Shown here one piece after another: positions 1 through 64,000 of a stretch of DNA of 64,000 nucleotides; positions within the stretch are counted from its first letter, which is position 1; each line of letters starts with the position of its first letter. The position numbers and the translations under genes are program-made. Source of the DNA: a bacterium. GTDB taxonomy: Bacteria; Electryoneota; Electryoneia; Electryoneales; Electryoneaceae. Below the pieces are notes generated by a model, which saw nothing but the letters and a program-made list of their open reading frames with translations, searched no databases and was not told the DNA's origin. Where the stretch lies: assembly GCA_019912845.1 (NCBI GenBank), contig JAIOHU010000287.1, forward strand, positions 8,925 to 72,924, written 5' to 3'.

Positions 1-122
1 CGTTTCAGTTCTACTGTTATCGAATTAAATGCTGCACTCGAACAACTGAATTCTTTGATAATGTCTACAGAACGTTATCCGTCAAATATTCTCTATTCTG
101 AACCCCCCGCCAAGGAAAAATA
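1..122 (+). CDS. C-terminal fragment of an upstream gene (partial, runs off the window start); possibly an MCE/PqiB-like protein given the lipoprotein that follows
   Basis: Frame 1 is open from nt 1 to TAG at 120-122 (..RFSSTVIELNAALEQLNSLIMSTERYPSNILYSEPPAKEK*). The next gene starts 10 nt later, suggesting a co-transcribed pair. The function is an inference only. Confidence 0.3.
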
Positions 123-132
123 GGGTATTACT

Positions 133-801
133 ATGAAAATCCGTCACATATTTTTTCTGTTCGTACTGTTTCTGCTTGCCGGGTGCGTAAATATTCCCCG
201 TGAAAAAATAGAGATATCCCGTTACAGTCTTGACCCTCCCCTGATGATTGAACCTTCGGATACATCCTTCGCATTGGCGGTTCATATACTCCCCTTTATT
301 GCAAGTGCGGAACAGCATGGAGACCGTATCCTTTTCAAAGGTGATCAACATCGTATGGACTATTATTTCTACCATCGTTGGATTATCGCCCCTGAAGGTG
401 CCCTAACAGACATTTTAGCGTCTGATCTACTGCAATGGGGCATGTTTGGTGATGGTGTATTTCAACAGGAAATAGGGTTGGTGCCAACTCATGAAATCGG
501 TGGAAGACTGATTGATCTGTATGCGAATAATGTGCGTGGTGAGGAGAGTGCGGTATTGGAGGTCAAATTGACCGTCATGCGTGTCCATCCCGGCACTTAC
601 ATGAAAATGCTGGTTTATCAGAAGTCATATCGGATTGTCGAAAGCCGACAGGATGGGTCTGTCGATAGCTTTGTACTCGCCGCTAATGCCGCTATTGAAC
701 AATGGCTGGCATTAGTCAGATACGACATGGAAGCACTCTTCCTCGAAGAGGTGAAAGTTTTTAATAAGATGAATAAGAAACAACCAGGAACAGACCGTTA
801 G
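133..801 (+). CDS. Cys-lipoprotein, possibly a PqiC-like ABC-transport auxiliary lipoprotein
   Basis: The N-terminus MKIRHIFFLFVLFLLAGC is a signal peptide with a lipobox (LAGC). The 222-aa size and the position directly after a truncated ORF fit a PqiC-like protein. No catalytic motifs are visible. Confidence 0.55.
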   Translation: MKIRHIFFLFVLFLLAGCVNIPREKIEISRYSLDPPLMIEPSDTSFALAVHILPFIASAEQHGDRILFKGDQHRMDYYFYHRWIIAPEGALTDILASDLLQWGMFGDGVFQQEIGLVPTHEIGGRLIDLYANNVRGEESAVLEVKLTVMRVHPGTYMKMLVYQKSYRIVESRQDGSVDSFVLAANAAIEQWLALVRYDMEALFLEEVKVFNKMNKKQPGTDR

Positions 802-835
802 ACCTGATTGCAAAGAATTTGCAGGATAGCAAGTA

Positions 836-886
836 GAATTCAGCAAAGACTTTTTCCGCATAAAACATGTCATCTTTGCTGAATTC
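836..886. terminator. Long perfect hairpin between convergent genes (possible bidirectional terminator)
   Basis: GAATTCAGCAAAGA (836-849) pairs with TCTTTGCTGAATTC (873-886). This is a 14-bp perfect stem around a 23-nt loop. It lies between the stop of the lipoprotein gene (801) and the stop of the minus-strand porin gene (901). Confidence 0.4.
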
Positions 887-900
887 TCCTCAGTTATTAA

Positions 901-2049
901 TCAGAACGTACCATTGAGTCCGGCAATAATCCCCCATGCAGTATTTTCAACGCCAGTATCTCCGCCATCGTACATATCAGTGTAGTATTCCGCTTTGAGC
1001 ATCAGATTGTCAGACACCGAAACTCCGGAAGCGATTTGTAAACGTGTGACCGTTTGATCCTTAGAGAGTCCAATACCCGTCGCAGGCTGGATGATTCCCG
1101 GGTTTGGAAAATCTGCCGCGATGAACGCACCGGTGCCATTATCGGCTTCCGGTATCCACATGCTGATCCTGCCGGCGATATGCATACGTTCATTGAAATA
1201 CTTCACTGAACCTTGCATCACACTGACATTATCGTGCGTGGTACCGTCACCATCACCATAAGTAAGCATACCATAGTTAGCGTATAACTCAAGGCTCGGC
1301 ACCATGTTGATCCTTGCTTCGCCTAACACTCCATTGAACTCTTTTCCAAATCCGGTGGGGTCTTGCTGCGAGTCATCGGACATCATATATGAAGCATAAA
1401 ATTTTGCCTTTTCTTCAAGGAGAACACCACCTCTTGCGGTTATTTCAAATCTACCATCACCGTTATTAGCATCCTCTGCTGTGCCATTTGTAATTGCCAG
1501 GGAGGCATCAAACAACTCATACTGCCAGTTTGCCATAACACCAAGCGTATTAAGCGTCCCCATCGGTCCCGCAAATGCAGAGTAAAGCAGGGGATTTAGA
1601 ATAAAATCATTTGCAAAGGTATCACCATTGTTGGAAAGGTGATTGGTCTCTTCTCCAAAGGGCGTATCAAACGATCCCAGTGTAAAATTCAACCTGTAAT
1701 AATCTGGATACCAGTTAAAGTACATATCGGTTAATTCGGCACCAGGACCAACAATACCATACTGACCATTGCCGGGGCCAGTCTGAAGTTGAAAACCGAA
1801 CTCGAAATGCTCGCTTAGTATCCAGTTGAAGTCAATATTCAAGCCAAAATCAAACCCTGAATCAGAATCCTTATCAATACCTTCAAAGTCGTAATTGATT
1901 GTGCTGAACATTCCAATTCCTGTTGCGGAAATTTCCGGTTCAATCATATCCATACTGAAAGCCAAACTTACAGCTAACATAGAAACTACCGTCACGATAA
2001 AAACCACTCTAAAAATATTCATACTATTTCCTTTATTAGATTTCCACAA
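901..2049 (-). CDS. Outer-membrane beta-barrel protein (porin-like)
   Basis: The signal peptide is MNIFRVVFIVTVVSMLAVSLAFS. The composition is Gly/Asn/Asp/Tyr-rich with alternating strand pattern. The C-terminal residue is Phe (..AGLNGTF), typical of an outer-membrane barrel. Confidence 0.6.
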   Translation of the reverse strand: MWKSNKGNSMNIFRVVFIVTVVSMLAVSLAFSMDMIEPEISATGIGMFSTINYDFEGIDKDSDSGFDFGLNIDFNWILSEHFEFGFQLQTGPGNGQYGIVGPGAELTDMYFNWYPDYYRLNFTLGSFDTPFGEETNHLSNNGDTFANDFILNPLLYSAFAGPMGTLNTLGVMANWQYELFDASLAITNGTAEDANNGDGRFEITARGGVLLEEKAKFYASYMMSDDSQQDPTGFGKEFNGVLGEARINMVPSLELYANYGMLTYGDGDGTTHDNVSVMQGSVKYFNERMHIAGRISMWIPEADNGTGAFIAADFPNPGIIQPATGIGLSKDQTVTRLQIASGVSVSDNLMLKAEYYTDMYDGGDTGVENTAWGIIAGLNGTF

Positions 2050-2218
2050 AGTTAGTGTGACCTAACTTTTTCAAATATAGTTTTTGGGGGCTATATACGC
2101 AATACCTTCCATGGGAATTTATTAAGGTTATATTGATGCTCCATTCTATTTCCTTTTTAAAGTCAAATTCCTTGCTAGTTCTCGACTCATCAGCTATTCT
2201 TGATGCAACGGAGCCGGC

Positions 2219-2665
2219 ATGCAGATCTGCACGGAGAAGCAAATGCCAAACATCGTACACCTGTTCACAGTGAATGCCCCACTCAGAGAAGTTTTCAGAG
2301 CGATAACCGAACAAAAAGGGTTATCCTCATGGTGGACAGAAACCGCAATCGCGAGCCCGGAACCAGGGGCAGAACTGGAATTTACATTCGGAGATATCTT
2401 TTACAACAAGATGAAAGTAATCAGCTTTCATCCTGATAAAGGAGTGGAATGGGAATGTCTTGAAGGTGCAGAGGAATGGGTCGGCACCAGGCTGTCATTT
2501 CGATTGAAAAAGGTTGAGGACGGCTGCGAGGTACGGTTCGAGCACCGTGATTGGCTGGCTGAGACAGATTTTTACGCCAGTTGCAGTTTCAATTGGGCAT
2601 ACTACCTGCAAAGCCTGAGATTGTACCTCGAAACCGGAAGAGGCACACCCTATTCCAGCAAATAA
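2219..2665 (+). CDS. SRPBCC-fold protein (AHSA1 / activator of Hsp90 ATPase-like, START-like)
   Basis: The 148-aa ORF has the pattern ..VHLFTVNAPLREVFRAITEQKGLSSWW..EFTFGD..WEC..GTRLSFRL.., typical of AHSA1/SRPBCC small proteins. The true start may be the second Met at 2243. Confidence 0.5.
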   Translation: MQICTEKQMPNIVHLFTVNAPLREVFRAITEQKGLSSWWTETAIASPEPGAELEFTFGDIFYNKMKVISFHPDKGVEWECLEGAEEWVGTRLSFRLKKVEDGCEVRFEHRDWLAETDFYASCSFNWAYYLQSLRLYLETGRGTPYSSK

Positions 2666-3111
2666 GAAATGCAGCAAAAGTTTATCATTCTTCGCTATTC
2701 TGTGAGGGTAGACAGTGAATTAAAAGTCTTTCCATTGTCATCACGAGGAACACAGTGACGAAGTGATCTAAAGTAACAAAAAGCACGGTTGCTTCACTGC
2801 ATTCGTAATGACTGATATTAAGAATGAACTATATTGTATTTTTCAGGGTCATAAAAGCGCTCGACTTGAAATAGTCCAGCCCTGGAAGAGCCTTCATGCA
2901 GAAACATTGAGAAAACAATTGAAGTAATATGCCAGGGCAGACTGCTATAAGAAGCAGTACAGGTGTCGGTGAATGATTCCAAGTCACGCTGCTTATTCGA
3001 AATTTTGCTCCCAATGCCACCAAAGTTCAATATGTACTTTGTAGATGTTTTAAATTGTACCTTATATTTATTTTTCGGTTCAATTTGATTTGAGGACGGA
3101 CGAAAGAACCG

Positions 3112-5157
3112 TTGACCTTTGGCATCCCCGCGCCAACAGGAGGTCAGGAGTTGAAATTCACAACACGCACAGCTCTCTTTTCATTGCTTTGGCTGATTAT
3201 CATCAGTCTGTTTTTTGTTGTCCGATATGACCATCTCATCCAGGTATTAAATTCTCCCCCGGGTCGAATCCTGATTATCGATTCGTTGTATTATAATTCC
3301 TGGGCGATGAAAATATTCCACGGTTTGGGGTTGGGTCCGACTGTCTTTTTTATGAGTCCGCTCTATCCTTTGTTTATTGCGTTCGCAAAAAGCGTGGCAG
3401 GCGACTCAACAGGGTCTGTTCTCTTTTTCCAGCTTATTCTTTCCTTCCTTACACTGATTTTAATCGGCAGGTTCACCTCAAAACGATTTGGTGCATCCGC
3501 TGGTGTACTGGCTGGGTTATTCTATACCCTCTACACACCTGGGATTTATTATGATTCAGTCCTCCTCTCCACAACACTGATTCTTTTCCTTACAATGACT
3601 GCCCTGACCTTCCTCGATATCACTGAAAGCCGTGGTGGACGGTTATGGGTGATTCTCGCTGGTCTGGCGATCGGATTATCTTCTCTTGCAAGACCGAATT
3701 CGCTCATTTTATTGCCGTTCTTCGGATTTGTCTTTGTGCGAAAGTGGAAAAAATACGGATTAGAACAATTCCTCTTCCTCTCAGTTGCGGCAATGATCGT
3801 TGTCTTTCCAGCGATGCTCAGAAATTATATGCTTGGTGGAGAATTTTACCTTACAACCAGTTCGGCTGGTGTGAATATGTACATCGGAAATAATCAGGGA
3901 GCCAATGGTTTGTACTGGGAGGCACCCTGGTTAACCAGTGCCGAACCCTCTGCGGAAGCAGGAGACTACCGTGCAGAGGCTGAAAGACGCCTTGAAAAGA
4001 ATATGACAATCGGTGGGGCATCCACCTACTGGTTGACTCAATCACTTGCTTATATCGTAACGCATCCCGTTGAATGGATGATTCTTGAAGCGAAAAAGTT
4101 TGCGTACTTTTTCAACCGTGTCGAGTCGCCCAATAACGTTAGTTTTTACGGGGTCAAAGAATACTCCTCCGTGTTGCGAAGTTTATGGCTGTTTAATTTT
4201 GGCTGGCTTGCTCCCTTCGCTCTGGTCGGTTTGGTGATAAGCAGACGTGAGCAGGGTTCTGCCTTCGCCTGGGCAGTGGTTCTTGCTTTCCTGACTTCCG
4301 CCCTGTTGTTCTTTGTCTCCGGGGAATACAGATATCCGATTATGGGTGTCATGATTGCTTATGGTGCAGGTGCAATAACTCGTACATTCCATCAATTGCG
4401 TCACAAGGAGATAGAACCAGCGCAAATTTCCATGATACTCCTTTTGGTTTTGCTGATGTTCTGCAATGTACCCTGGAAGACCATGAAAGTGGTTTCCAAC
4501 CCGAAAATGGATTACTTCAACTGGGCATCAACCTCATTCGCACAGAATGATCTACCCAATGCTGCGCTGCTTTTTACTGCCGCAATTGCCTGGGAACCAA
4601 CCTGGGTTGAACCACATCTGCAACTTGCACAGGTTTACGACGAAATGAACCTCACGGAGCTGGCAGACAGTGAATATGAATATGCCGGTATCAGCAGGAG
4701 TCAATTGCAGGCGATACGTGAGCAGGAAGCCATTGCCGAAGTCGTTAATCCAGACTCTCTTACCAGTGGCAATATGAATTCACAGGAATTAACAGAGGTG
4801 GGGGTTCGTTTCAACCAACTTCAGAAGTTTGAACAAGCGGGTATTATCCTGGCTCGAGCCGCTCGTATGGATACAACCAATTACGAGGCTCGTTTCCAGT
4901 TTGCATTTGCTTTAGAAAACACACGTCAATTTGATCAGGCGAAGCAGGTCTATACTGAGCTGGAGCTGGTTCAGGATGAAGACCCTCTGATCCCCTATAG
5001 AATTGCTCATATCGAGTACTATCAGGGGAACAGAGGAAATGCGATGTCTACCCTGCGCCGTGTCAAATATAAAGCGTCAATGCTGACAGACCCAGCAAGC
5101 AAAAAACGCTGGCTTGAAATTGTCAAACAGACCGAAAGTTCATTTATGAATTTCTAA
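3112..5157 (+). CDS. GT-C-fold glycosyltransferase-like polytopic membrane protein (PMT/ArnT/TMTC-like) with a C-terminal TPR-repeat domain
   Basis: About 11 predicted TM helices occupy the first ~440 aa, followed by a soluble tail with TPR-like repeats (..AAIAWEPTWVEPHLQLAQVYDEMN..; ..FQFAFALENTRQFDQAKQVY..). It is a paralogue of the 6072-8075 gene, with shared blocks LARPNSL/LLRANAL, NMYIGNNQGANG/NLYLGNHPSATG and GEYRYP/ARYRFP. The ORF track uses a TTG start at 3112. An alternative TTG at 3154 sits 7 nt after AGGAGG. Confidence 0.55.
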   Translation: MTFGIPAPTGGQELKFTTRTALFSLLWLIIISLFFVVRYDHLIQVLNSPPGRILIIDSLYYNSWAMKIFHGLGLGPTVFFMSPLYPLFIAFAKSVAGDSTGSVLFFQLILSFLTLILIGRFTSKRFGASAGVLAGLFYTLYTPGIYYDSVLLSTTLILFLTMTALTFLDITESRGGRLWVILAGLAIGLSSLARPNSLILLPFFGFVFVRKWKKYGLEQFLFLSVAAMIVVFPAMLRNYMLGGEFYLTTSSAGVNMYIGNNQGANGLYWEAPWLTSAEPSAEAGDYRAEAERRLEKNMTIGGASTYWLTQSLAYIVTHPVEWMILEAKKFAYFFNRVESPNNVSFYGVKEYSSVLRSLWLFNFGWLAPFALVGLVISRREQGSAFAWAVVLAFLTSALLFFVSGEYRYPIMGVMIAYGAGAITRTFHQLRHKEIEPAQISMILLLVLLMFCNVPWKTMKVVSNPKMDYFNWASTSFAQNDLPNAALLFTAAIAWEPTWVEPHLQLAQVYDEMNLTELADSEYEYAGISRSQLQAIREQEAIAEVVNPDSLTSGNMNSQELTEVGVRFNQLQKFEQAGIILARAARMDTTNYEARFQFAFALENTRQFDQAKQVYTELELVQDEDPLIPYRIAHIEYYQGNRGNAMSTLRRVKYKASMLTDPASKKRWLEIVKQTESSFMNF

Positions 5158-6017
5158 TCTCCCCAGACAATTCGGAATCCAAGATCATCCACTCTGTTTT
5201 CCGGGTTGATCGCCTGACGATAGGAAGTTCGAATTTCATAGTTTGAGGATCGATAACTGCCACCACGAATTACACGAACTGTTCCCGTTTCAGGACCAGT
5301 CGGATTATCCAGTGATTCGTCAAAACTGTAGTAGTTTCCATAAAACCAGTCGTGGCACCATTCAAATACTGATCCTGCCATATCATACACACCATAGGGC
5401 GATGCGTATTGTGTGAAACGACCCACTTCCATGGTTGTCGCATCTACACCGTTCCTGCTAAAATCAGCGTGGTTTACAGTCGGGATTTCGTTACCCCAGG
5501 GATAATCATGTAAATCTTCACTGTCGCCTCTAGCAGCTTTCTCCCATTCAGCTTCCGTAGGCAAACGTCCTCCAGCCCAATTACAAAACGCAACCGCACT
5601 GGCATAGTCTATATAGACAACAGGATGGTTTTCATAACTACTGAAAGGTTCAAAGGTGCCATTCGCTCTGTGGATTCGCATATCACCATAATAATGGCTT
5701 TCATTGCCATCATTCAGAAAATAGCAATACTGTTCATTGGTTATTTCAGTCTTTGATATCCAGAACGAATCAACATTTACAGTTCGAGGTGGTGCTTCCC
5801 AGTCATCGGCGTTATAACGACCTCGATTAAAGTTTCCTCCGGGAACCAGAACGTTTTCGATATTCAGGCTATCAGGAAGATCACCGGGTGAGTTGTCGTC
5901 ACCAGTACTATCTGCCGCTCCGACAATTCCACCTCCACCTGGACTTCCTCCACAACCATACAACAGGAGTGATACCAGGGCAGCACTGAAAAACAGTATC
6001 GTCAATTGTCTTTTCAT
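5154..6017 (-). CDS. Formylglycine-generating-enzyme (FGE/SUMF1)-family domain lipoprotein
   Basis: The lipoprotein signal is MKRQLTILFFSAALVSLLLYGC. FGE-sulfatase motifs are present: ..SPYGVYDMAGSVFEWCHDWF.., ..RVIRGGSYRSS.. and ..LGFRIV... The start was moved to the second Met at 6015-6017 to remove overlap with the downstream plus-strand gene. Confidence 0.7.
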   Translation of the reverse strand: MKRQLTILFFSAALVSLLLYGCGGSPGGGGIVGAADSTGDDNSPGDLPDSLNIENVLVPGGNFNRGRYNADDWEAPPRTVNVDSFWISKTEITNEQYCYFLNDGNESHYYGDMRIHRANGTFEPFSSYENHPVVYIDYASAVAFCNWAGGRLPTEAEWEKAARGDSEDLHDYPWGNEIPTVNHADFSRNGVDATTMEVGRFTQYASPYGVYDMAGSVFEWCHDWFYGNYYSFDESLDNPTGPETGTVRVIRGGSYRSSNYEIRTSYRQAINPENRVDDLGFRIVWGD

Positions 6018-6071
6018 CTCACACACCCTACCTTTCCTCAACCTCAGTTCTATCAAAGTTTCATACTGTAT

Positions 6072-8075
6072 ATGAAGATACGCACAAATTTAAGTCAATT
6101 CAGGGAAATCGCCCCCTGGGTTTTACCACTCTCGGTTGCTGTAATAGCTACGGTTATCCGTATTTTGTATCTGGCAGCAGCAGCAAAGCTACCCACCTTT
6201 TTAAGCCCGGGTATGGATGCAGAAATATACCGTAAGTGGGCTGACTCGCTCATCCAGGGCAATTCACCTGATATCCCCTTTTTCCGAGCACCTTTTTACC
6301 CCTATTTCATCGCCGTGTTGGGTAAAATGTTTCATGGCGATACTTTCTGGTCAATCCGAATTATTCAAATATTTTTCAGCTCCCTCTCAGCATCACTGCT
6401 TGCGGTTCTTGCCAGACGCTGGCTTGACTCTTCATTAGCCGGATGGATCGCAGGGGTCGGATGGGCGATATACGGTCTTTCCATCTATTTTGATGGTGAA
6501 GGACTTATCGCGAGTCTCTATACATCGTTTTTTATTCTCCTGATCTATCTACTGGATCATCATCGAAATCACCCTACCCTGCTCAGAACAATCTTCCCAA
6601 TACTGACCCTGGGTATACTGACTTTGTTACGAGCGAATGCGCTGCTCTGGTGGATCGTCGTTCCTGTCCTATTGATCAAACAGTCTAACTTTTATCATAA
6701 AAGATTCGATATTGAGCAAACCCGTAACCTCATAATTGCTATACTCCTCCTCTGCATGATCGTTACCCCAACTATCCTGCACAATTTACGTGCCGGTGGT
6801 GGTTTTGCCATCAGCACCCAGGGAGGTATAAACCTCTATCTTGGCAACCATCCAAGTGCAACTGGTGCTTATGCTGTCGATCCAGACTTTGGAAACGACT
6901 GGACGCGTGAACAAATCGAACATCGCGCTGAAGATATTGAAGGAAGATCATTAACCGCTGCTGAAATATCACGTTTTTATACCAGACTCGCATGGAAATA
7001 CTGGACGACCTCTCCAGTGGATGCCATTGAACTTACGGTTAAAAAATTCCTCCTGATCTTCAATAATCGCGAAATCGGCAACAACCGGGTACTGCTTCCC
7101 TTTATCCATGAAGTGTCACCCCTGCTTGCCGGGTGGGTAAAAATTAACTTTGCACTGATCGCCATTTTGGGACTATCTGGACTCGTTTATGGCTGGCGAA
7201 AGTTCACTAACCTTCGACCTGCAATTGTGCTGGCAGGGGTTCATTTGTTTGGCATATTGCCGTTTTTTATTACTGCACGATACCGTTTTCCAATTACACC
7301 GGTGTTGCTCATCGGCAGTACAGTTTCGCTTATCTATTTGACGCAGATTTTCAAGAAAGGATTAATGGAAAAAGGATTATTTCGGAAGTACTGGCAAATT
7401 GGAATTGTTGCATTGACAACAACGATAATAGTACTCGCCCCCAGCAGTGTTCATGTTGATTCCATGCCGATCGACCAATGGCTTTTCCATCAGGCGAATG
7501 CAGCTTTACGTTTGAATAGATTGGAGATTGCTACCACCAAATTTCACGAAGTCTTACATGAGAACTCGAACTACAAGGATGCTGCCCTGAACCTTGGTGT
7601 TATCCACCTGAGACAATCAGACTTTGATTCTGCAGGTTGGTATTTTGAGCGGGAACTGGAAACCTATCCAGATAATGTTAAAGCGTTGAATAATATGGGA
7701 GTCGTTGAGGAAAGGAATGACAACTTGCAGGAATCCAGAGCTTTTTATCAGCAAGCATTGCTTGCTGACCCGACCCATCTTGACGCACGGATAAACCTTG
7801 CAAGAATTTACAATCGACTCGCTGCACAGGCTATGCAAATACAAGATGTTGAATCAGCTTATAATTACCAGAAACTGGCACTGGAAACCACACCAAAGAA
7901 CCTGGATTACAATGTAAATTTTGCTGTTTACACCGCTGCGAAAGGAGATATCAGAGAGGCTGAAAGATTACTTCGAGACCTGCTTGATGTGCATCCTGAT
8001 CATCCCGGAGCATCGAGAGCTTTTGCACTACTCTCACGTTTCGAGGAATCGGACTCAACTTCCATCATTCGATAA
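6072..8075 (+). CDS. GT-C-fold glycosyltransferase-like membrane protein with a C-terminal TPR domain (paralogue of 3112-5157)
   Basis: It has a polytopic N-terminal domain with the same conserved blocks as the 3112-5157 gene. The C-terminal tail carries TPR-like repeats (..ALNLGVIHLRQSDFDSAGWYFERELETYPDNVKALNNMGVV..). The start was taken at Met23 (ATG 6072) of the ORF-track frame. Confidence 0.55.
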   Translation: MKIRTNLSQFREIAPWVLPLSVAVIATVIRILYLAAAAKLPTFLSPGMDAEIYRKWADSLIQGNSPDIPFFRAPFYPYFIAVLGKMFHGDTFWSIRIIQIFFSSLSASLLAVLARRWLDSSLAGWIAGVGWAIYGLSIYFDGEGLIASLYTSFFILLIYLLDHHRNHPTLLRTIFPILTLGILTLLRANALLWWIVVPVLLIKQSNFYHKRFDIEQTRNLIIAILLLCMIVTPTILHNLRAGGGFAISTQGGINLYLGNHPSATGAYAVDPDFGNDWTREQIEHRAEDIEGRSLTAAEISRFYTRLAWKYWTTSPVDAIELTVKKFLLIFNNREIGNNRVLLPFIHEVSPLLAGWVKINFALIAILGLSGLVYGWRKFTNLRPAIVLAGVHLFGILPFFITARYRFPITPVLLIGSTVSLIYLTQIFKKGLMEKGLFRKYWQIGIVALTTTIIVLAPSSVHVDSMPIDQWLFHQANAALRLNRLEIATTKFHEVLHENSNYKDAALNLGVIHLRQSDFDSAGWYFERELETYPDNVKALNNMGVVEERNDNLQESRAFYQQALLADPTHLDARINLARIYNRLAAQAMQIQDVESAYNYQKLALETTPKNLDYNVNFAVYTAAKGDIREAERLLRDLLDVHPDHPGASRAFALLSRFEESDSTSIIR

Positions 8076-9703
8076 AGTTCAAGACGCCAACGGTTTCCCA
8101 CCTGTCGAACACCCGTACTTTCAACCCCCAACTCCGGGTTCGCATCCGGACCTGGGCTGCTTTCTTCTGTGAGATGCCAGAATTGTGTTTTGCCATCAGC
8201 TTTCAGCAGCTCAAGTGTATGAGTCCATCCTGCAAAATTCCCGGGAAACAATGCACGAATATTGTGGAGACTTGGTCCAAGATCAGCACCCATATACCAA
8301 CCTGAAATGATCACCCATTCGCTCTGGCTGGCACGTTCCACAGAACGTCGCATGAATGCATTCCCCTGCCGTGCCTCAAGCAGCAGTAGCAACGAACTCA
8401 ATTGGATTAGAATACTGAACAGGAGAAACCCGCGAGCGATATTTTGCTTCGTTTTACCCAGCATCGGCAACTTCAAATAAGCAAAGACCGTTGCTACCGC
8501 GATAGCGGGTAACAATAACCGTGGACTATAGTGAATCCCGGGTGGAGATGGATTCGAGACTGTAACCAACAGAATGAATGCGAGAAGTGTAAGTCGCAGT
8601 TTTTTTTCTACCGAGTCTGTCACCGGGAAAAACCACCACAGTGCTGCAAATGGTACCACTGCCAGCCATCCAGTTTCTGCCGCCAGGTTCCCCCATTCAA
8701 CAGGTTTTGAAAGTCGTACTATCCAGATAACCATCAATCCGAGCAGACCGACCATTGTCAGCAGGGAATATTTTAAATCTTTTTGTCTGTTGCCAAGCGC
8801 AATGAATCCCAGAATTCCCAAGCCGATAATTATGTTTTTAATGCCCAGCCCTAAACCCAGGTCATTCTGGATTCGTAAAAAAACAGCCTTGATGCTGAAG
8901 TTTGCCAGACTTGCATTCTCTGTCCATTGCAACGGAAGAATGCTTTCAGTTTGCAGATAATTGAAGACCAGAAACAACGCAATGAGTGATCCTAATGGCA
9001 ATAGAAAACGGAGTAGCAGTTTTTTTGATTGAAAAATGAGTAAAACAATCGCCCACAACACCCCTTCGGGTCGTAACATAATTCCAATTGCTGAAAAAAT
9101 TCCTGCCCACACTGCCGACCGTGTTTTTTTCTCCAGCGAATAACTCAAACTTAGAAGTGCGAATCCCGTGAATAACGTATGTTCCCAAACTGTGAAGGTG
9201 TAAAAATACAGTGGTGTTGCCAGTATAATTACCACTGGCGCATTCAGGATTGATTCGTTAACCTTCACTGTTTTTCTTCTGAACTGTCCGCAGATACGGT
9301 AAGCTGCGAAAGCAGCGAGGAGTGTTCCCAGTAGAGAAAGCAACCGCATTCCCTGCTCCCCGCCAAACTTCCAAAATAAAGACCCAACTACGAGATATAT
9401 TGGACTGTACACACTTATCCAGCGATTTTCTGATTCCAGGAAACGTGCAAAGGGAAATCCATAGGGCAGGAACTTTCCTGAAGGATCAAGTTCCTCTCCA
9501 GGGTTTGGCAACGTGTAGGTGATATCTCCATCTTCTGCCACTGAAGCTGCTGCGAGGGCTTTCATGCCACCATCCATCCCCCAAAAGCCGTCCTTGTCAG
9601 GCAGATAAAACCCGGCAAGTAAAAAACCCAGCGTCAGAAGGTAAAAAAGGGCTATCCATATTGTACGGACAGCCCCTGAAGACTTTTTATCTGAATGTGC
9701 CAC
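8000..9703 (-). CDS. Third GT-C-like polytopic membrane glycosyltransferase (ArnT/PMT-like) with a C-terminal soluble domain
   Basis: About 12 hydrophobic helices fill the first ~430 aa (..LLTLGFLLAGFYLP..; ..RPEGVLWAIVLLIF..), followed by a ~130-aa hydrophilic tail. Its 3' end overlaps the convergent 6072-8075 gene by 76 nt. It is the last gene of the long minus-strand operon. Confidence 0.5.
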   Translation of the reverse strand: MAHSDKKSSGAVRTIWIALFYLLTLGFLLAGFYLPDKDGFWGMDGGMKALAAASVAEDGDITYTLPNPGEELDPSGKFLPYGFPFARFLESENRWISVYSPIYLVVGSLFWKFGGEQGMRLLSLLGTLLAAFAAYRICGQFRRKTVKVNESILNAPVVIILATPLYFYTFTVWEHTLFTGFALLSLSYSLEKKTRSAVWAGIFSAIGIMLRPEGVLWAIVLLIFQSKKLLLRFLLPLGSLIALFLVFNYLQTESILPLQWTENASLANFSIKAVFLRIQNDLGLGLGIKNIIIGLGILGFIALGNRQKDLKYSLLTMVGLLGLMVIWIVRLSKPVEWGNLAAETGWLAVVPFAALWWFFPVTDSVEKKLRLTLLAFILLVTVSNPSPPGIHYSPRLLLPAIAVATVFAYLKLPMLGKTKQNIARGFLLFSILIQLSSLLLLLEARQGNAFMRRSVERASQSEWVIISGWYMGADLGPSLHNIRALFPGNFAGWTHTLELLKADGKTQFWHLTEESSPGPDANPELGVESTGVRQVGNRWRLELYRMMEVESDSSKRESSAKALDAPG

Positions 9704-9712
9704 TAGATATTT

Positions 9713-11683
9713 CTAAAAATGCAGATTGGGGTCGTAGAACCACTCAAGCATTACATCCCAGCATTCAACAACATCGTCATACTCCACGAAATAGTAGGAG
9801 AACGATGTTAAGGCTGTTCTGTAACGCAGTTGAGAGAAGGTGAAGTTGACAACTTCGCCACGTTCATAACGAATTTCAACTGGCTTCAGATGGTAACGAG
9901 TCAGTGGATCATATCGGTAATCAACAGCCAACACATCATCATCTGACCAGGGTTCACCTTCGCTGTAGCTGACACGGATGAGATAATCATTTACCTCAAT
10001 TGGTTCGCCTTCCCAGTTGGCTTCACCATTGTTCAGCAATGTAAGATTCTGTATGGAGGTGACTCCGTCGGTATAAACCTTATCGTTTATAGTGCGTATG
10101 TAACAATCTGTCTGAGTTGGCGGATAATCAAAGGTCTGCTCTTGAGCAGTTCCTTCACGTAATGTCACCCGCGTTAAAACTTCAGAATCTTCATCCTCCA
10201 CTGCGACAACCAGGGTATCAGTCAGCGAGATGAAGTATTGCGTTGTGCTTGCTCCAGGCTTTCTTGCAATAATTTCTGCACCAGAAAGACCGAAGTTGTT
10301 TGGTGCATAGGTTGGCAGGAGATAATTTTCGCCAACCTTGCTAGTATCAAAAGTTAGATTGCGGAATTGCGGAAGCGCAGACCGTGTGCCTATAAAATCT
10401 GCCAGGGGCAGGTTTGCCTCTGTCCAGAGTGGACGTCCACTCAATGAATCTGCAAACAGATATTCATCCAGAAGCAGAGCACCATCGTCGCTGCCGGTGT
10501 TAGTTGTATCCAGCGCATGTTTTCCAACCATTCGCCCCTGATACCAGAGTCTTCCACCTACTCGCAGGTAATCGATCAAAATTTGATTACGAGATGAGGT
10601 ATAATCATCTACTTGATAATTGAGACGTTTGAATTGATCGTTCGCAAAGATCACCAACTTATATTGGTGCACCAACGAATTGGATATCCATGATTCACGA
10701 TTATTAATATCGGTCAACATTAACTGCCTGACATCAACGGTATCTGCGACAATATTCTCACCCAATACATCTGTCAATAGCCTATTGTAGAAATGTTTCA
10801 ATGAATCTGGTTCAGGTCGACCTTGCCCAACTCGTTCCAATGCTTCCACTACCAAAAGCATTCTATTCTCAAATGTCGGCTTGATAACATTGAACTCAAT
10901 TCTCGCCGGTGCAGTAGACAGTGTCAACCCATCATCACGTGCCCAGACATAGAGTGTGTAAAAACCAGTTTCCAGATTCGCCAGGACAATCCCAAGATTG
11001 TCACTAAAGGGTCGCTTGAAAATGGTATCACCAGGTGCTTTTACCAGTATAGGCTGAAATTCCAACGGAATTTTGTATAGGGAACGATCATCCGGGTCGT
11101 TTCCGCGCCAGGTGAATTGAATCCCAGGCCAAGTTGCCGTGATGGATTCGCCACTGTAAAGAGTGTCAGCCACATAAACACTATTACCTATCTCATCGTC
11201 TGTCATGCCAACCATTCCGATTTCCGGGATATTTGGTGGCTGATTAGAGCGAAAGAAAGTACGATATTTTATATCACTGGCTTCACCCTGATCATCAAAG
11301 CAACGAATATAGAAGATATGCTTTTGAATCTCTCCGGCAGGGGTGAGCAGATAGATACGTTCCTCTGTACTATTCGTGCTCGTCCACTCCTCTTCAGGAA
11401 TTTCACTTGCGTAAGCTTGTGGATTGTCAAATGCGGCAGAATCAGTTACATCCGCATAGGAATAGTATTCCACAAAGCCATCCGGGTCGTTCCCTTTCCA
11501 GTAGAGGATAGGTGCTGCACTGAACTGGGAAGAATCAAGAGGAACCGTCACAAAAGAAACATTAGGGCGTTGGTTCTCTTTCTCTGTGCCTTCCAGGTCA
11601 CCACATCCAATCATGGTAAATCCTGAGACCAGGACAACCAGAAGGATGAATATGCCCACTTTGATATATGTATGCTTTCGCAT
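9713..11683 (-). CDS. Large surface lipoprotein of unknown function with an internal duplicated motif
   Basis: The signal and lipobox are ..MRKHTYIKVGIFILLVVLVSGFTMIGCG... A motif repeats internally (ILYWKGNDPDGF / IQFTWRGNDPDD). The start was taken at Met17 to remove overlap with the upstream gene. No catalytic motif was recognised. Confidence 0.45.
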   Translation of the reverse strand: MRKHTYIKVGIFILLVVLVSGFTMIGCGDLEGTEKENQRPNVSFVTVPLDSSQFSAAPILYWKGNDPDGFVEYYSYADVTDSAAFDNPQAYASEIPEEEWTSTNSTEERIYLLTPAGEIQKHIFYIRCFDDQGEASDIKYRTFFRSNQPPNIPEIGMVGMTDDEIGNSVYVADTLYSGESITATWPGIQFTWRGNDPDDRSLYKIPLEFQPILVKAPGDTIFKRPFSDNLGIVLANLETGFYTLYVWARDDGLTLSTAPARIEFNVIKPTFENRMLLVVEALERVGQGRPEPDSLKHFYNRLLTDVLGENIVADTVDVRQLMLTDINNRESWISNSLVHQYKLVIFANDQFKRLNYQVDDYTSSRNQILIDYLRVGGRLWYQGRMVGKHALDTTNTGSDDGALLLDEYLFADSLSGRPLWTEANLPLADFIGTRSALPQFRNLTFDTSKVGENYLLPTYAPNNFGLSGAEIIARKPGASTTQYFISLTDTLVVAVEDEDSEVLTRVTLREGTAQEQTFDYPPTQTDCYIRTINDKVYTDGVTSIQNLTLLNNGEANWEGEPIEVNDYLIRVSYSEGEPWSDDDVLAVDYRYDPLTRYHLKPVEIRYERGEVVNFTFSQLRYRTALTSFSYYFVEYDDVVECWDVMLEWFYDPNLHF

Positions 11684-11702
11684 GCTTCCTACTCCTGTAT
11701 TG

Positions 11703-12329
11703 CTAGCGAATCTGCTGACCCAAACGTTCAATTTCTATCGCGAGTAAGCGTTTTCCTTCAGCCGTATTAACGTCATCAACTGTAAAGTTTGAATTCAGAG
11801 TTTGAACCCAACTGAAGGAGGAATCAAATTCCGTTTCCATGTAGAAGCACTGGGCAATTGTCCAGCGTAAATCTCGATAGTCAATATCTGTTCTGTGCTT
11901 GAAGATGTAGTTCGCATTTTCACCGAGTACCAGCTCATGTGCGGAAATAGCTGCTGTGTAATCATTTCTTGCCAGATGAGCAAACCCCAGACCGGCTTGA
12001 ATGTCATATTTTCCGCCCGGTTTCTCAAGACCGGTGTTCCAGCGAGTTAATGCGGCATCAATTTCTGACGAGCCAAGAAATATTGTCCAACCGGCACCAG
12101 AATAGGGGTCTGCTGAATCATATCCCTTTTTAATGGCACTATTGAAGTAATCCAGGGCGCTTTCAAAATCGGTATCTTCAAACGCTTTCCAACCATCTGA
12201 TGTTAATTCGATAGGACCAGCTTCAGCACTGACCGGATCATCGCCATCGGTACACCCAATAACAAGTAATACCATAAATGGTACGAGCAGATATATGATC
12301 GGTGAAACGTGAAATATTCGCTGTTTCAT
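11703..12329 (-). CDS. TPR-like repeat lipoprotein
   Basis: The lipoprotein signal is MKQRIFHVSPIIYLLVPFMVLLVIGC followed by TDGDDP. Helical repeat content fits a TPR-like fold (..ALDYFNSAIKKGYDSADPYSGAGW..; ..LGFAHLARNDYTAAISAHELVLGEN..). Confidence 0.45.
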   Translation of the reverse strand: MKQRIFHVSPIIYLLVPFMVLLVIGCTDGDDPVSAEAGPIELTSDGWKAFEDTDFESALDYFNSAIKKGYDSADPYSGAGWTIFLGSSEIDAALTRWNTGLEKPGGKYDIQAGLGFAHLARNDYTAAISAHELVLGENANYIFKHRTDIDYRDLRWTIAQCFYMETEFDSSFSWVQTLNSNFTVDDVNTAEGKRLLAIEIERLGQQIR

Positions 12330-12344
12330 CTCTTCTAAACCTCC

Positions 12345-15300
12345 CTATCGCATCAACATTAATTTTCTGGATTCAACAACTCCGCTTGATCCATCGGTCG
12401 GGGTTGTTTTCAAATGGTAGAAATACACACCGGAGGTAAGCTCATTTCCGTATGCATCATCCGCATTCCAGAAAGCCACATGACGCCCTGATGTGAACCA
12501 TCCCTGAGATATTGTAGCTACCTGCTGACCAAGAACATTAAACAGTGTCAGTTCAATGGTGCTTGGTGTGGACAGTTCAAATGGTATTGATGTTGATGGA
12601 TTGAACGGATTCGGGTAATTGACACCTAATGCAGACTGTTCCGGTAACAGTATAGATTCAACAGAACCATCTCCGGAAAATATTGCATAAGTGCCAGTTT
12701 CATTTATTTGAGTATGCACTGTTTGCGATCTGGTATTTACAAAACTTTCCAACTGATGCCAGCTTCCATTATCAGAGAGCTGCCAGATGCTGAGACCACT
12801 AACTTCACGATTTGAGACTGCATCTTCATCATAAGGAAGAATAAGTTCCGCCGAGTTCGTCCAACTCTCAGATTGTCCATGGATTGTCCATTGGACATTC
12901 ATATCAGACTGGGAGGCTATTGTGTATTCTTCCGGGATGCTCAGACAATGCTCCTGCTCAGCCCAGAACATTACTTCTTTGTTTGTCGCATCTGGAGGGA
13001 AAATTAATCTTGAACCATCATCAGCAGCAAGTATACCACCCGCCGTTGGTTTAAGAAGTGCAACTGATATACTGCGACGGTAGCGTACATCACCGGTATT
13101 TGCTGTATTTCCGCTGACTGTCAAAACCAGGAAGTTCGATTCGGTCATCTCCATGGCATACTGATAAACACCATCAGCGTCGAGCATTATAGGTGTCACC
13201 GTCTCAGTCCCTGTATAATCCTCAATTTCAAGCTGGGGGTTTGAGGTAAACGGCTCTGTGGTATTAATAATAAAGTTCAGATAACGAGGGGTAGCTTGAT
13301 TCTCGAATATCGACATACTCACAGGCGACATACCCCAATATTGAGCATCAGGACCGCCATACAAGCCAATATCATTTCGGAAATTTCCCTTAGACGGTGG
13401 GAAACTATAATCATTATTGGGAGCGGAAGGATCACCACCATCAACCAATGGGCTACCATCAACCGGAACAAAATCGACCAGGTCAGTGAACATAGGACCA
13501 ACATCCACTACTGTTGAGTTAAAATCAACATTCGTGTAAGTGTCAGCATCTTCCACATCGCTATATCTACCGATCAAGCGAGATCCTCGGTCAACAAATA
13601 TATCTGTTCCATCATTTGACCAGACAACAGAATTTCGCACGATAGGATTTGAATTACCAGACACGAAAAAGGCTGATCCTTCGTCTGTATCTGCCGAATT
13701 CCCGAAAATAACATCATTGCGAAGAACAGGTGCACTATTGCCAAAGACATGAACTGCACCGCCACGGTTCACAGCATTATTATTAACTATTCTGGTATTC
13801 GATATAAGTGGTTTTGAGAAATATTCAAAGTAGATTCCGCCACCATTGGTAGTTGCATGATTATTCTGGATTGTGGAAGCAAAGATAAATGGAGAACTTC
13901 CCAACAATGATAATCCACCACCTTTTGTGGTTGCTTCATTGTCTTCGATAATGCAGCGAACGAGTGTGGGACGACTTTGATAAATCCACATCCCACCGCC
14001 ATCAGTATGGCTGAAACAGTTCCTAACCGTCACATCAATAAAATTTGGGTTTGTATTGTAAACTGCAATTCCACCACCATGCCCAAATGGACTTAAACCG
14101 AGTGATTCACTTCCTGCTTCCAATTCGGTCGTGCTTGCATATTCGACAATCGCGTGCTCGAGTCTTGTGTTCGGGTTGCTTGCGATAAACCGTAGCCCCC
14201 CAAAGTATGGATGTTGATCTCTGTTTAGTGGGCTGAATGTTACAGGGTTATCTTCTGAGCCGAGAACTTCAAGTTCACCTTCAACATCAAGCGAGTATAA
14301 TGTATCTCCATCATTGCCTTCAAACATCACTTGAACACCCTCACGGATGACAAGTTTTTTTCCGGCTGGAATTGATGTGGGACCAGCGCATATATACACA
14401 TTGTCGTTACCAAGACCCCATGTATCAGGAATAAATGTAGAGGGGATTTCGCCAGAAAAGTAAACACCACCGCTAGTTCCACGTCCCTTCAGATAAATCA
14501 TTACCTCATCGGTATTTGAATAAACGGTCAAGGTGTCACTATATACCCGTAATTCTGATGGGGAGAATGTGATATTCACTGTCAGAGTATCGTCAACACC
14601 AACATTCGCGTTGTTCCCTGACGGCAGGTTGCTGCTGAACGCCCCCGAACTGAATGCAATACTATCGACATGCATCCCTGTATTTCCACCATTTGTAATC
14701 ATGATCGGCAACGAACGTGTCGAATCGAGATTAACAAACTGGAAGTCGATCGTATCCTCTGCTGCGGGCTCTGTTTCCAGAACCGGACCAATAACCACCA
14801 GCCGCATTTGGATAAATTCTGTCCGGTCATTCGTTCTAACCTGGATACTGTCACGAATCATTCCAGTGTCCCTTGGACGACTGTTAAATGAGGATTCACT
14901 TTCGGGCGGATAATGAACTGTCAAAGTCAACTCTTCACCAGGCAGAATGGTACGTGCCGCTTCACCACCATCAGGTTGAGGAACATCGAAGTTCCCGGAA
15001 AATGTGCGCATCCAGGGCTGTGTTAAGGCTACCAGATTTGTATTTCCCAAATTTCGCAATGTGAAATTTCTGCTTGCTGGTTCATCCAAATCTAGAGTAT
15101 CCATATTAATGGAAGTTGTTGAAAGCTGAAGTTGGGGATCAAATGGATAACCGTAGACAACATACTCTATAGCTCCATCAGGAATGTCAAGCAACATATA
15201 GGCCTTGTCCGTGGCAAATTGTCCTGGAGCAACAATATATTTTACCTCAAACTCCTTGGTACTATCCGGTGAAATGGTCATCTCGGGGAATGGGGCAACG

Positions 15301-16544
15301 GTAAATCTGGAGATATCTTCAGGTAAAGTATCTTCATTTTCTGGATCGAGACTGGTCGTTTCCATAGAAACCATTGACCACTGAACAATCAGGTCATTAT
15401 TCCCGACGTTTCGAATACTTGCAAGCCGAACTGCTGTTGAATCTCCTGGACGAATACCTACAAAACGTATATCCGGATTAGCTGCTTGCGCTACTGGAAC
15501 CGAGCGGGTCGCAAACACAGTTCCACCCCAAAATCCCATATTAATACGTCCACCGTTGGGACGTGGTTCATTCTGCCAGCGACTATCGGAATATTCACCA
15601 CCATCTACACCACGTGACGTAAGCTCCAGGTGGAACATTTCCTCGTCTACAAAATCGGGGTCTTCCTGATAAACAAAGTTGTCGACGTTGCTACCAACCT
15701 GTGAATAAATAGAAAATTTTATGAAAGCAGTATAGAAATTGTCCCCGGCAATCAAAACGTCATCACTTGGATTGTTGACTGTCTGGTCACCATTACGCCA
15801 TAGTATTGAATTTCGCACTACAGGATAGGCATTCGGTCCGAAGTAAATACCGCCACCATAAGTTGTATTAGGTGTACGCAAAGTGATTCCGGCGTCATTG
15901 CGGAAAACGGTGAGATTTTTCAGGTCCAACTCAACACGGTCGAGAAACATCCCTCCACCTTGGCGATTTGCCTCGTTGAAAGCGATTAGATTGTTCCTGA
16001 AATGACTGGAAGACAACCAGATATAAACACCACCACCGCTATATTCAGCTTTACAATTTCGAATAATTGAATTTGTCACTCTGGGCGAGGCGCCGTTAAT
16101 GTAAAGACCACCGCCATTATTATCAGCCCAGGTGGAACCTTCAACACGATGTGCATAACCATGTTCTATAATACAATATTCTATAAAGGAACCTGATTCG
16201 CTGTTATCAAAACGGATTCCACGCCAACGATCTTCACCTGTGAACTGGGAAGTATCCTGTGTGAATGTTACCCAATCGATTCCGGCATTGTCGGGCTGAA
16301 CTTCTCCCTGAGCCTGGAAAACACCCTTCACATAAATCGCGTACGGTCCATTGAAGGTTACAGTAACACCCGCATCAATTTCCAGCATTTCTCCCTGGGG
16401 GACTGTTATATCCCCTTCGACGATGATCGGGCTGTCACCAACCGTCCAGCGTCCGGACACATCTCCGCTCACCTGACTGTAAGCAAAGCTTACTGGCAAG
16501 AGCAGTGCGATAGCCAGGGTTAATAACCTGGTAAATCTGGACAT
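12345..16544 (-). CDS. Giant secreted right-handed beta-helix (pectate-lyase/PbH1-like repeat) protein with a T9SS C-terminal sorting domain
   Basis: The signal peptide is MSRFTRLLTLAIALLLPVSFAYSQ. There are two blocks of parallel beta-helix repeats (..NSIIRNCKAEYSGGGVYI.., ..NNLIAFNEANRQGGGMFL.., ..NTRIVNNNAVNRGGAVHV..). The C-terminus is ..NYPNPFNPSTSIPFEL..LTLFNVLGQQV..SGVYFYHL..KLMLMR, the canonical T9SS type-A tail. Confidence 0.7.
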   Translation of the reverse strand: MSRFTRLLTLAIALLLPVSFAYSQVSGDVSGRWTVGDSPIIVEGDITVPQGEMLEIDAGVTVTFNGPYAIYVKGVFQAQGEVQPDNAGIDWVTFTQDTSQFTGEDRWRGIRFDNSESGSFIEYCIIEHGYAHRVEGSTWADNNGGGLYINGASPRVTNSIIRNCKAEYSGGGVYIWLSSSHFRNNLIAFNEANRQGGGMFLDRVELDLKNLTVFRNDAGITLRTPNTTYGGGIYFGPNAYPVVRNSILWRNGDQTVNNPSDDVLIAGDNFYTAFIKFSIYSQVGSNVDNFVYQEDPDFVDEEMFHLELTSRGVDGGEYSDSRWQNEPRPNGGRINMGFWGGTVFATRSVPVAQAANPDIRFVGIRPGDSTAVRLASIRNVGNNDLIVQWSMVSMETTSLDPENEDTLPEDISRFTVAPFPEMTISPDSTKEFEVKYIVAPGQFATDKAYMLLDIPDGAIEYVVYGYPFDPQLQLSTTSINMDTLDLDEPASRNFTLRNLGNTNLVALTQPWMRTFSGNFDVPQPDGGEAARTILPGEELTLTVHYPPESESSFNSRPRDTGMIRDSIQVRTNDRTEFIQMRLVVIGPVLETEPAAEDTIDFQFVNLDSTRSLPIMITNGGNTGMHVDSIAFSSGAFSSNLPSGNNANVGVDDTLTVNITFSPSELRVYSDTLTVYSNTDEVMIYLKGRGTSGGVYFSGEIPSTFIPDTWGLGNDNVYICAGPTSIPAGKKLVIREGVQVMFEGNDGDTLYSLDVEGELEVLGSEDNPVTFSPLNRDQHPYFGGLRFIASNPNTRLEHAIVEYASTTELEAGSESLGLSPFGHGGGIAVYNTNPNFIDVTVRNCFSHTDGGGMWIYQSRPTLVRCIIEDNEATTKGGGLSLLGSSPFIFASTIQNNHATTNGGGIYFEYFSKPLISNTRIVNNNAVNRGGAVHVFGNSAPVLRNDVIFGNSADTDEGSAFFVSGNSNPIVRNSVVWSNDGTDIFVDRGSRLIGRYSDVEDADTYTNVDFNSTVVDVGPMFTDLVDFVPVDGSPLVDGGDPSAPNNDYSFPPSKGNFRNDIGLYGGPDAQYWGMSPVSMSIFENQATPRYLNFIINTTEPFTSNPQLEIEDYTGTETVTPIMLDADGVYQYAMEMTESNFLVLTVSGNTANTGDVRYRRSISVALLKPTAGGILAADDGSRLIFPPDATNKEVMFWAEQEHCLSIPEEYTIASQSDMNVQWTIHGQSESWTNSAELILPYDEDAVSNREVSGLSIWQLSDNGSWHQLESFVNTRSQTVHTQINETGTYAIFSGDGSVESILLPEQSALGVNYPNPFNPSTSIPFELSTPSTIELTLFNVLGQQVATISQGWFTSGRHVAFWNADDAYGNELTSGVYFYHLKTTPTDGSSGVVESRKLMLMR

Positions 16545-16675
16545 CTGACCCACGACGTCACCTCGTATTCTAAAATCTCGTTCCACTGAATCACCCATTC
16601 CAAGACTCCACCAGCTTGTTTATTACAGCAAAATGATAATTGGCTGGCTTCGTATTTTCATAAACCTGCGACCAA

Positions 16676-17707
16676 TTATTTCAATACATATCCCAGGCTG
16701 AAACGATGCCATCCGCCCAGGTATTGGATTGTCGCATAGGTATAATCAACTTTGAGACCAATATTCCGCATGTACAAACCACCACCAAAACTCATCCCGG
16801 AAAATGAGACCATACCCTCTTCATCGAATACAGGGTATTCATAGAATGGGTTGTTATCTTTGTCTTCAACGTACTCTTCGTTCGAACTGCGTTTCCAACC
16901 GTTAATCTTTTTTCCGAAACGAAGCATCGCTGTCTCTTTGAAGGCATATTCAAAGCCGAGATGGACTTCTTCTGAGTTATCGTTGGGGTGTGTACCTTCC
17001 AAGCCCATGGTCAGACGGCTGTCATCTTTTTGCATAAGATCGACCGCTGTAGCAAACTTAAAGTTCTGAGGTAATGGGAAAGGAGTGGTTACATGCTGCA
17101 TATCCGGGCCGAAGTTGGAGATCAACATTGCGATACGCAGGGATTTCCACCCTGTATCGTAAAATGTGCCAACATCAACAGCCCATCCGAGAGCGTTTTC
17201 ATCAGCCAGATTCTCCTGGATATACTTGACTGATCCACCAACGGAGAACTTATCAGTTAACCTTTGGCTGTAACTAATCGCCGCTGCAAAGTCAGTAGCT
17301 CTAAATGTCTGACCATTTCCGTAGGGAAGCTGATAGGTAGTTACTGGCATATCATCTGTATATAGTGCCGTCATAGATGCGCCCACAGCAGCACCGTACA
17401 TCGGAAGTGGCATAACGCCGCCGATGTAGTCGAAGTTTACCCCTAACCCAGATGGAAAGGCCACATGGGTAAAGATCAACTCCTTCTTCTTGATATTCAC
17501 CAGTCCAGCAGGATTGTAGTATAACGCTGATGCGTCATCCGCTATCGCAAGAAACGCATCTGCCATAGCAACCGCACGCGAAGACACCCCAATCTTGAGG
17601 AAATTCACCCCGGTCGTTCCTACCTTGGCCTGACCAAACACCAGACCCGGAATGATCAGCGCAACAGCTAATCCGATTGCAAACCATTGCTTGCGCGTCA
17701 TGTTCAC
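16676..17707 (-). CDS. FadL/PorV-family outer-membrane beta-barrel (candidate T9SS shuttle, PorV-like)
   Basis: A signal peptide is present. The N-terminal block VGTTGVNFLKIGVSSRAVAMADAFLAIADDASALYYNPAGL matches the FadL/PorV hallmark (..ADDAS..NPAGL). The C-terminus is aromatic. It sits directly between two T9SS cargo genes, 8 nt after the upstream one. Confidence 0.5.
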   Translation of the reverse strand: MNMTRKQWFAIGLAVALIIPGLVFGQAKVGTTGVNFLKIGVSSRAVAMADAFLAIADDASALYYNPAGLVNIKKKELIFTHVAFPSGLGVNFDYIGGVMPLPMYGAAVGASMTALYTDDMPVTTYQLPYGNGQTFRATDFAAAISYSQRLTDKFSVGGSVKYIQENLADENALGWAVDVGTFYDTGWKSLRIAMLISNFGPDMQHVTTPFPLPQNFKFATAVDLMQKDDSRLTMGLEGTHPNDNSEEVHLGFEYAFKETAMLRFGKKINGWKRSSNEEYVEDKDNNPFYEYPVFDEEGMVSFSGMSFGGGLYMRNIGLKVDYTYATIQYLGGWHRFSLGYVLK

Positions 17708-17715
17708 ACTCCGCT

Positions 17716-20448
17716 TTATCGAATGATTACGAATTTGCCAACATCAATATGACCTTCATTTCCTGCAGTTCTATCTTCGACACTGAAGAAATACAGCCCT
17801 GAAACCACTTGCTGCTGGTTGCGGCTGTTGAGGTCCCAAACTTCTGCATGATCAGAAACCCAATTCGAAATTCGGTTTCCAGAAATATTATGATCTATTA
17901 AAGTAACAAGGTCACCAGAAACGGTGAAAATTCTGATATAGCATTTTTTAGGCAGATTGTAGAAATACATTCTACGATCTGTCTGTGGGAAATAATTCGG
18001 AGTGCCATCATTCCGGTTTTCCCATGCTACAAATGTTGTATCCACATCATAAATCAATTGCATGTGCTGCTGAGTATAGTCCATATCTGCTCTGTACGGA
18101 TTCGGCACGACACCTGGTTTCTTGCGGTCTGTGCCTGAGGGTGCCAGGTAGAGCATATTTGCGGACTTCGCAGTTTCCAATGGTTCAGTGCCTGAGAAGG
18201 GATCGCCATAGTCGAATGCTGTAACCGTGTAATAGCGCGGTATCATCGGGTTTGTTTCGCCGATATCGAACACATACATGGAATCAACATCAGGGTCTAC
18301 CAAGGATGCAAGCCCTATATTCGGACCTACTGGTCGCAGGAATCCGGTCACACCAAGTGTATTTGTCATTATTTCGGGCAATGTGTCCGGTTGAGTTGTA
18401 GCGATCGGGATAGACATCAATGAATCTCGCTCACTGTAGTAAGCGAAATCGATCCTGTCATATTCGGCAACCAGACTGAATTCTGTTTCCAGACCAGTAT
18501 TTGAGACATAGATGCGATACCCTTCAAAGTCTTGCAAACGACTGAACGGATCCTGATACTCCTCAGATTCTGATGGAAATTTTCCCCACTTCAAATAAAC
18601 ATTTTTTGTGTCAGAGCTGGAAGTTAGAATCGGCACTTCAGGTGGTGGTGGACCACGAAAATCGGGTTCCCCATCGCCCTGATCGAAAAGCTCGTTGTTA
18701 TAGGTATAATCGTATTGAATTGGACGAGGTGCCAAATCCTCTTCCAATTGGAAAACACCATCAAGTTCTCCGGAATCCGGTTCAGTATAAACTGCTGTAA
18801 ACAGTTCATTATTCCAGTTGATCCAGCGTAAGGTGTCACCGATTGAATCAGAATAGATTCCATCAACACCTACATCTTCGCCAAACCAGCCATCGCCATT
18901 GGTGTCAATCATCGGGTTATCATAGACTTTTGCAGCCCAGTCAGCGTTATACTGAAAATCTGAAAAATCAAACAACTCATAATCGATCTGTTCACTGCTG
19001 GGTTGCGGATGCTGACGGTCATGGAAGTTTTCACCAGCGACATAAGCTATTGTCATGGAAAACTTTTCACCCGGATTCAAGCGATAGATTCTATTTCCAC
19101 CTTCATCGATGTGATCAAAAACGCCCAACGGTCCCCAGGATAGCAGATAACGTGTATCAAAGCCATTGGCTAGATCATCGGCATTTCCGGCATCTGGGAT
19201 ACGCCAATCGTGAGCCTCCAAAACTTCGTTGGTGAATCGATTTACGAACTCCTGCGAATTACCACTGATGTACGCTGGATCATTGACACGAATCTGGTCA
19301 TAGTCAAATTCACGGTTTGAAAGCACAAAGTATTTTCTTTCATCGTCCTCGGGCGTGCCCAGTGTACCTGTCCAGTTACCAGGACTGTGATCATCTTCCC
19401 AGGCAGGACCAAAATCATTGTTTGCGTCAGTATTGGAAATCCACCAGTTGAATGATGTACGTAATTTTGGATTTGGAGCACGAACGACACGTGTTCCCGT
19501 AACTCCAGGTCCAGAAAAATCATTTCCTGAATTTACATTTCTTGGACGACCATCATTGTCCGAGATATAGGCTGTATTAATGGTCAGGGTATATTCCTGA
19601 TTGGATCCCTGAGGCTGATATTGATATGAAGTCTTAAAACCGCAAATATCATCCTGTGCACGGTTATTGCCCGATTCTGAAACGTGCCCGACATCCGCAT
19701 CAACGTACAAACCGACGAACAGGTTTTTCAGAAAATTGTTGGCAATATTTTCGATCTCATAATCGATAATGATAAAATCACGTGCATAGTTATATGACCA
19801 GGCATACGATTTTTGAGTAACCTTAATTCCGAGCGGGACATGGGGTCCATCACGCGGTGTGCTCAGCTCAGAACCGAGCGGACTGACTCTATGGGTATCG
19901 GTATAGGATGAAATAAAGTCCTGCTCTGAAACTGCCTCATCGCTGGTGATAAACTCACCAAGGCAATTATATGCATTTTGTCGTGAAGACCTTTCAACAA
20001 TTCCATTGCCAGGTTCATGTCCCGGGAAAAACTCACGTCCGAGATAAGGGTCATTCGCAGATGCCAGCCAACCTTCAACACCTGTCGAAACTCTGGCATA
20101 CTCAAAACCTTCTTCCTGAATAATAGCCCCAATCCACATTGCTCCCATAAAGAGATATTGAATGCCGCTATTAGCAGGGAATTCAGCTTGAGGCGACCAT
20201 TCACCAGTACAAGGGTCTTCCAGGAAACCATCTCTGTCGCTTCCATCATTTCCAAAATAACCATAATTCGTGATGGTCAGCCAGATATTCCCGACATCAT
20301 GTAATCTGTTTTCTGTCTGAATAACATCAATCGTAGGGTTGTATTCCGGTTTCACCGGCCCACGGTCGACAATTTCCTGAAAACGTGCGTATGCAGATGT
20401 TGCAATCAGCAAAGCAAGCAAAAGGAAAATGAAAGTTCTGAATTGCAT
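17716..20448 (-). CDS. Secreted 910-aa protein of unknown function with a T9SS-type C-terminal domain
   Basis: The signal peptide is MQFRTFIFLLLALLIATSAYA. The C-terminus ..IRIFTVSGDLV..WDLNSRNQQQVVSGLYFFSV..GKFVIIR resembles a T9SS sorting domain. No catalytic motif was recognised. Confidence 0.5.
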   Translation of the reverse strand: MQFRTFIFLLLALLIATSAYARFQEIVDRGPVKPEYNPTIDVIQTENRLHDVGNIWLTITNYGYFGNDGSDRDGFLEDPCTGEWSPQAEFPANSGIQYLFMGAMWIGAIIQEEGFEYARVSTGVEGWLASANDPYLGREFFPGHEPGNGIVERSSRQNAYNCLGEFITSDEAVSEQDFISSYTDTHRVSPLGSELSTPRDGPHVPLGIKVTQKSYAWSYNYARDFIIIDYEIENIANNFLKNLFVGLYVDADVGHVSESGNNRAQDDICGFKTSYQYQPQGSNQEYTLTINTAYISDNDGRPRNVNSGNDFSGPGVTGTRVVRAPNPKLRTSFNWWISNTDANNDFGPAWEDDHSPGNWTGTLGTPEDDERKYFVLSNREFDYDQIRVNDPAYISGNSQEFVNRFTNEVLEAHDWRIPDAGNADDLANGFDTRYLLSWGPLGVFDHIDEGGNRIYRLNPGEKFSMTIAYVAGENFHDRQHPQPSSEQIDYELFDFSDFQYNADWAAKVYDNPMIDTNGDGWFGEDVGVDGIYSDSIGDTLRWINWNNELFTAVYTEPDSGELDGVFQLEEDLAPRPIQYDYTYNNELFDQGDGEPDFRGPPPPEVPILTSSSDTKNVYLKWGKFPSESEEYQDPFSRLQDFEGYRIYVSNTGLETEFSLVAEYDRIDFAYYSERDSLMSIPIATTQPDTLPEIMTNTLGVTGFLRPVGPNIGLASLVDPDVDSMYVFDIGETNPMIPRYYTVTAFDYGDPFSGTEPLETAKSANMLYLAPSGTDRKKPGVVPNPYRADMDYTQQHMQLIYDVDTTFVAWENRNDGTPNYFPQTDRRMYFYNLPKKCYIRIFTVSGDLVTLIDHNISGNRISNWVSDHAEVWDLNSRNQQQVVSGLYFFSVEDRTAGNEGHIDVGKFVIIR

Positions 20449-20554
20449 AATTTATATCCCAAAAGCAACCGAATTAGCCAAACCTATAGTGTTGTACCCA
20501 ACTATTACCCGGGACAACGATATTTTACCAGTCGAACTGTGCTACATTTGCCGT

Positions 20555-22561
20555 TTATTGCCAGGCTTCTGGTCCGCCATACGCACCCATATCATTGCGG
20601 GTGCCATCTGGATCGTTAAACTCTGAATCCGGATTACCTGCATTTTTTCCGGGACTTCCTGCCTGCAGACGGAAATTGCCATTTTCAGCATCTACAAACC
20701 TGGGTTCTTCAAGCAGATTTATCGTATCGTCCCAGTCAAACCCACGGATGAAATTACCAGTCTCTGCCCGGCTGGAATAAACCGTACTGTACAGCAATGT
20801 GGGGCGAGCCGACACTTGCGCATCTACACCATACGAAAATTCATTGAAAATACAATTGGAAATTGTCGGTTTCGATGAATTGCTTACGCGAACCGCATGA
20901 CTGTTTGGACCATATATCGTAAAGTTGTTGATTACCGGGTTGGACAGTTCTTTAATAACCAGACCGCTTACATGTGCATTATAGATTAACACATTGTTCA
21001 TCACCGGATTACTGTTCAGCTCAAGCTGAACACCATAACCATCGATATTCGATATTATCGCACGAGTAACATCAGGGCTGGAGTTCAAATGACAATACAT
21101 TCCAATTACGCCAGCTGATTCAATCGTAAGGTCTTCAATAGTGGGACGAGCGCCATCAACAAGATACAGACCAACATTGTAAGAATTTCTGATTGTTACA
21201 TTTTTCAACTCAGGTGAACAACCATTCAAGCTTAATGCACCAAGAAAATGAGGAGCCGCGATATCGTCCGTAGAACCATGCTCGATGATAACATTGTGCA
21301 ATCTTGAATTATTGCTCGCACCATCAAGAAGGATCTGTTTCCAATCAGCACGTTTTGGGTTTTCCCTGCCGCTGGTAAACACGATAGGACGATTCTCCGT
21401 ACCCTCTGCGATGATTGTGCCGTAAACATTAAAAGTAAAACGTTCAATAAACCGAATTGTTACACCCGGATCGATAATCAGTGTATCACCTTCCTGCACC
21501 TCAACATCACAGGTTACATTATAAAACTCAAAATCATTCCGCAGATGAAGACGGCTTCCAACAAGAGTATGCGTCAGTTCATTCTCAGCCTGGAAATGCG
21601 GTAATGCGCCAACATCCGCTACTGTACCATCAGGATCAGCAGGGTCGTTCGGATCACCTTTGTCGATCGCTCCACTACACGGATGCAAACGATAATCCCC
21701 TGCTTCCACATCATAAAACTCTGGATTAAGGGAAACATCATTTTCCACATTTTCCAGCAAACCAAGCGGGAGATAATCCAAGGAGACGTTATTCCAGATA
21801 TCGTTATAGGCAATGGTCGCGGTCAGATTACTCGATCTGGCTCTAATACCAGAGTCATCGTTTTCTACCACGATGTTGTTGGTAATTGTCGCATTACCAT
21901 ACATACCTGCCAGGTTCGGTTCAATACGAATACCGTTGAATGAATTATTGGTGATGGTGTTATAGCTTATAACTGGATCAGATTCACCAATGATGTTGAT
22001 ACCATCATATCCCGCATTGTCGATAATGCAGCGGGTTATTGTAGGTGAACAGTCCAGGATTGTAATTGCACCACGATGCAGAATCGTGTCTATATAGGCG
22101 ATATTGTTCTCGTCATACGCACGTGTGGTGTCTTGAATTAAATTATACTTTGAAGCATAAGTAACCTGCACGTATTCCAGAATCGAGGTGTCATCTGCAT
22201 CCAGAAGCCAGATTCCACGCCAATCTCCTCTTCCCTTCGGATTCAGGTTGGAAGTGAAATGGATAAAGTTATCCTCGGTTCCTCTAGCAACCAGCTCGCC
22301 TTTGACCTCAAATGGGAAGAAGCCATTCGCATAGATTTCTACACCTGCATCTATGATCAGTGATTCTCCTTCGGGGACAAGAACCGCGTCGGTCATCACA
22401 TAAGGGCTGTTACCCGCAGAAAGCACACCGGAAACATTTCCATGCAATGATGTTTTATCACCACCACTCGACACCGGATCATCTTCGGTATCACAACCGA
22501 TGAAACCAATAGCTATGGTCAGGATGATGGATATCTGTATGAGCCTGTTCAACAACTTCAT
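20555..22561 (-). CDS. Beta-helix (PbH1-repeat) lipoprotein, a possible polysaccharide lyase or surface glycan-binding protein
   Basis: The lipoprotein signal is MKLLNRLIQISIILTIAIGFIGC followed by DTEDDP. There are two runs of parallel beta-helix repeats (..TITNNIVVENDDSGIRARSS..IAYNDIWNN..; ..NVLIYNAHVSGLVIKELSNPVINNFTIYG..). It ends in ..GAYGGPEAWQ with no T9SS tail, the same GxYGGP motif that follows the beta-helix in the 1417-aa protein. Confidence 0.6.
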   Translation of the reverse strand: MKLLNRLIQISIILTIAIGFIGCDTEDDPVSSGGDKTSLHGNVSGVLSAGNSPYVMTDAVLVPEGESLIIDAGVEIYANGFFPFEVKGELVARGTEDNFIHFTSNLNPKGRGDWRGIWLLDADDTSILEYVQVTYASKYNLIQDTTRAYDENNIAYIDTILHRGAITILDCSPTITRCIIDNAGYDGINIIGESDPVISYNTITNNSFNGIRIEPNLAGMYGNATITNNIVVENDDSGIRARSSNLTATIAYNDIWNNVSLDYLPLGLLENVENDVSLNPEFYDVEAGDYRLHPCSGAIDKGDPNDPADPDGTVADVGALPHFQAENELTHTLVGSRLHLRNDFEFYNVTCDVEVQEGDTLIIDPGVTIRFIERFTFNVYGTIIAEGTENRPIVFTSGRENPKRADWKQILLDGASNNSRLHNVIIEHGSTDDIAAPHFLGALSLNGCSPELKNVTIRNSYNVGLYLVDGARPTIEDLTIESAGVIGMYCHLNSSPDVTRAIISNIDGYGVQLELNSNPVMNNVLIYNAHVSGLVIKELSNPVINNFTIYGPNSHAVRVSNSSKPTISNCIFNEFSYGVDAQVSARPTLLYSTVYSSRAETGNFIRGFDWDDTINLLEEPRFVDAENGNFRLQAGSPGKNAGNPDSEFNDPDGTRNDMGAYGGPEAWQ

Positions 22562-22579
22562 TGTACCCTATCTCCCTGT

Positions 22580-25500
22580 CTAGAATTCAAAGCCGATTTT
22601 AAGCAGGATCTGACGACCCGGGCTGTAATTACGTGGATTTGCATCATAAGCAAAACGATCAATAAATGGATTATAGTCTGGATTCAATGGATGGACTGCG
22701 TAAATAGGACTACCAGTCTCAGCGTAAACACTACGCCAGTTTCTCTTATCCCAGACATTTCGAACCTCGACACCAAGAATCGCTTTCAAGGATCCAATAT
22801 CGAAGTACTTTTCGAGTTTAACATCAGTAGTTTCAGTCCAGGGCATACGCTCTGAATTCTCGAGAATCAGGTTTGGATTGATCCCTGTTGTGTATTCAGA
22901 TGGAGTATATGGCCGTCCAGAACCAAACTGCCACTGCATGGTCAACAACCAGTAATCCGGCAGACGGAAACCGAATAAGTATGGATGCTCACCCTTCTGG
23001 TACATCATCGCCCAGTTGAAGGTGACACGATGGGTTTCATCCCAGTCCAATGGATGCTCATCAAAGTTAACCGGAACATTCAATGAACGTCTCTCAAATT
23101 CAGCGTTCGCTGAAGAAGCTTTTCCAAAAGCGTAGGAAAAGTCATAGTTCAACGACATCTGGTAATGATTGTTGAAATTTTTATCCAGCTTCATTTCCAG
23201 TCCACGAGCACGACCATAATCAAGGTTTACGTAACGATAAATTGTAATCGGACCCACTTTTTCCGCAACAGTCGAGATCAGGTTATACATATCACGGTAA
23301 TAACCTGCGATCTGGAACGATACATCATCAGTAACCTGGGTATGAACACCTAGTTCGTAGGTAACGGTCTTTTCAAAGTCAAGATTTGGATTTCCTACAG
23401 TACCCTGATCAAGATTTGTGGTAGTTGATTTATAATAGTAGATGAAAGATGGAGTCTGGTAAAAGTGACCGTAGTTGAAATACATCTTAGAACGTTCAGT
23501 GATCGGGTGACTGATACCGAGACGAGGTGCGAATTGGAAATTACCTTTTTCCGCCAGTTTCGCCGCGGGTTCACCCGCTTCAAAACGTCGACGTTGTTCA
23601 TCAACTACAGCCTGGTCATGGACAACGAAGTCAGTACGCAGACCAGCCTGAACGATCAATCCCTCGAATTCCATCTTATCCTGGACATAAACTGCACCCT
23701 GCCAGGGTTTGTACTCCCAGAAATCTCGAACATCACCACGGTCTGAATAGGGTTGTTCATTGCCCACAGACGCTTCACCAGTGTAAGGCTGATCCGGGCT
23801 CTGGATTTCTTCCTGCGACATAATCCGGTACTTAAGTTCGGTACCAGCTTTTAATTCATGGAATGTATGTACCTGGCTCTGCCACGAGAACTTGAAAGTA
23901 TACTCTTCGGTGCGACGGCGTGACCAGATAGCCGCATTGTCCCAACGCCCCGGATTCAGGAAGTAGTCGATGTTGTTCCAACGGTTGTTGCCGTTATAAT
24001 CGACGTAATTCTCTTCACCTTCATCATACTGGAAATTCGGCACATTAAAACGCGGGTTATTTTCATCGTGAACTGTTCGGTTTGACCAGGTACTGTGCAG
24101 TTGATCGTAAGCAAGATAATCACTGTAAACCCATTCACTGCCATGATTACCTGTCTCCCACCATCTATCTTCCCACGTATACAATACTGGAAGACGTTGT
24201 GTCGATCCTTCATTGACTACAGGGTTGAATTGAGTAAACAGCTCATATTCATCAAAAATACCGTTTGGTGGGTCATATTTACCATTCAGAGTCGGGGTTA
24301 CAGTAAGTTCGTAACCCAACTGATCACCAAACTCATTTATAAGGCTGGTGCCATCTGATGAGGGCAGATCATAGAAAGGTTCGCCTGGATCCCAGCGACC
24401 ATTGTATTCGCCGGTTAACGGATCACGTAAATCAATGAACGGCTCACCTGTATCATTATAAATATCACCATCATAAAACGGTTCGGGTTGATCTTCCTGA
24501 GTATTGTCGACCAAGTCTTGACGATCCAACTGTCCATTGCTGTTGGCATCATCATACCCCTCACCATCGTCCTGCCTGCCATTACCATTCAAATCTTTGA
24601 AGGGTTCACCTGGATCCCAGGTGAAGTTTCCGTTCAAATCGGTAAATGGTTCGGTACGATCGAAAACACCATTTCCATTGGCATCCTGGTAACGTTCACC
24701 ATCCCATCTGCCATTGCCGTTCATATCCTGTTCGGCAAGCTGTGGTTCAGCGGGGTTCCAGACACCATCGCCATTCAAGTCTATATAAGGGTCCCAAGGG
24801 TCAAACACGCCGATATTGTTTACACCGGTTACCGGGTCGGCACGGTCTGTCCAGGGCTCAGCGAAATCGTAAACACCATTGCCGTTGAGATCGATCCAGT
24901 CTTCACCACGATCCCACTGACCATTCATGTTCAGATCTTCGTATCCTTCGTTCTCGCCTTCATAAGCCTGGTTTCCATCGTGGTCAAAATATCCGTCGAG
25001 GAAGTTGTTACCATCATTATCGAAACCGAGTTCATCAAATGTTTCACTATGTACAACACCGTCGCCATCTGCATCCTGATCCCAGCGACCGTTATTGTTC
25101 TGATCAATACCAGTAGCGATATTTTCTTCAATCTCATCAACCAGCGTAAATTCGCCCGGATTTTTTCCACGAGGTGAAAGGCTTGCGGTAAGCACCTGAC
25201 GTCCCACAGAGAAGTTCATTACACTTCTGGAGGAGAGCTGATTGGTAAAGTCTATATTAAAGGAGGTTCTGCGATCTTCTGCCTGGGGGCGATGTTCAAG
25301 GTTGTAGAGATATTGCCAGCCATAATTGCCACTGACAAATCCGGCACCATTCGGGTAAACATCGAACACACGTGCTCGTTCCATCATGTAGATTGATACT
25401 TTTTTACCACTACCGAGATCGTATGCCAGCTTCATACTTCCCGACCAGTCGTTGTACTGGCGACGAGGAACATCAAATCCTAGACCAGCATAGTCCTGGC

Positions 25501-26419
25501 TGCCATAATCGAGACCGAGGGGAGTATAGGTGTCGCTGAGTTTCACATTTCCAGTTACATAAAAGGTAATCGGACGATTGAAAAGCATCCCGGTGACAGG
25601 AACAGGGCCACCATAAGCAATATCAACACGATCTTCGTTGAACGAAAAATCATCGAAGACATCATCACTGAAGATATCGGTTGACCAGGCGATTGAACCA
25701 CTATAACCATCAACAGCACCTTCTGGTGTCGTGATGTTGACAATACCCGCAGTCGCATTTCCATATTCCGCAGCCATACCGCCTGTAAGAATCTGGATTT
25801 CCTGGACATTCACCGCAGCAAGGTTGACAGGAAGCACTTCACCAGTAATCGGGTCACGACTATCGATACCATCCACAATAAAACGTGATTCAGTGTCACG
25901 TCCACCACGGATATGAATCTTACCCTCATCGTCGATCTTGAAACCCGGCTCAGCAACAAGAGCTGCTGTAACATCATCGGTGGGCTTCATTGCCAGATCT
26001 TCACCGGAGATTTTGACCTCTTTTGAGGTGACACCGAGGTTTACTTCTGGAGCCTCATAAACCAGGGTAACTTCCCCAAGCTCCAGGGTCTGCTCTTGAA
26101 GTTTAAACTCCAGTTCTGTCGTTTCATCAGAACGGATTTCTACTCCGGTGTATGTAGCTGTGGCAAATCCCAAAGCACTGGCTTTTACAGTATATTCTCC
26201 CGGGGTAACAGCGACAATAAAGAAAACACCGTCCAGGTCTGTCGAAGCACCTTTCGAAGTTCCCTCAATTGTAACATTAGCACCGATAACCGCTTCGCCA
26301 GTTTCAGAGTCTGTCACAATACCTTTGATCTTTCCAGACGACTGAGCAAACGCTGTGGAACCCAGCGAAAGAATGAGCAGTACGAGTAAAACTGAAGACA
26401 ATATTCGAAAAGAACGCAT
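22580..26419 (-). CDS. TonB-dependent outer-membrane receptor (SusC/RagA-like architecture) with a large acidic tandem-repeat insertion
   Basis: The signal peptide is followed by a carboxypeptidase-regulatory-like domain (IKGIVTDSETGEAVIGANVTIEG..DLDGVFFI). The plug domain carries ..IHIRGGRDTE.. and the barrel ends in the terminal motif ..LLKIGFEF. A strong GGAGG ribosome-binding site lies 7 nt upstream. Residues ~438-685 are DxNGNG/WDPGEPF repeats. Confidence 0.7.
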   Translation of the reverse strand: MRSFRILSSVLLVLLILSLGSTAFAQSSGKIKGIVTDSETGEAVIGANVTIEGTSKGASTDLDGVFFIVAVTPGEYTVKASALGFATATYTGVEIRSDETTELEFKLQEQTLELGEVTLVYEAPEVNLGVTSKEVKISGEDLAMKPTDDVTAALVAEPGFKIDDEGKIHIRGGRDTESRFIVDGIDSRDPITGEVLPVNLAAVNVQEIQILTGGMAAEYGNATAGIVNITTPEGAVDGYSGSIAWSTDIFSDDVFDDFSFNEDRVDIAYGGPVPVTGMLFNRPITFYVTGNVKLSDTYTPLGLDYGSQDYAGLGFDVPRRQYNDWSGSMKLAYDLGSGKKVSIYMMERARVFDVYPNGAGFVSGNYGWQYLYNLEHRPQAEDRRTSFNIDFTNQLSSRSVMNFSVGRQVLTASLSPRGKNPGEFTLVDEIEENIATGIDQNNNGRWDQDADGDGVVHSETFDELGFDNDGNNFLDGYFDHDGNQAYEGENEGYEDLNMNGQWDRGEDWIDLNGNGVYDFAEPWTDRADPVTGVNNIGVFDPWDPYIDLNGDGVWNPAEPQLAEQDMNGNGRWDGERYQDANGNGVFDRTEPFTDLNGNFTWDPGEPFKDLNGNGRQDDGEGYDDANSNGQLDRQDLVDNTQEDQPEPFYDGDIYNDTGEPFIDLRDPLTGEYNGRWDPGEPFYDLPSSDGTSLINEFGDQLGYELTVTPTLNGKYDPPNGIFDEYELFTQFNPVVNEGSTQRLPVLYTWEDRWWETGNHGSEWVYSDYLAYDQLHSTWSNRTVHDENNPRFNVPNFQYDEGEENYVDYNGNNRWNNIDYFLNPGRWDNAAIWSRRRTEEYTFKFSWQSQVHTFHELKAGTELKYRIMSQEEIQSPDQPYTGEASVGNEQPYSDRGDVRDFWEYKPWQGAVYVQDKMEFEGLIVQAGLRTDFVVHDQAVVDEQRRRFEAGEPAAKLAEKGNFQFAPRLGISHPITERSKMYFNYGHFYQTPSFIYYYKSTTTNLDQGTVGNPNLDFEKTVTYELGVHTQVTDDVSFQIAGYYRDMYNLISTVAEKVGPITIYRYVNLDYGRARGLEMKLDKNFNNHYQMSLNYDFSYAFGKASSANAEFERRSLNVPVNFDEHPLDWDETHRVTFNWAMMYQKGEHPYLFGFRLPDYWLLTMQWQFGSGRPYTPSEYTTGINPNLILENSERMPWTETTDVKLEKYFDIGSLKAILGVEVRNVWDKRNWRSVYAETGSPIYAVHPLNPDYNPFIDRFAYDANPRNYSPGRQILLKIGFEF
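24365..25110 (-). repeat. In-frame tandem repeats encoding calcium-binding-like D-x-N-G-N-G / WDxGEPFxD units inside the TonB-dependent receptor
   Basis: Translated examples include ..IDLNGNGVYDFAEPWTD.., ..IDLNGDGVWNPAEPQ.., ..DMNGNGRWDGERYQD.., ..DANGNGVFDRTEPFTD.., ..DLNGNFTWDPGEPFKD.., ..DLNGNGRQDDGEGYDD.., ..ANSNGQLDRQD.. and ..YNGRWDPGEPFYD... The periodic Asp/Asn/Gly pattern resembles thrombospondin-type-3 / EF-like calcium sites. Confidence 0.55.
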
Positions 26420-26624
26420 ATTCTACCTCCCTCCAAGATCCCGTAAGTCAATGGATCATGTAAGGTAAGCTCGCTTGTTTAACAATGGCAAGCCTCAATG
26501 ATTCATGAGGCATTAATAATTTTTACATTTTCTTCACATTTTGACTCTGCATTTCAGTCATAACACAAGAGATGAAATGCGTGTTGCTGTTCATCAATTG
26601 AGCTAAAATCACCGAAATAAGAAA

Positions 26625-26668
26625 ATCTATGTAAAAAACAGGCTGCCTGAAACTTGCCAGGCAGCCTG
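26625..26668 (-). terminator. Rho-independent terminator of icd
   Basis: The stem CAGGCTGCCTG (26639-26649) pairs with CAGGCAGCCTG (26658-26668) around an 8-nt loop. It lies 12 nt past the icd stop. On the minus strand it is followed by TGTTTTTTACAT. Confidence 0.6.
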
Positions 26669-26679
26669 ACTGTAATCAA

Positions 26680-27999
26680 CTACATGTTTTCTATAATTGC
26701 GGAAGCGTATTCAGAGGTCTTCAATTTGGTTGCGCCTTCCATCTGGCGATGAAGATCATAAGTAACACGTTTCTGGTCAATTGTTTTCTCAAGAGCGGAA
26801 TAGATTTTCGCAGTTACTTCATCCCAACCCATATATTCAAACATCATCGCGCCGGAAAGCACGAGTGATCCTGGGTTGATAACATCTTTATCCGCATATT
26901 TTGGAGCGGTACCGTGTGTCGCTTCAAAGAGACCGATATAATCACCAATATTCGCACCCGGTGCCATTCCGAGTCCACCGACCATTGCCGCACCAGCATC
27001 GGAGATGTAATCACCGTTCAGGTTTGGCGTTACAACTACTGAATACTCTGAAGGTCGGGTTTGAATCTGCTGGAACATACTATCGGCGATACGATCCTTT
27101 ACGACGATTCTGCCATTGGGATCGCCCGCAGGTTTGCCACCGCGCAAATCAGCAAATGCACCTGGTTTGGAAATGGGCGTAACGCCATCTTCGGCGACTG
27201 TTTCATCCCACAACTCAGCCTCGGTGATAACATGGTCACGATACTCTTCAACGGCAGTTTCATATCCCCACGTCTTGAAAGCACCTTCGGTAAACTTCAT
27301 GATATTACCTTTGTGCATGAAGGTTACACTCGGCAGACCTTTATCGATCGCCCACTGAATCGCTTTACGAGTTAATTGTTTTGTCGCGGTCGGGCTGATC
27401 GGTTTTATCCCGATACCGGAATCGTCGCGAATCTGAGTTTTCCCATAATCTTCTTTGAGAATTTTGATAAGCCTTGCCGCTTCAGTTGATCCGCTTTCAA
27501 ATTCAACACCAGAATACACATCTTCGGTATTCTCACGGAAAATGATCATATCCATTTCTTGGGCACGAAGTGACGGGCTGGGGACACCCTCAAAGAATCG
27601 AACCGGACGTACACATGCGTACAGGTTTAATACCTGGCGCAGGGTTACATTCAAGCTACGGAATCCACCGCCCACAGGAGTGGTTAGTGGTCCTTTAATA
27701 GCCACAAAATATTCACGGATGGCGTCGAAAGTCTCTTCAGGCATCCATGTATTCCCACCATATACATCGAGAGCTTTTTCACCGGCGTATACTTCCATCC
27801 AGTGAATTTTGCGTGCTCCACCGTAAGCTTTCTCAACTGCAGCGTCAAAGATACGCTGCGACGCTTTCCAGATGTCGCGCCCTGTGCCATCACCTTCGAT
27901 GAAAGGGATGATCGGGTTATCGGGAATTGAGAGCTTCCCATCTTGCACTGTGATCTGCTGGCCTTCCGCCGGCACGACAATCTTGTCAAACTCAGCCAT
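26680..27999 (-). CDS. icd: NADP-dependent isocitrate dehydrogenase (homodimeric prokaryotic type)
   Basis: The N-terminus [25 protein letters not shown] and the motifs ..[22 protein letters not shown].. and ..[27 protein letters not shown].. are hallmark blocks of the E. coli-type enzyme. The length of 439 aa is appropriate. Confidence 0.9.
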
Positions 28000-28225
28000 T
28001 TCTCTGCTGCCTCCGCATCAATTTTGATCCCAATTGTTCATGATTAGCACTTTCGAGCTAGTGAACTTAGTGAAAAAAGGAAGCAAGCGCAATTTGTCCC
28101 AATGGACTTGTGTTACACGTGATAAGTGTATCAAACCATCTTTCCAGATTTTGTAATTATTGAATTTAGGTGGTAAAAAGGAGGACGTGACTCCGATCAC
28201 AATATCTTTTCACAGGTGCCTCCAG

Positions 28226-28288
28226 AGAAAAACCCTGAAAGAAACGGAGTTGTGTTATTTTTCAACTCTTCCGGCTCTTTCAGGGTTT
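28226..28288. other. Orphan long inverted repeat / hairpin in the icd-gltP intergenic region (possible small-RNA or leader element)
   Basis: GAAAAACCCTGAAAGA (28226-28241) pairs with TCTTTCAGGGTTTT (28275-28288), a 13-14-bp stem. An inner near-stem GGAGTTG/CAACTCT is also present. T-runs follow on both strands. No convergent gene requires a terminator here. Confidence 0.3.
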
Positions 28289-28673
28289 TGCGACTGGTAC
28301 CCGTGCAATGATCTCATAATCGACCTTGAACTTCGTAATGGCGCAGGTGTTTGCTGCACACTCCCACCCCATTCAAAATTCTCCCTCGTTTCTCCACGCA
28401 TTAGTTACAATTTACTGAACAAGATAACAGCAAGCAAGCACTATTTTACTTGTGAAAGAGGATGAACACCATCAAGAGTAGCAGTTTACCTTGATATACT
28501 TCCTCAATTACGATTTCACTCGGCTTTTATCTTATTCTCAGTTTTAACAATTTGTTCTTTGATTTTCAACTACTATATTTGCTTTTCATGTAGTTGCGAA
28601 TGTTTCCTGTTTTTACAACAGATAAAACCTAAGCGCGTCACAGCCTCACACCTGCAGCAACCAGGGAGTTTTT

Positions 28674-29948
28674 ATGCCGCAACGAAAGACGCTTGGTCTT
28701 ACCGCCTGGATTTTAATTGGATTAGGTGCCGGGATAATTGTCGGTCTGATTCAATATCTTCTCCTGCCAAAAGAAGCAAATGAAGTAATTATAAAATGGG
28801 TTCATGACCCTCTCGGTAGGATATTCTTAAATGGAATTCGGCTTTTAGTCGTACCCCTTGTGCTGGTTTCGCTTACTCTTGGAACCGCTGCCATTGGCGA
28901 TCTGAACAAACTCGGACGTATTGGTGGCAAAACCATGGGGATTTACCTTTCCACAACAGCCATTGCGATCACTATTGGATTCACCCTCGCTTCACTGATT
29001 CGTCCTGGAACTGGTTTATCCATCCCAATTGAAGGAGGATTTGAAGGAGGTCAAAGCCCCTTCATGATGGATATTTTCGTCAATATCGTACCCACGAATC
29101 CCTTCAGGGCAATGGTCGAAGGCGAGATGCTACAGGTGATCTTCGTGGCAATTATGGCTGGTCTTGCCATTGCATCAATGCCCAATCGTTCCAAACCATT
29201 GGTAAAGGTTCTTGAATCTGCAGATCACATCATTCAAAAGATGGTGGGTATGATCATGCTGTTTGCTCCGATTGGTGTTTTCGGTCTGATTGCGGAGGTG
29301 ATTGCGGGTGAAGGTCTGGCGGTGTTTGTACCCTTGTTGAAATATATGGGATGCGTTGTGGGTGCTTTATTCATTCATGCCTTCATTATATATCCAGCCT
29401 ATCTTTTCATGTTTACCAAACTCAATCCGATTCGATTTTTCGCAAACATCTACCCCGCCATGATTGTTGCGTTTTCCACAAGTTCATCAAATGCTTCCCT
29501 GCCAGTAACCATGAGTGTTGCTGAAAAGCGTTTAGGCGCAAAAGAATCAGTCTATTCCTTCACATTACCTCTTGGTGCCACGATCAACATGGACGGCACC
29601 GCGATCATGCAGGGTGTAGCTACTGTGTTTATCGCGAATGTTTATGGCATTGACCTGACCATCGGAAACTTTCTCAGCGTCGTCCTCATGGCAACCCTCG
29701 CCAGTATAGGAACTGCCGGGGTACCGGGGGTTGGTTTGATCATGCTTTCAATGGTACTGGCGGAAATCGGATTGCCGTTGGAAGGCATCGGCATTATTCT
29801 CGGGGTGGATCGTCTCCTGGATATGACGCGTACCGCGATTAACATCAGCGGTGACCTGATGGCTACTACAGTAGTTGCAAAAAGCGAGAATGAGTTTGAT
29901 GAGGAGCTGTTTTACGCGAAAAACAAACGTGAAGATGAGGACGAGTAA
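28674..29948 (+). CDS. Dicarboxylate/amino-acid:cation symporter (DAACS family, GltP/DctA-like)
   Basis: The 424-aa protein has about 8 TM segments plus re-entrant loops. The family blocks ..FFANIYPAMIVAFSTSSSNASLPVTM.. and ..GATINMDGTAIMQGVATVFIANVYG.. are present. A GGGAG ribosome-binding site lies 5 nt upstream of ATG 28674. Confidence 0.8.
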   Translation: MPQRKTLGLTAWILIGLGAGIIVGLIQYLLLPKEANEVIIKWVHDPLGRIFLNGIRLLVVPLVLVSLTLGTAAIGDLNKLGRIGGKTMGIYLSTTAIAITIGFTLASLIRPGTGLSIPIEGGFEGGQSPFMMDIFVNIVPTNPFRAMVEGEMLQVIFVAIMAGLAIASMPNRSKPLVKVLESADHIIQKMVGMIMLFAPIGVFGLIAEVIAGEGLAVFVPLLKYMGCVVGALFIHAFIIYPAYLFMFTKLNPIRFFANIYPAMIVAFSTSSSNASLPVTMSVAEKRLGAKESVYSFTLPLGATINMDGTAIMQGVATVFIANVYGIDLTIGNFLSVVLMATLASIGTAGVPGVGLIMLSMVLAEIGLPLEGIGIILGVDRLLDMTRTAINISGDLMATTVVAKSENEFDEELFYAKNKREDEDE

Positions 29949-30012
29949 GGTTTTTCAGGTTCATCAAATCGGCACTAAAAACTTAGCTAAATAAATAAAT
30001 TTCACACAGGGA

Positions 30013-31515
30013 GTGTCAAGCGTGAGTGATGCATCAAGTGGTGAGAAAACGGTCGAAAAACTGGGGTTCATGGATCAACTTCGATCCTTCCCCGGTTCAT
30101 TCTGGACCGCAAACCTTATGGAGATGTTCGAACGTCTGGCGTATTTCGGCGTACGTGCGGTGGTTGGTATCTATATTGTGGATGCTGCAGCCGCAGGTGG
30201 TCTTGAACTCAGCCATGAACAACGTGGGATCATTTTTACATTCTGGGCATTGATTCAAGCCTTGTTGCCCATGTTTACAGGCGGGTTCAGTGATCGTTAT
30301 GGATACAAAAAGAGCCTCTATCTGGCATTCGGAATAAACGCCATTGCTTATGTGTTGATGGGGCTTGCAAATTCGTATGTCTCCTTCTTCGCCGCCGCAT
30401 TACTGCTGGCAACGGGTACTGCGATCTTCAAGCCACCGTTACATGGTACACTTGCTCATACAGTTGATGAACGAAATTCATCGCTGGGATGGGGAGTATT
30501 CTATCAGCTGGTCAATATCGGCGGATTCCTGGGACCAATTATCGCTGCTAAGATGCGTCTCATTACCTGGGAATATGTCTTTTTTGCTTCAGCGATTATC
30601 ATCGTCATCAACTTCATCCCCACCATCTTTATCTTCAAAGACTATTCTGAAGATGTTCGTCGCATGAAAAAAGAGAAGGGAGAAGCAGAGAAAAGTGCTT
30701 TCGCCACATTCGGCGACAGCATGAGCACCCTTATTAAAGACCCGAAGTTTATGGTATTCCTCCTGATCTTCAGTGGTTTCTGGCTCATGTTCATGCAGTT
30801 ATTTGATACATTCCCGATTTTCATCGATGAATGGGTTGATTCACGAGGTCTAGTTGCTGCAACTGGTATCGCAGCCGACCGTCACGGCAACATTCCCCCG
30901 GAAATGATGATTAATCTCGATGCCGGAGCGATTGTCATTCTCATGCCCCTGATCGGATACCTGACAGGGAAATTCAAACCGGTAGTCATGATGGTGCTGG
31001 GGATGTTCATCTCAACTCTTGCCCTGGTCTTCACCGGTATGATGAACACTGGTCTACTGGTTCTGGTTGGTATTTTTGCTTTTGCAGTCGGTGAAATGGT
31101 CTGCAGCCCCAAGTTCAGTGAATATATCGGCTTGATGGCACCTCCTGAGAAAAAGGCACTCTACCTCGGTTACAGCAACATTCCATTTGCGATTGGCTGG
31201 ACACTTGCTGGCTGGTTATCTGGCGTTACTTATGGACGTTTCAGCGACAAATATGAATTCGCTCGTTTGCACCTGGTGGATGAACTTGGGATGGATCCAA
31301 ATGTAGTTGCCAATTTGAGCAGAGAGGATGTGCTGCCTACCCTGGCATCCAAACTCAATATGGACGTCTTTGGAGCTACAAATGTTCTATGGGACAAATA
31401 CGATCCCTGGGTTACCTGGTGGATTTTTGGTGCGATTGGTTTGCTCGCCTCCATCGCCATGCTGATTTATCACTTCTGGCTGGAAGCGGATAAAAAGAAA
31501 CAAGCAGCAATTTGA
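30013..31515 (+). CDS. Proton-dependent oligopeptide transporter (POT/PTR2 family, MFS)
   Basis: The PTR2 signature ..ANLMEMFERLAYFGVRAVVGIY.. (ExxERFxYYG-like) is present, with 12-14 TM helices over 500 aa. A GTG start at 30013 is preceded by AGGGAG. An alternative GTG lies at 30022. Confidence 0.75.
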   Translation: MSSVSDASSGEKTVEKLGFMDQLRSFPGSFWTANLMEMFERLAYFGVRAVVGIYIVDAAAAGGLELSHEQRGIIFTFWALIQALLPMFTGGFSDRYGYKKSLYLAFGINAIAYVLMGLANSYVSFFAAALLLATGTAIFKPPLHGTLAHTVDERNSSLGWGVFYQLVNIGGFLGPIIAAKMRLITWEYVFFASAIIIVINFIPTIFIFKDYSEDVRRMKKEKGEAEKSAFATFGDSMSTLIKDPKFMVFLLIFSGFWLMFMQLFDTFPIFIDEWVDSRGLVAATGIAADRHGNIPPEMMINLDAGAIVILMPLIGYLTGKFKPVVMMVLGMFISTLALVFTGMMNTGLLVLVGIFAFAVGEMVCSPKFSEYIGLMAPPEKKALYLGYSNIPFAIGWTLAGWLSGVTYGRFSDKYEFARLHLVDELGMDPNVVANLSREDVLPTLASKLNMDVFGATNVLWDKYDPWVTWWIFGAIGLLASIAMLIYHFWLEADKKKQAAI

Positions 31516-31542
31516 AAGCCTGTTTGGTATAGATTGATCTTT

Positions 31543-31584
31543 AAGAGCTGCCTTCACATCTGGAGGCAGCTTTATTGTTTTATC
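31543..31584. terminator. Bidirectional hairpin terminator between the convergent POT and Mut7-C genes
   Basis: AGCTGCCT (31546-31553) pairs with AGGCAGCT (31564-31571) around a 10-nt loop, extendable by A-T/G-T pairs. TTTATTGTTTTAT follows on the plus strand. Confidence 0.5.
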
Positions 31585-32318
31585 CCAAAACCTTCAATCA
31601 CTTCCAGCATACGATCCACATGTGATCCATGCCAATAGATTTTTTCACATTGCGGACAGTATTTGATTGACTCAGAATTTTTTGATAGTTTCGCAATAAT
31701 ATCCTTGGGAGCTTGTTCATAAATCTCTGTCTCTGAAGCTGTTCGTAGAAGTTCATTGCAAAGCATGCAGCGAGTAAATGGTTTTGACTGTTCACGTAAA
31801 CAGTACCGTTCAACAATCTCATCTAATTGATCTAAAGGATCTCTGTTTCTTACAACCCGACCCCATTTTAATCTTTTATTCATAAGTAATTTACGATCAC
31901 AACTTAGTAGAATCCGATTTTCAGTGAGCGCGATTTCCAGAAGATGATCATCCCCGGGGTCAACCGATTCATACCAGGTGTCGAATCCCAACAGTCTTAG
32001 ATAACCAGCTAGTTTTCCCAGGTGCACATCCACAGTAAACCGTATAGGTGTTTCGATTTCTGGCACTAAAGAGCTAATCCCGATTTTGTAACCTTGAGGG
32101 TAAGCTGCAACTCGATCCTCAGCATGGAGGCGATCTCCCATGTACGATTCATCTCCATTCACCAGCAGAAACGCAACTTCAGGGTGAGGAATACCGACTT
32201 GCTCGATTGCATCTTTTGCTGAAGTATTGATATGGACTGATAGTGGAAAGGTTTGCTGTCGTTTATCCTTAGGCAGTAGATCATTCAGTTCGCCATACAC
32301 CCTTAGAAATACCTGCAT
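31572..32318 (-). CDS. Mut7-C RNase-domain protein (DUF82/PIN-like with an N-terminal ubiquitin-like Mut7-C segment and a C-terminal Zn-ribbon)
   Basis: Family blocks ..HLGKLAGYLRLLGFDTWYESVD.. and ..ILLSCDRKLL.. are present, with the C-terminal zinc ribbon ..CMLCNELL..CPQCEKIYWHGSHVDRM... The start was set at the internal Met (MQVFLRVYGELNDLLP), which reduces the overlap with engB to 12 nt. Confidence 0.65.
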   Translation of the reverse strand: MQVFLRVYGELNDLLPKDKRQQTFPLSVHINTSAKDAIEQVGIPHPEVAFLLVNGDESYMGDRLHAEDRVAAYPQGYKIGISSLVPEIETPIRFTVDVHLGKLAGYLRLLGFDTWYESVDPGDDHLLEIALTENRILLSCDRKLLMNKRLKWGRVVRNRDPLDQLDEIVERYCLREQSKPFTRCMLCNELLRTASETEIYEQAPKDIIAKLSKNSESIKYCPQCEKIYWHGSHVDRMLEVIEGFGIKQ

Positions 32319-32328
32319 AACAAACCTC

Positions 32329-32922
32329 TTATACACCTGCCTGGTAAATATCTTCCTGCCACCAAGCCAGCATCTGGGTACGAAGTTGATCGAGTCCAAT
32401 TTTTTTCACTGCGCTGACCTGATAAATTTCCATCTCACCCTCTATCTCCTTTTCGACTTCCTGTCTGGCTTTTATCTGCTGGCTTTTAGAGAGTTTGTCT
32501 GCCTTGGTGAGGATTATTACGGGACGTACCTTTTCCAATCCTGTCCACGCGATTAATTCACGATCCAGGTCGGTTAATCCACGTCGGATATCCACAAGAA
32601 TAAGCAGACAGCGGAGGTTACCATGACCACTTAAAAAATCTGTGATCTCCTGTCGCCAGTTTGTACGCATGGCAACTCCCACTTTCGCAAAACCATAGCC
32701 AGGCAGGTCAACAAGGTCAAATCGTTCGTTGATCAGAAAACGTTGTACTTTACGAGTGCGCCCTGGTGTTTTCGAGGTTAAAGCAATCTTTTTCCCAACC
32801 AATGTATTTATCAGGGTAGATTTGCCACAATTGGATCGTCCCGCAACTGCGATGGTCGCACGTGGGGTTCCTTTATAAACCGATGGCATCTTACGGATTG
32901 ATTTAATTTCCCACTTTTTCAT
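32329..32922 (-). CDS. engB: Ribosome-biogenesis GTPase EngB/YsxC (YihA)
   Basis: The G1 motif GRSNCGKSTLINTL, G2/switch ..TPGRTR.., G3 ..DLPGYGFAKV.. and G4 ..LTKADKL.. are all present. The length is 197 aa. Confidence 0.85.
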   Translation of the reverse strand: MKKWEIKSIRKMPSVYKGTPRATIAVAGRSNCGKSTLINTLVGKKIALTSKTPGRTRKVQRFLINERFDLVDLPGYGFAKVGVAMRTNWRQEITDFLSGHGNLRCLLILVDIRRGLTDLDRELIAWTGLEKVRPVIILTKADKLSKSQQIKARQEVEKEIEGEMEIYQVSAVKKIGLDQLRTQMLAWWQEDIYQAGV

Positions 32923-33077
32923 ATTTACGATATCCTGACTTGCTTTATTGACTCACGAATCCACTATTACGTGTAGTATATAACTTTGAGCTTACTGTAA
33001 ATCATACTAGATTGCTAGTGGAGAGAATAATTCATTGTACGTCTGCCTGCAATGCACTGGCAAATTCTGGAGGGAAC

Positions 33078-36000
33078 ATGCGTTTTCTAAAACATGGTGC
33101 AGGGATAAGTCTATTACTCTTATCACTCACCTGTTCGCTTTTTGCACAAACAACCACAAATCGTGACGCTTTGCTGATACTCAGTGATGAATATACACAA
33201 CTATTTGAATCACAACGAGGCGCTGAGTATGAGGCTCTTATTAATACAGCTACAGGTCCAATCGCCAGGTTGAATCGTAGTGATAATATTGAATTGATGG
33301 GTATCGATGAAACCGGTCGTCTACTTTATTTCGGGATGAACAATCTTGTTGCTGCACAATCATTAAGCACCGATGAAGTGTGGCCAGGTGGTCAATCTGG
33401 ATATGATATTGATGGAACCAACACCGGTTTCGGTGAACTTGCTGAATGGGATGGTGGTGGAGTATTAACCACACATCAGGAGTTCAATAATTTTGTCGTT
33501 CAGATGGACAACCCAGCCGATGTTCACAGTCATTCGACCCATGTCGCTGGCACAATGATTGGACGAGGGGTCAATCCGAGCGCAAGGGGTATGAGCAACG
33601 GCGCATGGCTGACTGCGTACGATTGGAACAATGATACCGGTGAAATGGCTGGAGCTGCTGCCGAAGGCACAAAAGTTTCGAATCATTCCTATGGTGCGGT
33701 TGCCGGCTGGCACTACGACGCTGGCGATTGGTATTGGTTCGGCGATATGGGCGTGGATGAAGAAGAAGATTATCAGCTCGGACGTTATACAAGTGAAGCT
33801 CGCCGTTACGATGAGATTATGTTCAACGCCCCCTATTATACTATCTGCAAATCTGCCGGCAATGACCGCGGAGATGGCCCAAATCAGCAACCAATAATGC
33901 ATTACGTGATGCAGGGGCAAAATTGGGTTGAGAGCACTCAGTTTCACGAAAGAGAAGGTGGTGCTGATGGATTTGACAGCGTTCCACATGCTGGAAACGC
34001 GAAAAACATCATCACAGTTGGTGCTGTAAATGATGTCGACAATGGTTACAATGGTCCTGGAAGTGTCAGTATGAGTTCGTTCAGTTGCTGGGGACCAACC
34101 GATGATGGACGTATCAAGCCAGACCTCGTTGCCAACGGTATCCAGTTGATTTCGTCTGTTGCTTCTGACGATGACGCCTACGCTTCCTATTCGGGAACTT
34201 CGATGGCAAGCCCGAATCTCGCCGGTTCGATGAATCTGGTGATTCAATATTACAAGCAGACCCACGATGGCGAGGCTCCGCTTTCCGCCACAGCAAAAGG
34301 GTTGCTGATCCACACAGCTGATGAATGTGGTCCACATGATGGTCCTGATTACATGTTCGGCTGGGGATTAATGAACACCTGGCATGCCTGTGATGTAATC
34401 GCAGAGGATGTCGATCTCTTTTTCCCGATCCAGGAACGTATTCTCGAAGATCAACAGGAAGACCATTATTTCTATGTCAGCGATGGTGACGAACCCATTA
34501 CAATTACCATTTGCTGGACAGATCGTCCCGGAAATCAAGCACCCAGAGAGATTAATCCGGATGATTATTTTGCACTAATGAACGATCTGGATGTCCGTCT
34601 ATACCACGTTGAAGAAGAGCAGATGTATTTCCCCTATATCCTCAATCCTGACAACCCATCTGCTGCTGCAACTACAGGAGATAATTTCAGGGATAATGTG
34701 GAAAAAATCTACCTGGAGAATCCAGAGCCAGGCACCTATCGTGTGGATGTAACCCACAAAGATGAGCTGACATTTAATTTACCCCAAGCCTACAGCATTA
34801 TCACAACTGGTGTGATCTGGGAGGATGACCCACGAGTTTCTCCGGATAATCTTTCCGCAACACTTGATGACGCTTCCGGCGCAGTTAACCTGAGCTGGGA
34901 ACTGGAAGAGGAAAACCCGGGATTCATTGAATTTGTCATTTATAGAGATGGTGATGAGATCGAAAGAACCACCGACCTTGAATATTCAGACAACCTTGTC
35001 GATTTTGGAAAGTATGTATATGCAGTAACTTCCGTATGGGATGCCGGAGAGTCAACGCCTTCTGATCCCGTAGCCGTAAACTGGTATGAACCAGTAGCCC
35101 CCCGTTTCCTGAATGTCACCTCGTATGATACACTTTCCGGTGCACTATCATTCAGTTGGAAGCATTTACGTGATCGCGAGCTGAAATTTGATGATGGCAG
35201 TGCTGAGGACACCAGAAGATTTAACCTTGCTGGTGGCATCTTCGCTGTACGTTTTAGTGTAGAAAAGGAAGGACAACCGACTGAAGTAGGTGCTGAGTTT
35301 GGCGGTGAAGTTGAAAATTACGGCGAGATGACCTGGCTGATCTATGCTGCTGGTGACGATAGCCTTCATCCGGGTGAGCTGTTATATGAAGGTGATAATT
35401 TTGTCCCACAAAACAGTGGTTGGGAGTGGAAAAAAGTCGGCGATACGGTTTCTGAGATGGTACCTGGTGATGAGTACTGGGTTGGATTACGTTGGAATCA
35501 AGCGAACCGGACAGATGTTGGCTGGGACACCGAAGGTGAGCAGTATATGCGTGGTAGCTTCTCGCCGGATGGTGAAACCTGGAGTGGGCTGCAAGGTCCC
35601 CTGCGTGGAAACCCAATGATTCGCACAAAGTACGGTGAGGTTGAAAACTTTGGCGACGAAATAGACGAATTGTTCGACTATCAGGTCTATCGCAATGATG
35701 AGTTGCTGGCGAACACACAGGAAAGTCTGTTTGATGATGTACTACCTGATATGGGTGAGTATCGCTATACTGTGCATGCGTTGTACGATCAAGGCGAAGC
35801 GATAAGTAATCCCCTTATTGTCAACGGTGGCGAGACTTCTGTTTCTGAATCATTGCAGCCCGCAACGTTTGTGATTGGCAAAGCCTATCCAAATCCGTTT
35901 AATCCAACAGTGAGTGTCGAGGTATCACTTCGGGTGGCAGGAACCTTGCATGCAGTAGTTTATGATCTTCTTGGACGTGAAGTTGCTGTTCTCGCAACAG

Positions 36001-36125
36001 GTATTTCAAAATCTGGCGTTCATACGATCAGTTGGGATGGAGCTGGATACAGCGCGGGAATGTATTTTCTCAGCATTCAAGCTGGATCAGTTCACAATAT
36101 TCAAAAATTGATTTTGATGAAATAG
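33078..36125 (+). CDS. Subtilisin-like serine peptidase (S8 family) with a T9SS C-terminal sorting domain
   Basis: The signal peptide is MRFLKHGAGISLLLLSLTCSLFAQ, with GGAGGG 5 nt upstream. The catalytic His block HSTHVAGTMIG and Ser block GTSMASPNLAGS are present. The C-terminus is ..YPNPFNPTVSVEVSL..VVYDLLGREV..GMYFLSIQ..KLILMK. Confidence 0.8.
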   Translation: MRFLKHGAGISLLLLSLTCSLFAQTTTNRDALLILSDEYTQLFESQRGAEYEALINTATGPIARLNRSDNIELMGIDETGRLLYFGMNNLVAAQSLSTDEVWPGGQSGYDIDGTNTGFGELAEWDGGGVLTTHQEFNNFVVQMDNPADVHSHSTHVAGTMIGRGVNPSARGMSNGAWLTAYDWNNDTGEMAGAAAEGTKVSNHSYGAVAGWHYDAGDWYWFGDMGVDEEEDYQLGRYTSEARRYDEIMFNAPYYTICKSAGNDRGDGPNQQPIMHYVMQGQNWVESTQFHEREGGADGFDSVPHAGNAKNIITVGAVNDVDNGYNGPGSVSMSSFSCWGPTDDGRIKPDLVANGIQLISSVASDDDAYASYSGTSMASPNLAGSMNLVIQYYKQTHDGEAPLSATAKGLLIHTADECGPHDGPDYMFGWGLMNTWHACDVIAEDVDLFFPIQERILEDQQEDHYFYVSDGDEPITITICWTDRPGNQAPREINPDDYFALMNDLDVRLYHVEEEQMYFPYILNPDNPSAAATTGDNFRDNVEKIYLENPEPGTYRVDVTHKDELTFNLPQAYSIITTGVIWEDDPRVSPDNLSATLDDASGAVNLSWELEEENPGFIEFVIYRDGDEIERTTDLEYSDNLVDFGKYVYAVTSVWDAGESTPSDPVAVNWYEPVAPRFLNVTSYDTLSGALSFSWKHLRDRELKFDDGSAEDTRRFNLAGGIFAVRFSVEKEGQPTEVGAEFGGEVENYGEMTWLIYAAGDDSLHPGELLYEGDNFVPQNSGWEWKKVGDTVSEMVPGDEYWVGLRWNQANRTDVGWDTEGEQYMRGSFSPDGETWSGLQGPLRGNPMIRTKYGEVENFGDEIDELFDYQVYRNDELLANTQESLFDDVLPDMGEYRYTVHALYDQGEAISNPLIVNGGETSVSESLQPATFVIGKAYPNPFNPTVSVEVSLRVAGTLHAVVYDLLGREVAVLATGISKSGVHTISWDGAGYSAGMYFLSIQAGSVHNIQKLILMK

Positions 36126-36160
36126 AACTACGATTTATCTCGTTCGTAGAGCAGGTGATC

Positions 36161-36190
36161 TTTCCGCAACATCTTCGGATGTTGCGGAAC
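36161..36190. terminator. Perfect 30-bp palindromic hairpin with a UUCG tetraloop (terminator family member)
   Basis: TTTCCGCAACATC-TTCG-GATGTTGCGGAAC. It lies 36 nt after the S8 gene stop and before the next gene. An identical 30-mer occurs at 56368-56397. Confidence 0.45.
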
Positions 36191-36247
36191 TGTTATAGTC
36201 GCTATCTCTACGGTTATAATTTTTTTTTCGCGAAGTCAACATAGCTT

Positions 36248-38398
36248 ATGCCATCTGATTCTGTAAATAAGACTGAGAAAACTGATCAACCTCGCACGAA
36301 TCACTTTGCGCCCATGATCGAAGTCGGACGTGTATGCCTCGCTTCTTATGGTATCATGGCATTTGTGAACCATCCTCTCCCTGCGCTGCTCATATTTCTG
36401 GCGACATTTTACCATCCTGTGATCGGTCTGATGGGTTTGCTGGGTAGCTTAATCTCAACTCTGACCGCACGTTGGGTGGGTGCACACCCCGCTGCCTGGC
36501 GTAGTGGAGTGCATGGTGTCAGTGGTATGTTGATCGGGTTGGCAATCGGGATGTACGCCCAGATCGAGATCAAAACGATTCTCTTCACGATCATCGGCAC
36601 CGCTTCTGTAGGAGTGATCAGTACACTCCTGGGAGCCACCCTCGCAAAACATGATCTTCCGATTCTAAGCCTTCCCTTTATGTTGATGATTTATCCAGTG
36701 CTGATTTCTGTCGGCGTGGAACATATCGATAGTCAAAGTTATCCTGCGATCGCTTTTTTACGTGATATTGATGTCTGGCTCTTCAGTGTGCTGCCATTGA
36801 GTCTATTTGAATTTATCAAAATGTTCGGAAATATTCTGTTCCAGGAAAACTTGATTTCCGGGGTTCTGGTGCTGCTTGGAATTGGTCTGTGGTCACGTAT
36901 CTCGCTTGGTTATGCGCTGTGGGGTGGGCTTCTCGGACTGGGAACATACTATTTTCTACATGGCTCGCTGGATGGATTTCATGGTTTGAATTATGTACTG
37001 ACAGCATTGGCTTTTGGTGGCTTTTTCCTCGTCGCCAACCATAACGCCTTTTATTTTGCTTCTCTGGCGATTGTAACGGTTGGTCTGGTGGACTATGCGG
37101 CATTTCAATTCCTGAATCCCGAAACAACGCTATCTTTATCAAACCTTCCTTCCGCCATTCGTACTTCCACGCAAGCTGAAAAGATACCCACGCTTGTTTT
37201 CGCATTTAATGTTGTCACCCTTGCCTATCTATTTCCGCTGAAAATAGCACAACTCAATCGTCAAAGATCGAAATTGGTTCCCGTCCCCTTGGAGCTGATA
37301 AAGAATCCAGAAACAAACATCCGTCTCGCTCGACGATGGGAACAGAATAAGTACATCCAGAAAACCCGCCTCTCCTTTCCATTCCTGGGAAGCTGGGTGG
37401 TTTTTCAGGGTCACAATGGCGAGTGGACTCATAAGGCGAAGGGAAAATATGCCTGGGATTTTGTCGTGGAAGATGAACAGGGGCAAATGTACCGTAACGC
37501 CGGATTGAATATTGAGGACTATTACTGTTTCGGGCTTCCTGTATTTGCACCAGCCCCAGGTACGATTGTACGACTTGAATCCGATGTTGAAGACAATCCG
37601 CCAGGAACAGCGGTCACAGAACGTAACTGGGGGAACTATGTCATCATCGACCATGGCAACGGCGAATTTTCCGAAATCAGCCACTTCAAGAAGGGATCTA
37701 TTACGGTCGGGTTGGGAGCCGTGATTCAACGTGGGCAGTTGCTGGGATACTGCGGAAATTCCGGCAGGTCGCCTGTTCCGCATATTCATTTTCAATTACA
37801 GGATGCAGTTCGTCCCGGTAGCGAGTCTCTTCCCGCTTGTTTCGCTGAGAGTATTGTCAACAACGAGATTCGCTTGAACACAGTGCCTGAGAAAAATGAT
37901 ATCCTCAGTTCATTGGATATTGACGCTGAAGCTGAATGGGGATTACTGGGACGCGAAGAAGAAATATGGGAATTTTCGGTTCGCTTGGGAATGAGACGAT
38001 TTACGGAAATCCTCTATTTTGTCACCGATGTCTATGGGATGCCCTCAATTGTCAGCAAAAACCAGCATCAGTGGTATATCCTTGATAAGCCGCATTTTGT
38101 GCAACTATCGCCCGACTTCAAAACCTTCCCAACCCTACTTGCGCCTAGTGGCTGGGTGGAATTGATTGGTGACGCACTCTTCCTGCCGAAAACATTGACA
38201 ACAGACCTTCACTGGGAAAATGGAGAAATTCTGGATGAAAAAGGTAAGCATTGGACAATCAAAACAAATGGCAGAAAAATAGTGATCGATGTGGAAAAAA
38301 ATGTTATTCTATCTGCTTCCATCGACAACAAACCCGACTTTGAACTGCGTCTGATCCGTAGGATACTTCCCAATGGTTCAGTTGAAAATATCTCATGA
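36248..38398 (+). CDS. Fusion protein: urea-transporter (UT-family)-like membrane domain + M23 (LytM-type) metallopeptidase domain + C-terminal domain of unknown function
   Basis: The N-terminal ~330 aa are polytopic and carry UT-family-like blocks (..GRVCLASYGIMAFVNHPLPALLIFLATF..; ..GLLGSLISTLTARWVG..; ..GVHGVSGMLIGLAIGMY..). The central part has the M23 motifs ..KGKYAWDFVVED.. and ..GQLLGYCGNSGRSPVPHIHFQLQ.. (the HxH zinc site). About 200 aa of unassigned sequence follow. Confidence 0.55.
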   Translation: MPSDSVNKTEKTDQPRTNHFAPMIEVGRVCLASYGIMAFVNHPLPALLIFLATFYHPVIGLMGLLGSLISTLTARWVGAHPAAWRSGVHGVSGMLIGLAIGMYAQIEIKTILFTIIGTASVGVISTLLGATLAKHDLPILSLPFMLMIYPVLISVGVEHIDSQSYPAIAFLRDIDVWLFSVLPLSLFEFIKMFGNILFQENLISGVLVLLGIGLWSRISLGYALWGGLLGLGTYYFLHGSLDGFHGLNYVLTALAFGGFFLVANHNAFYFASLAIVTVGLVDYAAFQFLNPETTLSLSNLPSAIRTSTQAEKIPTLVFAFNVVTLAYLFPLKIAQLNRQRSKLVPVPLELIKNPETNIRLARRWEQNKYIQKTRLSFPFLGSWVVFQGHNGEWTHKAKGKYAWDFVVEDEQGQMYRNAGLNIEDYYCFGLPVFAPAPGTIVRLESDVEDNPPGTAVTERNWGNYVIIDHGNGEFSEISHFKKGSITVGLGAVIQRGQLLGYCGNSGRSPVPHIHFQLQDAVRPGSESLPACFAESIVNNEIRLNTVPEKNDILSSLDIDAEAEWGLLGREEEIWEFSVRLGMRRFTEILYFVTDVYGMPSIVSKNQHQWYILDKPHFVQLSPDFKTFPTLLAPSGWVELIGDALFLPKTLTTDLHWENGEILDEKGKHWTIKTNGRKIVIDVEKNVILSASIDNKPDFELRLIRRILPNGSVENIS

Positions 38399-38710
38399 AA
38401 AGAGTATGTCAGTTGCTGCTCAACAGCGAAAACAGCTTGATACGCTTTTCATTAAGATACTTTGCATTTCGTTCCGCTAGGGGATCGATTCACTTGGAAT
38501 AGCAGATTGGCTTCGTTTTATCTGCACCTAATAGTTCCATTGCAGGAGTTATTAAACATTGGCAAGTCCAATGCCAACAGTCAAAGCGTGTAATTGGAAC
38601 CTCCAATTGCAGCTCTTCTACCCCTGAAATTTTATATTCTCTCCCATCTATCACTTGTCACTTCTTTATTCTCCTATTATACTATCCTTGATGGTTAATG
38701 TGAAAATTGT

Positions 38711-38726
38711 TGTGACACATTTCACG
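38711..38726 (+). promoter_or_regulatory. CRP/FNR-type palindrome TGTGA-N6-TCACG upstream of the LVIVD-repeat gene
   Basis: TGTGACACATTTCACG matches the TGTGA-N6-TCACA consensus in 15 of 16 positions. It is centred about 40 nt upstream of ATG 38758. This is a single occurrence with no cognate regulator in the window. Confidence 0.25.
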
Positions 38727-38757
38727 AAAATTCGTTTTCTATATGGGGGAAGTTTTC

Positions 38758-41700
38758 ATGAAAACTCGAATCCTATCCTATTTGATTCTCGTATTGTTCT
38801 TCCTGATTCCATCTTCTGGTTTCGCACAGGATAGTCTTGGTATTTCACATGAAAGTATATCCTATTCTTTCTGGGATTATGCTACAGATGCTGCGATCTC
38901 TGGGAATTACGCTTACATCGGTACACGAGAGACCGGGATAAAAGTGGTTGATATCTCTGATATCGCTAATCCCTTTGAAGTTGCGCAGTGTCGTCTAGCT
39001 GGGAATGTGCAACAGGTTGCCATTTACGATGAATATCTTTTTGTGCCATGCGACTATGAGGGTATGTATATTATCGATGTGTCAGTCCCTGAAGACCCGG
39101 AAATTGTCTATCGCTACACACCTCGTCGAGCTTTTGAAGTTACTTTTTATGATCACTACGCATTTGTAACAGTTGTCAGTGATGGTTTCAGCATCCTGGA
39201 TATTACAAATCCTGCAGAACCAGAATTGGTAACCAATGTAAACCCTCCAAACGGTATGGTTAAACATTTAAAACTTACCGAGACCCACGCATTTGTAGGC
39301 AAAAACATTAGCGAAATGTTAATCTACAATATTGAAGATATTGAAAACCCTGTGCAGGTGGGAACAGCAGAACACAATAATACTATCGATGATATGGAAC
39401 TTGTTCAAGAGGACTACCTTTATGCCATCAGTGAGTATGGTCATCTGCAGATATTTAACATAAGTGATCCTGAGAACGTGGAAATGGCTGCTGTATTTGT
39501 AGATTATAACTACACTGAAATGACACAGGCATTCCCATATCTTTTCGTTCGCTCTGGTGATACCTCACAATATGTTCTTGATATTTCTGATCCTCTCAAT
39601 CCGGAAGAAGTTACCTTCCTGGGTAATTTGCCATGGCATCGTGTTGTGATTATTGATGATCAAAATGCAATCGCATGCTCTGGTGAGGATGGCATATTCA
39701 CACTGGATTATCAGAACATTGCAGAGATTGAGGAATTAGGAGTTTATGATACTGAAGGACGAGTATATGGAGTGTGTCTATGGGATCACTACGCTCTGCT
39801 TTCAGGAAAAGACTATGGACTTATGATTGTAGATGTATCAGAACCCTCTAATCCGGTAGAAGTTGGTCACTATCAATCCGAGGGCAGGATCATCAATGTC
39901 GAGGTTATGGATCATTACGCTTTACTCGCCAACCAGGAGCTCGGGCTTGAAATTATCGACATTATTGATCCTGCCAACCCACAATTAGTCAGCCAGTTTG
40001 AGAGCCAGGACGGATATCGCGCAGTTGCAGTGGATGGCAACCTGGTCTTTGTGTCGGGAGGGAATCGTCAAGGGTTGGATATTCTTGACTGTACTGATCC
40101 TGTGAACCCTGAATTACTCTCCAATACCTGGATCGGTTATGAATGCAGGGGAATAGATATACAGGGAAATTACGCTTATCTGGCAATGGCGTACGGTGCA
40201 GTTTCGATTGTTGACATAAGAGATCTGACAAATCCAGAGGTAATCGCAGCTTGGGGTGAAGATACTCATATAGAAGAAATCGTTGCTTACAATGATATTA
40301 TTTTCGCTGCAGAATGGAGCTATGGAGTGACGATGTTGGATGTTTCAGATCCCACAAGGATATTCGAAATTCATCATTTTGATACTGGAGGTAATGTTCG
40401 GGACGTCTTTATTGCCAATGATTTACTTTATGTCGCTTCTGAGGGAACTGGGTTGTATATAATTGACCCCAATGATCCAGATTTTGCTGTTGTTGGGTAT
40501 TATGAAACCATCAATCGTCTGATAACTGTTGTCGCTGATGGACGGTACGCTTACATGGGCGAAAAATTCAGTTTCCAGATTTTTGATTGTGGAGAAGCGG
40601 TTGGATATGATCTAATAGAACGAACGCCACATTATGAAGCTGTTCTTCCTACAAACCGACCCTATTCAATTATCATCAATAATGCAACTTGGAATGAATT
40701 ACCGCTCACCGAAGGAGATGAAATCGGCGTTTTTGATGGGAACCTTTGCGTTGGAGCTGCCATACATGAAGGTGACTTTCCATTGGAAATAACCGTGTGG
40801 GAAGAGAATGAAGCGGAAGGGCTGGGAGGGTTTACTGTCGGTAATGGAATCAGTTTTCTTGTTTGGCAAAGTGAGGCTGAGGCTGAATATCAGGTTGATG
40901 TTGACTGGATTGAGGGGGATGGTTTATTCGGATTTGATCCTCTAACCGTAGCGGAATTAACCCTTCACAATCAACCCCTCCTTCAAATAAACCTGCGTGG
41001 CAACTACCATAACCTGGTTTCCAGCTATCTTGTGCCGGATGAATTGGGGTTTGAAGAGGTATTCGGTGGGATTAATAACCTGCAAATCGTGTATGAGGAC
41101 GAAGGCGATATCTTTATTCCGGGTATTCCTACAGTTGGAGAAGTAGACAACAGAGAAGGTTACAAGATTTTCACATCTGAACCCTCTACATGGCACACCA
41201 CTGGTACACCTCTGGATCAGGGTATAGAATTCGAATTATTTGCAAATCGTTGGAACTGGCTAGGGTATCCCTTCGGAAATGAACGTCCTCTGGAAACAAC
41301 CCTCAGTGAGATTGAGGATCAGCTTGTTGCGCTTCTGACCGATGACGGTGGCATTTATATCAATAATCCTCCACAATTTGTAATCAACACAATTGGAAAT
41401 CTGGAAGCTGGAAAAGGGTATATGGTTTTTGTAAACGAGGATGTTTCTTTCGAGTATCTTTCTGATACCTGGCTTGAACGTACTCCCACAACACCGCAAA
41501 TAACCGATATTCCTATTGTCGAAGGTGCCCCTGAACCTACCGGATTACCCTATGTTGTTGTCATCTCGAACTATGAACATCTGGCTGATAAATCAACCAT
41601 TGTCGAGCTTTACGATGGTGAAATACTGGTCGGGAAAGGGCTGTTACTGGAGGATCAACCAGTCACACCAATCCTCGCCTGGCAGGGGGACAGCGAACAC

Positions 41701-42132
41701 AACATGATCGGATTTGAGCCTGGTAATCCGATTCACCTCAAGCTCCTGGCAGCCAATGGCGATGTACTGGTGGACCGTATAGTCGAGGGTGTGCAGTACG
41801 GCGACGCCCCTTATGCGCTGCTGGAATTATCAAATATACTTCCTGAACAGTCCGAAGACTTTTCCCTGCCGGGGCATTTTACAGTTCAAAATGCTTATCC
41901 CAATCCGTTCAACTCGACACTATCCATTCCATTTTCACTGCCCCATTCATCGCAGGTAACCATTCAGCTTTATAATGTCCTCGGGCAACTGCAATCTGAA
42001 GCAACCCAGCAGTTTGAAGCAGGAAAACACATCTACTCAATTCAAGGTGAGCAGCTTGTGAGTGGATTGTATTTTCTGAAAGTGGAAATGGAAGGGCAAA
42101 CATTTATGCAGAAAGTGGTGTTGCTCAAATAG
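38758..42132 (+). CDS. LVIVD-repeat beta-propeller surface protein with a C-terminal shared module and a T9SS sorting domain
   Basis: The signal peptide is MKTRILSYLILVLFFLIPSSGFAQ, with GGGGGA 7 nt upstream. At least 12 LVIVD-type repeats are present (VVDISDIANPFEV, IIDVSVPEDPEIV, ILDITNPAEPELV, IFNISDPENVEMA, VLDISDPLNPEEV, IVDVSEPSNPVEV, IIDIIDPANPQLV, ILDCTDPVNPELL, IVDIRDLTNPEVI, MLDVSDPTRIFEI and others). The C-terminus is ..AYPNPFNSTLSIPFSL..IQLYNVLGQL..SGLYFLKV..KVVLLK. Confidence 0.7.
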   Translation: MKTRILSYLILVLFFLIPSSGFAQDSLGISHESISYSFWDYATDAAISGNYAYIGTRETGIKVVDISDIANPFEVAQCRLAGNVQQVAIYDEYLFVPCDYEGMYIIDVSVPEDPEIVYRYTPRRAFEVTFYDHYAFVTVVSDGFSILDITNPAEPELVTNVNPPNGMVKHLKLTETHAFVGKNISEMLIYNIEDIENPVQVGTAEHNNTIDDMELVQEDYLYAISEYGHLQIFNISDPENVEMAAVFVDYNYTEMTQAFPYLFVRSGDTSQYVLDISDPLNPEEVTFLGNLPWHRVVIIDDQNAIACSGEDGIFTLDYQNIAEIEELGVYDTEGRVYGVCLWDHYALLSGKDYGLMIVDVSEPSNPVEVGHYQSEGRIINVEVMDHYALLANQELGLEIIDIIDPANPQLVSQFESQDGYRAVAVDGNLVFVSGGNRQGLDILDCTDPVNPELLSNTWIGYECRGIDIQGNYAYLAMAYGAVSIVDIRDLTNPEVIAAWGEDTHIEEIVAYNDIIFAAEWSYGVTMLDVSDPTRIFEIHHFDTGGNVRDVFIANDLLYVASEGTGLYIIDPNDPDFAVVGYYETINRLITVVADGRYAYMGEKFSFQIFDCGEAVGYDLIERTPHYEAVLPTNRPYSIIINNATWNELPLTEGDEIGVFDGNLCVGAAIHEGDFPLEITVWEENEAEGLGGFTVGNGISFLVWQSEAEAEYQVDVDWIEGDGLFGFDPLTVAELTLHNQPLLQINLRGNYHNLVSSYLVPDELGFEEVFGGINNLQIVYEDEGDIFIPGIPTVGEVDNREGYKIFTSEPSTWHTTGTPLDQGIEFELFANRWNWLGYPFGNERPLETTLSEIEDQLVALLTDDGGIYINNPPQFVINTIGNLEAGKGYMVFVNEDVSFEYLSDTWLERTPTTPQITDIPIVEGAPEPTGLPYVVVISNYEHLADKSTIVELYDGEILVGKGLLLEDQPVTPILAWQGDSEHNMIGFEPGNPIHLKLLAANGDVLVDRIVEGVQYGDAPYALLELSNILPEQSEDFSLPGHFTVQNAYPNPFNSTLSIPFSLPHSSQVTIQLYNVLGQLQSEATQQFEAGKHIYSIQGEQLVSGLYFLKVEMEGQTFMQKVVLLK

Positions 42133-42183
42133 AGAAATCAGTAAAAAGGCTGATCCTTGTGAGTTTTAACTGATGTTCCATTT

Positions 42184-42216
42184 CGCATGATCTTCGGATC
42201 ATGCGGAACTCTTTTT
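42184..42216 (+). terminator. Rho-independent terminator with a UUCG tetraloop
   Basis: CGCATGATC-TTCG-GATCATGCG is a 9-bp perfect stem. GAACTCTTTTTATAC follows. It lies 52 nt after the stop of the LVIVD gene. Confidence 0.6.
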
Positions 42217-42685
42217 ATACAGCACATTATCGTAAAAAATGAGAGTAAAGTTTAAAAAGAAAACGGGCGAGGTGGCATCATCCCTCGCCCGCTTCGGGAG
42301 ACCACTTCCGCCCAGGGAGGTAAGCGAAAGCGGATTGGTTTGATTCAGGGGTTTTTCTTTTTATGTCAATCCCAGCACTTTGCCGGGTAGGGGGATATCA
42401 TTCCACATATAATCCCCATGATAACTGTTAAACGATTGCTCTATTTTACAGTTCCCTATCTCTCCCCGTAATTTGAAAGTGACAGACTCTCGTCTCCTCT
42501 TTCAGCCATGAGTGAGATGTTGCTCCATAAAACCCCTGCAATCAAGTCAAAGAACATTCTACCTGTTACACACGGTAGATGATGGGCAAGTTCCCATCAG
42601 AGACTGGTATTCGTTTTAATCTCTGTATATAGCTTACTGGTAAATTCTGGAATGCAAGGTGAGGGGGGTCACATTTGGAAAAATT

Positions 42686-43579
42686 TTATTCAGTTGGCTC
42701 TGGAGTCTTCCATCGTCGATGCAGCCATAACCATTCATGAGGGTTTTTACGAATTTCTGCTTCGATTTTTCCTGTCAACATTGCTGTTAACTCAACAATA
42801 TCTTTTTCTCTGTCACCGGACGGTTCAACTTCTACATGCTCCAGTGCAATGTGAACCCTGCCATCGGGCAGACGGTGGTTCGCTATGAAGATGATGGGGG
42901 AGTTTAATTTTAGTGCCAGTACCGCTGCGCCACGGAAGGTCGACGCTTTCCTGCCGAAAAATGGTACAAATGCACCCGCGTCGCCACCATCCTGATCGAG
43001 CATGACCGCGAGGAAATTGTTGTCTCGAAGCGCACGTATGGCTTCGCGTGTTCCATTTTCCCGTTTCACAATCTTAACACCAAACACCTTACGGTGATCG
43101 TCAATCAACTCCTCAATTGCACTGTTGGACTGTTTCGCTACGATATAGGTAACCGGATACCCCTTTGCGGCTGTCCAGGCTCCCGCCCATTCCCAGGCAC
43201 CAAGATGCGCCACAACCGCGATACAGCCTTTCCCCATCTGATGAACTTTTTCGACGTTTTCCGCTCCCTCCATCACCACCCATTTATCGATTTCATCACG
43301 GAGCACAGGAAAACGTGCCACTTCGGCACCATGCATTCCCAGGTGACGATAGAGTTCTCGTACCACCGCCTGCGCCCAGCGTTCCGAACGTTCCGGGAAG
43401 GATTTGCGAATCTCTTCAACCGCATGACGTTTGCGTATTCCAACCAGATCATGGAAAATCACACCAATGATACCACCAACTTTCAGTGCAGTACGGTGCT
43501 CCAATCTTTGGAAAATCCGAATGAAAAAATTCGCGATTGCAACTTCAGCCTTTTCCTGTATTTTTGACTTTTTTGCCAT
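42686..43579 (-). CDS. Lipid A biosynthesis (lauroyl/myristoyl) acyltransferase-family protein (LpxL/HtrB-like, LABLAT)
   Basis: Family blocks ..WEWAGAWTAAKGYPVTYIVAKQSN.., ..IVKRENGTREAIRALRDNNFLAVMLDQDGG..GAFVPFFGRKASTFRGAAVLALKL.. are present, with ..EWLWLHRRWK at the C-terminus. Confidence 0.7.
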   Translation of the reverse strand: MAKKSKIQEKAEVAIANFFIRIFQRLEHRTALKVGGIIGVIFHDLVGIRKRHAVEEIRKSFPERSERWAQAVVRELYRHLGMHGAEVARFPVLRDEIDKWVVMEGAENVEKVHQMGKGCIAVVAHLGAWEWAGAWTAAKGYPVTYIVAKQSNSAIEELIDDHRKVFGVKIVKRENGTREAIRALRDNNFLAVMLDQDGGDAGAFVPFFGRKASTFRGAAVLALKLNSPIIFIANHRLPDGRVHIALEHVEVEPSGDREKDIVELTAMLTGKIEAEIRKNPHEWLWLHRRWKTPEPTE

Positions 43580-43583
43580 CTGC

Positions 43584-44732
43584 TCAGTTTGTTATTGATT
43601 TTGTAATAGTAATACCACGTTTGGCAAGTTCGTCAATCATATACCCGCAATCAACTTCCAGCTCCTGGTATAATACACCCCGTTTATTGATGTCTCCACG
43701 CAGAATACTTTGCAGGAAAATGATTCCGGGAAAAGCGGTGCATCGTTGCATGGAGGTCATACGTGAGGATTCGTCGTATTTGTCGTGCATTTCGTAAGTG
43801 ACGGTTTTTGATAAGCCACCCTTTTTACCAGCGACTGTAACACGCATGAGGGTTTCATCGGGCGCGTTCCAGGAGAGGGATTTTTGCAGCATGGTTTCAA
43901 AAAACTGCCTGGGATTGATTTTGCTGGTGCCGATTTTCACTGGCTTTTCGCTGTTGAATCCAATATCGAAGGCAAAACGGATGAGGTTGGCATGACCGGG
44001 ATATCGTATGGTCTTGCAGTCCAGGTTTTTGAGACGATCTCCAAATGTTTTCGGCAACGTAGACACACCACCTGAGGTATAAAACGCCTCAAATTCCCTG
44101 TTATCAAACTGAAGTGTTTCCAATCCGGTCATGGAAGGGTGAGTTTTAATTTCACCGTTTTCCATGACTACACTCTCTTCGAGATATTCGTTGGTCAATC
44201 CACGTACACTGAAAAGCAGGCTGTAGTTCAGTGGCGGCTCCGGTTTTAAAGGAAGCCCACCCACACGGATATTCGCGGTTACTGCCTCATCCAGTTCATT
44301 TACACCTCCAGCGACCAGAATGCCGGCAAGCCCGGGAGTCAACCCGGTATCCGGTACAATACTTACACCAGCATCAACCGTTTCTTTCTGGTAGCGGTGT
44401 TGCGTGTTCACGATATCGTGGTTGCCACCAAAATCAATCGTATGGCACCTGTTTTTAATTGCACTATTTAAGAAGTAAAGATTGAGAGAGTAATCAGCAG
44501 CCAATACTGCTCCATCAGCCTCTCGGAAAACACTGTCCACTTTGCTTTCATCATCGAATTTGAAACAACGTGTGCTCTTTTCGCCTAACCCGAGATATTC
44601 GGCGGCAGTGGTCAATGTTTCCTGATCTCCATCACAAAGGATGACCTCAAATCCCTGTTGCAAAGAGTCTCGTGCAGCCGCAACACCCTGCCTGCCGGAG
44701 CCTAAAATCGCGATTTTCTTTTTTGAACTCAT
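43584..44732 (-). CDS. Saccharopine dehydrogenase-family NAD(P)-binding protein
   Basis: The N-terminal Rossmann block is KKIAILGSGRQGVAAARD. The 382-aa length and a C-terminal Sacchrp_dh-like region fit the family. The substrate is unknown. It is separated by 4 nt from the acyltransferase gene, so the two are probably co-transcribed. Confidence 0.55.
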   Translation of the reverse strand: MSSKKKIAILGSGRQGVAAARDSLQQGFEVILCDGDQETLTTAAEYLGLGEKSTRCFKFDDESKVDSVFREADGAVLAADYSLNLYFLNSAIKNRCHTIDFGGNHDIVNTQHRYQKETVDAGVSIVPDTGLTPGLAGILVAGGVNELDEAVTANIRVGGLPLKPEPPLNYSLLFSVRGLTNEYLEESVVMENGEIKTHPSMTGLETLQFDNREFEAFYTSGGVSTLPKTFGDRLKNLDCKTIRYPGHANLIRFAFDIGFNSEKPVKIGTSKINPRQFFETMLQKSLSWNAPDETLMRVTVAGKKGGLSKTVTYEMHDKYDESSRMTSMQRCTAFPGIIFLQSILRGDINKRGVLYQELEVDCGYMIDELAKRGITITKSITN

Positions 44733-44870
44733 TGAACGATATCCCCATTCATCTCTAAGTGTGCTTCACAATTTTGATCTATACTGAATCCTGGAATTAT
44801 TGTCTTATGCTACTAAACAGCTAAATGTTAGTGTTGTTCGGATTTCCGCCTTCCAATCAGTCCCGAAATC

Positions 44871-44947
44871 AACAATAGTAATACCTTCCTGGATACCAGC
44901 TAACACCGCGCTGGCATGACGCACTCGGGCAATACTTTCGAAAAACG
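44871..44947 (+). repeat. Intergenic repeat element family A, copy 1 (hairpin TACCAGC-N9-GCTGGCA)
   Basis: CAATAGTAATACCTTCCTGGATACCAGCTAACACCGCGCTGGCATGACGCACTCGGGCAATACTTTCGAAAAACG. It ends exactly at the stop codon of the minus-strand lipoprotein gene. Confidence 0.5.
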
Positions 44948-44949
44948 AT

Positions 44950-45852
44950 TTATTCACGCGTCATGTAAAATCTGGCTTCCACTTTTGATACAGCTCCAAA
45001 AATCCCGAGACCGCCATGGATATTTGATTCCTGTTTTTCGGTTAATCCCTGACGCATCCTGAAGGATGAAAACAGGAAATCATAGTATTCTGGAGAAACC
45101 GCAAGTATACCAATCCGGTATTCTCCAATCCAACGAAACAAAAACCAGGGAATGGTGACAACCTGTTGATCCTCTCTAAATACAGAGTAGCCACCCCGGT
45201 TTGGATTATCAGGATTTGTATCACCGAATTCACCCACATCCCACTCTGGATCGAGTGGAATCAGCTCCGGCGAAAGAGACAAGACAAAATAGCTGTAACC
45301 GCCAGCATATTCCACCGGTTGCCAGCCAATTTTAATCTCCTCATGCCCAAGAGTTAAAAGCTCCGCTTCCAACTCCCAGAAGGGCTGAACTTCCACCGTA
45401 TCTGGAGCATTGTGCGGATTTAACCAGACAACGCTATCCATTTTACCGGGTACTGTTGTTTTAGCCCAGAGAGAATCAGTTCCTGTCACCGTTGTAAGCA
45501 ATAATTCCTGACCGGATTGTGGCGTGATGCCACCGCCGACCGGTATATACACTCCACTACTATCCGGGTGAGGGTGATCCTGAAATGCAAAAGAATCGAC
45601 GATAACGCCTTCCTCACAAGTGTACACATTAACATCCGCACCAGCTATTCCTTGCTGTGAGAAACTGTAATAAACATCGATAGAGGCAACTCTTTCGAGA
45701 TAGACTCTCTCCAATGGTTCGCCATTACAGGGAAAGGCACTCAAGACCAGTTGTGACTCATAGTCCTCCACCTCTGACGGTTGTGTGGAACAACCTCCCA
45801 GAATGAGGTGGAATAAAAAAATTGCAAATAGAATGAGTTGACTGGATTTCAA
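44950..45852 (-). CDS. Lipoprotein of unknown function (bracketed by two copies of repeat family A)
   Basis: The ORF track starts at TTG 45909. A more plausible start is TTG at codon 20 (45850-45852), preceded by AGGAA, which gives (M)KSSQLILFAIFLFHLILGGC, a signal peptide with a lipobox. No recognisable catalytic motifs are present. Confidence 0.4.
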   Translation of the reverse strand: MKSSQLILFAIFLFHLILGGCSTQPSEVEDYESQLVLSAFPCNGEPLERVYLERVASIDVYYSFSQQGIAGADVNVYTCEEGVIVDSFAFQDHPHPDSSGVYIPVGGGITPQSGQELLLTTVTGTDSLWAKTTVPGKMDSVVWLNPHNAPDTVEVQPFWELEAELLTLGHEEIKIGWQPVEYAGGYSYFVLSLSPELIPLDPEWDVGEFGDTNPDNPNRGGYSVFREDQQVVTIPWFLFRWIGEYRIGILAVSPEYYDFLFSSFRMRQGLTEKQESNIHGGLGIFGAVSKVEARFYMTRE

Positions 45853-45905
45853 GTTGTTCCTGTTGGTTTGTGAGGTATGTTGTTGTCGTTCTTCAATGGA
45901 ATATT

Positions 45906-45975
45906 TCAATACCTTCCTGGATACCAGCTAAGAGCATGCTGGTATGACGCAATCGGACTATACTATCGAGAAACG
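45906..45975 (+). repeat. Intergenic repeat element family A, copy 2 (hairpin TACCAGC-N9-GCTGGTA)
   Basis: TCAATACCTTCCTGGATACCAGCTAAGAGCATGCTGGTATGACGCAATCGGACTATACTATCGAGAAACG. It is in the same orientation as copy 1 and lies ~55 nt upstream of the lipoprotein gene. Confidence 0.5.
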
Positions 45976-46187
45976 CTATTTATTTGAGAAACACTGGAGT
46001 ATGAATAATACAATTCATTTCCTGAATCTTCAATGATTTCCTTGTTTCGGTTTTCTCGCTTCTTCCTTGTTTGATATCAGAAAAATACCCCCACAAAACA
46101 TCGTGGGGGTATTCATATTACTGAATATCACTGGTTCAATACAAACTCGAAAGATCGTATCGAGTGATATTTATGTACGAGACAACC

Positions 46188-49100
46188 TTACTTCAGCAGA
46201 GTAATCTTCTGAGTAAAGGTCTGACCGTTAAACTGCGTGGTCAGGAAGTACACACCAGAAACCAGTTCGGTACCAGAACGATTCGCATCGAATACGAAGC
46301 GGTGGAAGCCAGCCTGGAAATGCTGGGATGTATTGAATACCTGCTGACCGAGAACATTATACACTGCGAAGCTGACTTCACCGTTCATCGGAAGTGCAAA
46401 CGGAATGGTCACACTTGGGTTGAATGGATTCGGATAGCCCTGGTCGACCGCGAACTCTGTTGGAACTGGTGCGACATCGAGGTTCAACAGGGTGTATGCA
46501 CCCTTGCCGAACTCCGGTGCATCATCGTTCATATGAACGACTGGTAGCACAGTACCATCAGCCGCTTTGACCACAAAGCGCATTGAATTGCCACTGATGA
46601 AACCTTCGAGATTACGATCAGCATCACCCTGCCATGCAGTTACCGGTGTGTAATCGCGATCATCAAGGATAACACTCTTACCTACAAGAGTCTTGCCATC
46701 ATAAAGTTCGATGATTGCAGGGTTTAATTCCTGAAGATCATCGCTCATGCTGAGCACGACTGTGTAAGGAAGACCTGTTGCTTCTGGAGCACCTTCAACC
46801 GCTGGGATATCCCAGACATCATGCTTGGTGTTTCCTGCGGCAACAGCATCATTGTAAGTGAAGTCAACAGCTTCATTCACGAAGAACATGTACCCTTCAC
46901 CAGGGGTCATATCACCAATTGTGTTAATGTCAAACAGTGGTGGAATCCATACGCCACCATCATCAGTCTGCACAATTTCTACGAAATCACGAATGTGATT
47001 CAGTGCTTCAATTGTGTTGACATCATGGTTGAATGGATAGCCAACCCAGTTCCAACGATTCGGGACAGCATGATATTCGGTATCGGTTGGAATAGGATCA
47101 CCAACAAAGGTAACCATGGAGTTTGCATCACAGAATAGACGATAACCCTGATCCATGGAAATATCAACGATGGTATTGATGAACGGCGGAATTACAATGC
47201 CACCATCATTCTGATAAGCAATTGCGAGATCTGGAATACCACCAAAGATATCCATGGCATTCAGACTTTCTGGTTGAATGTAAGATGAAATTAATTCGAA
47301 ATAGTTACCCTGAAGCGGTATTTCGAGTTCATTATCAGGTTGAATTTCACCTTCACCCCTTACAGTCAATCTGGAGTACGGTGCATAACCAAAGGTACCA
47401 TCACCCTGGGTATATTCAGCTTCTGCATCCATGATTTCACCAGTTACACTATTCCAAATCTGGAAAGTCATAGTGTTGCCAGGTGTAAATCCTGGGAATG
47501 CAGGATCTTCGGACATTTCCCATGCGATAAGCGAACGTGGGTATTGACCATTCATAGCAGTCGCACCGACACAAAGATCACCATCATATACAGCAACACC
47601 GGAGCCGGCTGGTAGAGGATTGTCGCCCTCAAAAGCACCATCGAGAATCAGTGAGTAAGGCAGACCATTCGGATCTACCGGGTTAAAGATTCCACCAGCA
47701 CCATAAATAAGTGTTACCCATACTGTTGCAATTTCACCTTGATGATGATTTGGATCAATTTCGATCAGCGCTTCGTAAGAACCTTCTGCCATTTCAAGAT
47801 CGGTTACATCTGCGATCAAGTCGACATCCATTTCTTCACCGATAGGAATTAAACCATCACCCGGTTCAACTGTCAACCAGCCACCTTGACCAGCATAAAG
47901 GGTAGCGTAGGCAATTGTGTTACCAAGAATATCTGCATTTACCCAGTCAAGAATCCAGCCGATTTCCCACGTCATGGTTGATATGAGAATCGTACCACGT
48001 CCCATTTCCATTTCGACCAGGGTTGGCTGACCGAGAGAAGTGGTTGCAAGAATATTTGCATCTTCTGGAACATCATTGATGATATCATGTGAGTCAGAAC
48101 CACCAGTCCACTGCTCTGGAATGTTCATCATGATTCCATGTTCTGGCATATTGTTAAAACCAGTACCACTTGGCGCATAGGTATTGCTCATGCCCCAGAG
48201 GTTCCAGGTATATGCCTGTGTACATCCACCGAAGATAATCCAGCCACCATCATCCATGAAGTCGAGGAAACGTTCCTCATTATCTTGAACTGTATTCAGG
48301 AAGTTCTGACTTTGAACGTTCGTGAAGATGATACAAGAGTATTCACCGAGATCATGATTAGCCATCTGTCCTGAATTGATGATGTCATAAGGCACTTCCA
48401 TTGCATCAAGGAAGGCTTGGTGTGCAGGAGCACCCCAGGCATCAGTGTCTTGAATAATCAGGAAGTAAGGATCATCCAGCTCATTTGTATATGGAGCTGT
48501 TGGGATACTCGGATATGCGTTAATATCTGTGGATGGTGCATGATTGAAATCTACCGCACCTTTAGCCAGCGTACGATTAAGAATGTAATCACGCGCATTT
48601 TCACGCATCGTGTTAACTTCTTCTTCTTCAATGTAGACAACACTTGCATCCCAATCCATATCCAAGCCACCTGCGTTTCCGATGGTCAGAACATCTGAAT
48701 CTGTATCGCCTTCTTCCGGGATGACAAATATAAACTCATTCGGGTTCAGGGTAACAAACGGTGGAATATGATGGTCAATTTCGATATCCAGAGTCGTTGT
48801 CTCACCTTCGATGAGCGCAACTGTCATGATATCTGAGGCATAATAATCAGCAGCCGTTGCCTGTACATCCCAGTCACCTGTACCTAATGGATAGGCATAG
48901 TAACCATTTTCATCAGTTTCAACTTCAGCAACTGGTTCTTCCAGGTCACCCCAGATTGTTACCAGTGCACCTTCGACAGGATCGCCAGTTTCATTGTCAC
49001 TGACAACACCTTCCAGTGTACCTGGATCACCAATAAGGAAAGTTACCCAGACAGTTACAGGATCAAGTGTATCTGGCCATGCAACATTAAAGTCGATGGT

Positions 49101-52100
49101 AGCTTCATAAACACCAGGAAGCTCAGCATCAATCGCATTGGCAAGAACATCAATCTCAACTGTTTCATCAATGTCGAGGTGTCCGCTATTCGGCTCAATT
49201 GCCAGCCAGCCACCCGCGCCGGAGGCGACTAAGAGCGCGTTCGCCATGAGACGATCACAATCAGTTGCCGGGTTCCAACCACCATTGATAGCATCATTAG
49301 AGGGTGGGAAGAGACCTAATGCAACAGTAATACCGTTGTCCATCTGGTCACGGACCGCTGCAACCGCACGTCCATCACCCCAGTCAGCAATACGAAGCGC
49401 TTCGGGATGGACATCAAAAGTTGACTGACGATAGGAAGAGGTACCACCATCTAGTTCTTCGATTTCTTCCATCATCAGGTGGTTCGCTTCAAAAACTTCA
49501 CCTAATGTCTGCTGCGGACCATATTGGTTTCCTGATGGCGGGAATGCATAATAACCTTCAGCATTCCAACGACCCTGCATATAAACACCGGCTGATTCGA
49601 ATACAGCATGAACAACGCCGTAGCCTTCATCAACATAGTCAGCCATTACATTGCCAACGCCGATGTAATCCAGATAGCCGTAGTTTGTCCAAGTCATTAC
49701 CGCATCGAATTCCATCAGTTCTTCTAGACTGGGTAAAACATTACGCGCATCAACAATCGTAATAGTTTCAAAGAGTTCTAATGCTGCCAACTTGTTTGCA
49801 ACATCATCTTGATAAATTACATCGTCAGCCGGATAAAGCAGAATATTCGCATTATCAAGCTCACCATTTCCATCAATTACGCGTGCGATTTGATCTGGAC
49901 GAGTTACAACGTCCGGACCGTTGGCACCAAGCGTGGTTGCTAATGGATAATTGGTAATTGGACCATCAAGAATACCAGAACGTGCGATCCAGTTCTCGAC
50001 AACCGCTTCTCTACGTGCTTGCTCATTGTTACCACGTGCTGCAATTTCATCTTCAATATAGGTAATGCTGCCAGACCAATCGGCTGGCAAACCACCGATA
50101 TTGCTGAGCGTCAGGATATCACTGTCTGAACCAAGCCAACCCGCTTCAAAATCAAAGAATTCGGGATCAACTACGAGTTCAGGTGCAACTTCGTGGACCA
50201 ATGCGATATCGTGAACTGTTGCCTCACCTTCAATAACTGCAGCAGTTTCGATGTCAGACGGATAATAACCCATCGCATCTGCCATCACATCCCATTCACC
50301 CGTTCCGAGTGGGTAGGTGTAAAAACCTTCTGCATCTGTTTCAACTTCAGCTACTGGTTCTTCGAGGTCACCCCAGATTGTTACCAACGCACCTTCGATT
50401 GGATCACCTGAGTCTACGTCATAGACAATACCTTCAAGAGAGCCGGGATCGCCAACATTCATGGTTACCCATGAAGTTACCAGAGCACCTTCTTCTGTGC
50501 CATCATTATACCAGACATCAATTGAAGCTTCATAGATACCAGGAAGGTCTACATTTGAAGCATCAACAGTTACATCGAGATCCATAATGCCAGCGGGTTC
50601 AACAGTTCCAGCATCAGGTTCAACTGTCAACCAGTTGCCAGAGCCAACCCACAACGCATCGTATTCAATCATGTTGTGCATGATGTCGCCAGCAACCTGA
50701 CCAGCACCTACACCATATTCAAGCGTCTGGGTGCTGACAATCATGTTACCACCGCCATAAGGCAGTTCAAGAAGAACTGGACGCTGTTGTGTATCTACGC
50801 AAAGAATCAAGGCATCTTCAGGAACATTGTCAATCCAGCCATGATTTGCGGACCCACCAGTGTAATTTTCAGGAATGCCTTCCATCATTGGATGGTCAGG
50901 CATCACGACCTGGTTATTGCCATCGCCTTGATGCACATAGTTCATGTCATTCCAGAATGTCCAGGTCGCCCCTTGAGTACAACCGTGGAATTCGAGACAA
51001 CCACCGCCATCAACCCACTCTTCAAAGCGATCAGCATTGTTCATGAAGTTGTTGTAAAAACCCTGACCCTGGGTGGATGGGATCATGATAACATTGTATT
51101 CTTCCGCTTCAAAGTCGTAGTCTGCCATTGACGCAGAGTTGACCAGGTCGAAAGGAATACCAAGTTCGTTCAGATAATCTTGATGTGAATTATTCCAGGG
51201 AATCTGATCCTGGAACAACAGGAAGTAAGGATCATCAAGTTCACTGAATTGAGGTTCGGTAGGAACAACATTGAAGATATCACTTGACGGACCGTTGTAT
51301 TCAATTGTGGTACCACGAGTTGCACGGAAATTAGCTGCATTTTCGCGTACCATTCTACGGAAGTCCATAATTTCTTCATCTTCGATGTAGGTAATGTCGA
51401 CCCAGAAATCGATGTCGGCACCACAATCGCCAAGATGTGTAACTGTAAGGATATCAGAATCGGACGCAAGCCAACCCACATCAAATGTGAATTGATCGGG
51501 GTCCACCATGAGTTCTGCCAGTGGATCCATTTCGATATCCACAACATTTTCGCCTTCTTCCAGCACGACATCCACTTCAGTCAAGGCGAAGCCTTCAGCC
51601 ATTGCACGAGCAGTGTAGCCACGTGAATAGACGCCTTCAATCATGTAGTAACCATCTGCATCGGTGGTTGCCATCTGGTTACCGAAGTATACTTCAGCAC
51701 CCTCAACAGCATCCCCATCACATGCATCAGTCACAACACCTTCAACCGAAGCGTTGGGATCTGCGAATCCACCTTCATTGATAGTGAATCCAACTGCGGT
51801 TTCAGCTTGGGGGGTATTGCCGGCATTGTTGTAGCAATATTCAAGACCGTCAGTACCTTCAGCATTTTCAATACCGATGGTAACAAAGTCCCGGTTAAGG
51901 TTGGGAGTCATGCTGTGGTATTGAATCACGATATCGCCAGATTCATACAAAAGGATTTCTGCATTGATATTTTCTTGATCCGGACCATCTGGGTATTCAT
52001 CCCAGTCGACAAACTGAATAACGGTAAAGTCACCCATATTTTCAATGTAAGCCATACCATCATCGCCAGCGTCTGGATCCATATCACGCCACCACCAGGC

Positions 52101-52592
52101 AATCAGGTTGTTTGGTGCCCAGTTTGATGGAAGTGTCTGGTTGCCAAGGTCCCACATGGCATCTTCAGAAAAACCGATCATACCATTGGAGCCGAGGAAA
52201 AACTGATCGTATGTGTTGCCATAAAACTCAAAATCAAATCCAAGAGCGAAAGGACCTGTATAGTCATCGTCAAATGGAATGGCTAGTGCTTCACCGGTTT
52301 CGGTGATATCAAGCCAATCATAGGCAGGACCATTTGCCTCATCGCTGTCAAAATAATAATAACCAAAGTTATCTGGACCGCCGGTGCGGTCAAGCTCATT
52401 ATGGCCTTCAACAATAACGCCAGCAAAAGTGAGAATTTCATGCTGACGTTCAGTCAACTGATTCCCAAGTTTGTAAGCGTTAATTGCTTGCTTGTATTCA
52501 TCGTAACGTGAATCCTTCAGGGTGGTGTTATCTACCGCAAAGGCAGCCGTTACAAGGAAAGCTAGCAAAAGCAGTACTGAAGCAACTCTCAT
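46188..52592 (-). CDS. Giant (2134 aa) modular T9SS-secreted surface protein with a triplicated internal module and a C-terminal module shared with the LVIVD protein
   Basis: The signal peptide is MRVASVLLLLAFLVTAAFA. There are three copies of a ~440-470-aa unit (a CarbopepD_reg-like start EGVVTD../EGIVYDVDSGDPIEGALVTIWGDL../EGVVSDNETGDPVEGALVTIWGDL.. followed by a ..ELDDPYFL..DGGG..HGCTQ.. domain). The C-terminal ~420 aa are homologous to the LVIVD protein. The tail ..QGYPNPFNPSVTIPFAL..VYNVLGQQV..SGVYFLTT..KITLLK is a T9SS domain. Confidence 0.75.
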   Translation of the reverse strand: MRVASVLLLLAFLVTAAFAVDNTTLKDSRYDEYKQAINAYKLGNQLTERQHEILTFAGVIVEGHNELDRTGGPDNFGYYYFDSDEANGPAYDWLDITETGEALAIPFDDDYTGPFALGFDFEFYGNTYDQFFLGSNGMIGFSEDAMWDLGNQTLPSNWAPNNLIAWWWRDMDPDAGDDGMAYIENMGDFTVIQFVDWDEYPDGPDQENINAEILLYESGDIVIQYHSMTPNLNRDFVTIGIENAEGTDGLEYCYNNAGNTPQAETAVGFTINEGGFADPNASVEGVVTDACDGDAVEGAEVYFGNQMATTDADGYYMIEGVYSRGYTARAMAEGFALTEVDVVLEEGENVVDIEMDPLAELMVDPDQFTFDVGWLASDSDILTVTHLGDCGADIDFWVDITYIEDEEIMDFRRMVRENAANFRATRGTTIEYNGPSSDIFNVVPTEPQFSELDDPYFLLFQDQIPWNNSHQDYLNELGIPFDLVNSASMADYDFEAEEYNVIMIPSTQGQGFYNNFMNNADRFEEWVDGGGCLEFHGCTQGATWTFWNDMNYVHQGDGNNQVVMPDHPMMEGIPENYTGGSANHGWIDNVPEDALILCVDTQQRPVLLELPYGGGNMIVSTQTLEYGVGAGQVAGDIMHNMIEYDALWVGSGNWLTVEPDAGTVEPAGIMDLDVTVDASNVDLPGIYEASIDVWYNDGTEEGALVTSWVTMNVGDPGSLEGIVYDVDSGDPIEGALVTIWGDLEEPVAEVETDAEGFYTYPLGTGEWDVMADAMGYYPSDIETAAVIEGEATVHDIALVHEVAPELVVDPEFFDFEAGWLGSDSDILTLSNIGGLPADWSGSITYIEDEIAARGNNEQARREAVVENWIARSGILDGPITNYPLATTLGANGPDVVTRPDQIARVIDGNGELDNANILLYPADDVIYQDDVANKLAALELFETITIVDARNVLPSLEELMEFDAVMTWTNYGYLDYIGVGNVMADYVDEGYGVVHAVFESAGVYMQGRWNAEGYYAFPPSGNQYGPQQTLGEVFEANHLMMEEIEELDGGTSSYRQSTFDVHPEALRIADWGDGRAVAAVRDQMDNGITVALGLFPPSNDAINGGWNPATDCDRLMANALLVASGAGGWLAIEPNSGHLDIDETVEIDVLANAIDAELPGVYEATIDFNVAWPDTLDPVTVWVTFLIGDPGTLEGVVSDNETGDPVEGALVTIWGDLEEPVAEVETDENGYYAYPLGTGDWDVQATAADYYASDIMTVALIEGETTTLDIEIDHHIPPFVTLNPNEFIFVIPEEGDTDSDVLTIGNAGGLDMDWDASVVYIEEEEVNTMRENARDYILNRTLAKGAVDFNHAPSTDINAYPSIPTAPYTNELDDPYFLIIQDTDAWGAPAHQAFLDAMEVPYDIINSGQMANHDLGEYSCIIFTNVQSQNFLNTVQDNEERFLDFMDDGGWIIFGGCTQAYTWNLWGMSNTYAPSGTGFNNMPEHGIMMNIPEQWTGGSDSHDIINDVPEDANILATTSLGQPTLVEMEMGRGTILISTMTWEIGWILDWVNADILGNTIAYATLYAGQGGWLTVEPGDGLIPIGEEMDVDLIADVTDLEMAEGSYEALIEIDPNHHQGEIATVWVTLIYGAGGIFNPVDPNGLPYSLILDGAFEGDNPLPAGSGVAVYDGDLCVGATAMNGQYPRSLIAWEMSEDPAFPGFTPGNTMTFQIWNSVTGEIMDAEAEYTQGDGTFGYAPYSRLTVRGEGEIQPDNELEIPLQGNYFELISSYIQPESLNAMDIFGGIPDLAIAYQNDGGIVIPPFINTIVDISMDQGYRLFCDANSMVTFVGDPIPTDTEYHAVPNRWNWVGYPFNHDVNTIEALNHIRDFVEIVQTDDGGVWIPPLFDINTIGDMTPGEGYMFFVNEAVDFTYNDAVAAGNTKHDVWDIPAVEGAPEATGLPYTVVLSMSDDLQELNPAIIELYDGKTLVGKSVILDDRDYTPVTAWQGDADRNLEGFISGNSMRFVVKAADGTVLPVVHMNDDAPEFGKGAYTLLNLDVAPVPTEFAVDQGYPNPFNPSVTIPFALPMNGEVSFAVYNVLGQQVFNTSQHFQAGFHRFVFDANRSGTELVSGVYFLTTQFNGQTFTQKITLLK

Positions 52593-53456
52593 CAGGTATC
52601 TCCTTGTGGTTATGAAAACGAAATCAAGTTCAGTTCATAGTGATCTGCGACTTTCGTTAACGTAGAGTATCTCATTCAAGTGTTCGAGAGTAAACCCTCA
52701 AACGGGAAAGAGAATTTAAATAATTTTGGGAATATCTTCGATTAACAAGAATACGGGGGGTATGCACTCGAAAGTTCTCGAATCATTTACCAGCCTGCAC
52801 TAGTCATACTGATTAGTGCCTCGATCTGCTGAACACACCTCCCCCGCTTCCTTGCAGGGAAATTTTCAGCAAATCGTTTGATCAATCTGTTATCATCCCA
52901 TGGATGATACTGATCGGGCTAAATAAACGATTTGGAGTCGCCACTATATGCGGAGACTTCAACTTGGTGATCTACAGGCGTTACAACGCCCTAATTTCGT
53001 ATATCAGAAGGGCTAACGCAAGTATCTTCTGTTTATATTTAAAGGTCGTAAAGATCGAACAACTCTCTCCTGGTGCAGGAGTAATAAGCTAACATAAACA
53101 ATAACAGGTAATAAGAAGCTGACCTTTCCAGCGCTCTATGATTTAATACCCCTTAGGCTCCAAGAGCCGCTCTTTTGTTCAGGAGAGATTTGTGAATCGT
53201 AACAGTCTTCCTATATGTCTAAAACTTCAATCTGGAGTATTCTCCTGAAATACTTTAGTTAATCACTACGCAAAACTTCGTGCTATCCATAAGAGGGGCA
53301 TTAGGCAAACAAGCTGATTGCTCTTTACATATTGATACTATTTTAATTTTAAGGGAACGAATATTGCAGAAAATTGTTTAAGAGCTATATTGCACATCTG
53401 AAGTTTACTTGTTGTGATATTAATCGCAGAAGTGCTTTTAACCTAAGGAGAAAAAT

Positions 53457-53945
53457 ATGAAACGTTTCATGCTACCATTATTGGTTCTCGGACTGATATT
53501 CCTGGCAATCCCTCAATTCGCTGCGGCTCATTGTGGAAGTTGTGGTGTTGGTGGAGAGAAAGCTGGGCATGATAAAGCTGCCATGTGTAAAGTGAGTGAA
53601 GATGGCAAGGCAAAAGGCGCGACCATGGGTGCCATTTATGAATCCAGTGAGTTGTACCATTGTTCTGTACACAGCATTGTCTCAGACAACCCCGAAGCCA
53701 AGTGCCCGTCATGTGATGCGAAACTAGCGAAAATGACCGACAAGGAAGTCGCGGAGCTTCAGAAAGGTCAGGCAGTTGGTTGCCCAATGTGTCCGGTTGT
53801 AATGGATGCTGATAAAGTTGCCAAGGAAGACCAGAAGTGTGGTTTTTGCAAGATGCAGCTTCAGGAAATCGAACATGGTGAAGGTAAAGACCATAAACAC
53901 CATGATCATCATGGTCATGAGATGGAAATGAAGAAGAAAAGCTGA
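53457..53945 (+). CDS. Secreted tandem heavy-metal-binding-domain (HMBD, YxCxxH..CPxCxxxL) protein with a His-rich tail; putative periplasmic Cu/Zn metallochaperone
   Basis: The signal peptide is MKRFMLPLLVLGLIFLAIPQFAAA, with AAGGAG 7 nt upstream. HMBD-like units are ..YHCSVHSIVSDNPEAKCPSCDAKL.. and ..VGCPMCPVVMDADKVAKEDQKCGFCKMQL.., plus an N-terminal HCGSCG. The C-terminus is ..HGEGKDHKHHDHHGHEME. Confidence 0.55.
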   Translation: MKRFMLPLLVLGLIFLAIPQFAAAHCGSCGVGGEKAGHDKAAMCKVSEDGKAKGATMGAIYESSELYHCSVHSIVSDNPEAKCPSCDAKLAKMTDKEVAELQKGQAVGCPMCPVVMDADKVAKEDQKCGFCKMQLQEIEHGEGKDHKHHDHHGHEMEMKKKS

Positions 53946-53969
53946 AGATTTGTTTGATTGAATAGTTAA

Positions 53970-54001
53970 CGCCGGGCACCAAAAGTATCCGGCGTTTTTT
54001 A
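53970..54001 (+). terminator. Rho-independent terminator
   Basis: CGCCGG (53970-53975) pairs with CCGGCG (53989-53994) around a 13-nt loop, followed by TTTTTT. It lies 25 nt after the metal-binding protein gene. Confidence 0.6.
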
Positions 54002-54097
54002 TATGCTGATTCTTGAAATTATTGTCTCACCATAAAGCTGTTAAGTGTTTATGCTGTCTGGATTCCCTCCTGCGGTTTTTTCTAAAACAATTAAAAT

Positions 54098-54165
54098 CAA
54101 TACCTTACTGGACACCAGCTAACACCACGCTGGTATGACGCAATCAGACAATATTTTCGAGTATA
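54098..54165 (+). repeat. Intergenic repeat element family A, copy 3 (hairpin CACCAGC-N9-GCTGGTA)
   Basis: TCAATACCTTACTGGACACCAGCTAACACCACGCTGGTATGACGCAATCAGACAATATTTTCGAGTATAGC. It lies between the 3' ends of two convergent genes. Confidence 0.5.
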
Positions 54166-54205
54166 GCTCTAGAGTATTCGGAATTCCTTAATCGGCACCA
54201 TTACT

Positions 54206-55108
54206 TCAAGACGAAATTTTTGCTGCAAACTGGTATTCCTCTGCCAACAGTGTATTTTTAAGCAGAAGTGCTACGGTCATCGGACCGACACCACCGGGAA
54301 CCGGTGTGATCAATGAAGCTTTCGGTTGAACTTCATCAAACGCTACATCCCCTGTAAGGCGATACCCACGTTTTTTCGTGCTGTCTTCTACGCGATTCAC
54401 GCCAACATCAATTACCACTGCACCCTCTTTTACCATATCCGCTGTGATCATTTCGGGACGACCTATTGCTGCGACAAGGATATCCGCCTGACGTGTCATC
54501 GCTCCCAGGTCTTTTGTGCGACTGTGACAGATTGTTGTGGTTGCATTACCACCTCTCGCTTTTTGTGAAAGAAGCAGCGCCATAGGCATCCCGACAAGAT
54601 GACTGCGTCCCACGACAACAGCATGTTTTCCGGATGGATCGACATTGTAACGCTCTAATAGTTCAAATACTCCAAGTGGTGTGCAGGGCACAAAACGTCT
54701 CTGACCAAGTGTTAAGAGTCCAACATTCTGTGGATGGAACCCGTCTACATCCTTCATCGGGTTTATGGCACGAACCACAGCGTCCTCGTCCAATCCATCT
54801 GGAAGCGGTGATTGCACAAGCAACCCGTTGTAGTCAGGATTATTGTTGATCTCTTCAACCTTCGCCATCAGCTCGGTCTGGGTGGTTTCAGCGGGCATTC
54901 TTTCGATCAGACTGCGCATGCCTACTTCTTCACATGCTTTCTTTTTCATATTGACATAAACTTTTGATGCCGCATCTTCACCGACCAGGATCAATGCCAG
55001 CCCGGGTTGCCTGCCAGCATTCAACCTCTTCTCTACCGCGTCCTTGACTTCCTGACGTATATCAGTAGCAACACTTTTTCCATCAATCAGATTGTTCATT
55101 TCAGTCAC
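54206..55108 (-). CDS. folD: Bifunctional methylenetetrahydrofolate dehydrogenase / methenyltetrahydrofolate cyclohydrolase
   Basis: ..IDGKSVATDIRQEVKDAV..PGLALILVGEDAASKVYVNMKKKACEEVGM.. and ..GKHAVVVGRSHLVGMPMALLL..ATTTICHSRTKDL.. are the conserved FolD blocks. The length is 300 aa. Confidence 0.9.
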   Translation of the reverse strand: MTEMNNLIDGKSVATDIRQEVKDAVEKRLNAGRQPGLALILVGEDAASKVYVNMKKKACEEVGMRSLIERMPAETTQTELMAKVEEINNNPDYNGLLVQSPLPDGLDEDAVVRAINPMKDVDGFHPQNVGLLTLGQRRFVPCTPLGVFELLERYNVDPSGKHAVVVGRSHLVGMPMALLLSQKARGGNATTTICHSRTKDLGAMTRQADILVAAIGRPEMITADMVKEGAVVIDVGVNRVEDSTKKRGYRLTGDVAFDEVQPKASLITPVPGGVGPMTVALLLKNTLLAEEYQFAAKISS

Positions 55109-55113
55109 GGCTA

Positions 55114-56043
55114 TTACTCCAGTGTTTTTCGATAAGCTGTTGAATAGAGTGTAAATATCATAAAATCAAAAATTAATTCCTGCCAGGGAAATTTATCATT
55201 CGAGACAACCATACGGTTAACCAGATTATAAACATTCTGTCTGCACAACAAACGCACAGCACTATTTTTAAGCAACTGTGATACAGATTCTGCCTTGAGA
55301 GGATTCTCCAAATAGTTCAGGCTTAACATTTCGTAAGCCTGGGGGTGACGATCCAATATCATTGGGATCACTTCACGTCCATAAATCCGATAACGCCTTT
55401 CCATCTCTGTCCACTCAGGCTTGTGAAAATGCCACGCTTTTGCGCGGGGTTCATGATACAACTTCATGCCATGCTCTTCAAGACGTAAACCAAACTCCAA
55501 ATCTTCCCCACCCCATGCCTTGAAAGCTCTGTCAAACCCACCGGAGTCACGTGCGATTTTCGCTGGTAGTGCGGAGTTGGCTGCGGTAAAATATTTTCCC
55601 GGAATCTCACATCCACCTTGAATTTTTGCAGCTCCTCTCGAATGATAATAACGCATGTAAGCAGTCATTGGGAGTGATGGATGAAGTCCCAGTTTTCCAA
55701 CCAGAATGCCACCTGATTCGCTAACACCTCGCACCATCATCTCCAGCCAGCAGGTAGCTGGAACCATATCTGCATCCAGGAAAACTATAATCTCACCGCG
55801 CGCTATCTCAATTCCCTTGTTCCTCGCAGCCGCTCGTCCACGGTTCTCCTGAAATACGTTTGTTACAATGTTCAAGGAGGATTCATTCGAGGTAATTTCT
55901 TCAGGTAGTGGAGATTGTGAGCCATCATCAATAATGATCCATTCGAAATTATCGAGTGGGAAGGTTTGTGATTGAAGTGCTGTCTTCAGTTGCAGCAGGG
56001 TATGGTGAGAATTATAGTGAGGTGTGATTATTGATGCTTTCAT
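55114..56043 (-). CDS. Family 2 glycosyltransferase (GT2)
   Basis: The N-terminal GT2 block MKASIITPHYNSHHTLL.. is followed by ..IIIDDGS.. and the DxD-type ..FLDADMV.. motif. The start was set at Met11 of the ORF-track frame because the GT2 motif normally lies at the extreme N-terminus. Confidence 0.7.
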   Translation of the reverse strand: MKASIITPHYNSHHTLLQLKTALQSQTFPLDNFEWIIIDDGSQSPLPEEITSNESSLNIVTNVFQENRGRAAARNKGIEIARGEIIVFLDADMVPATCWLEMMVRGVSESGGILVGKLGLHPSLPMTAYMRYYHSRGAAKIQGGCEIPGKYFTAANSALPAKIARDSGGFDRAFKAWGGEDLEFGLRLEEHGMKLYHEPRAKAWHFHKPEWTEMERRYRIYGREVIPMILDRHPQAYEMLSLNYLENPLKAESVSQLLKNSAVRLLCRQNVYNLVNRMVVSNDKFPWQELIFDFMIFTLYSTAYRKTLE

Positions 56044-56159
56044 AGGGAGAAAAACCTGGTAAGATGCTTTCACTCTTTCATAGGCTGTATGAGAATGAAT
56101 TACATCAGATTTATTCAGATCAATTGTGGATGTTTTTATTTTCTAACACTAATAATATC

Positions 56160-56225
56160 AACAACTTCCTGGGTTCCAGCTAAAACCACGCTGGAATGAC
56201 GCGGTCGGCAACAGCATTCTGGAAC
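56160..56225 (+). repeat. Intergenic repeat element family A, copy 4 (hairpin TTCCAGC-N9-GCTGGAA, compensatory variant)
   Basis: CAACAACTTCCTGGGTTCCAGCTAAAACCACGCTGGAATGACGCGGTCGGCAACAGCATTCTGGAAC. The stem changed from TACCAGC/GCTGGTA to TTCCAGC/GCTGGAA while keeping its pairing. Confidence 0.5.
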
Positions 56226-56367
56226 AACCTGCTTAATGTAATTGATTTAGCGTTATTGCGAATCAAAACGAATAGGTTCCGCAACATCCGAAAAACTCAA
56301 GCAATGGAAGTATTAGACCCTGGATAAATCCAGGGCCAATCTGCTTTTCAAAGTGAATCCTTCACTC

Positions 56368-56397
56368 GTTCCGCAACATCCGAAGATGTTGCGGAAC
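56368..56397 (-). terminator. Perfect 30-bp palindromic hairpin with a UUCG tetraloop on the minus strand (terminator of the outer-membrane barrel gene)
   Basis: GTTCCGCAACATC-CGAA-GATGTTGCGGAAC is identical to the 36161-36190 element. It lies ~50 nt past the stop (56446) of the minus-strand gene. A half-copy lies at 56277-56299. Neighbouring small hairpins lie at 56318-56337 and 56352-56366. Confidence 0.45.
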
Positions 56398-56445
56398 TGA
56401 ATTTTACTCTTCAAATGTACGCGCTATCTAAAAAGTTGGCACTAT

Positions 56446-57888
56446 CTAAAAGGTCAACGCTGTTTCGATAGTCGTGATATGAGTCTGGTTCTCGCCACGG
56501 TAGATCGTCTTGCGATCAAAGATAAGCGATAAGCCTTGAGCAAGTGCATAGCCGACGCGATATCCTAGAACCGTGCCATAGGATTCAGTGCTGAATACGT
56601 GGGTTACATTCGGTTGATACATATAGGCTTCAGCCAGTGAAATCTTCGGAACCGCTGCAGTATTCAACGCTGCTCGAGAATAGAGTGAACGATAATTTGT
56701 GCCTCCATCATACGCCATATCCTGATAAGCCGCGAAAACATCCATAAGGCTAAGTAGATTAACTCCTGCTTCGGCATAATACCCCTGAGCAGAGGGAATA
56801 CCTGCAAGCTGGTTGCTCTTGGGAATGTAGGCACCAGCCTCAGCATCCCAGTCAACTCTCTCTATTTCGTATGCAAAGTTGAAGAACTCCGGCAGGAATT
56901 CCTCCTCAAATATCCGATACTCCGCACCTGCTCTGAAGATTCCAAAACTCACATTGACACCAGGAACACCATAACCACGTCCGTAGCCAGCGATTTGTGC
57001 CATCTGTGCATACAGCCAGACTTGCAGGCTCGACTTACGGATAATCGGCACACCCACATCCACGCCCCAAATGGTTACATCCGCTGATTTATCGGAAATA
57101 CGGTCAGGTGGATTCGCGATATCTGGGAGATCACCAGATTCGATCAATTGGTCTACAACCGCTGGATTCCCGATTGTATTATACAGCCAATCTATGTGAT
57201 CATAATCATTTTTATCCATGAACAGATCTAATTGATTCGGCACACCATCATCGTCATCATCTTTTGCGCCCAGGTACTGATTGCCATCGTACGCGAGGTT
57301 TGCTCCAAACACGACAGGCAAAACAAACTTCGCTTCATAAGTAGCACGGGCGGCAACTAAGCCTGGACTATCCAGCTCACGGAAATTGTTCACCAATGCT
57401 TCAACCCCAATCGGTCCTCGATTGATCTCCATCTGAGCACCGATACGTCGAACTTGAGGCCATTCGATTGCGTTGGTATAGCGTCGCATAATCAGACCAT
57501 AGCCTAAAGTTACGGGTGCGAGCGAACCAGCACGCAAATAGAGTGGATCGCCAGGATGACCATAACGCAGGTAGTATATTTTATCAATGGCATCGCCGAC
57601 ATCATCCCAATCTTCTTCTCGAATGTTGCCTTCGGAATCAAAATAGAAGCTGAGGTCTAGTCCAACTCCAAAGCGCCAGATGGATATTTCCGGACGTAAG
57701 CTGAAGTACTGATACATCTCACCATTAATAACTGTCGCACCAATAGCACCGTTCATCGAATAACCTATTTTTCCATCTTCACTGGGGGCTGGTTCCTGAA
57801 TGGTTGGGTCTAGTTGTGAGTAGGAAATGTCCGGTGCAACAAGGACAATTAAAATCAGAAGTAAAATTGATACTCTTACTATTTTCAT
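56446..57888 (-). CDS. Outer-membrane beta-barrel protein of unknown function with a poly-Asp calcium-binding-like loop
   Basis: The signal peptide is MKIVRVSILLLILIVLVAPDISYSQ (start taken at Met11). The C-terminus ..IETALTF ends in Phe. An internal ..DDDDDGVPNQLDLFMDKNDYD.. loop resembles thrombospondin-type-3 calcium sites. Confidence 0.5.
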   Translation of the reverse strand: MKIVRVSILLLILIVLVAPDISYSQLDPTIQEPAPSEDGKIGYSMNGAIGATVINGEMYQYFSLRPEISIWRFGVGLDLSFYFDSEGNIREEDWDDVGDAIDKIYYLRYGHPGDPLYLRAGSLAPVTLGYGLIMRRYTNAIEWPQVRRIGAQMEINRGPIGVEALVNNFRELDSPGLVAARATYEAKFVLPVVFGANLAYDGNQYLGAKDDDDDGVPNQLDLFMDKNDYDHIDWLYNTIGNPAVVDQLIESGDLPDIANPPDRISDKSADVTIWGVDVGVPIIRKSSLQVWLYAQMAQIAGYGRGYGVPGVNVSFGIFRAGAEYRIFEEEFLPEFFNFAYEIERVDWDAEAGAYIPKSNQLAGIPSAQGYYAEAGVNLLSLMDVFAAYQDMAYDGGTNYRSLYSRAALNTAAVPKISLAEAYMYQPNVTHVFSTESYGTVLGYRVGYALAQGLSLIFDRKTIYRGENQTHITTIETALTF

Positions 57889-57989
57889 TATTTCATCCCT
57901 CTTCCTTGATAAAACCAATGAGTTGCCGCATCTTTTGCCATCAAAATTAACTGATCCTTCATGCTAATCCAAGTATGAAATAAATTTTT

Positions 57990-60134
57990 ATGACGGAGAG
58001 TAGAATGAATTCATTTGTATCCCAAATAAAAAATGTTGTCTTCCTGACAATGATTTGTCTGAGTGTTTTTTCACTGAACAATGCTTCAGCGATGGTTCTT
58101 GATGCTCCTGATGGCACACAGGTTGAGATTCTTCGTGATGAATATGGGGTGCCACATATAACAGGAAGCTCCGAAACAGGAGTAATTTTCGGTCAGGGTT
58201 TTGCCATTACTCAAGATCGTTTTTATCAGATGGAAGTCTTCCGTAGAACAGGCGAGGGTACACTTGCTGAAGTGCTTGGAGCATTCGTGCTTCCACAGGA
58301 TCAGGAGGTTCGTAGAATCAGCTATACCGAAACAGAACGTACTGCGATTTTTGAAGCTCTGCCGCTTGAAACACAAAACATGCTGACAGCTTACACAAGT
58401 GGAGTCAATGCCTGTATCGACTCAATGGAAACCAATCCTCAAGAGTATTTACCCCAGGAATTTCTGGCATTGCCTTATGGACGTTGGACAGTCGAAAAGT
58501 CCATTGCGGTCATTGTTTATATGGTACGTAATTTCGGTGTCTTTGGCGGTGAAGAACTTACTCGTCTAGCTGAGTTTCAGAATAATGGTGATGTCTGGTT
58601 TGACCAGAACCGACCTATAAATGATCCAGCAGCACCGACAACCATCGTTGGCGATGAAGAAGCCACCGATGGCGAGTGGACGTATTGCGGAATAGAGGTT
58701 GATCCACGCAATGGCAGTGAGCTTACCGAACGGATTGATCTGGTAAAGCAAATCAGGCGAGACCTGGGTATCCCGAATAAATTCGGCAGCTTCAGTGTGT
58801 TAATGCCACCTTCTACCCCTCCCAGTGGAAACAGTATGCTGCTAGGTTGCCCGCAAATGGGTGCTCCACAACAGAACACATTTAATACAGTCGCGGAGGT
58901 TGAACTGACCTGTGATGAGTTTCATGTCGCTGGTATGACTATACCCGGCGTACCAGGAATCATCATCGGCAGGAATGAAAACTGTGCGTGGACAATGACC
59001 AGTGGCATTAGCGACAATTCTGATATTTACATCGAAACCCTGCAGAACAATGATATGAGCCAGTACTTTTACAATGACGAATGGGTCGATTTCGAGACAA
59101 CAGAGCATGAGATTGATGTCGCCGGGCAGGGAACGGTTGATTTTACTGTGTATCGTTCAGTTCATGGTCCGGTGGTTCAGGAAGACTTGGAAAACAACCA
59201 GGCTTTCACCATTAAGACTGCATCATGGTTCGCAGAACTGGAATTTCTCAGCGTGTTCCAAAGAATCTGGCGAGCTGAAAACGCTGAACAATTTGCGGAA
59301 GCACTCGCCGACAACCCTGTTTCTTTCAATTTTTTCTACGCTGACGAGAATGAGGTTCACTACTGGCACACTGGGCAGTATCAAAATCGTGAAGATGGAA
59401 TCGACCCACGTCTGCCCCACAACGGTGATGGCAGCGAAGAATGGGTTGGTATTCTTCCCTTCGAAGAACTGCCACAGGCTTCTGGCGAAACACAGGAATA
59501 CTTTGTCAATTGGAATAACAAACCAGTGTCCTGGTGGAATAATGGCGACAATGTTCCCTGGATCGGCGGAAATCATGTAACCAACATCGACAATTATGTA
59601 TCTGCAAACCTTGAGACATTCGACTTTAACAATCTGATGGGTGTTCCCCAAGCAATCAATTCGCACGGTACCTGGCAGCAAGCGATAGAATTTGAAACGG
59701 ACAACGCTTCCAGTATCTGTCCTCCCGGGCAGAGTAATTTCGTCGACGTGAATGGTCAACGCAGTCCGCATTATAGCGACCAGTGGCAACTGCACACCAA
59801 CTGGGAGTTCAAGACGTGGCACTGGGGTTTTGAAACCAGTGTTGATGATCCTACACACGAACTGCCTCTGGCGTTCCTATTGCAGGATGTTTATCCCAAT
59901 CCATTTAATTCAGTGCTGAGCGTCAAACTTCAGCTACCAACGAGAGGCGATGTCCGTATATCCATGTTCAATCTGTTGGGTGAAGAGGTGTCGAGTTGGC
60001 ATTATGACGGTTTGGCAACTGGGAGCCATCGGATGGCGTTACCTCTCGAAGAGGCGACCAGCGGAATGTATTTCCTGCAGGCATCCAGCAATGGTATGCA
60101 GACTGGCACAAAACAGGTTGTCCTGGTGAAGTAG
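57990..60134 (+). CDS. Penicillin-amidase / acyl-homoserine-lactone-acylase family (Ntn-hydrolase, peptidase S45) protein with a T9SS C-terminal sorting domain
   Basis: The N-terminal hallmark ..EILRDEYGVPHITGSSETGVIFGQGFAITQDRFYQMEVFRR.. (RDxYGVPHI) is present, with a signal peptide from the second Met at 58005. The C-terminus is ..VYPNPFNSVLSVKLQL..ISMFNLLGEEV..SGMYFLQA..QVVLVK. The non-CTD part (~630 aa) is shorter than typical for S45, so the call is at family level only. Confidence 0.6.
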   Translation: MTESRMNSFVSQIKNVVFLTMICLSVFSLNNASAMVLDAPDGTQVEILRDEYGVPHITGSSETGVIFGQGFAITQDRFYQMEVFRRTGEGTLAEVLGAFVLPQDQEVRRISYTETERTAIFEALPLETQNMLTAYTSGVNACIDSMETNPQEYLPQEFLALPYGRWTVEKSIAVIVYMVRNFGVFGGEELTRLAEFQNNGDVWFDQNRPINDPAAPTTIVGDEEATDGEWTYCGIEVDPRNGSELTERIDLVKQIRRDLGIPNKFGSFSVLMPPSTPPSGNSMLLGCPQMGAPQQNTFNTVAEVELTCDEFHVAGMTIPGVPGIIIGRNENCAWTMTSGISDNSDIYIETLQNNDMSQYFYNDEWVDFETTEHEIDVAGQGTVDFTVYRSVHGPVVQEDLENNQAFTIKTASWFAELEFLSVFQRIWRAENAEQFAEALADNPVSFNFFYADENEVHYWHTGQYQNREDGIDPRLPHNGDGSEEWVGILPFEELPQASGETQEYFVNWNNKPVSWWNNGDNVPWIGGNHVTNIDNYVSANLETFDFNNLMGVPQAINSHGTWQQAIEFETDNASSICPPGQSNFVDVNGQRSPHYSDQWQLHTNWEFKTWHWGFETSVDDPTHELPLAFLLQDVYPNPFNSVLSVKLQLPTRGDVRISMFNLLGEEVSSWHYDGLATGSHRMALPLEEATSGMYFLQASSNGMQTGTKQVVLVK

Positions 60135-60410
60135 TCGCGACTGAATTCGGTAGCGTCTTTGTCATTGTGAATGCAGACTTTCTATTCTATTGGACTTGGG
60201 GTTGGCATTGGATTTATCCAATGTTTAATAGAGGACGACTGGAATTATTAGACTTTGGACAAGTCCAAAGCCAGTTATTAAAACATCTGAGTTGATTCAG
60301 TAGTGAAGCAATCACTTCCACAAAACACATAGATTGCTTTGTCGCTACGCTCTCGCGCAATGACGCAACGACAAGGGTATTGCTTAAGATGCCAGCAAAT
60401 GCCCTGCCGT

Positions 60411-61394
60411 TCATTTTCTCACTTTGTGGCGGTTCAAGTCGATCTCGGGATGGCTCGTATCGCCACGTATATGACGAATCGCGTGCGGGAGTACGCCAAT
60501 AATCCCCCGTAAATTTTCTGAGGCTGCTTTGCGACTACCTGGAAGATTAACGATCAGGGTTCGCTGACGTATTCCGCACACTCCACGTTGCAGGAGTGAG
60601 TTTGGTGTGACCTCAAGTGAGAGTCGTCTCATGTGCTCGGCCAACCCAGGAACCTCACGTTCGATGACTTTCTGTGTTGCTTCCGGAGTGATATCTCGTG
60701 GACCGCAGCCAGTTCCGCCAGTTGTTACGATAAGGTCATAATTACGGTCTGTAAGTTTTTTCAGTCGTTCACTGATTTGGTCGATGTTGTCAGGAACCAC
60801 ACCACTCCAGGCAACATGAGCACCAAGCAAATTCTCCAGGATGGCTGCAACTTCTGGTCCGGATGTATCGATCGTTTCATTTCTGGCACAACGGTCTGAT
60901 GCGGTGAGAACCCCTGCCTGTATCGTTTGACGCGGCACCTGATGTGTTATTTCGATGCGCATATCCGGTTTAATTTCACCACCTTGTTTTACCTCGGCAA
61001 AGACACCAGCACGTGGCATGATGCAGTCTCCCGCCTTATGGTATATAGCGCAACGATTATGACAAACTTTACCGATTTGTGTTAAGACCAGAACAGCTTT
61101 CCCGATTCGAAGACGAGTCCCGATACCCAGTTGATTCAGATCAATGCCCACAACAACAATATTCTCGCCGAAAGCACCTGGCTTCAAGTTGAGTCCGGCG
61201 TCTCGCATTTTCTGAATATCTTCTTCGTTTAACAAACTCACTTGACGGTGCCCCGAACCAGCGTGGGCATCGTGTTCAACACCATGTTTTTCAATAAGTG
61301 TTATGACTGGAACTGTGTGTTTTGGTGTTCCTTTTTTTGAAGAGATACAGGTATTAAGAACTCTGCCTTCAGCTGTCATCAGTTGCTCGTCCAT
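60411..61394 (-). CDS. MOSC-domain / MogA-MoaB (molybdopterin adenylyltransferase-like) fusion protein
   Basis: The N-terminal ~150 aa carry MOSC-like blocks (..PGAFGENIVVVGIDLNQLGIGTRLRIGKAVLVLTQIG..). The C-terminal half carries the MogA/MoaB blocks ..DLIVTTGGTGCGPRDITPEA.. and ..LPGSRKAASEN... Confidence 0.65.
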   Translation of the reverse strand: MDEQLMTAEGRVLNTCISSKKGTPKHTVPVITLIEKHGVEHDAHAGSGHRQVSLLNEEDIQKMRDAGLNLKPGAFGENIVVVGIDLNQLGIGTRLRIGKAVLVLTQIGKVCHNRCAIYHKAGDCIMPRAGVFAEVKQGGEIKPDMRIEITHQVPRQTIQAGVLTASDRCARNETIDTSGPEVAAILENLLGAHVAWSGVVPDNIDQISERLKKLTDRNYDLIVTTGGTGCGPRDITPEATQKVIEREVPGLAEHMRRLSLEVTPNSLLQRGVCGIRQRTLIVNLPGSRKAASENLRGIIGVLPHAIRHIRGDTSHPEIDLNRHKVRK

Positions 61395-61485
61395 TTCTTG
61401 TTTTATACTAATTCTTGGATTTATTGTCGCATATTAAAATTGCTGCGTTAAATATATTGTTTGGATACTCAGCCGATGTCCATTT

Positions 61486-61956
61486 CTACCGTCTATAATC
61501 ACCCGATTTTCCACCGGTTTTTTTCAGCAGTTCAATGTCTTCAATCCTCATGTCTATGGAGAGGGCTTTCAACATATCATACAAGGTGAGTGCTGCGACT
61601 GAAACCGCCGTAAGTGCCTCCATTTCAACGCCAGTTCGCCCTGTAAGCCTCACTTCAGAGTCGATCTGGAGACGATCCTCCATTATCTCGATATTCACCT
61701 GGATATAGCTTATCTGCAATGGATGACAGAGCGGAATTAATTCGGATGTTTTTTTTGCTGCTTGTATGCCAGCGATTCTCGCAACTTCAATGATATTACC
61801 TTTTGGTGTTTCGCCAGCTTTAATTTTTTTTATTATCTCATGTCCAGTAACCAGGAAGCCTTTTGCCATTGCGGTACGTGCGGTTTCCTGCTTCTCCGAA
61901 ACATCCACCATCCTTATTTTTCCATGCTCATCAAGGTGAGTAATGCTGTTTGCCAC
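61486..61956 (-). CDS. moaC: Cyclic pyranopterin monophosphate synthase accessory protein MoaC
   Basis: ..LTHLDEHGKIRMVDVSEKQETARTAMAKGFL.. and ..TGVEMEALTAVSVAALTLYDMLKA.. are conserved MoaC blocks. The length is 156 aa. Confidence 0.85.
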   Translation of the reverse strand: MANSITHLDEHGKIRMVDVSEKQETARTAMAKGFLVTGHEIIKKIKAGETPKGNIIEVARIAGIQAAKKTSELIPLCHPLQISYIQVNIEIMEDRLQIDSEVRLTGRTGVEMEALTAVSVAALTLYDMLKALSIDMRIEDIELLKKTGGKSGDYRR

Positions 61957-61957
61957 C

Positions 61958-63025
61958 TCAACCCCCTACAGCTTTCATATTTGAATTTGTCTGCATACTC
62001 TGCGGTATCGTTTTCATCGACATATAGTCAACAAATTCCTGGTGAACAACTTCACTCTCTTTACTCTCCAACGAGGTAAGTAGTGGATAGGTAAACTCAT
62101 CCATCAGACAACGACGTACATTCCCCATAGCTTCGAGACGAATCCTGATGCAGGTTGAGCAAAAGGGATGCGATAACGGGGTAATAAATCCTAAATTTAA
62201 GGGTTTACCATTCCAGTTTACTTTTATTTTTCTCGCTGGTGAAACGGGATTCAACTCCTCTTCGCATAATTCACCATTCGCCAACAACCATTCTTTGATA
62301 ATCCCAGCAGAAATAAATTCACGTTCGATCCACTCATCAGTTGTTCCGGTTCTCATCAGTTCAATAAGGCGCAGCTCGAAATCATTCTCCTGAGCATATT
62401 TAATAAGTAATGGCAATTCATCCAGCCAGGTGGATTTGAAAATAACGGTATTCAACTTCAGAGGGGTAAGACCATTTCGCACCGCAGCGTCAATACCCTC
62501 CAGTGTCGCCTGCAGGTTGCCACCATGTGTTAAATCACGGAATCGACCGGGATTCAAAGAGTCCAATGAAACATTCACGCGAGAGAGACCAGCGCTCTTC
62601 ACAACTGTTGCGTATCGCAACAGTAGAGAACCATTGGTGGTCATGGATAGTTCTGGTGAGGAGGGAAGTTTGGCAAGTTTACGGATAAATGTATCCAACC
62701 CACGTCTGACGAGTGGTTCACCACCTGTGAGTTTAATTTTTGTTATAGGGTAGAGTTCTGTCAGCCATTTAACAACCGTAAAAAGCTGGTCTAAAGAGGG
62801 GAGTTTATTCCGCCCTACTTTGTGATGTAACTCGTCTGGCAAACAATACTTACAGCGAAAGTTACACCTGTCGGTGACTGAAACACGCAGGGTTGTCGGT
62901 TGTTCAAACAGAGCGGGTGAATGAACTTCTCGAATGTGGTTATCCGGGCTCGTATAACGTATCACATTCATCTCCTTTCCAAACACGGGAGGCTGCGCAG
63001 TTTCCCACGTAACCCTCGGAGCCAT
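61958..63025 (-). CDS. moaA: GTP 3',8-cyclase MoaA (radical SAM)
   Basis: The radical-SAM motif is ..LRVSVTDRCNFRCKYCLP.. (CxxxCxxC). ..KLTGGEPLVRRGL.. and a C-terminal Cys cluster ..CSTCIRIR.. are present. It abuts moaC with a 1-nt gap. Confidence 0.85.
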   Translation of the reverse strand: MAPRVTWETAQPPVFGKEMNVIRYTSPDNHIREVHSPALFEQPTTLRVSVTDRCNFRCKYCLPDELHHKVGRNKLPSLDQLFTVVKWLTELYPITKIKLTGGEPLVRRGLDTFIRKLAKLPSSPELSMTTNGSLLLRYATVVKSAGLSRVNVSLDSLNPGRFRDLTHGGNLQATLEGIDAAVRNGLTPLKLNTVIFKSTWLDELPLLIKYAQENDFELRLIELMRTGTTDEWIEREFISAGIIKEWLLANGELCEEELNPVSPARKIKVNWNGKPLNLGFITPLSHPFCSTCIRIRLEAMGNVRRCLMDEFTYPLLTSLESKESEVVHQEFVDYMSMKTIPQSMQTNSNMKAVGG

Positions 63026-63360
63026 GGCTCACCGCCTCGTAAGCATAGGCTAGTCCCTTAGCTGTTAGAGGTCGGAGATGTAATTCTATTTGAAATCAAT
63101 TTTAGAGTTGTGAAGCCAGGTAATGCCAAGTCGATCAATCATTAGTAGCAGCGTTCGCGAAGAGATTTTATTGAGACAAATTGCAGAATACCTCTTTATA
63201 AAGCTACCTGTTTTTCACTCGACTTGTGGATCACCTTGGCGAATATAAGAGATATATAGTTTAGTTCAAAGTGCTCACTTTTAAGGTTGTCACAGACCAT
63301 CGAGGCTGGCATTAATTCGGGTGAGAACCGAACCGAGGTCAAACCTTAGTTAAGCATAAA

Positions 63361-63420
63361 CTTCATGGATTCCAGCTTAAACCACGCTGGAATGACGAGA
63401 TTGGCAACTTTTGGGAGCGA
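63361..63420 (+). repeat. Intergenic repeat element family A, copy 5 (hairpin TTCCAGC-N9-GCTGGAA)
   Basis: CTTCATGGATTCCAGCTTAAACCACGCTGGAATGACGAGATTGGCAACTTTTGGGAGCGA. It lies in the divergent region between moaA and the S41 protease gene. Confidence 0.45.
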
Positions 63421-63626
63421 ATGTGAAAATGAAACAGAAGCGGTTTCCACAAAGTATCAATAGATGATATGCTCGATACTTAAGTGCAACAATTATTGGA
63501 ACTAAAGAACTCCAATCATACATTGTAAGATTGTACTCGTTGTCCCCAAGAAGCCGTGGATACTATCAAAGCAGGAGAAAATTATTGTTCAATAGAAAAA
63601 ACCAACCGGACGACAAGAACTGGAAC

Positions 63627-64000
63627 ATGCGCGCGCATCCGGTAAACATTATTCTTTTCCTCCTCATGTTGATGGGTGCCTTCTGGTTGGGAGCGAAAAC
63701 TTCCAACGGATTCAGGGTACCGGGAAGCAGCAACTTCAGCATTCGTCCTTCTAAAGTTACTGAAGTTATGGGGTTGGTAAACGCTTCATACGTTGACGAG
63801 CCAAAGATCAGTGAGCTGATGGATGGTTCGATTGACGGTATGTTACGTAAGCTCGATCCTCATTCTGTTTATATCCCTCGACAGGATCAAACTCGTATCG
63901 CAGAACGTTTTGCTGGTGAATTTTCAGGTATTGGGATTCAATTTGATATTCGTGATGATTTGCTGACAGTTGTAAGTCCGATTCCCGGCACTCCTGCAGA
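63627..64000 (+). CDS. C-terminal-processing (tail-specific) peptidase, S41 family, N-terminal part (runs off the window end)
   Basis: ATG at 63627 is open to the window end. An N-terminal TM/signal segment (..NIILFLLMLMGAFWLGA..) is followed by the S41 block ..FAGEFSGIGIQFDIRDDLLTVVSPIPGTPA... Confidence 0.6.
   Translation, partial: MRAHPVNIILFLLMLMGAFWLGAKTSNGFRVPGSSNFSIRPSKVTEVMGLVNASYVDEPKISELMDGSIDGMLRKLDPHSVYIPRQDQTRIAERFAGEFSGIGIQFDIRDDLLTVVSPIPGTPA

Follow-up and report, generated by a model that had tools for sequence, protein, structure and literature searches.

Results

A three-domain reading frame conserved among relatives

Positions 36248..38398 of the 64,000-nt stretch analysed here (the window) hold a single uninterrupted reading frame on the + strand that runs from an ATG to a stop and encodes 716 aa. 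The product is identical in sequence to NCBI entry MBZ0266395.1, which carries the name 'urea transporter [bacterium]'. It consists of a UT-fold channel domain with two inverted repeats (residues 21–335, 36308..37252), a basic linker (residues 336–382, 37253..37393), an M23 metallopeptidase domain (residues 383–524, 37394..37819) and a C-terminal all-beta domain (residues 525–716, 37820..38395), all on the + strand, as are the individual residues given below. The initial annotation had proposed that a UT-like N-terminus and an M23 domain lie in one frame, and the peptides that it quoted are present in the product. Pfam matched UT (PF03253) to residues 29–330 with E=8.9e-40, far above threshold (137.1 bits, cutoff 25; profile positions 3–290 of 292 aligned), and Peptidase_M23 (PF01551) to residues 429–519 with E=1.1e-12 (48.4 bits, cutoff 28.7). 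A sequence search of the PDB returned the urea channel dvUT (3k3f, E=1.5e-20) together with ShyA and further M23 enzymes (ShyA, Pgp3 and zoocin A at E=5e-9 to 8e-8). The AlphaFold2 model of the full-length product (pLDDT 93.3, pTM 0.88) has the UT fold, which is defined by pore helices and two inverted repeats of five helices each; the last UT helix comprises residues 318–335 as assigned by DSSP. In Foldseek comparisons with solved structures the model superposed on dvUT 3k3f (target-normalised TM-score 0.83), human and bovine UTs (0.77–0.83) and M23 catalytic domains (about 0.7). Pfam, the PDB search and the model thus bear out the proposal, including the comparison with dvUT that had been suggested as a check on it.

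The initial annotation had also raised the suspicion of a frameshift or assembly artefact, and had advised a survey of related genomes for conservation of the fusion. Both UT and M23 domains are present in 97/97 homologues (29–100% identity), and at least 574 species genomes, found in a locus scan with the close-clade alignment as query, encode a collinear relative. The family comprises about 590 clusters at 50% identity, and in full-length matches the family-specific M23 part always begins about 300–350 residues in. The G+C content of the gene (0.42–0.49) is the same as that of its flanks. We found no point in favour of two separate genes having been merged, and since the frame is unbroken, the linker between UT and M23 is conserved, the full-length model is confident and, above all, the fusion is conserved across relatives, we reject this explanation as having a negligible chance of being right. 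The product is therefore a membrane protein belonging to a real, widely conserved three-domain family.

The architecture is not new in itself, contrary to the initial view that it had not been described: UT+M23 is listed as a bacterial architecture by Cagliani et al. (2026, Biol Direct 21:32, PMC12998343), who present a model of UniProt A0A399T3G1, and database names for such proteins include 'urea transporter' and 'urea transporter/murein DD-endopeptidase MepM'. A0A399T3G1 is likened to the protein described here by domain order, with an N-terminal UT followed by a C-terminal M23 domain. That study gives architecture and model, and does not deal with mechanism, topology, filter changes, a third domain, catalytic status or gene context. 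What is new here is the invariance of the catalytic residues, the substitutions in the filter, the lack of any membrane-spanning helix separating UT from M23, the fold of the third domain and the operon linkage.

Substitutions in the selectivity filter

The UT-M23 protein has the fold of the bacterial and mammalian urea channels (dvUT of Desulfovibrio vulgaris, Yut, UT-B/UT-A; PF03253), with about 26% identity. The constriction (Sm) residues of these channels, L/T/L/T (L84, T130, L247 and T294 in dvUT), are identical in dvUT, UT-B and UT-A2, and the polar 'oxygen ladder' is formed by Gln in the mammalian proteins. The hydrophobic walls are conserved in the UT-M23 protein (L95, L140, L251, F39 and F198, corresponding to dvUT L84, L129, L247, F27 and F190), so that L95 and L251 of the Sm set are retained, whereas both Sm threonines are replaced. 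The T130 position is occupied by S141 (36668..36670), which falls inside the first signature motif, LPILSLPF, and is Ser in 85/88 family members. The second, T294, corresponds to V317 (37196..37198) in the motif IPTLVFAF, an equivalence inferred from the LPxxTxPF repeat motif; by counts from the alignment columns the family has V or A here and Thr in 1/88 members. The polar ladder side chains of the Si and So sites are likewise missing from this protein. At the inner Si site the position of dvUT Q24 is taken by I36 (36353..36355), the close clade having V, I or A where other clades of the family retain Q or E, and at the outer So site that of E187 is taken by N195 (36830..36832), with N or S in the close clade and A, S or L in the others (N/S/A/L across the family). 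Compared with urea channels, then, Q24 and E187 have become hydrophobic or small, T294 has become V or A and T130 has become S. A search of the accessible literature for T334V/T172V mutagenesis data returned none, and the functional weight that may be placed on the T294 change comes from its conservation.

The protein differs from urea channels in other respects. It scores 94.6 bits against the TIGR03441 (urea_trans_yut) equivalog, below the cutoff of 274.6, it has about 380 extra C-terminal residues and it lacks a urease context: neither the window nor any of five annotated neighbourhoods holds urease or urea-metabolism genes. Taken together, the residue patterns suggest that the selectivity filter of this UT-fold pore has been remodelled and that the pore would be more hydrophobic than a urea channel.

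An intact M23 catalytic site

M23 peptidases are defined by an H(x)nD motif, an HxH motif and a further His about 30 residues before HxH (PMC9662197), and each of these elements was found in the UT-M23 protein. The first zinc motif is H395-x8-D404 (within THKAKGKYAWD; 37430..37459; n=8), the auxiliary catalytic His is H479 (37682..37684), 33 residues ahead of HxH, and the HxH motif itself is H512-I-H514 (37781..37789), within CGNSGRSPVPHIHFQLQ. All five residues (H395, D404, H479, H512 and H514) are invariant in an alignment of 88 sequences at 26–60% identity, and T394 and A402 of the first motif are equally invariant (88/88). The domain thus appears catalytically intact and, going by residue conservation, is predicted to be active. 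Its catalytic fold is that of the LytM-type endopeptidases (LytM, lysostaphin, ShyA, MepM, Pgp3 and LasA), with which it shares H(x)nD, HxH, the auxiliary His and the G-x-S/T-G-R-x-x-x-P-H-x-H block. It differs from them in the H-to-D spacing (8 rather than the 3 of M23B), in a stretch of about 25 residues between the D404 motif and the conserved M23 core, and in an invariant C502 in the glycine-rich block; unlike them it is predicted to be cytoplasmic and channel-tethered, without a cell-wall-binding domain.

Predicted topology and the C-terminal domain

Which side of the membrane the peptidase faces depends on the segment that joins it to the pore. The linker is conserved and basic (family mean of 7.2 K+R against 3.0 D+E; net charge +4.2), with a near-invariant P354-E355, a helix at residues 354–366 and no hydrophobic span. 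Neither the model nor its DSSP assignment shows a transmembrane helix between UT and M23, after residue 335, and the product has no signal peptide. The outer loops of the UT domain are net acidic, and the difference between K+R predicted inside and K+R predicted outside averages +4.0 and lies above zero in 93% of sequences, in agreement with the canonical UT topology in which both termini are inside (N-in/C-in). Because there is no transmembrane segment after the UT domain and the charge bias fits N-in/C-in, the M23 domain probably faces the cytoplasm, away from peptidoglycan; charge bias, UT homology and helix content all point away from an extracytoplasmic location. Other C-terminal UT fusions carry ankyrin and EF-hand modules, which are of intracellular type (PMC12998343). 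This predicted orientation tells against the lytic cell-wall enzyme proposed in the initial annotation.

The C-terminal region of about 200 aa, formerly left unassigned, folds in the model as an open beta-barrel of the LolA/LolB/RseB/lipovitellin/DUF3108 type, with fold similarity to solved members. At the sequence level no Pfam or NCBIfam match was found in this region of the product, which is homologous to the C-terminal tails of Bacteroidota-type proteins. Longer relatives were searched for extra fused domains as a clue to compartment, and the one such match was DUF3108_like in relative P0071, at 25.3 bits against a cutoff of 27.

A gene cassette in relatives

Among relatives the UT-M23 gene is the last in a cassette encoding, in order, a PqqD-like chaperone, an ATP-grasp ligase of PRK12767 type and a PLP-dependent decarboxylase of LysA/FslC/BtrK type. 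The decarboxylase gene was found in 76/80 related loci and lies directly upstream of the UT-M23 gene on the same strand in 68/80 (median gap 67 nt); all three partners were present in 68/80. Bacteroidota cassettes usually add a secreted TPR-like protein of about 440 aa, and those of Fidelibacterota and Calditrichota a small Cys-rich secreted protein and an OMP-like barrel. In about 40 loci a downstream gene for a secreted protein overlaps the UT-M23 stop codon. The secreted partners gave no match in Pfam or NCBIfam. The matches of the three conserved partners all fall under the curated cutoffs: the decarboxylase is most similar to LysA enzymes, and also matches FslC (E=1e-47) and BtrK (E=2e-23), the best NCBIfam match of the PqqD-like protein is the lasso-peptide PqqD chaperone (E=1e-11), and the ligase bears a weak resemblance to Ddl and pseudomurein ligases. 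A search up to 700 nt upstream of the PqqD gene in about 70 loci detected no conserved short ORF; it yielded only alternate-frame artefacts of neighbouring genes, and short divergent precursors could escape it. Nothing was found in the literature on this cassette or on PqqD together with a urea transporter.

Two known systems resemble the cassette in part. One is the carrier-tethered chemistry of ATP-grasp and PLP-decarboxylase enzymes in butirosin (BtrI/BtrJ/BtrK) and rhizoferrin (FslC) biosynthesis. The decarboxylases BtrK and FslC are related to that of the cassette and act on an amino-acid moiety attached via its distal group, and in the Btr system too the decarboxylase is accompanied by an ATP-grasp ligase and a small protein. 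In the cassette, however, this small partner is a PqqD-type peptide chaperone rather than an acyl carrier protein, the last gene encodes a membrane-bound fusion of peptidase and channel, and aminoglycoside or siderophore genes are not linked. The lasso-peptide core (B1 RRE, B2 protease and C ATP-dependent lactam synthetase) offers the same logical trio, but in the cassette the protease is M23 instead of transglutaminase-like, the ligase is ATP-grasp instead of Asn-synthetase-like, a precursor gene was not found and a decarboxylase and a channel domain are added.

Gene context in the window

In the window the UT-M23 gene is not directly preceded by the trio on the same strand. The initial annotation was correct in placing it between two T9SS cargo genes, the upstream flank being an S8 subtilase and the downstream flank an LVIVD-repeat protein, both with Por_Secre_tail. 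The functional link to T9SS that was proposed is not supported: cargo genes are frequent in the window, which holds at least four of them as well as a PorV-like gene, and their position beside UT-M23 is not conserved in relatives, where the PqqD-like, ATP-grasp and decarboxylase genes take that place. The T9SS neighbours thus appear incidental. The genes immediately upstream are those for an SDF symporter, an MFS transporter, a Mut7-C RNase and a GTPase. A promoter and terminator scan around the UT-M23 gene gave counts at the level of shuffled sequence.

The window was searched for the cassette by tblastn, the queries being 22 proteins encoded near the UT-M23 gene in five relatives (15 of them members of the trio), and by HMM searches of all ORFs. 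No cassette genes turned up in the 36 kb before or the 26 kb after the UT-M23 gene, which rules out a trio hidden elsewhere in the window, and a location on the same contig outside the window was rejected, as none of the decarboxylase homologues is placed on a contig of 127,677 bp. A decarboxylase 77% identical to a cassette decarboxylase is deposited as MBZ0266184.1, 211 accession numbers away from MBZ0266395.1 and probably carried by a contig of 4 kb in the same MAG. This suggests that the UT-M23 gene has become detached here from the cassette, which very probably sits on a different contig of that MAG. As the gene stands alone in the window, co-function within this organism is argued from the proximity of the accessions.

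Discussion

The M23 fold is seen as belonging to extracytoplasmic peptidoglycan hydrolases and the UT fold as a urea channel, and the UT-M23 family suits neither role. Our preferred reading, put forward tentatively and at a little under an even chance, is that the protein is a pore-coupled cytoplasmic hydrolase and the membrane component of an uncharacterised, peptide-linked small-molecule pathway encoded by the cassette, a function inferred from its features and gene neighbours. It would be an inner-membrane protein combining a UT pore with a remodelled filter, an intact M23 domain and a LolA/DUF3108-like barrel, the peptidase and barrel being placed on the cytoplasmic face beneath the pore. 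The ligase and decarboxylase might build an intermediate on a chaperone-bound peptide, an amide or peptide bond of which the M23 domain would hydrolyse; a small product so released, or conversely a small imported substrate, could then pass the membrane via the UT-like pore, and the barrel might bind the hydrophobic portion of the substrate or act as a gate to the site. Peptides are too large for a UT pore, which makes a link between hydrolysis and permeation conjectural. A more specific version, in which the protein is a channel-coupled cytoplasmic metallopeptidase carrying out the terminal step of a peptide-templated pathway of the FCB group, with the product leaving through a re-tuned urea-channel pore, we regard as somewhat unlikely. 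Were it true, an M23 enzyme, of a type that elsewhere is known only to hydrolyse the cell wall from outside the cytoplasm, would free a product directly under a pore.

Two other readings each take one half of the fusion at face value. The protein might be a true channel for urea or a urea analogue, with the cytoplasmic M23 domain and barrel regulating or plugging the pore, as the UT fold, the retention of most pore-wall residues and the database name 'urea transporter' would imply; regulatory modules occur in other UT fusions and a regulatory role for UT fusions has been raised (Cagliani et al., 2026; PMC12998343). This is nevertheless improbable, as Q24, E187 and T294, conserved from dvUT to mammals, are replaced family-wide, the score lies far under the Yut equivalog cutoff, urease and urea-metabolism genes are missing from the window and from the five annotated neighbourhoods, and a purely regulatory domain would have no need of five invariant catalytic residues. 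The earlier model, a membrane-anchored peptidoglycan endopeptidase with the UT domain as anchor or gate, acting in envelope remodelling during division or T9SS export, draws on the intact M23 catalytic residues and the T9SS cargo genes on both flanks of the gene here. Every characterised M23 enzyme has its peptidoglycan substrate outside the cytoplasm, most LolA/DUF3108-like domains are periplasmic and the cassette has secreted partners, so that a periplasmic peptidase is conceivable. With no signal peptide or extra transmembrane helix, however, a periplasmic M23 domain demands an inverted UT domain, against the positive-inside bias in 93% of members and the linker charge of +4.2. The T9SS cargo genes, abundant in the window, are not conserved neighbours, and those that are conserved encode cytoplasmic-type enzymes, one ATP-dependent and one PLP-dependent. 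We consider this model unlikely.

The remaining readings start from the cassette. In one, cell-wall precursors are edited at the cytoplasmic face: the ligase and the DAP-decarboxylase-like enzyme would modify the stem peptide, for example on lipid II, M23 would trim it, the LolA-like barrel would hold the polyprenyl or acyl chain and the UT fold would serve mainly as a membrane scaffold. Such a role would suit the specificity of M23 enzymes for D-Ala/DAP/Gly-type bonds, the LysA-like decarboxylase, the weak likeness of the ligase to Ddl and pseudomurein ligases, the lipid-carrier fold of the barrel and the predicted cytoplasmic location. It leaves the PqqD peptide chaperone without a role, though, and no mur, fem or other cell-wall genes were linked in the loci inspected; the pore-lining residues, moreover, are strongly conserved, which favours a working pore over a scaffold. 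Its prospects therefore seem slim. In the other, the cassette is a lasso-like RiPP pathway in which an RRE chaperone, an ATP-dependent amide-forming enzyme, M23 as leader peptidase and UT as anchor would yield a modified peptide. The best match of the PqqD protein, to a lasso-peptide chaperone, and the presence of both an ATP-grasp ligase and a protease speak for it. That no conserved precursor ORF was found in about 70 loci, that the cassette loci hold no peptide exporter, that a LysA-like decarboxylase is atypical of RiPPs and that all partner matches are under curated cutoffs make it very unlikely.

The coupling that our preferred reading proposes, if true, would mean a new use for both the UT and the M23 fold and a metabolite pathway that has gone unrecognised in Fidelibacterota, Calditrichota and Bacteroidota, abundant bacteria of the sea and of sediments. 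The labels 'urea transporter', 'peptidoglycan DD-metalloendopeptidase', 'diaminopimelate decarboxylase' and 'alanine racemase' are probably misleading, and this probably affects inferences about the nitrogen cycle and the cell wall that are drawn from metagenomes. The question is open to experiment, as the family is carried by cultured species (Mariniphaga sediminis, Seonamhaeicola aphaedonensis, Seonamhaeicola sediminis, Polaribacter septentrionalilitoris and Ancylomarina salipaludis).

A conserved fusion of a urea transporter domain to an M23 peptidase

UT-M23 (NCBI MBZ0266395.1, 'urea transporter [bacterium]') is encoded by a single plus-strand ORF of 716 codons (ATG at 36248, stop codon 38396–38398) of unremarkable base composition. 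Pfam matched nearly the entire UT profile to residues 29–330 (E = 8.9e-40) and Peptidase_M23 to residues 429–519 (E = 1.1e-12). PDB sequence searches matched the N-terminal part to human UT-A/UT-B and to dvUT, the urea channel of Desulfovibrio vulgaris (E about 1e-20), and the middle part to ShyA, Pgp3, zoocin A, LytM and lysostaphin. An AlphaFold2 model from 88 homologues was very confident (pLDDT 93.3, pTM 0.88) and superposed well on dvUT (TM score 0.83) and on M23 catalytic domains (about 0.7). Together the ORF, the matches and the model bear out the initial annotation, which had proposed a fusion of the two domains in one frame.

An artefactual fusion was rejected, as both Pfam domains were present in all 97 homologues (29–100% identity) and collinear relatives turned up in at least 574 genomes when one genome per species was scanned; the survey of related genomes proposed at the outset thus found the fusion conserved. 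With the family-specific C-terminal 381 residues as query, 594 cluster representatives were recovered at E ≤ 1e-30, and in every full-length hit the match began about 300–350 residues in, so that the peptidase module essentially always follows a UT-sized domain. Two members, P0193 (1085 aa) and P0214 (1073 aa), exceed the usual length by about 350 residues, which points to an additional domain at the C-terminus. The fusion is genuine, although the belief that it was undescribed did not survive: an M23 peptidase C-terminal to UT has been listed in bacteria, with a model of A0A399T3G1 (Cagliani et al., 2026, PMC12998343), and proteins of this kind carry the JGI name 'urea transporter/murein DD-endopeptidase MepM'. 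On the role of UT fusions Cagliani et al. (2026) offer at most 'diverse functions or specific regulation'.

Pore and catalytic site

For the UT domain (residues 21–335), dvUT residues 10–284 were rebuilt from the PDB alignment, with numbering that agrees with the published filter residues, and these were mapped onto the family alignment. The hydrophobic pore walls are retained (L84, L129, L247, F27, F190 and V188/I, dvUT numbering). The four Sm residues have been reported as identical from dvUT through UT-B and UT-A2; in the present family Ser replaces T130 in 85 of 88 members and the T294 position, placed via the second LPxxTxPF-type motif (IPTLVFAF in UT-M23), is taken by Val or Ala, with Thr very rare. 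In the polar ladder Q24 is replaced by V/I/A in UT-M23's own clade (I36 in UT-M23) and E187 by N/S/A/L (N195). The score against the Yut urea-transporter equivalog is 94.6 bits (cutoff 274.6). The kept walls, changed filter residues and low Yut score point to a pore whose architecture is under selection and whose chemistry has, judging by sequence, moved away from that of a urea channel.

A conserved and strongly basic linker (residues 336–382; family mean 7.2 K+R versus 3.0 D+E), with a near-invariant P354–E355, leads into the M23 domain (residues 383–524). The M23 family is defined by H(x)nD, HxH and an auxiliary His about 30 residues upstream (PMC9662197), represented here by H395-x8-D404, H512-x-H514 and H479. 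None of the five residues varies in 88 sequences, down to 26% identity, which argues for a catalytic domain rather than a degenerate LytM-type regulator.

Predicted topology

In solved UTs the N- and C-termini are both intracellular. UT-M23 has no signal peptide or extra N-terminal helix, and in the model neither a transmembrane helix nor a hydrophobic span lies between the last UT helix (318–335) and the peptidase. With the linker counted only up to its 15th residue, the excess of K+R in inside over outside loops in the canonical UT orientation averages 4.0 over 88 sequences and is positive in 93% of them; the net charge is +4.2 for the full linker and negative for the outer loops. UTs are described with an intracellular N-terminal tail, and other modules on their C-terminus are of intracellular types such as ankyrin and EF-hand (PMC12998343). 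From all of this we consider it likely that both M23 and the C-terminal beta-barrel lie in the cytoplasm, a location that would be unexpected for M23 and would conflict with a cell-wall-lytic role.

A cassette linked to UT-M23 in related loci

In five annotated relatives UT-M23 is preceded on the same strand by genes for a PqqD-family protein (about 81–86 aa), an ATP-grasp ligase (ATPgrasp_Ter, about 350 aa) and a PLP decarboxylase of the Orn/DAP/Arg fold (about 450 aa). HMMs made from these neighbours were used to search all ORFs of 80 further loci. The decarboxylase gene lies directly upstream of UT-M23 in 68 (median gap 67 nt), is separated from it by one extra gene in six and is found in a rearranged order in two; it was absent from the ORFs of four (L006, L012, L031 and L041), where the upstream sequence is 524 nt or less at L012 and L041 and 1.2 kb at L031, with long flanks in L006 only. 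All three genes are present in 68 of the 80 loci (e.g. L002:5131–7910, L044:7309–9959). Inserts between decarboxylase and UT-M23, identified by eye, include an eIF-2B/ribose-bisphosphate-isomerase-like protein (L032, L035, L064), a methyltransferase-like protein (L034) and an IS200-type transposase (L075:1871–2330). The decarboxylases are about 63–82% identical among relatives; the UT-M23 proteins of the same genomes are only 47–60% identical.

Carriers are Fidelibacterota (Marinimicrobia), Calditrichota, Chlorobiota, Ignavibacteria and many Bacteroidota, including cultured species, together with a few Dehalococcoidia, Myxococcota and Lentisphaeria MAGs. The family is large and misannotated, and experimentally tractable in cultured Bacteroidota. 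A literature search found no published work on the cassette. All three partners fall below every curated NCBIfam cutoff, the nearest families being lasso-peptide PqqD for the chaperone, PRK12767 'CPSase-like' ATP-grasps for the ligase, and LysA (221 bits versus 298) and FslC for the decarboxylase. In the PDB the last is matched best by LysA, the N-citrylornithine decarboxylase FslC and the gamma-glutamyl-carrier-protein decarboxylase BtrK. The substrates of FslC and BtrK are amino-acid moieties held by a tether at their distal group. The source labels 'diaminopimelate decarboxylase' and 'alanine racemase' are probably wrong.

Extracytoplasmic proteins join the cassette in part of the family. 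About 40 loci of the Bacteroidota type (L033–L085, e.g. L044:12148–13425, L062:12178–13506) encode a secreted, TPR-like protein (about 440 aa) with the motif IDFYYL..R.GIAY, whose start lies 9–21 nt ahead of the stop codon of UT-M23, an overlap suggestive of translational coupling. In 22 of the 80 loci, all Fidelibacterota and Calditrichota, PqqD is preceded by a Cys-rich secreted protein (about 140 aa including a signal peptide; L002:4673–5113, L003:4925–5329, L005:3004–3453; conserved motifs, WLG[IV]SLYPY ... CYWCKKNGFHL in L002 and L005) and an OMP-like protein (about 265 aa, C-terminus ...GLQxRF), often in the order OMP-like then Cys-rich. None of these three partners has a Pfam match, nor the Cys-rich protein an NCBIfam match.

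Possible function

To account for all the observations together, we propose that the PqqD-type chaperone would hand a peptide to the ATP-grasp ligase, which would add an amino acid, and that the LysA/FslC/BtrK-like enzyme would decarboxylate the tethered residue. The M23 domain, held beneath the membrane by UT, could then cleave an amide bond of the tethered intermediate, so coupling hydrolysis to permeation: the small product would leave by way of the re-tuned UT pore, now more hydrophobic, to be taken over by the partners that are secreted or in the outer membrane. The opposite direction, import followed by processing, is equally possible. The domains, the fixed catalytic residues, the altered filter, the missing transmembrane helix between UT and M23 and the linkage in an operon are observed, and from them the siting in the cytoplasm, the coupling and the chemistry are inferred.

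Other readings were also weighed. A periplasmic cell-wall hydrolase would make use of the invariant M23 residues and is at odds with the predicted topology; we regard it as improbable, to about the same degree as cytoplasmic editing of cell-wall precursors, which would accommodate that topology. Less probable still are a regulated urea channel, for which the pore walls are retained and the filter is not, and a RiPP-like pathway, where the chaperone's nearest family is a lasso-peptide PqqD and no conserved precursor-peptide ORF was found in the 700 nt ahead of PqqD at about 70 loci. The periplasmic hydrolase and the urea channel conflict with more of the data than the other two.

The locus in the window

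The trio was not found anywhere in the 64-kb window, nor were urease or urea-metabolism genes. The trio is likewise missing from L006 (60% identity), the closest genome relative, which is not otherwise syntenic with the window; in L001 (60% identity) two T9SS cargo genes separate UT-M23 from the trio upstream of it. With the L001 decarboxylase as query, no homologue turned up on a 127,677-bp contig. A protein 77% identical to it, MBZ0266184.1, is encoded on a 4,030-bp contig and is very probably from the same MAG submission as UT-M23, since the two accessions are 211 numbers apart. The window's UT-M23 gene is most readily understood as a cassette member that has become detached.

As first noted, the gene stands between two T9SS cargo genes, both with Por_Secre_tail: an S8 subtilase (33012–36125, +) and an LVIVD beta-propeller protein (38743–42132, +). 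The window has at least four such genes, among them those for a 2,134-aa CarboxypepD_reg/ThuA protein (46188–52592, −) and a penicillin-amidase-family protein (57990–60134, +), plus a PorV-like outer-membrane protein (16676–17707, −), so the two flanks weigh little. The suggested role in envelope remodelling during T9SS export or division found no support. Both the topology predicted for UT-M23 and the conservation of the cassette speak for another function. Upstream of the subtilase, a Mut7-C RNase with an N-terminal ubiquitin-like Ub-Mut7C domain is encoded as one fusion protein (31572–32399, −), adjoined by a small GTPase gene (32329–32922, −). Large minus-strand ORFs of 490–910 aa at 8000–9703, 9713–11731, 17716–20448 and 56446–57918 had no Pfam match at E ≤ 1e-4.

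What the first reader, a model, noticed from the sequence alone, without database searches (positions are those of the whole stretch)
40600..41890. ~420-aa conserved module shared by two otherwise unrelated giant T9SS cargo proteins, placed immediately before the sorting domain
The LVIVD beta-propeller protein (nt ~40600-41890) and the 2134-aa giant protein (nt ~46433-47699) share a long colinear region. The aligned blocks include YSIIINNATWNELPLTEGDEIGVFDGNLCVGA versus YSLILDGAFEGDNPLPAGSGVAVYDGDLCVGA, and NRWNWLGYPFGNERPLETTLSEIEDQLVALLTDDGGIYI versus NRWNWVGYPFNHDVNTIEALNHIRDFVEIVQTDDGGVWI. Further blocks are EGAPEPTGLPYVVVISNYEHLADKSTIVELYDGEILVGK versus EGAPEATGLPYTVVLSMSDDLQELNPAIIELYDGKTLVGK, and TPILAWQGD versus TPVTAWQGD. 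The module is a good candidate for a stalk or anchoring domain that precedes the T9SS tail. It would present different N-terminal heads, the propeller versus the triplicated module, on the cell surface.
Basis: seen in the sequence. Interest (0 to 1): 0.55.

Follow-up and report, generated by a model that had tools for sequence, protein, structure and literature searches.

The report
Shared pre-tail cassette in T9SS cargo
Two unrelated secreted proteins carry the same ~410-residue, four-domain block directly in front of their type IX secretion tail; the block belongs to a large family with no match in the domain or structure libraries searched, is attached to many different functional 'heads' in uncultured FCB-group bacteria, and most likely forms a common cell-surface base for them.

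Summary
ORF1 (38743-42132, +; LVIVD propeller) and ORF2 (46188-52592, -; 2134 aa) share 41% identity over 511 aa (E = 3e-108). The shared stretch is a ~410-aa block plus the T9SS type A C-terminal domain (CTD); nothing else in the two proteins matches.

The block is a duplicated four-domain cassette, A-B-B-A'. A and A' are homologous, and so are B1 and B2. It has no Pfam, NCBIfam or PDB-sequence match, and FlgD_ig does not hit it.

A profile search of 1.84 billion representatives finds 15,834 proteins. Of the 156 family proteins held, 119 have a cassette that reaches its end. In these it ends a median 96 aa from the C-terminus, and the proteins range from 488 to 7635 aa with many different heads. 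One MAG carries at least 23 loci. Some proteins are only signal peptide, cassette and CTD.

Three other T9SS cargo proteins in the window lack the cassette, so it is not part of the obligatory export signal. The best reading is a shared membrane-proximal base or anchoring cassette that is shuffled together with its own CTD subtype. That function is inferred, not shown.

The parts
38743..42132 (+). ORF1, 1129 aa. Order of parts: Sec signal peptide (aa 1-28 by eye, ...SSGFA|QDS), LVIVD beta-propeller head (aa ~40-620), cassette, T9SS type A CTD.
   Evidence: ORF list, translation. Pfam LVIVD E = 1.6e-48 and Por_Secre_tail E = 5.8e-12. TIGR04183 at 50.6 bits against a cut-off of 23.
40633..40968 (+). 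ORF1 cassette domain A (aa 631-742). Seven-strand beta-sandwich with the motif GDEIGVFDGxLCVG.
   Evidence: BLASTP. hhalign A against A': probability 99.7%, E = 4e-25; 99.9%, E = 4e-35 with deeper alignments. AF2 strands.
40969..41226 (+). ORF1 cassette domain B1 (aa 743-828). Motifs: NLVSSYxxP, IVYxDxG, xTVG/NTIG, EGY.
   Evidence: hhalign B1 against B2: probability 98.8%, E = 7e-17. AF2 of B-B: pLDDT 97, pTM 0.90.
41227..41460 (+). ORF1 cassette domain B2 (aa 829-906). Motifs: RWNWLGYP, TDDGGIYI, INTIGNLxxGKGY. This is the most conserved part of the family.
   Evidence: Near-invariant columns W210, N211, G242, N253, G261, G263 and Y264 in 146 family members.
41461..41526 (+). ORF1 linker between B2 and A' (aa 907-928). 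Poorly conserved; model residues 279-287 have pLDDT below 50.
   Evidence: AF2; alignment.
41527..41832 (+). ORF1 cassette domain A' (aa 929-1030). Second copy of the A fold (EPTGLPY..., ELYDGEILVGK, TPILAWQGD, GFxPGN).
   Evidence: hhalign; AF2.
41896..42129 (+). ORF1 T9SS type A C-terminal sorting domain (aa 1052-1129), ending KVVLLK.
   Evidence: Pfam PF18962 and TIGR04183. 49% identical to the ORF2 CTD against 33-39% for either cassette-linked CTD versus the three cassette-less CTDs in the window.
46188..52592 (-). ORF2, 2134 aa. Order of parts: signal peptide, repeated head (CarboxypepD_reg x3, ThuA-like x2, BACON/Ig-like), cassette, T9SS type A CTD.
47340..47687 (-). ORF2 cassette domain A (aa 1636-1751).
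   Evidence: BLASTP alignment to ORF1; hmmsearch with the A2 profile.
46851..47339 (-). ORF2 cassette domains B1 and B2 (aa 1752-1914).
   Evidence: BLASTP; member of alignment A5.
46476..46790 (-). ORF2 cassette domain A' (aa 1935-2039). It follows a short linker (aa 1915-1934, nt 46791-46850).
   Evidence: BLASTP.
46191..46436 (-). ORF2 T9SS type A C-terminal sorting domain (aa 2053-2134), ending KITLLK.
   Evidence: Pfam PF18962 at 29.7 bits (cut-off 27) and TIGR04183 at 36.6 bits (cut-off 23).
16676..17707 (-). Context: a PorV/PorQ-family T9SS outer-membrane protein encoded in the same window. It shows that this organism has T9SS machinery.
   Evidence: NCBIfam NF033709 at 189.4 bits (cut-off 90); Pfam PorV E = 4e-11.

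Best explanation
The shared region is a self-contained cassette of four domains, A-B-B-A', fused to its own subtype of T9SS type A C-terminal domain. A and A' are about 105-aa beta-sandwiches. B1 and B2 are about 80-aa small beta domains that pack into one didomain.

The roughly 500-aa unit has been recombined onto many unrelated heads in uncultured FCB-group bacteria. Heads include LVIVD propellers, S8 peptidases, FG-GAP, PKD/fn3/Ig arrays and CarboxypepD_reg/ThuA-like modules.

Proposed mechanism, all inferred:
1. The protein crosses the inner membrane through Sec.
2. The CTD directs export through the T9SS.
3. The CTD is removed and the new C-terminus is attached at the outer membrane, as happens in Porphyromonas gingivalis.
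4. A' then lies next to the membrane, and the A-B-B-A' block becomes a common membrane-proximal base that holds the variable head away from the surface.

The cassette is more conserved than the heads, occurs in more than 20 paralogues per genome, and also exists without any head. It therefore probably does more than add distance. I propose that it makes a shared contact, either with an outer-membrane or LPS component or with neighbouring cassettes. That would be functionally comparable to the SLH or CWB2 anchoring triplets shared by Gram-positive surface-protein paralogues.
For: Shown:
- 41% identity over 511 aa between otherwise unrelated proteins.
- Internal duplications: A/A' E = 4e-25 to 4e-35, and B1/B2 E = 7e-17.
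- Confident AF2 models: whole cassette pLDDT 86 and pTM 0.75; B-B pLDDT 97 and pTM 0.90.
- 15,834 representatives at E of 1e-3 or better, 9,252 at 1e-10 and 2,661 at 1e-30.
- Of the 156 family proteins held, 146 contain B-B. In 119 the cassette reaches its end, and there it stops a median 96 aa from the C-terminus (IQR 93-102), in proteins of 488-7635 aa.
- 54 of 62 members scanned have Por_Secre_tail, and their heads are diverse.
- The last strand of A' is only about 3-10 residues from the first CTD strand.
- 23 of 26 loci found in GTDB species genomes come from one MAG, often as adjacent genes.
- Headless proteins of signal peptide, cassette and CTD exist: P0001, and P0070 (= L019).
- The cassette is better conserved than the heads. 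In the cassette HSPs, which also include the CTD and sometimes part of the head, identity is 38-53%, against 22-42% in head-only HSPs.
- Cassette-linked CTDs form a subtype: 49% identity to each other against 33-39% to the cassette-less CTDs, and 94-112 against 68-80 bits to a profile of cassette-linked CTDs.
- A PorV/PorQ-family gene is in the window.

From the literature: CTD cleavage by PorU and attachment to A-LPS in P. gingivalis (abstracts of PMC8545088 and PMC4804311).
Against: - No experiment or binding-site evidence exists. The function rests on position and distribution only.
- CTD removal and A-LPS-type attachment have been shown in Bacteroidota, not in this lineage. Many type A cargo proteins in Flavobacterium are released rather than anchored.
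- A domains also occur at N-termini and in arrays of up to 15 copies. A-B-B units without A' or a CTD exist. The parts are therefore not intrinsically tied to a membrane-proximal position.
- Compactness is judged from pTM only. I could not inspect inter-domain errors.
Confidence: 0.45

Rival explanations
1. Substrate- or particle-binding module. The cassette would be an adhesin or carbohydrate-binding-like unit that tethers enzymes and propellers to polymers, particles or other cells. It would sit next to the CTD only because accessory binding modules are usually C-terminal.
- A domains are repeated up to 15 times in giant Calditrichota 'choice-of-anchor D' proteins that look like adhesins.
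- Headless cassette proteins would make sense as stand-alone binders.
- A-B-B proteins without a CTD exist.
Against: - The fixed distance to the C-terminus (IQR 93-102 aa) and co-inheritance with a CTD subtype are not expected for a freely shuffled binding module.
- The best-conserved residues are Gly, Pro, Asn and Ser turn residues plus one W-N pair in the B domains, not an obvious aromatic platform.
- The cassette accompanies heads of very different specificity.
Confidence: 0.25
2. Extended secretion or sorting determinant. The cassette, especially B-B-A', would be recognised by a dedicated T9SS shuttle or processing component (a PorV/PorQ-type, PorU or PorZ-type protein). It would decide the route or final destination of this subset of cargo, or serve as a folded 'handle' for very large cargo.
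For: - There is almost no linker between A' and the CTD.
- The cassette and the CTD subtype travel together.
- B-B is the most conserved part, and many paralogues in the MAG keep only B-B-A'-CTD.
- Work in Flavobacterium shows that specialised shuttle proteins direct cargo to its final destination (PMC12618676 abstract).
Against: - Three other type A CTD cargo proteins in the same window lack the cassette: the S8 peptidase, the penicillin amidase and the beta-helix protein. It is therefore not needed for export as such.
- Type A CTDs alone suffice for secretion in studied systems (my own knowledge of the field; not checked in the papers read here).
- Cassette parts also occur far from any CTD, and in proteins without a CTD.
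Confidence: 0.15
3. A trivial explanation: the similarity reflects a recent local duplication or gene conversion, low-complexity sequence, or an already catalogued Ig-type domain such as FlgD_ig.
For: The two genes lie only about 4 kb apart, on opposite strands. FlgD_ig appears in 18 of 62 family members.
Against: - Identity is only 41% at the protein level, with thousands of equally distant relatives in other organisms.
- Where FlgD_ig coordinates were seen, in two proteins, the match lies inside the CTD and not in the cassette.
- The cassette has no Pfam or NCBIfam hit and no PDB hit better than E = 0.13 (those few are to unrelated proteins), even with thresholds relaxed to E = 10 (E = 1 for NCBIfam).
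- B-B-only fragments carry no precomputed Pfam annotation.
Confidence: 0.02

Closest known systems
Immunoglobulin-like (IgSF) domain between the catalytic domain and the CTD of Porphyromonas gingivalis gingipain RgpB, and similar pre-CTD beta-sandwich domains in T9SS cargo (the domain order in RgpB is from my own knowledge; PMC4804311 appeared but only its abstract was seen)
   Same: A beta-sandwich element lies directly upstream of a type A CTD and would remain on the mature, surface-attached protein.
   Different: Here there is a 410-aa, four-domain duplicated cassette rather than one Ig domain. It has no detectable sequence relation to any Pfam Ig family. Its B-B didomain has no PDB structural neighbour. 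It is shared by dozens of paralogues per genome and exists without any head.
SLH-domain triplets and CWB2 triplets of Gram-positive surface proteins (for example the Clostridioides difficile cell-wall protein family) - a functional analogy from my own knowledge
   Same: A conserved multi-repeat block is shared by many paralogous surface proteins that differ in their functional domain. Headless or minimal members exist.
   Different: There is no homology: no Pfam SLH or CWB2 hit. The organisms here are diderm, the cassette is coupled to a T9SS tail, and binding to an envelope polymer is only hypothesised.
Prealbumin/transthyretin-like sandwiches (CarboxypepD_reg, CnaB, CBM20/26/41, secretin pilotins AspS and ExsB)
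   Different: Sequence identity is 5-15%. Profile-profile comparison of A with the CarboxypepD_reg domains of ORF2 itself gives a probability below 1%. The similarity is at the level of a common fold only.
NCBIfam 'choice-of-anchor' domain families
   Same: The concept is the same: conserved extracellular domains that recur next to sorting signals. The ORF1 head is a sub-threshold choice_anch_B (LVIVD) match, and relatives are annotated as choice-of-anchor D.
   Different: No choice-of-anchor model or any other NCBIfam model matches the cassette.

Membership tests
T9SS type A cargo (the whole proteins ORF1 and ORF2) | C-terminal type A sorting domain above the curated thresholds (Pfam PF18962, TIGR04183) | tested here: met
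   ORF1: 46.2 bits (cut-off 27) and 50.6 bits (cut-off 23). ORF2: 29.7 bits and 36.6 bits.
T9SS type A cargo (the whole proteins ORF1 and ORF2) | N-terminal Sec signal peptide | tested here: met
   Read directly from the translations: ORF1 MKTRILSYLILVLFFLIPSSGFA|Q, ORF2 MRVASVLLLLAFLVTAAFA|V. No signal-peptide predictor was available.
T9SS type A cargo (the whole proteins ORF1 and ORF2) | T9SS machinery encoded by the same organism | tested here: met
   A PorV/PorQ-family protein at 16676-17707, NF033709 at 189 bits (cut-off 90). Core components (PorK/L/M/N, Sov) were not looked for because they lie outside the window.
T9SS type A cargo (the whole proteins ORF1 and ORF2) | Demonstrated T9SS-dependent export and CTD cleavage | not testable with these tools
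   This needs experiments in a carrier organism.
FlgD_ig (PF13860) or another catalogued Ig-type pre-CTD domain (cassette) | A significant profile match within aa 631-1040 of ORF1 or aa 1636-2043 of ORF2 | tested here: not met
   Pfam scan of the cassette alone at E up to 10 gives only two noise hits (E = 0.09 and 0.18). NCBIfam gives none. Where FlgD_ig coordinates were seen in other proteins, they fall inside the CTD.
CarboxypepD_reg / prealbumin-like superfamily (A and A' domains) | Detectable sequence or profile homology | tested here: not met
   hhalign of the A and A' profiles against the three CarboxypepD_reg domains of ORF2 gives probabilities of 0.1-0.2%.
CarboxypepD_reg / prealbumin-like superfamily (A and A' domains) | Same fold (seven-strand sandwich) | tested here: inconclusive
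Carbohydrate-binding modules CBM20/26/41 | Fold match plus conserved aromatic sugar-binding residues | tested here: inconclusive
SLH / CWB2 anchoring repeats | Sequence homology | tested here: not met
   No Pfam hit. The comparison is a functional analogy only.

The most novel reading that the evidence does not exclude
The B-B didomain is a new protein fold, and A-B-B-A' is a dedicated envelope-docking or self-assembly platform. It would be the diderm, T9SS-coupled counterpart of SLH/CWB2 anchoring. Through it, Electryoneota-like, Calditrichota, Fidelibacterota and related FCB bacteria would mount dozens of different enzymes and binders onto one organised surface coat, with the headless cassette proteins acting as filler or lattice subunits.
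Probability: 0.2. Interest if true: 0.7.

Novelty: new variant of a known kind. Interest (0 to 1): 0.5.

Why it matters
T9SS biology is known almost entirely from a few Bacteroidota, and this cassette comes from outside them.

- **Scale.** The cassette marks a large class of T9SS cargo: thousands of 50%-identity clusters, and more than 20 paralogues in a single MAG. They come from uncultured FCB phyla that are abundant in marine and sediment samples. I found no description of the cassette in the domain, structure and literature resources searched.
- **Annotation.** A sequence model of the A and B domains would annotate about 400 residues that are currently blank in each of these proteins. It would also define which secreted peptidases, propellers and giant adhesin-like proteins are likely to stay on the cell surface.
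- **Structure.** The B-B didomain is a confidently predicted structure with no solved relative.
- **Open question.** If the cassette proves to be a common anchoring or assembly platform, it would explain how these organisms organise their extracellular degradative machinery.

Tried and rejected
**Tool failures and thin results**
- Foldseek of the whole four-domain model against the PDB gave only generic tandem-Ig or adhesin hits, with TM below 0.17. This was uninformative for a multi-domain query.
- The afdb50 library was not installed, so the model could not be compared with predicted structures.
- The search for related loci with the broad alignment A2 failed because it had no conserved 7-10-mer. 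It was rerun with the closer set A4. That scan is pattern-limited, so the four genomes it found understate the distribution.
- The word-indexed protein search found only 9 relatives, and with the B-B profile mostly short fragments. The exhaustive HMM search was needed to see the family.
- The look-up of encoding contigs for the two window-edge proteins found nothing, probably because of start-codon differences. I could not walk beyond the window to count further copies in this genome.
- Literature searches combining 'type IX secretion' with Fidelibacterota or with Calditrichaeota returned no papers. A broader T9SS/CTD search returned nothing with Marinimicrobia among the listed papers. The Ca. 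Electryoneota paper does not mention T9SS.

**Ideas rejected**
- A is a diverged CTD: hhalign probability below 2%.
- A is a CarboxypepD_reg copy borrowed from the ORF2 head: probability below 1%.
- The conserved Cys in the A motif CVG is catalytic or forms a cross-link. A' of both window proteins has Leu at that position.
- The similarity comes from a recent duplication or gene conversion: identity is only 41% at the amino-acid level.
Full report
**1. The observation**

The window holds two long ORFs at the stated places:
- ORF1, 38743-42132 (+), 1129 aa.
- ORF2, 46188-52592 (-), 2134 aa.

BLASTP gives a single colinear alignment of ORF1 aa 631-1129 with ORF2 aa 1636-2134: 41% identity, 59% positives, 511 columns, E = 3e-108. 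The only other sub-threshold HSP is an internal cross-match between two parts of the same module.

The heads are unrelated. ORF1 has an LVIVD beta-propeller (Pfam E = 1.6e-48). ORF2 has three CarboxypepD_reg domains, two ThuA-like domains and BACON/Ig-like domains.

Both proteins end in a type A T9SS sorting domain above the curated thresholds, and both begin with a signal peptide visible in the sequence. No third copy exists in the window (tblastn; hmmsearch --max). The one amendment is that the homology continues through the CTD, so the shared unit is about 500 aa.

**2. Anatomy of the module**

The 410 residues are not one domain. Profile-profile comparison shows two internal duplications:
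- A (module residues 1-112) against A' (299-400): probability 99.7-99.9%, E = 4e-25 to 4e-35.
- B1 (113-198) against B2 (199-276): probability 98.8%, E = 7e-17.
- A and B are unrelated to each other.

The architecture is therefore A-B-B-A', with a poorly conserved 20-residue linker before A'.

AlphaFold2 with a 10-sequence alignment gives an all-beta model with pLDDT 86 and pTM 0.75. The B-B pair, modelled with 53 sequences, gives pLDDT 97 and pTM 0.90. I take these pTM values to suggest a compact unit rather than beads on a string, but I could not inspect the PAE.

Across 146 family members the most conserved columns lie in B1 and B2. They include S132, P137, the N-T-I-G motifs, G-Y, W210-N211 and G242. 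The last strand of A' is only 3-10 residues from the first CTD strand (LPxEF..YPNPFNP).

**3. Is it a known domain?**

No, as far as the available libraries show.
- Pfam on the cassette alone, at E up to 10, gives only two noise hits.
- NCBIfam gives nothing in the cassette.
- phmmer and profile searches of all PDB sequences give nothing meaningful.
- In 62 family members, no Pfam family recurs other than the CTD families and the head domains.
- Where FlgD_ig coordinates were seen, in two proteins, the match falls inside the CTD and not in the cassette.
- B-B-only fragments carry no precomputed Pfam annotation.

A is neither a diverged CTD nor a CarboxypepD_reg copy.

**4. The family**

*Size and position.* An exhaustive HMM search of 1.84 billion representatives with the cassette profile (CTD excluded) finds 15,834 proteins at E of 1e-3 or better, 9,252 at 1e-10 and 2,661 at 1e-30. 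These counts include proteins that carry A domains only.

The next figures refer to the 156 family proteins held after that search. Of them, 146 contain B-B. In 119 the cassette reaches its end, and there it stops a median 96 aa from the C-terminus (IQR 93-102). That distance is one CTD. The proteins range from 488 to 7635 aa. Of 62 members scanned, 54 have Por_Secre_tail.

*Heads.* They include S8 peptidases, FG-GAP, PKD, fn3, HYDIN-type Ig, Big_9, Omp28-like, transglutaminase-like, PEGA/CarboxypepD_reg, BACON and LVIVD.

*Variant architectures.*
- Some proteins are nothing but signal peptide, cassette and CTD: P0001, and P0070 (= L019).
- Many paralogues keep only B-B-A'-CTD.
- A alone forms arrays of up to 15 copies in giant Calditrichota 'choice-of-anchor D' proteins.
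- A few proteins are signal peptide plus A-B-B with no A' or CTD.

*Copies per genome.* A pattern-limited scan of GTDB species genomes returned 26 loci. Of these, 23 come from a single MAG (CAZCRQ01), often as adjacent genes.

*Lineages.* Named carriers are Calditrichota, Fidelibacterota, Ca. Kapabacteria, Cloacimonadota (Ca. Syntrophosphaera) and a Bacteroidia MAG.

*Source organism.* The window's isocitrate dehydrogenase is 100% identical to a protein from an NCBI '[bacterium]' contig of 127,677 bp. It is 84% identical to that of Ca. Electryonea clarkiae, in the FCB group.

**5. Relation to the secretion signal**

The window encodes a PorV/PorQ-family protein and five type A CTD proteins. 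Three of these lack the cassette: the S8 peptidase at 33012-36125, the penicillin amidase at 57990-60134 and the beta-helix protein at 12345-16598. The cassette is therefore not required for T9SS export as such.

S8 peptidases occur both with the cassette (L021, L018, P0016) and without it (this window).

The two cassette-linked CTDs are more alike (49% identity) than either is to the three cassette-less CTDs (33-39%). They also score higher against a profile of cassette-linked CTDs from other organisms: 94-112 bits against 68-80 bits. Cassette and CTD thus appear to be inherited and shuffled as one unit.

The cassette is better conserved than the heads. In the cassette HSPs, which also include the CTD and sometimes part of the head, identity is 38-53%. 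In head-only HSPs it is 22-42%.

**6. Mechanism**

This section is inference. In P. gingivalis the CTD is cleaved by PorU and the new C-terminus is linked to A-LPS (abstracts of PMC8545088 and PMC4804311). If the same happens here, A' would be the membrane-proximal domain, and A-B-B-A' would be a common base carrying variable heads.

Three features suggest more than a passive spacer: conservation higher than in the heads, dozens of paralogues per genome, and headless members. I propose a shared interaction, with an envelope component or between cassettes. This would be functionally comparable to SLH or CWB2 triplets, although the cassette is not homologous to them. I give this reading a confidence of about 0.45.

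The rivals are:
- an external ligand-binding module (0.25);
- an extended sorting or destination determinant recognised by a dedicated shuttle (0.15);
- a trivial explanation, which the tests reject (0.02).

**7. Verdict**

The feature is real and highly significant, and it is absent from every domain and structure library searched. It is a new domain cassette within a known kind of system, the modular T9SS cargo protein. Its B-B didomain currently has no solved structural relative.

The 'stalk or anchor' interpretation is plausible but unproven, and too simple. Interest is moderate: the cassette is a worthwhile target for domain curation, structure determination and localisation experiments, but it does not change how the T9SS is understood.

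Noticed in passing
window 16676-17707 (-), with neighbours 12345-16598 (-) and 17716-20448 (-): A PorV/PorQ-family T9SS outer-membrane protein (NF033709, 189 bits). It lies between a 1417-aa beta-helix/Ig cargo protein with a weak type A CTD and a 910-aa ORF that has no Pfam or NCBIfam hit. The 910-aa ORF could be an unrecognised T9SS-associated component.
   Followed up: partly
window 36248-38398 (+): A 716-aa ORF that combines a urea-transporter (UT) membrane domain (aa 29-330) with a C-terminal M23 peptidase domain (aa 429-519). This is an unusual fusion, and it lies directly upstream of ORF1.
   Followed up: no
window 33012-36125 (+), 57990-60134 (+), 12345-16598 (-): Three further T9SS type A cargo proteins (S8 peptidase, penicillin amidase, beta-helix protein) that lack the cassette. 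The 64-kb window thus holds five CTD proteins in all. The window's S8 peptidase carries repeated fn3-like 'YRDGDE/YRNDEL' domains where relatives carry the cassette.
   Followed up: partly
window 46188-52592 (-), aa 1-1635 of ORF2: The ORF2 head is internally repeated: CarboxypepD_reg x3, ThuA-like x2, and BACON/Ig-like 'WLTVEP/WLAIEP' units x3. Its N-terminal ~70-275 region recurs in other cassette proteins at different positions (P0023, P0025, P0042). This indicates domain shuffling inside the heads as well.
   Followed up: partly
L003:3843-5498 (= P0004) and L017:4155-6701 (= P0129); also P0308, P0312, P0314, P0319, P0321: Some relatives stop right after B2 (...FQYQPQRR*, ...FQYDQAAR*). Others are signal peptide plus A-B-B with no A' or CTD. 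It is unclear whether these are real CTD-less variants, pseudogenes or frameshifts.
   Followed up: no
L003, L011, L013, L017, L021, L022 (MAGs CAZCRQ01 and CAZYOC01): Genes carrying the cassette or A domains often lie in adjacent pairs on the same strand, which suggests tandem duplication. One MAG accounts for 23 of the 26 loci found.
   Followed up: partly
P0011 (5376 aa), P0012 (4497 aa), P0024 (4333 aa), P0100 (7635 aa): Giant proteins with 9-15 dispersed copies of the A domain; P0024 and P0100 also end in a full cassette. Where a source name exists (P0012, P0024) they are Calditrichota 'choice-of-anchor D' proteins. In about half of the multi-A proteins seen, an A domain sits immediately after the signal peptide.
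   Followed up: no
window 26680-27999 (-): This isocitrate dehydrogenase is 100% identical to an NCBI '[bacterium]' protein on a 127,677-bp contig and 84% identical to that of Ca. Electryonea clarkiae. The window therefore probably comes from an Electryoneota-like FCB-group MAG. ORF1 and ORF2 themselves did not appear in either protein search.
   Followed up: partly
window 44950-45909 (-): A DUF4249 protein is encoded immediately downstream of ORF2, on the same strand. Its relation to ORF2 is unknown.
   Followed up: no

Follow-up and report, generated by a model that had tools for sequence, protein, structure and literature searches.

Ssn-related motifs (SRM) are short repeats recognized by the small single-strand DNA nuclease (Ssn). 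They are retrieved with the search pattern HGTCWYN(0-2)YYVSBRHN(0-5)WNVSBRGN(0-2)RNCYNB (Chenal et al., Nat Commun 2025, PMC11893778), in which the loop has an upper limit of 9 nt. The biology of Ssn has been established in Neisseria only, a naturally competent genus, where the SRM occurs in the form of the NTS, a subset of dRS3. In this system, the three nucleotides 5' of the palindrome (GTC) determine cutting by SsnA, and the C just 3' of the palindrome determines binding (PMC11893778). The CGTC-tagged REP superfamily is recognizable by an unpaired terminal CGTC, a stem of 8-9 bp with A-T in positions 1-2, a 3-nt tail of the CCA type and a 4-5-nt loop (Di Nocera, De Gregorio, Rocco, BMC Genomics 2013, PMC3733652). 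Only a few families of CGTC REPs possess loops of other lengths, and the repeats have been reported before in Bacteroidetes, Chlorobi and Proteobacteria.

Five repeats found in the stretch of DNA analyzed here (64 kb in total, hereafter the window) are likely members of this CGTC-tagged REP superfamily, i.e., SRM recognized by Ssn; the probability of this reading is put at roughly three in four. All five copies match the published SRM pattern, on the minus strand only, and the 64 kb contain no other match, whereas 100 shuffles averaged 0.22 matches and never exceeded 2. Three of the four features of CGTC REPs are present as well (the CGTC tag, the 8-bp stem starting with AT and the CCA tail). 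The loop length differs: since it is 9 nt instead of 4-5 nt, the element fits the CGTC superfamily and none of its families CGTC-1 to -4 as they are defined. The initial annotation regarded the repeats as a novel family and named a match to a known REP family as grounds for giving this up; in view of the matches to the SRM pattern (PMC11893778) and to the CGTC REP features (PMC3733652), the novelty of the family does not hold. Judged by the sequences, what is new is the host and the variant, not the kind of element. The absence of an Rfam match, also noted in the annotation, was reproduced at every copy in scans at the gathering threshold and at E up to 10.

The 33-nt cores of the repeats lie on the minus strand at 44889-44921 (copy 1, CGTCATGCCAGCGCGGTGTTAGCTGGTATCCAG), 45917-45949 (copy 2, CGTCATACCAGCATGCTCTTAGCTGGTATCCAG), 54108-54140 (copy 3, CGTCATACCAGCGTGGTGTTAGCTGGTGTCCAG), 56169-56201 (copy 4, CGTCATTCCAGCGTGGTTTTAGCTGGAACCCAG) and 63365-63397 (copy 5, CGTCATTCCAGCGTGGTTTAAGCTGGAATCCAT). 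They are parts of larger repeat units spanning approximately 44859-44949, 45887-45977, 54078-54168, 56139-56229 and 63340-63420, respectively. All the copies are intergenic, share one orientation and fall within 18.5 kb of the window. The same five sites emerged from different searches: the plus-strand core pattern CCAGCT.A.A.C..GCTGG.ATGACG matched at 44896, 45924, 54115, 56176 and 63372 and nowhere in dinucleotide shuffles, and an independent repeat search delineated 72-nt copies of the same family at 44878-44949, 45906-45977, 54097-54168 and 56158-56229 along with a 50-nt match at 63359-63408. No sixth copy came up when a covariance model was run over the entire window with the filters off, the next best hit scoring 13.5 bits vs. 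42-54 bits for the five sites. The count of exactly five copies in a single orientation and the dispersed intergenic character of the family agree with what had been proposed from the sequence at the outset. Copies 1 and 2 are identical in independent assemblies from two other sequencing runs (L113 and L117), so the repeats are not an assembly artefact.

The same 33-nt core was encountered in Gamma-, Beta- and Zetaproteobacteria, Myxococcales, Nitrospirota and Desulfobacterota, next to unrelated genes across five or more phyla. The first pattern applied to genome contigs was loose: about half of the 112 loci obtained with it were chance matches in GC-rich coding DNA, and the other half became the key lead. 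These foreign copies were obtained with a pattern taken from the window itself, which makes their similarity to the window copies circular at every position that it fixed; conservation in the foreign cores also covers the positions open in the pattern, namely the 5' AT-N, the tail and the loop RTG.T.TTA. A covariance model built only from 41 non-window copies (R2) detected exactly five sites in the window, with 41.7, 53.7, 42.5, 43.5 and 50.3 bits for copies 1 to 5 (next best, 13.5 bits). At three foreign loci (L009, L030 and L034), the same core variant directly flanks a gene for a single-domain GIY-YIG protein (PF01541) of 96-101 amino acids, a likeness to the SRM/NTS system. In the 64-kb window, hmmsearch over all six-frame ORFs revealed no Ssn/GIY-YIG gene (best E 0.28). 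Metagenome scans with lineage-specific patterns returned no match.

All five window copies share the minus-strand layout CGTC-AT-N-CCAGC-(9 nt)-GCTGG-N'-AT-CCAG. The 9-nt loop described in the initial annotation is present in each of them; the stem, put there at 7 bp, comprises 8 bp (AT-N-CCAGC). The pairing is imperfect in some copies: in copy 1, one stem pair is G.T (a wobble) when read on the minus strand and A.C (a mismatch) on the plus strand, copy 3 contains a T.G wobble, and the terminal stem pair of copy 4 is an A.C mismatch, the last two falling in the AT part of the stem. On the CGTC strand, the non-Watson-Crick pairs amount to three G.T vs. one A.C, too few for the wobble pairs to decide which strand is functional.

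The energy of the hairpin fold is ordinary in comparison with shuffled sequences (z from -0.4 to -1.4); it is covariation, not energy, that makes the case for the structure. The suggested compensatory change, TACCAGC/GCTGGTA in copies 2-3 vs. TTCCAGC/GCTGGAA in copies 4-5, is real, and the alignment of 46 cores (five from the window and 41 from elsewhere) supports a hairpin maintained by such changes. In this alignment, 99.7% of the cells assigned to the stem are paired vs. 11-42% in slid registers. Double-sided changes occurred at three stem pairs, e.g., pair 7:27 is represented by UA (26 cores), CG (8), GC (6), AU (5) and GU (1), including all four Watson-Crick pairs, and pair 10:24 by AU (38), CG (4) and GC (4). 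The observed covariation score was reached by none of 500 shuffles. Outside the stem, the tag CGTC (columns 1-4) and the C in column 30 are invariant in 46 of the 46 aligned cores, the five window copies included.

The comparison with the NTS, whose consensus is CGTCATTCCCGCGMAVGCGGGAATCYRG, discloses the same architecture: the CGTC tag, a stem starting with ATTCC- and a tail of the form C-Y-R-G. In both systems, the copies are intergenic and clustered, with genes bracketed by direct copies ("NTS-gene-NTS"). The differences include the length of the loop (9 nt here vs. 4 nt in NTS) and the stem (CCAGC vs. CCCGC). The loop RTG.T.TTA is conserved across phyla in the present variant, whereas loop identity is dispensable for the Neisseria SsnA (PMC11893778). 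In this lineage, the core is also accompanied by about 25-35 nt of conserved flank on each side. Unlike Neisseria, the host is an uncultured FCB-group (Calditrichota-like) bacterium known here from a 64-kb window that lacks an ssn gene. Like the CGTC REPs, the repeats reside mostly between unidirectional or convergent genes and form subfamilies differing by complementary stem residues; the described CGTC families are mostly head-to-head dimers (PMC3733652), whereas the five window copies are singletons in one orientation. A more remote likeness is that to the GTAG REPs/REPINs with their RAYT (TnpA-REP) transposases and to the subterminal hairpins of IS200/IS605. There, too, short hairpins of single-strand DNA bear an unpaired, asymmetric tag; a small nuclease recognizes them in a strand-specific manner, and the repeats flank the gene of this nuclease. 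However, the tag is CGTC and not GTAG, the enzyme family is GIY-YIG and not HUH/Y1, and no RAYT association is known for CGTC repeats.

The genes around the copies are arranged as follows. Copy 1 adjoins the stop codon of a minus-strand lipoprotein gene with a DUF4249 domain (44950-45852; PF14054, E 4.9e-13; the ORF and the lipobox were read from the sequence), and its core begins 28 nt past the stop. Copy 2 is situated 54 nt upstream of the TTG start of this gene (65 nt from its core to the start at 45852), following a hairpin at ~46084-46105 (recognized by eye), itself behind a gene encoding 2134 amino acids. Thus, the DUF4249 gene lies between copies 2 and 1 in direct orientation ("SRM-gene-SRM"). 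Copies 4 and 3 enclose, also in direct orientation, a minus-strand pair of genes, GT2 glycosyltransferase and folD (54206-56073), which is the sole block in the window syntenic with relatives; the bracketing of genes by direct copies, stressed initially for the lipoprotein gene, is therefore found for both. Copy 3 lies 65 nt past the folD stop with convergent genes on either side, and copy 4 is upstream of GT2-folD and downstream of a conserved hairpin at 56366-56399. Copies 1, 2 and 4 are between co-directional genes. Copy 5 occupies a divergent intergenic region, 276 nt upstream of a Moco riboswitch, between the minus-strand riboswitch-moaA operon and a plus-strand gene starting near 63626. 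SRMs were observed at every junction of ancestral genes (SacDH and GT2-folD) with lineage-specific surface-protein genes. The GC skew tracks gene orientation across the window and is thus uninformative on the replication strand.

This arrangement bears on the best-surviving alternative, an unlikely one, according to which the repeats work chiefly at the RNA level: as transcribed hairpins, they would stabilize 3' UTRs, terminate transcription weakly or regulate the flanking minus-strand genes from the 5' UTR, roles that have been suggested for many REPs. The CGTC strand is indeed the sense strand of the genes beside copies 1-4, no terminator separates copies 1 and 3 from the stop codons preceding them, and the stem contains G.T pairs; it was from location and G.T pairing that Di Nocera et al. 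(PMC3733652) argued for the transcription of many REPs. Against this, copy 5 is probably outside the sense transcript, because it lies between divergent genes and precedes the riboswitch with which the moa leader begins, and copies 2 and 4 are downstream of the separate hairpins mentioned above, both seen by eye (the terminator scan called none at the first of these sites). The fold is weak (z about -1) and has no T-run behind it, and Rfam offers no counterpart. Moreover, the unpaired nucleotides that never vary, CGTC and C, are precisely those on which recognition by a DNA-binding enzyme depends, and this enzyme does not bind RNA. A consensus scan showed neither promoter enrichment nor terminators, and readings of the core as a sigma-54, sigma-70 or ECF promoter were rejected by eye.

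The core is embedded in a 72-92-nt unit with lineage-specific flanks, and this unit is in turn a part of a larger intergenic mosaic. The published SRM model treats the flanking region as variable, and the conservation of the flanks among the window copies is not explained by it. A second repeat module, D6, with a promoter-like GACAAT-N16-TATAGA (a reading made by eye), lies on the minus strand at 44773-44805. Read along that strand, it follows copy 1 by ~83 nt and precedes the start of the saccharopine-dehydrogenase gene (44732) by 41 nt. It recurs behind copy 3 (53995-54027), and a solitary copy at 61397-61429 immediately precedes a gene starting at 61394; the regions of copies 1 and 3 align over ~190 nt. 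A second hairpin family, D5, is also present. Such composites of a palindromic unit and short repeated modules at the boundaries of gene blocks resemble dRS3/NIMEs of Neisseria and BIMEs of E. coli; the mosaics in the window differ in being small, with one SRM per intergenic region and no arrays of alternating units.

The direct copies around the DUF4249 gene and the GT2-folD pair, and their coincidence with the edges of the only block syntenic with relatives, could also be accounted for by a MITE or an integron-like cassette, i.e., a non-autonomous element that depends on a classical transposase or integrase for its movement and carries the bracketed lipoprotein gene along as cargo. This explanation, raised in the initial annotation, is very improbable. 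Terminal inverted repeats are lacking, and the short direct repeat GAARGTATTG flanking the hairpin is no more similar within copies than between them, which makes it a part of the unit rather than a target-site duplication; on these two counts, the MITE reading was discarded. The GTTRRRY core of attC was not seen on inspection, the 111-nt unit had no blastn match in plasmid and phage collections, and no transposase has been linked to CGTC repeats (Di Nocera et al., PMC3733652). The cassette reading fails for the GT2-folD unit: it is a housekeeping pair whose genes are adjacent also in relatives free of the repeats.

The relatives (76-77% FolD identity; 60% SacDH identity) carry no copy in ~20 kb around the orthologous genes, and the comparison indicates that the repeats were gained recently and are specific to the lineage of this MAG. 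In one distant relative (60% SacDH identity), the DUF4249 gene is missing at the corresponding place.

Least credible of all is an operator, in which CCAGC-N9-GCTGG would serve a dimeric transcription factor as a double-stranded binding site: the palindrome with its 9-bp spacing is intergenic and sometimes upstream of genes (copies 2, 4 and 5), but a symmetric dimer is ill matched by flanks that are strictly asymmetric (CGTC at one end and CCAG at the other) and by copies in one orientation only, all four Watson-Crick pairs at one stem position speak for intrastrand pairing and not half-site recognition, the distances to gene starts vary from 65 to >270 nt with two copies 3' of genes, and the same core is found in five or more phyla beside unrelated genes.

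If the repeats are SRM, as preferred here, the functional strand would be the minus strand of the window, reading CGTC, 8-bp stem, 9-nt loop, return stem and CCAG tail. Whenever this strand becomes single-stranded, e.g., during replication, repair or the uptake of transforming DNA, the palindrome would fold into a hairpin. An Ssn-family (cd10448) GIY-YIG endonuclease, small and consisting of a single domain, would bind this hairpin with its asymmetric tags and cut the single strand on the 5' side of the CGTC tag, a few nucleotides away. Where direct copies surround genes, incoming single-stranded DNA would be left with shorter stretches of homology, and recombination would be modulated. Joint spread of the family and its own nuclease gene, in the layout SRM-ssn-SRM, is probable. 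Presumed in this scheme are a cognate Ssn gene in the host, cleavage at the sites and an effect on recombination.

A far-reaching extension of this scheme, which we consider improbable, is that the 33-nt long-loop SRM subclass represents a distinct, horizontally spreading Ssn/SRM module in which the loop itself is recognized. In this lineage, it would be fused with flanking modules, including the promoter-like one, into mosaic units of 90-190 nt, and the direct pairs would actively mobilize or exchange the genes they bracket. Hints in this direction come from the location of SRMs at the junctions of ancestral and lineage-specific genes, from the ~190 nt common to the regions of copies 1 and 3 and from the conservation of the loop across phyla. 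Were it true, genes would be shuffled in a cassette-like fashion by means of single-strand hairpins and their GIY-YIG nuclease, in analogy with attC/IntI or with the peel-and-paste of IS200/IS605.

Assignment of the repeats to the SRM removes a false lead, that of a "novel structured RNA", since the partner enzyme of the family was characterized in 2025. It extends the range of the SRM family to an uncultured Calditrichota-like bacterium of the FCB group and brings to light a 33-nt variant with a 9-nt loop common to at least five phyla. The loop of this variant is conserved, although the Neisseria enzyme tolerates changes of loop identity. A catalogue of motif variants and host organisms is of some practical value, as every Ssn/SRM pair may turn out to be a distinct nuclease, specific for its own single-strand DNA sequence and useful in biotechnology. 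The clustering at surface-protein genes, as in Neisseria, would suggest that recombination shaped by Ssn operates beyond the host-associated Proteobacteria.

An unbiased repeat search returned 72-nt copies at 44878-44949, 45906-45977, 54097-54168, and 56158-56229 (copies 1-4) along with a 50-nt match at 63359-63408 (copy 5), and the core pattern derived from the initially annotated copies occurred five times in the window, always on the plus strand, with no match in 100 dinucleotide shuffles. Hence, the five-copy, one-orientation repeat family proposed in the initial annotation is real; copies 1 and 2 are identical in two further sequencing runs (L113, L117) and are therefore no assembly artefacts. 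The alignment of the copies displays conserved flanks and the previously noted compensatory exchange of TACCAGC/GCTGGTA for TTCCAGC/GCTGGAA; the 9-nt loop was given correctly, but the stem comprises 8 bp (AT-N-CCAGC), not 7 bp. The structured-hairpin reading was right, judging by pairing and covariation over 46 cores: standard pairs occupy 99.7% of cells in these mutually related sequences vs. only 11-42% in shifted registers, pair 7:27 is represented by UA (26), CG (8), GC (6), AU (5), and GU (1), pair 10:24 by AU (38), CG (4), and GC (4), and the covariation score was reached by none of 500 shuffles. Since the seeds fixed CCAGC/GCTGG, independent covariation evidence is limited to columns 5-7 with 27-29 and to the secondarily found CCGGC and CCCGC variants. 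The fold energies are ordinary, and the non-Watson-Crick pairs on the CGTC strand (three G.T, one A.C) are not numerous enough to tell which strand folds.

As anticipated, a scan with Rfam found no family at the five sites. A loose hairpin pattern scanned over one genome per species gave many chance hits, together with about 50 loci where the hairpin lies inside one larger motif, CTGGAT-N-CCAGC-TAAAAGCAY-GCTGG-N'-ATGACG, including parts left unspecified by the search pattern; the hosts belong to Gamma-, Beta-, and Zetaproteobacteria, Myxococcales, Nitrospirota, and Desulfobacterota. Its reverse complement starts with CGTCAT and ends with ATCCAG, matching two published descriptions: the CGTC-tagged REP superfamily, in which a CGTC tag and a CCA tail accompany an 8-9-bp stem whose first bases are AT and no transposase is linked to the repeat (PMC3733652), and the Neisseria NTS (CGTCATTCCCGCGMAVGCGGGAATCYRG), generalised to "Ssn-related motifs" (SRM), which SsnA-family GIY-YIG nucleases recognise in single-stranded DNA (PMC11893778). 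When the published degenerate SRM pattern was searched for, the only hits in the window were the five copies, each on the minus strand (shuffle mean, 0.22). No variation is seen, in any of the 46 distinct 33-mers collected, at the residues reported as critical for SsnA, i.e., GTC 5' of the palindrome for cutting and C just 3' for binding (PMC11893778). A covariance model built from 41 foreign copies alone detected exactly the five window sites (41.7-53.7 bits; next best, 13.5). At three loci (L009, L030, L034), the core variant of the window directly flanks a 96-101-aa single-domain PF01541 GIY-YIG gene, the published SRM-ssn-SRM layout, and at one locus (L083), a canonical short-loop form of 28 nt coexists with the 33-nt form. 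At the level of sequence, the window repeats are shown to be members of the SRM/CGTC-tagged REP family. The novelty claimed for the family does not hold, given the fit to the published pattern and features: the family was described in 2013 and its function given in 2025, and what is new here is a further member, with a long-loop, flank-extended variant.

Different arrangements of the SRM were encountered in other genomes. Several Pseudomonadota and Desulfobacterota MAGs (L008, L011, L051, L101, L105) carry tail-to-tail dimers of the CCAGC-stem SRM and a CCGGC-stem partner; these loci share a conserved upstream module, GGGACTTnGAA...AAAGTACCGTTTAT, faintly like the upstream flank in the window (TCGAAAGTATTG.CCG). 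Elsewhere, a complete SRM has one or two copies of just its 5' half arrayed in tandem behind it (e.g., CGTCATCCCAGCATGC repeated; L006 about 5110-5170, L042 about 6960-7020, L099 about 350-432, and L009 about 2493-2560, the last right beside the GIY-YIG gene), which may represent slippage or iterated binding sites. Microsatellites accompany the SRM in Vibrio breoganii (L088, 512-910), where three tandem units 165-207 bp apart are each followed by (GGGTTCT)n, and in a Desulfocapsaceae locus (L034, about 6165-6200), where (CAATGA)n adjoins the SRM flanking the GIY-YIG gene.

The uncultured host, with locus tag K8I28 at NCBI and Calditrichota as its closest named relatives (54-71% identity), bears T9SS C-terminal sorting domains on many proteins, and most genes at 42-64 kb of the window lie on the minus strand. 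In minus-strand order, the 2134-aa T9SS protein (46188-52592, stop at 46188) is followed by a hairpin recognised by eye (about 46084-46105), copy 2 (core 45917-45949), a DUF4249 lipoprotein (45852-44950), copy 1 (core 44889-44921), the promoter-like module D6 (44773-44805), and saccharopine dehydrogenase (SacDH; start at 44732). A sub-threshold osmY RNA match in Rfam (46028-46110, minus strand; E 0.051; 24.9 bits vs. a gathering score of 46.9) falls on the CCCCCAC...GTGGGGG hairpin 3' of the 2134-aa gene and is probably merely a terminator-like stem. The 2134-aa protein is internally duplicated, the two stretches (48760-49059 vs. 50182-50481, 72% identical) being about 1.4 kb apart, and its C-terminal region resembles that of a 1129-aa protein (38743-42132, plus strand). 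Further along, a 490-aa protein, a D5 hairpin, copy 4, the glycosyltransferase/folD pair (GT2-folD), and copy 3, facing a convergent plus-strand gene, succeed one another; copy 5 lies between a minus-strand Moco-riboswitch/moaA operon and a plus-strand gene starting near 63626. Thus, the contexts are as varied as the initial annotation had it, and besides the lipoprotein gene, indeed bracketed by direct copies, GT2-folD forms a second bracketed unit. The Moco (molybdenum cofactor) riboswitch (62956-63089, minus strand; 71.6 bits vs. a gathering score of 36) precedes a moaA-moaC-MOSC/MoCF operon; because the ATG that mechanical calling assigned to moaA (63025) falls inside the aptamer, the true start is probably further downstream.

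The window unit adds about 25 nt to the 5' side of the core and about 15-35 nt to its 3' side, and its flanks are lineage-specific, Undibacterium, for example, conserving another 3' flank. GAARGTATTG, present on both sides of the core, was rejected as a per-insertion duplication: it belongs to the unit itself. The suggested cassette or MITE gained no support. The regions of copies 1 and 3 align over about 190 nt, including D6, a 33-nt minus-strand repeat (GACAATAATTCCAAGAATCAGTATAGA; 44773-44805, 53995-54027, 61397-61429) resembling, by eye, a sigma-70-type -35/-10 promoter (GACAAT-N16-TATAGA); thus, like NIMEs and BIMEs, the intergenic regions are mosaics, if small ones. Two D6 copies precede minus-strand gene starts by 3-41 nt, one of them (61397-61429) alone, just upstream of the gene starting at 61394; the remaining one follows copy 3 and points into the convergent gene. 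A second palindromic family, D5 (TTCCGCAACATC-TTCG-GATGTTGCGGAA, 12-bp stem with a tetraloop; 36159-36192, 42178-42211, 56366-56399), looks terminator-like or like another REP-like family because at least two of its three copies lie just past a stop codon; the third is situated between the 490-aa gene and copy 4. A weak model match between convergent genes (60329-60365, minus strand; 11 bits; CGTCATTGCGCGAGAGCGTAGCGACAAAGCAATCTAT) has a CGTC tag, ATTGC...GCAAT arms, and an unconvincing fold (z -0.36), and may represent either a chance hit or a degenerate copy from another CGTC-type family.

In relatives (L114, L115, L118), SacDH, UvrD-TPR-QRPTase-GH57-DUF4931, and GT2-folD share one neighbourhood, of which only SacDH and GT2-folD are left in the window (at 43584-56073), about 10 kb apart, with lineage-specific surface-protein genes in between and SRM copies at four of the junctions. 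GT2-folD is the sole syntenic block, with repeats at its edges; relatives at 76-77% FolD identity keep this pair and have no SRM within 20 kb, and none was found in the SacDH relative at 60% identity. At such divergence, the comparison with the SacDH/UvrD-TPR-QRPTase/GT2-folD neighbourhood of the relatives is only suggestive.

An RNA-level side effect, e.g., 3'-UTR stabilisation at copies 1 and 3, is possible, but it leaves copy 5 and the invariant unpaired tags unexplained. The minus-strand hairpin is most likely the binding site of a putative Ssn-type single-strand DNase, which would cut a few nt 5' of CGTC once the DNA becomes single-stranded. No GIY-YIG gene lies within the 64-kb window; the Ssn enzyme in the host MAG, cleavage of the sites, and any phenotype are inferred. 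The repeats probably spread along with the nuclease gene, and direct SRM pairs around genes would modulate the recombination of incoming DNA, as such pairs do in Neisseria (PMC11893778).
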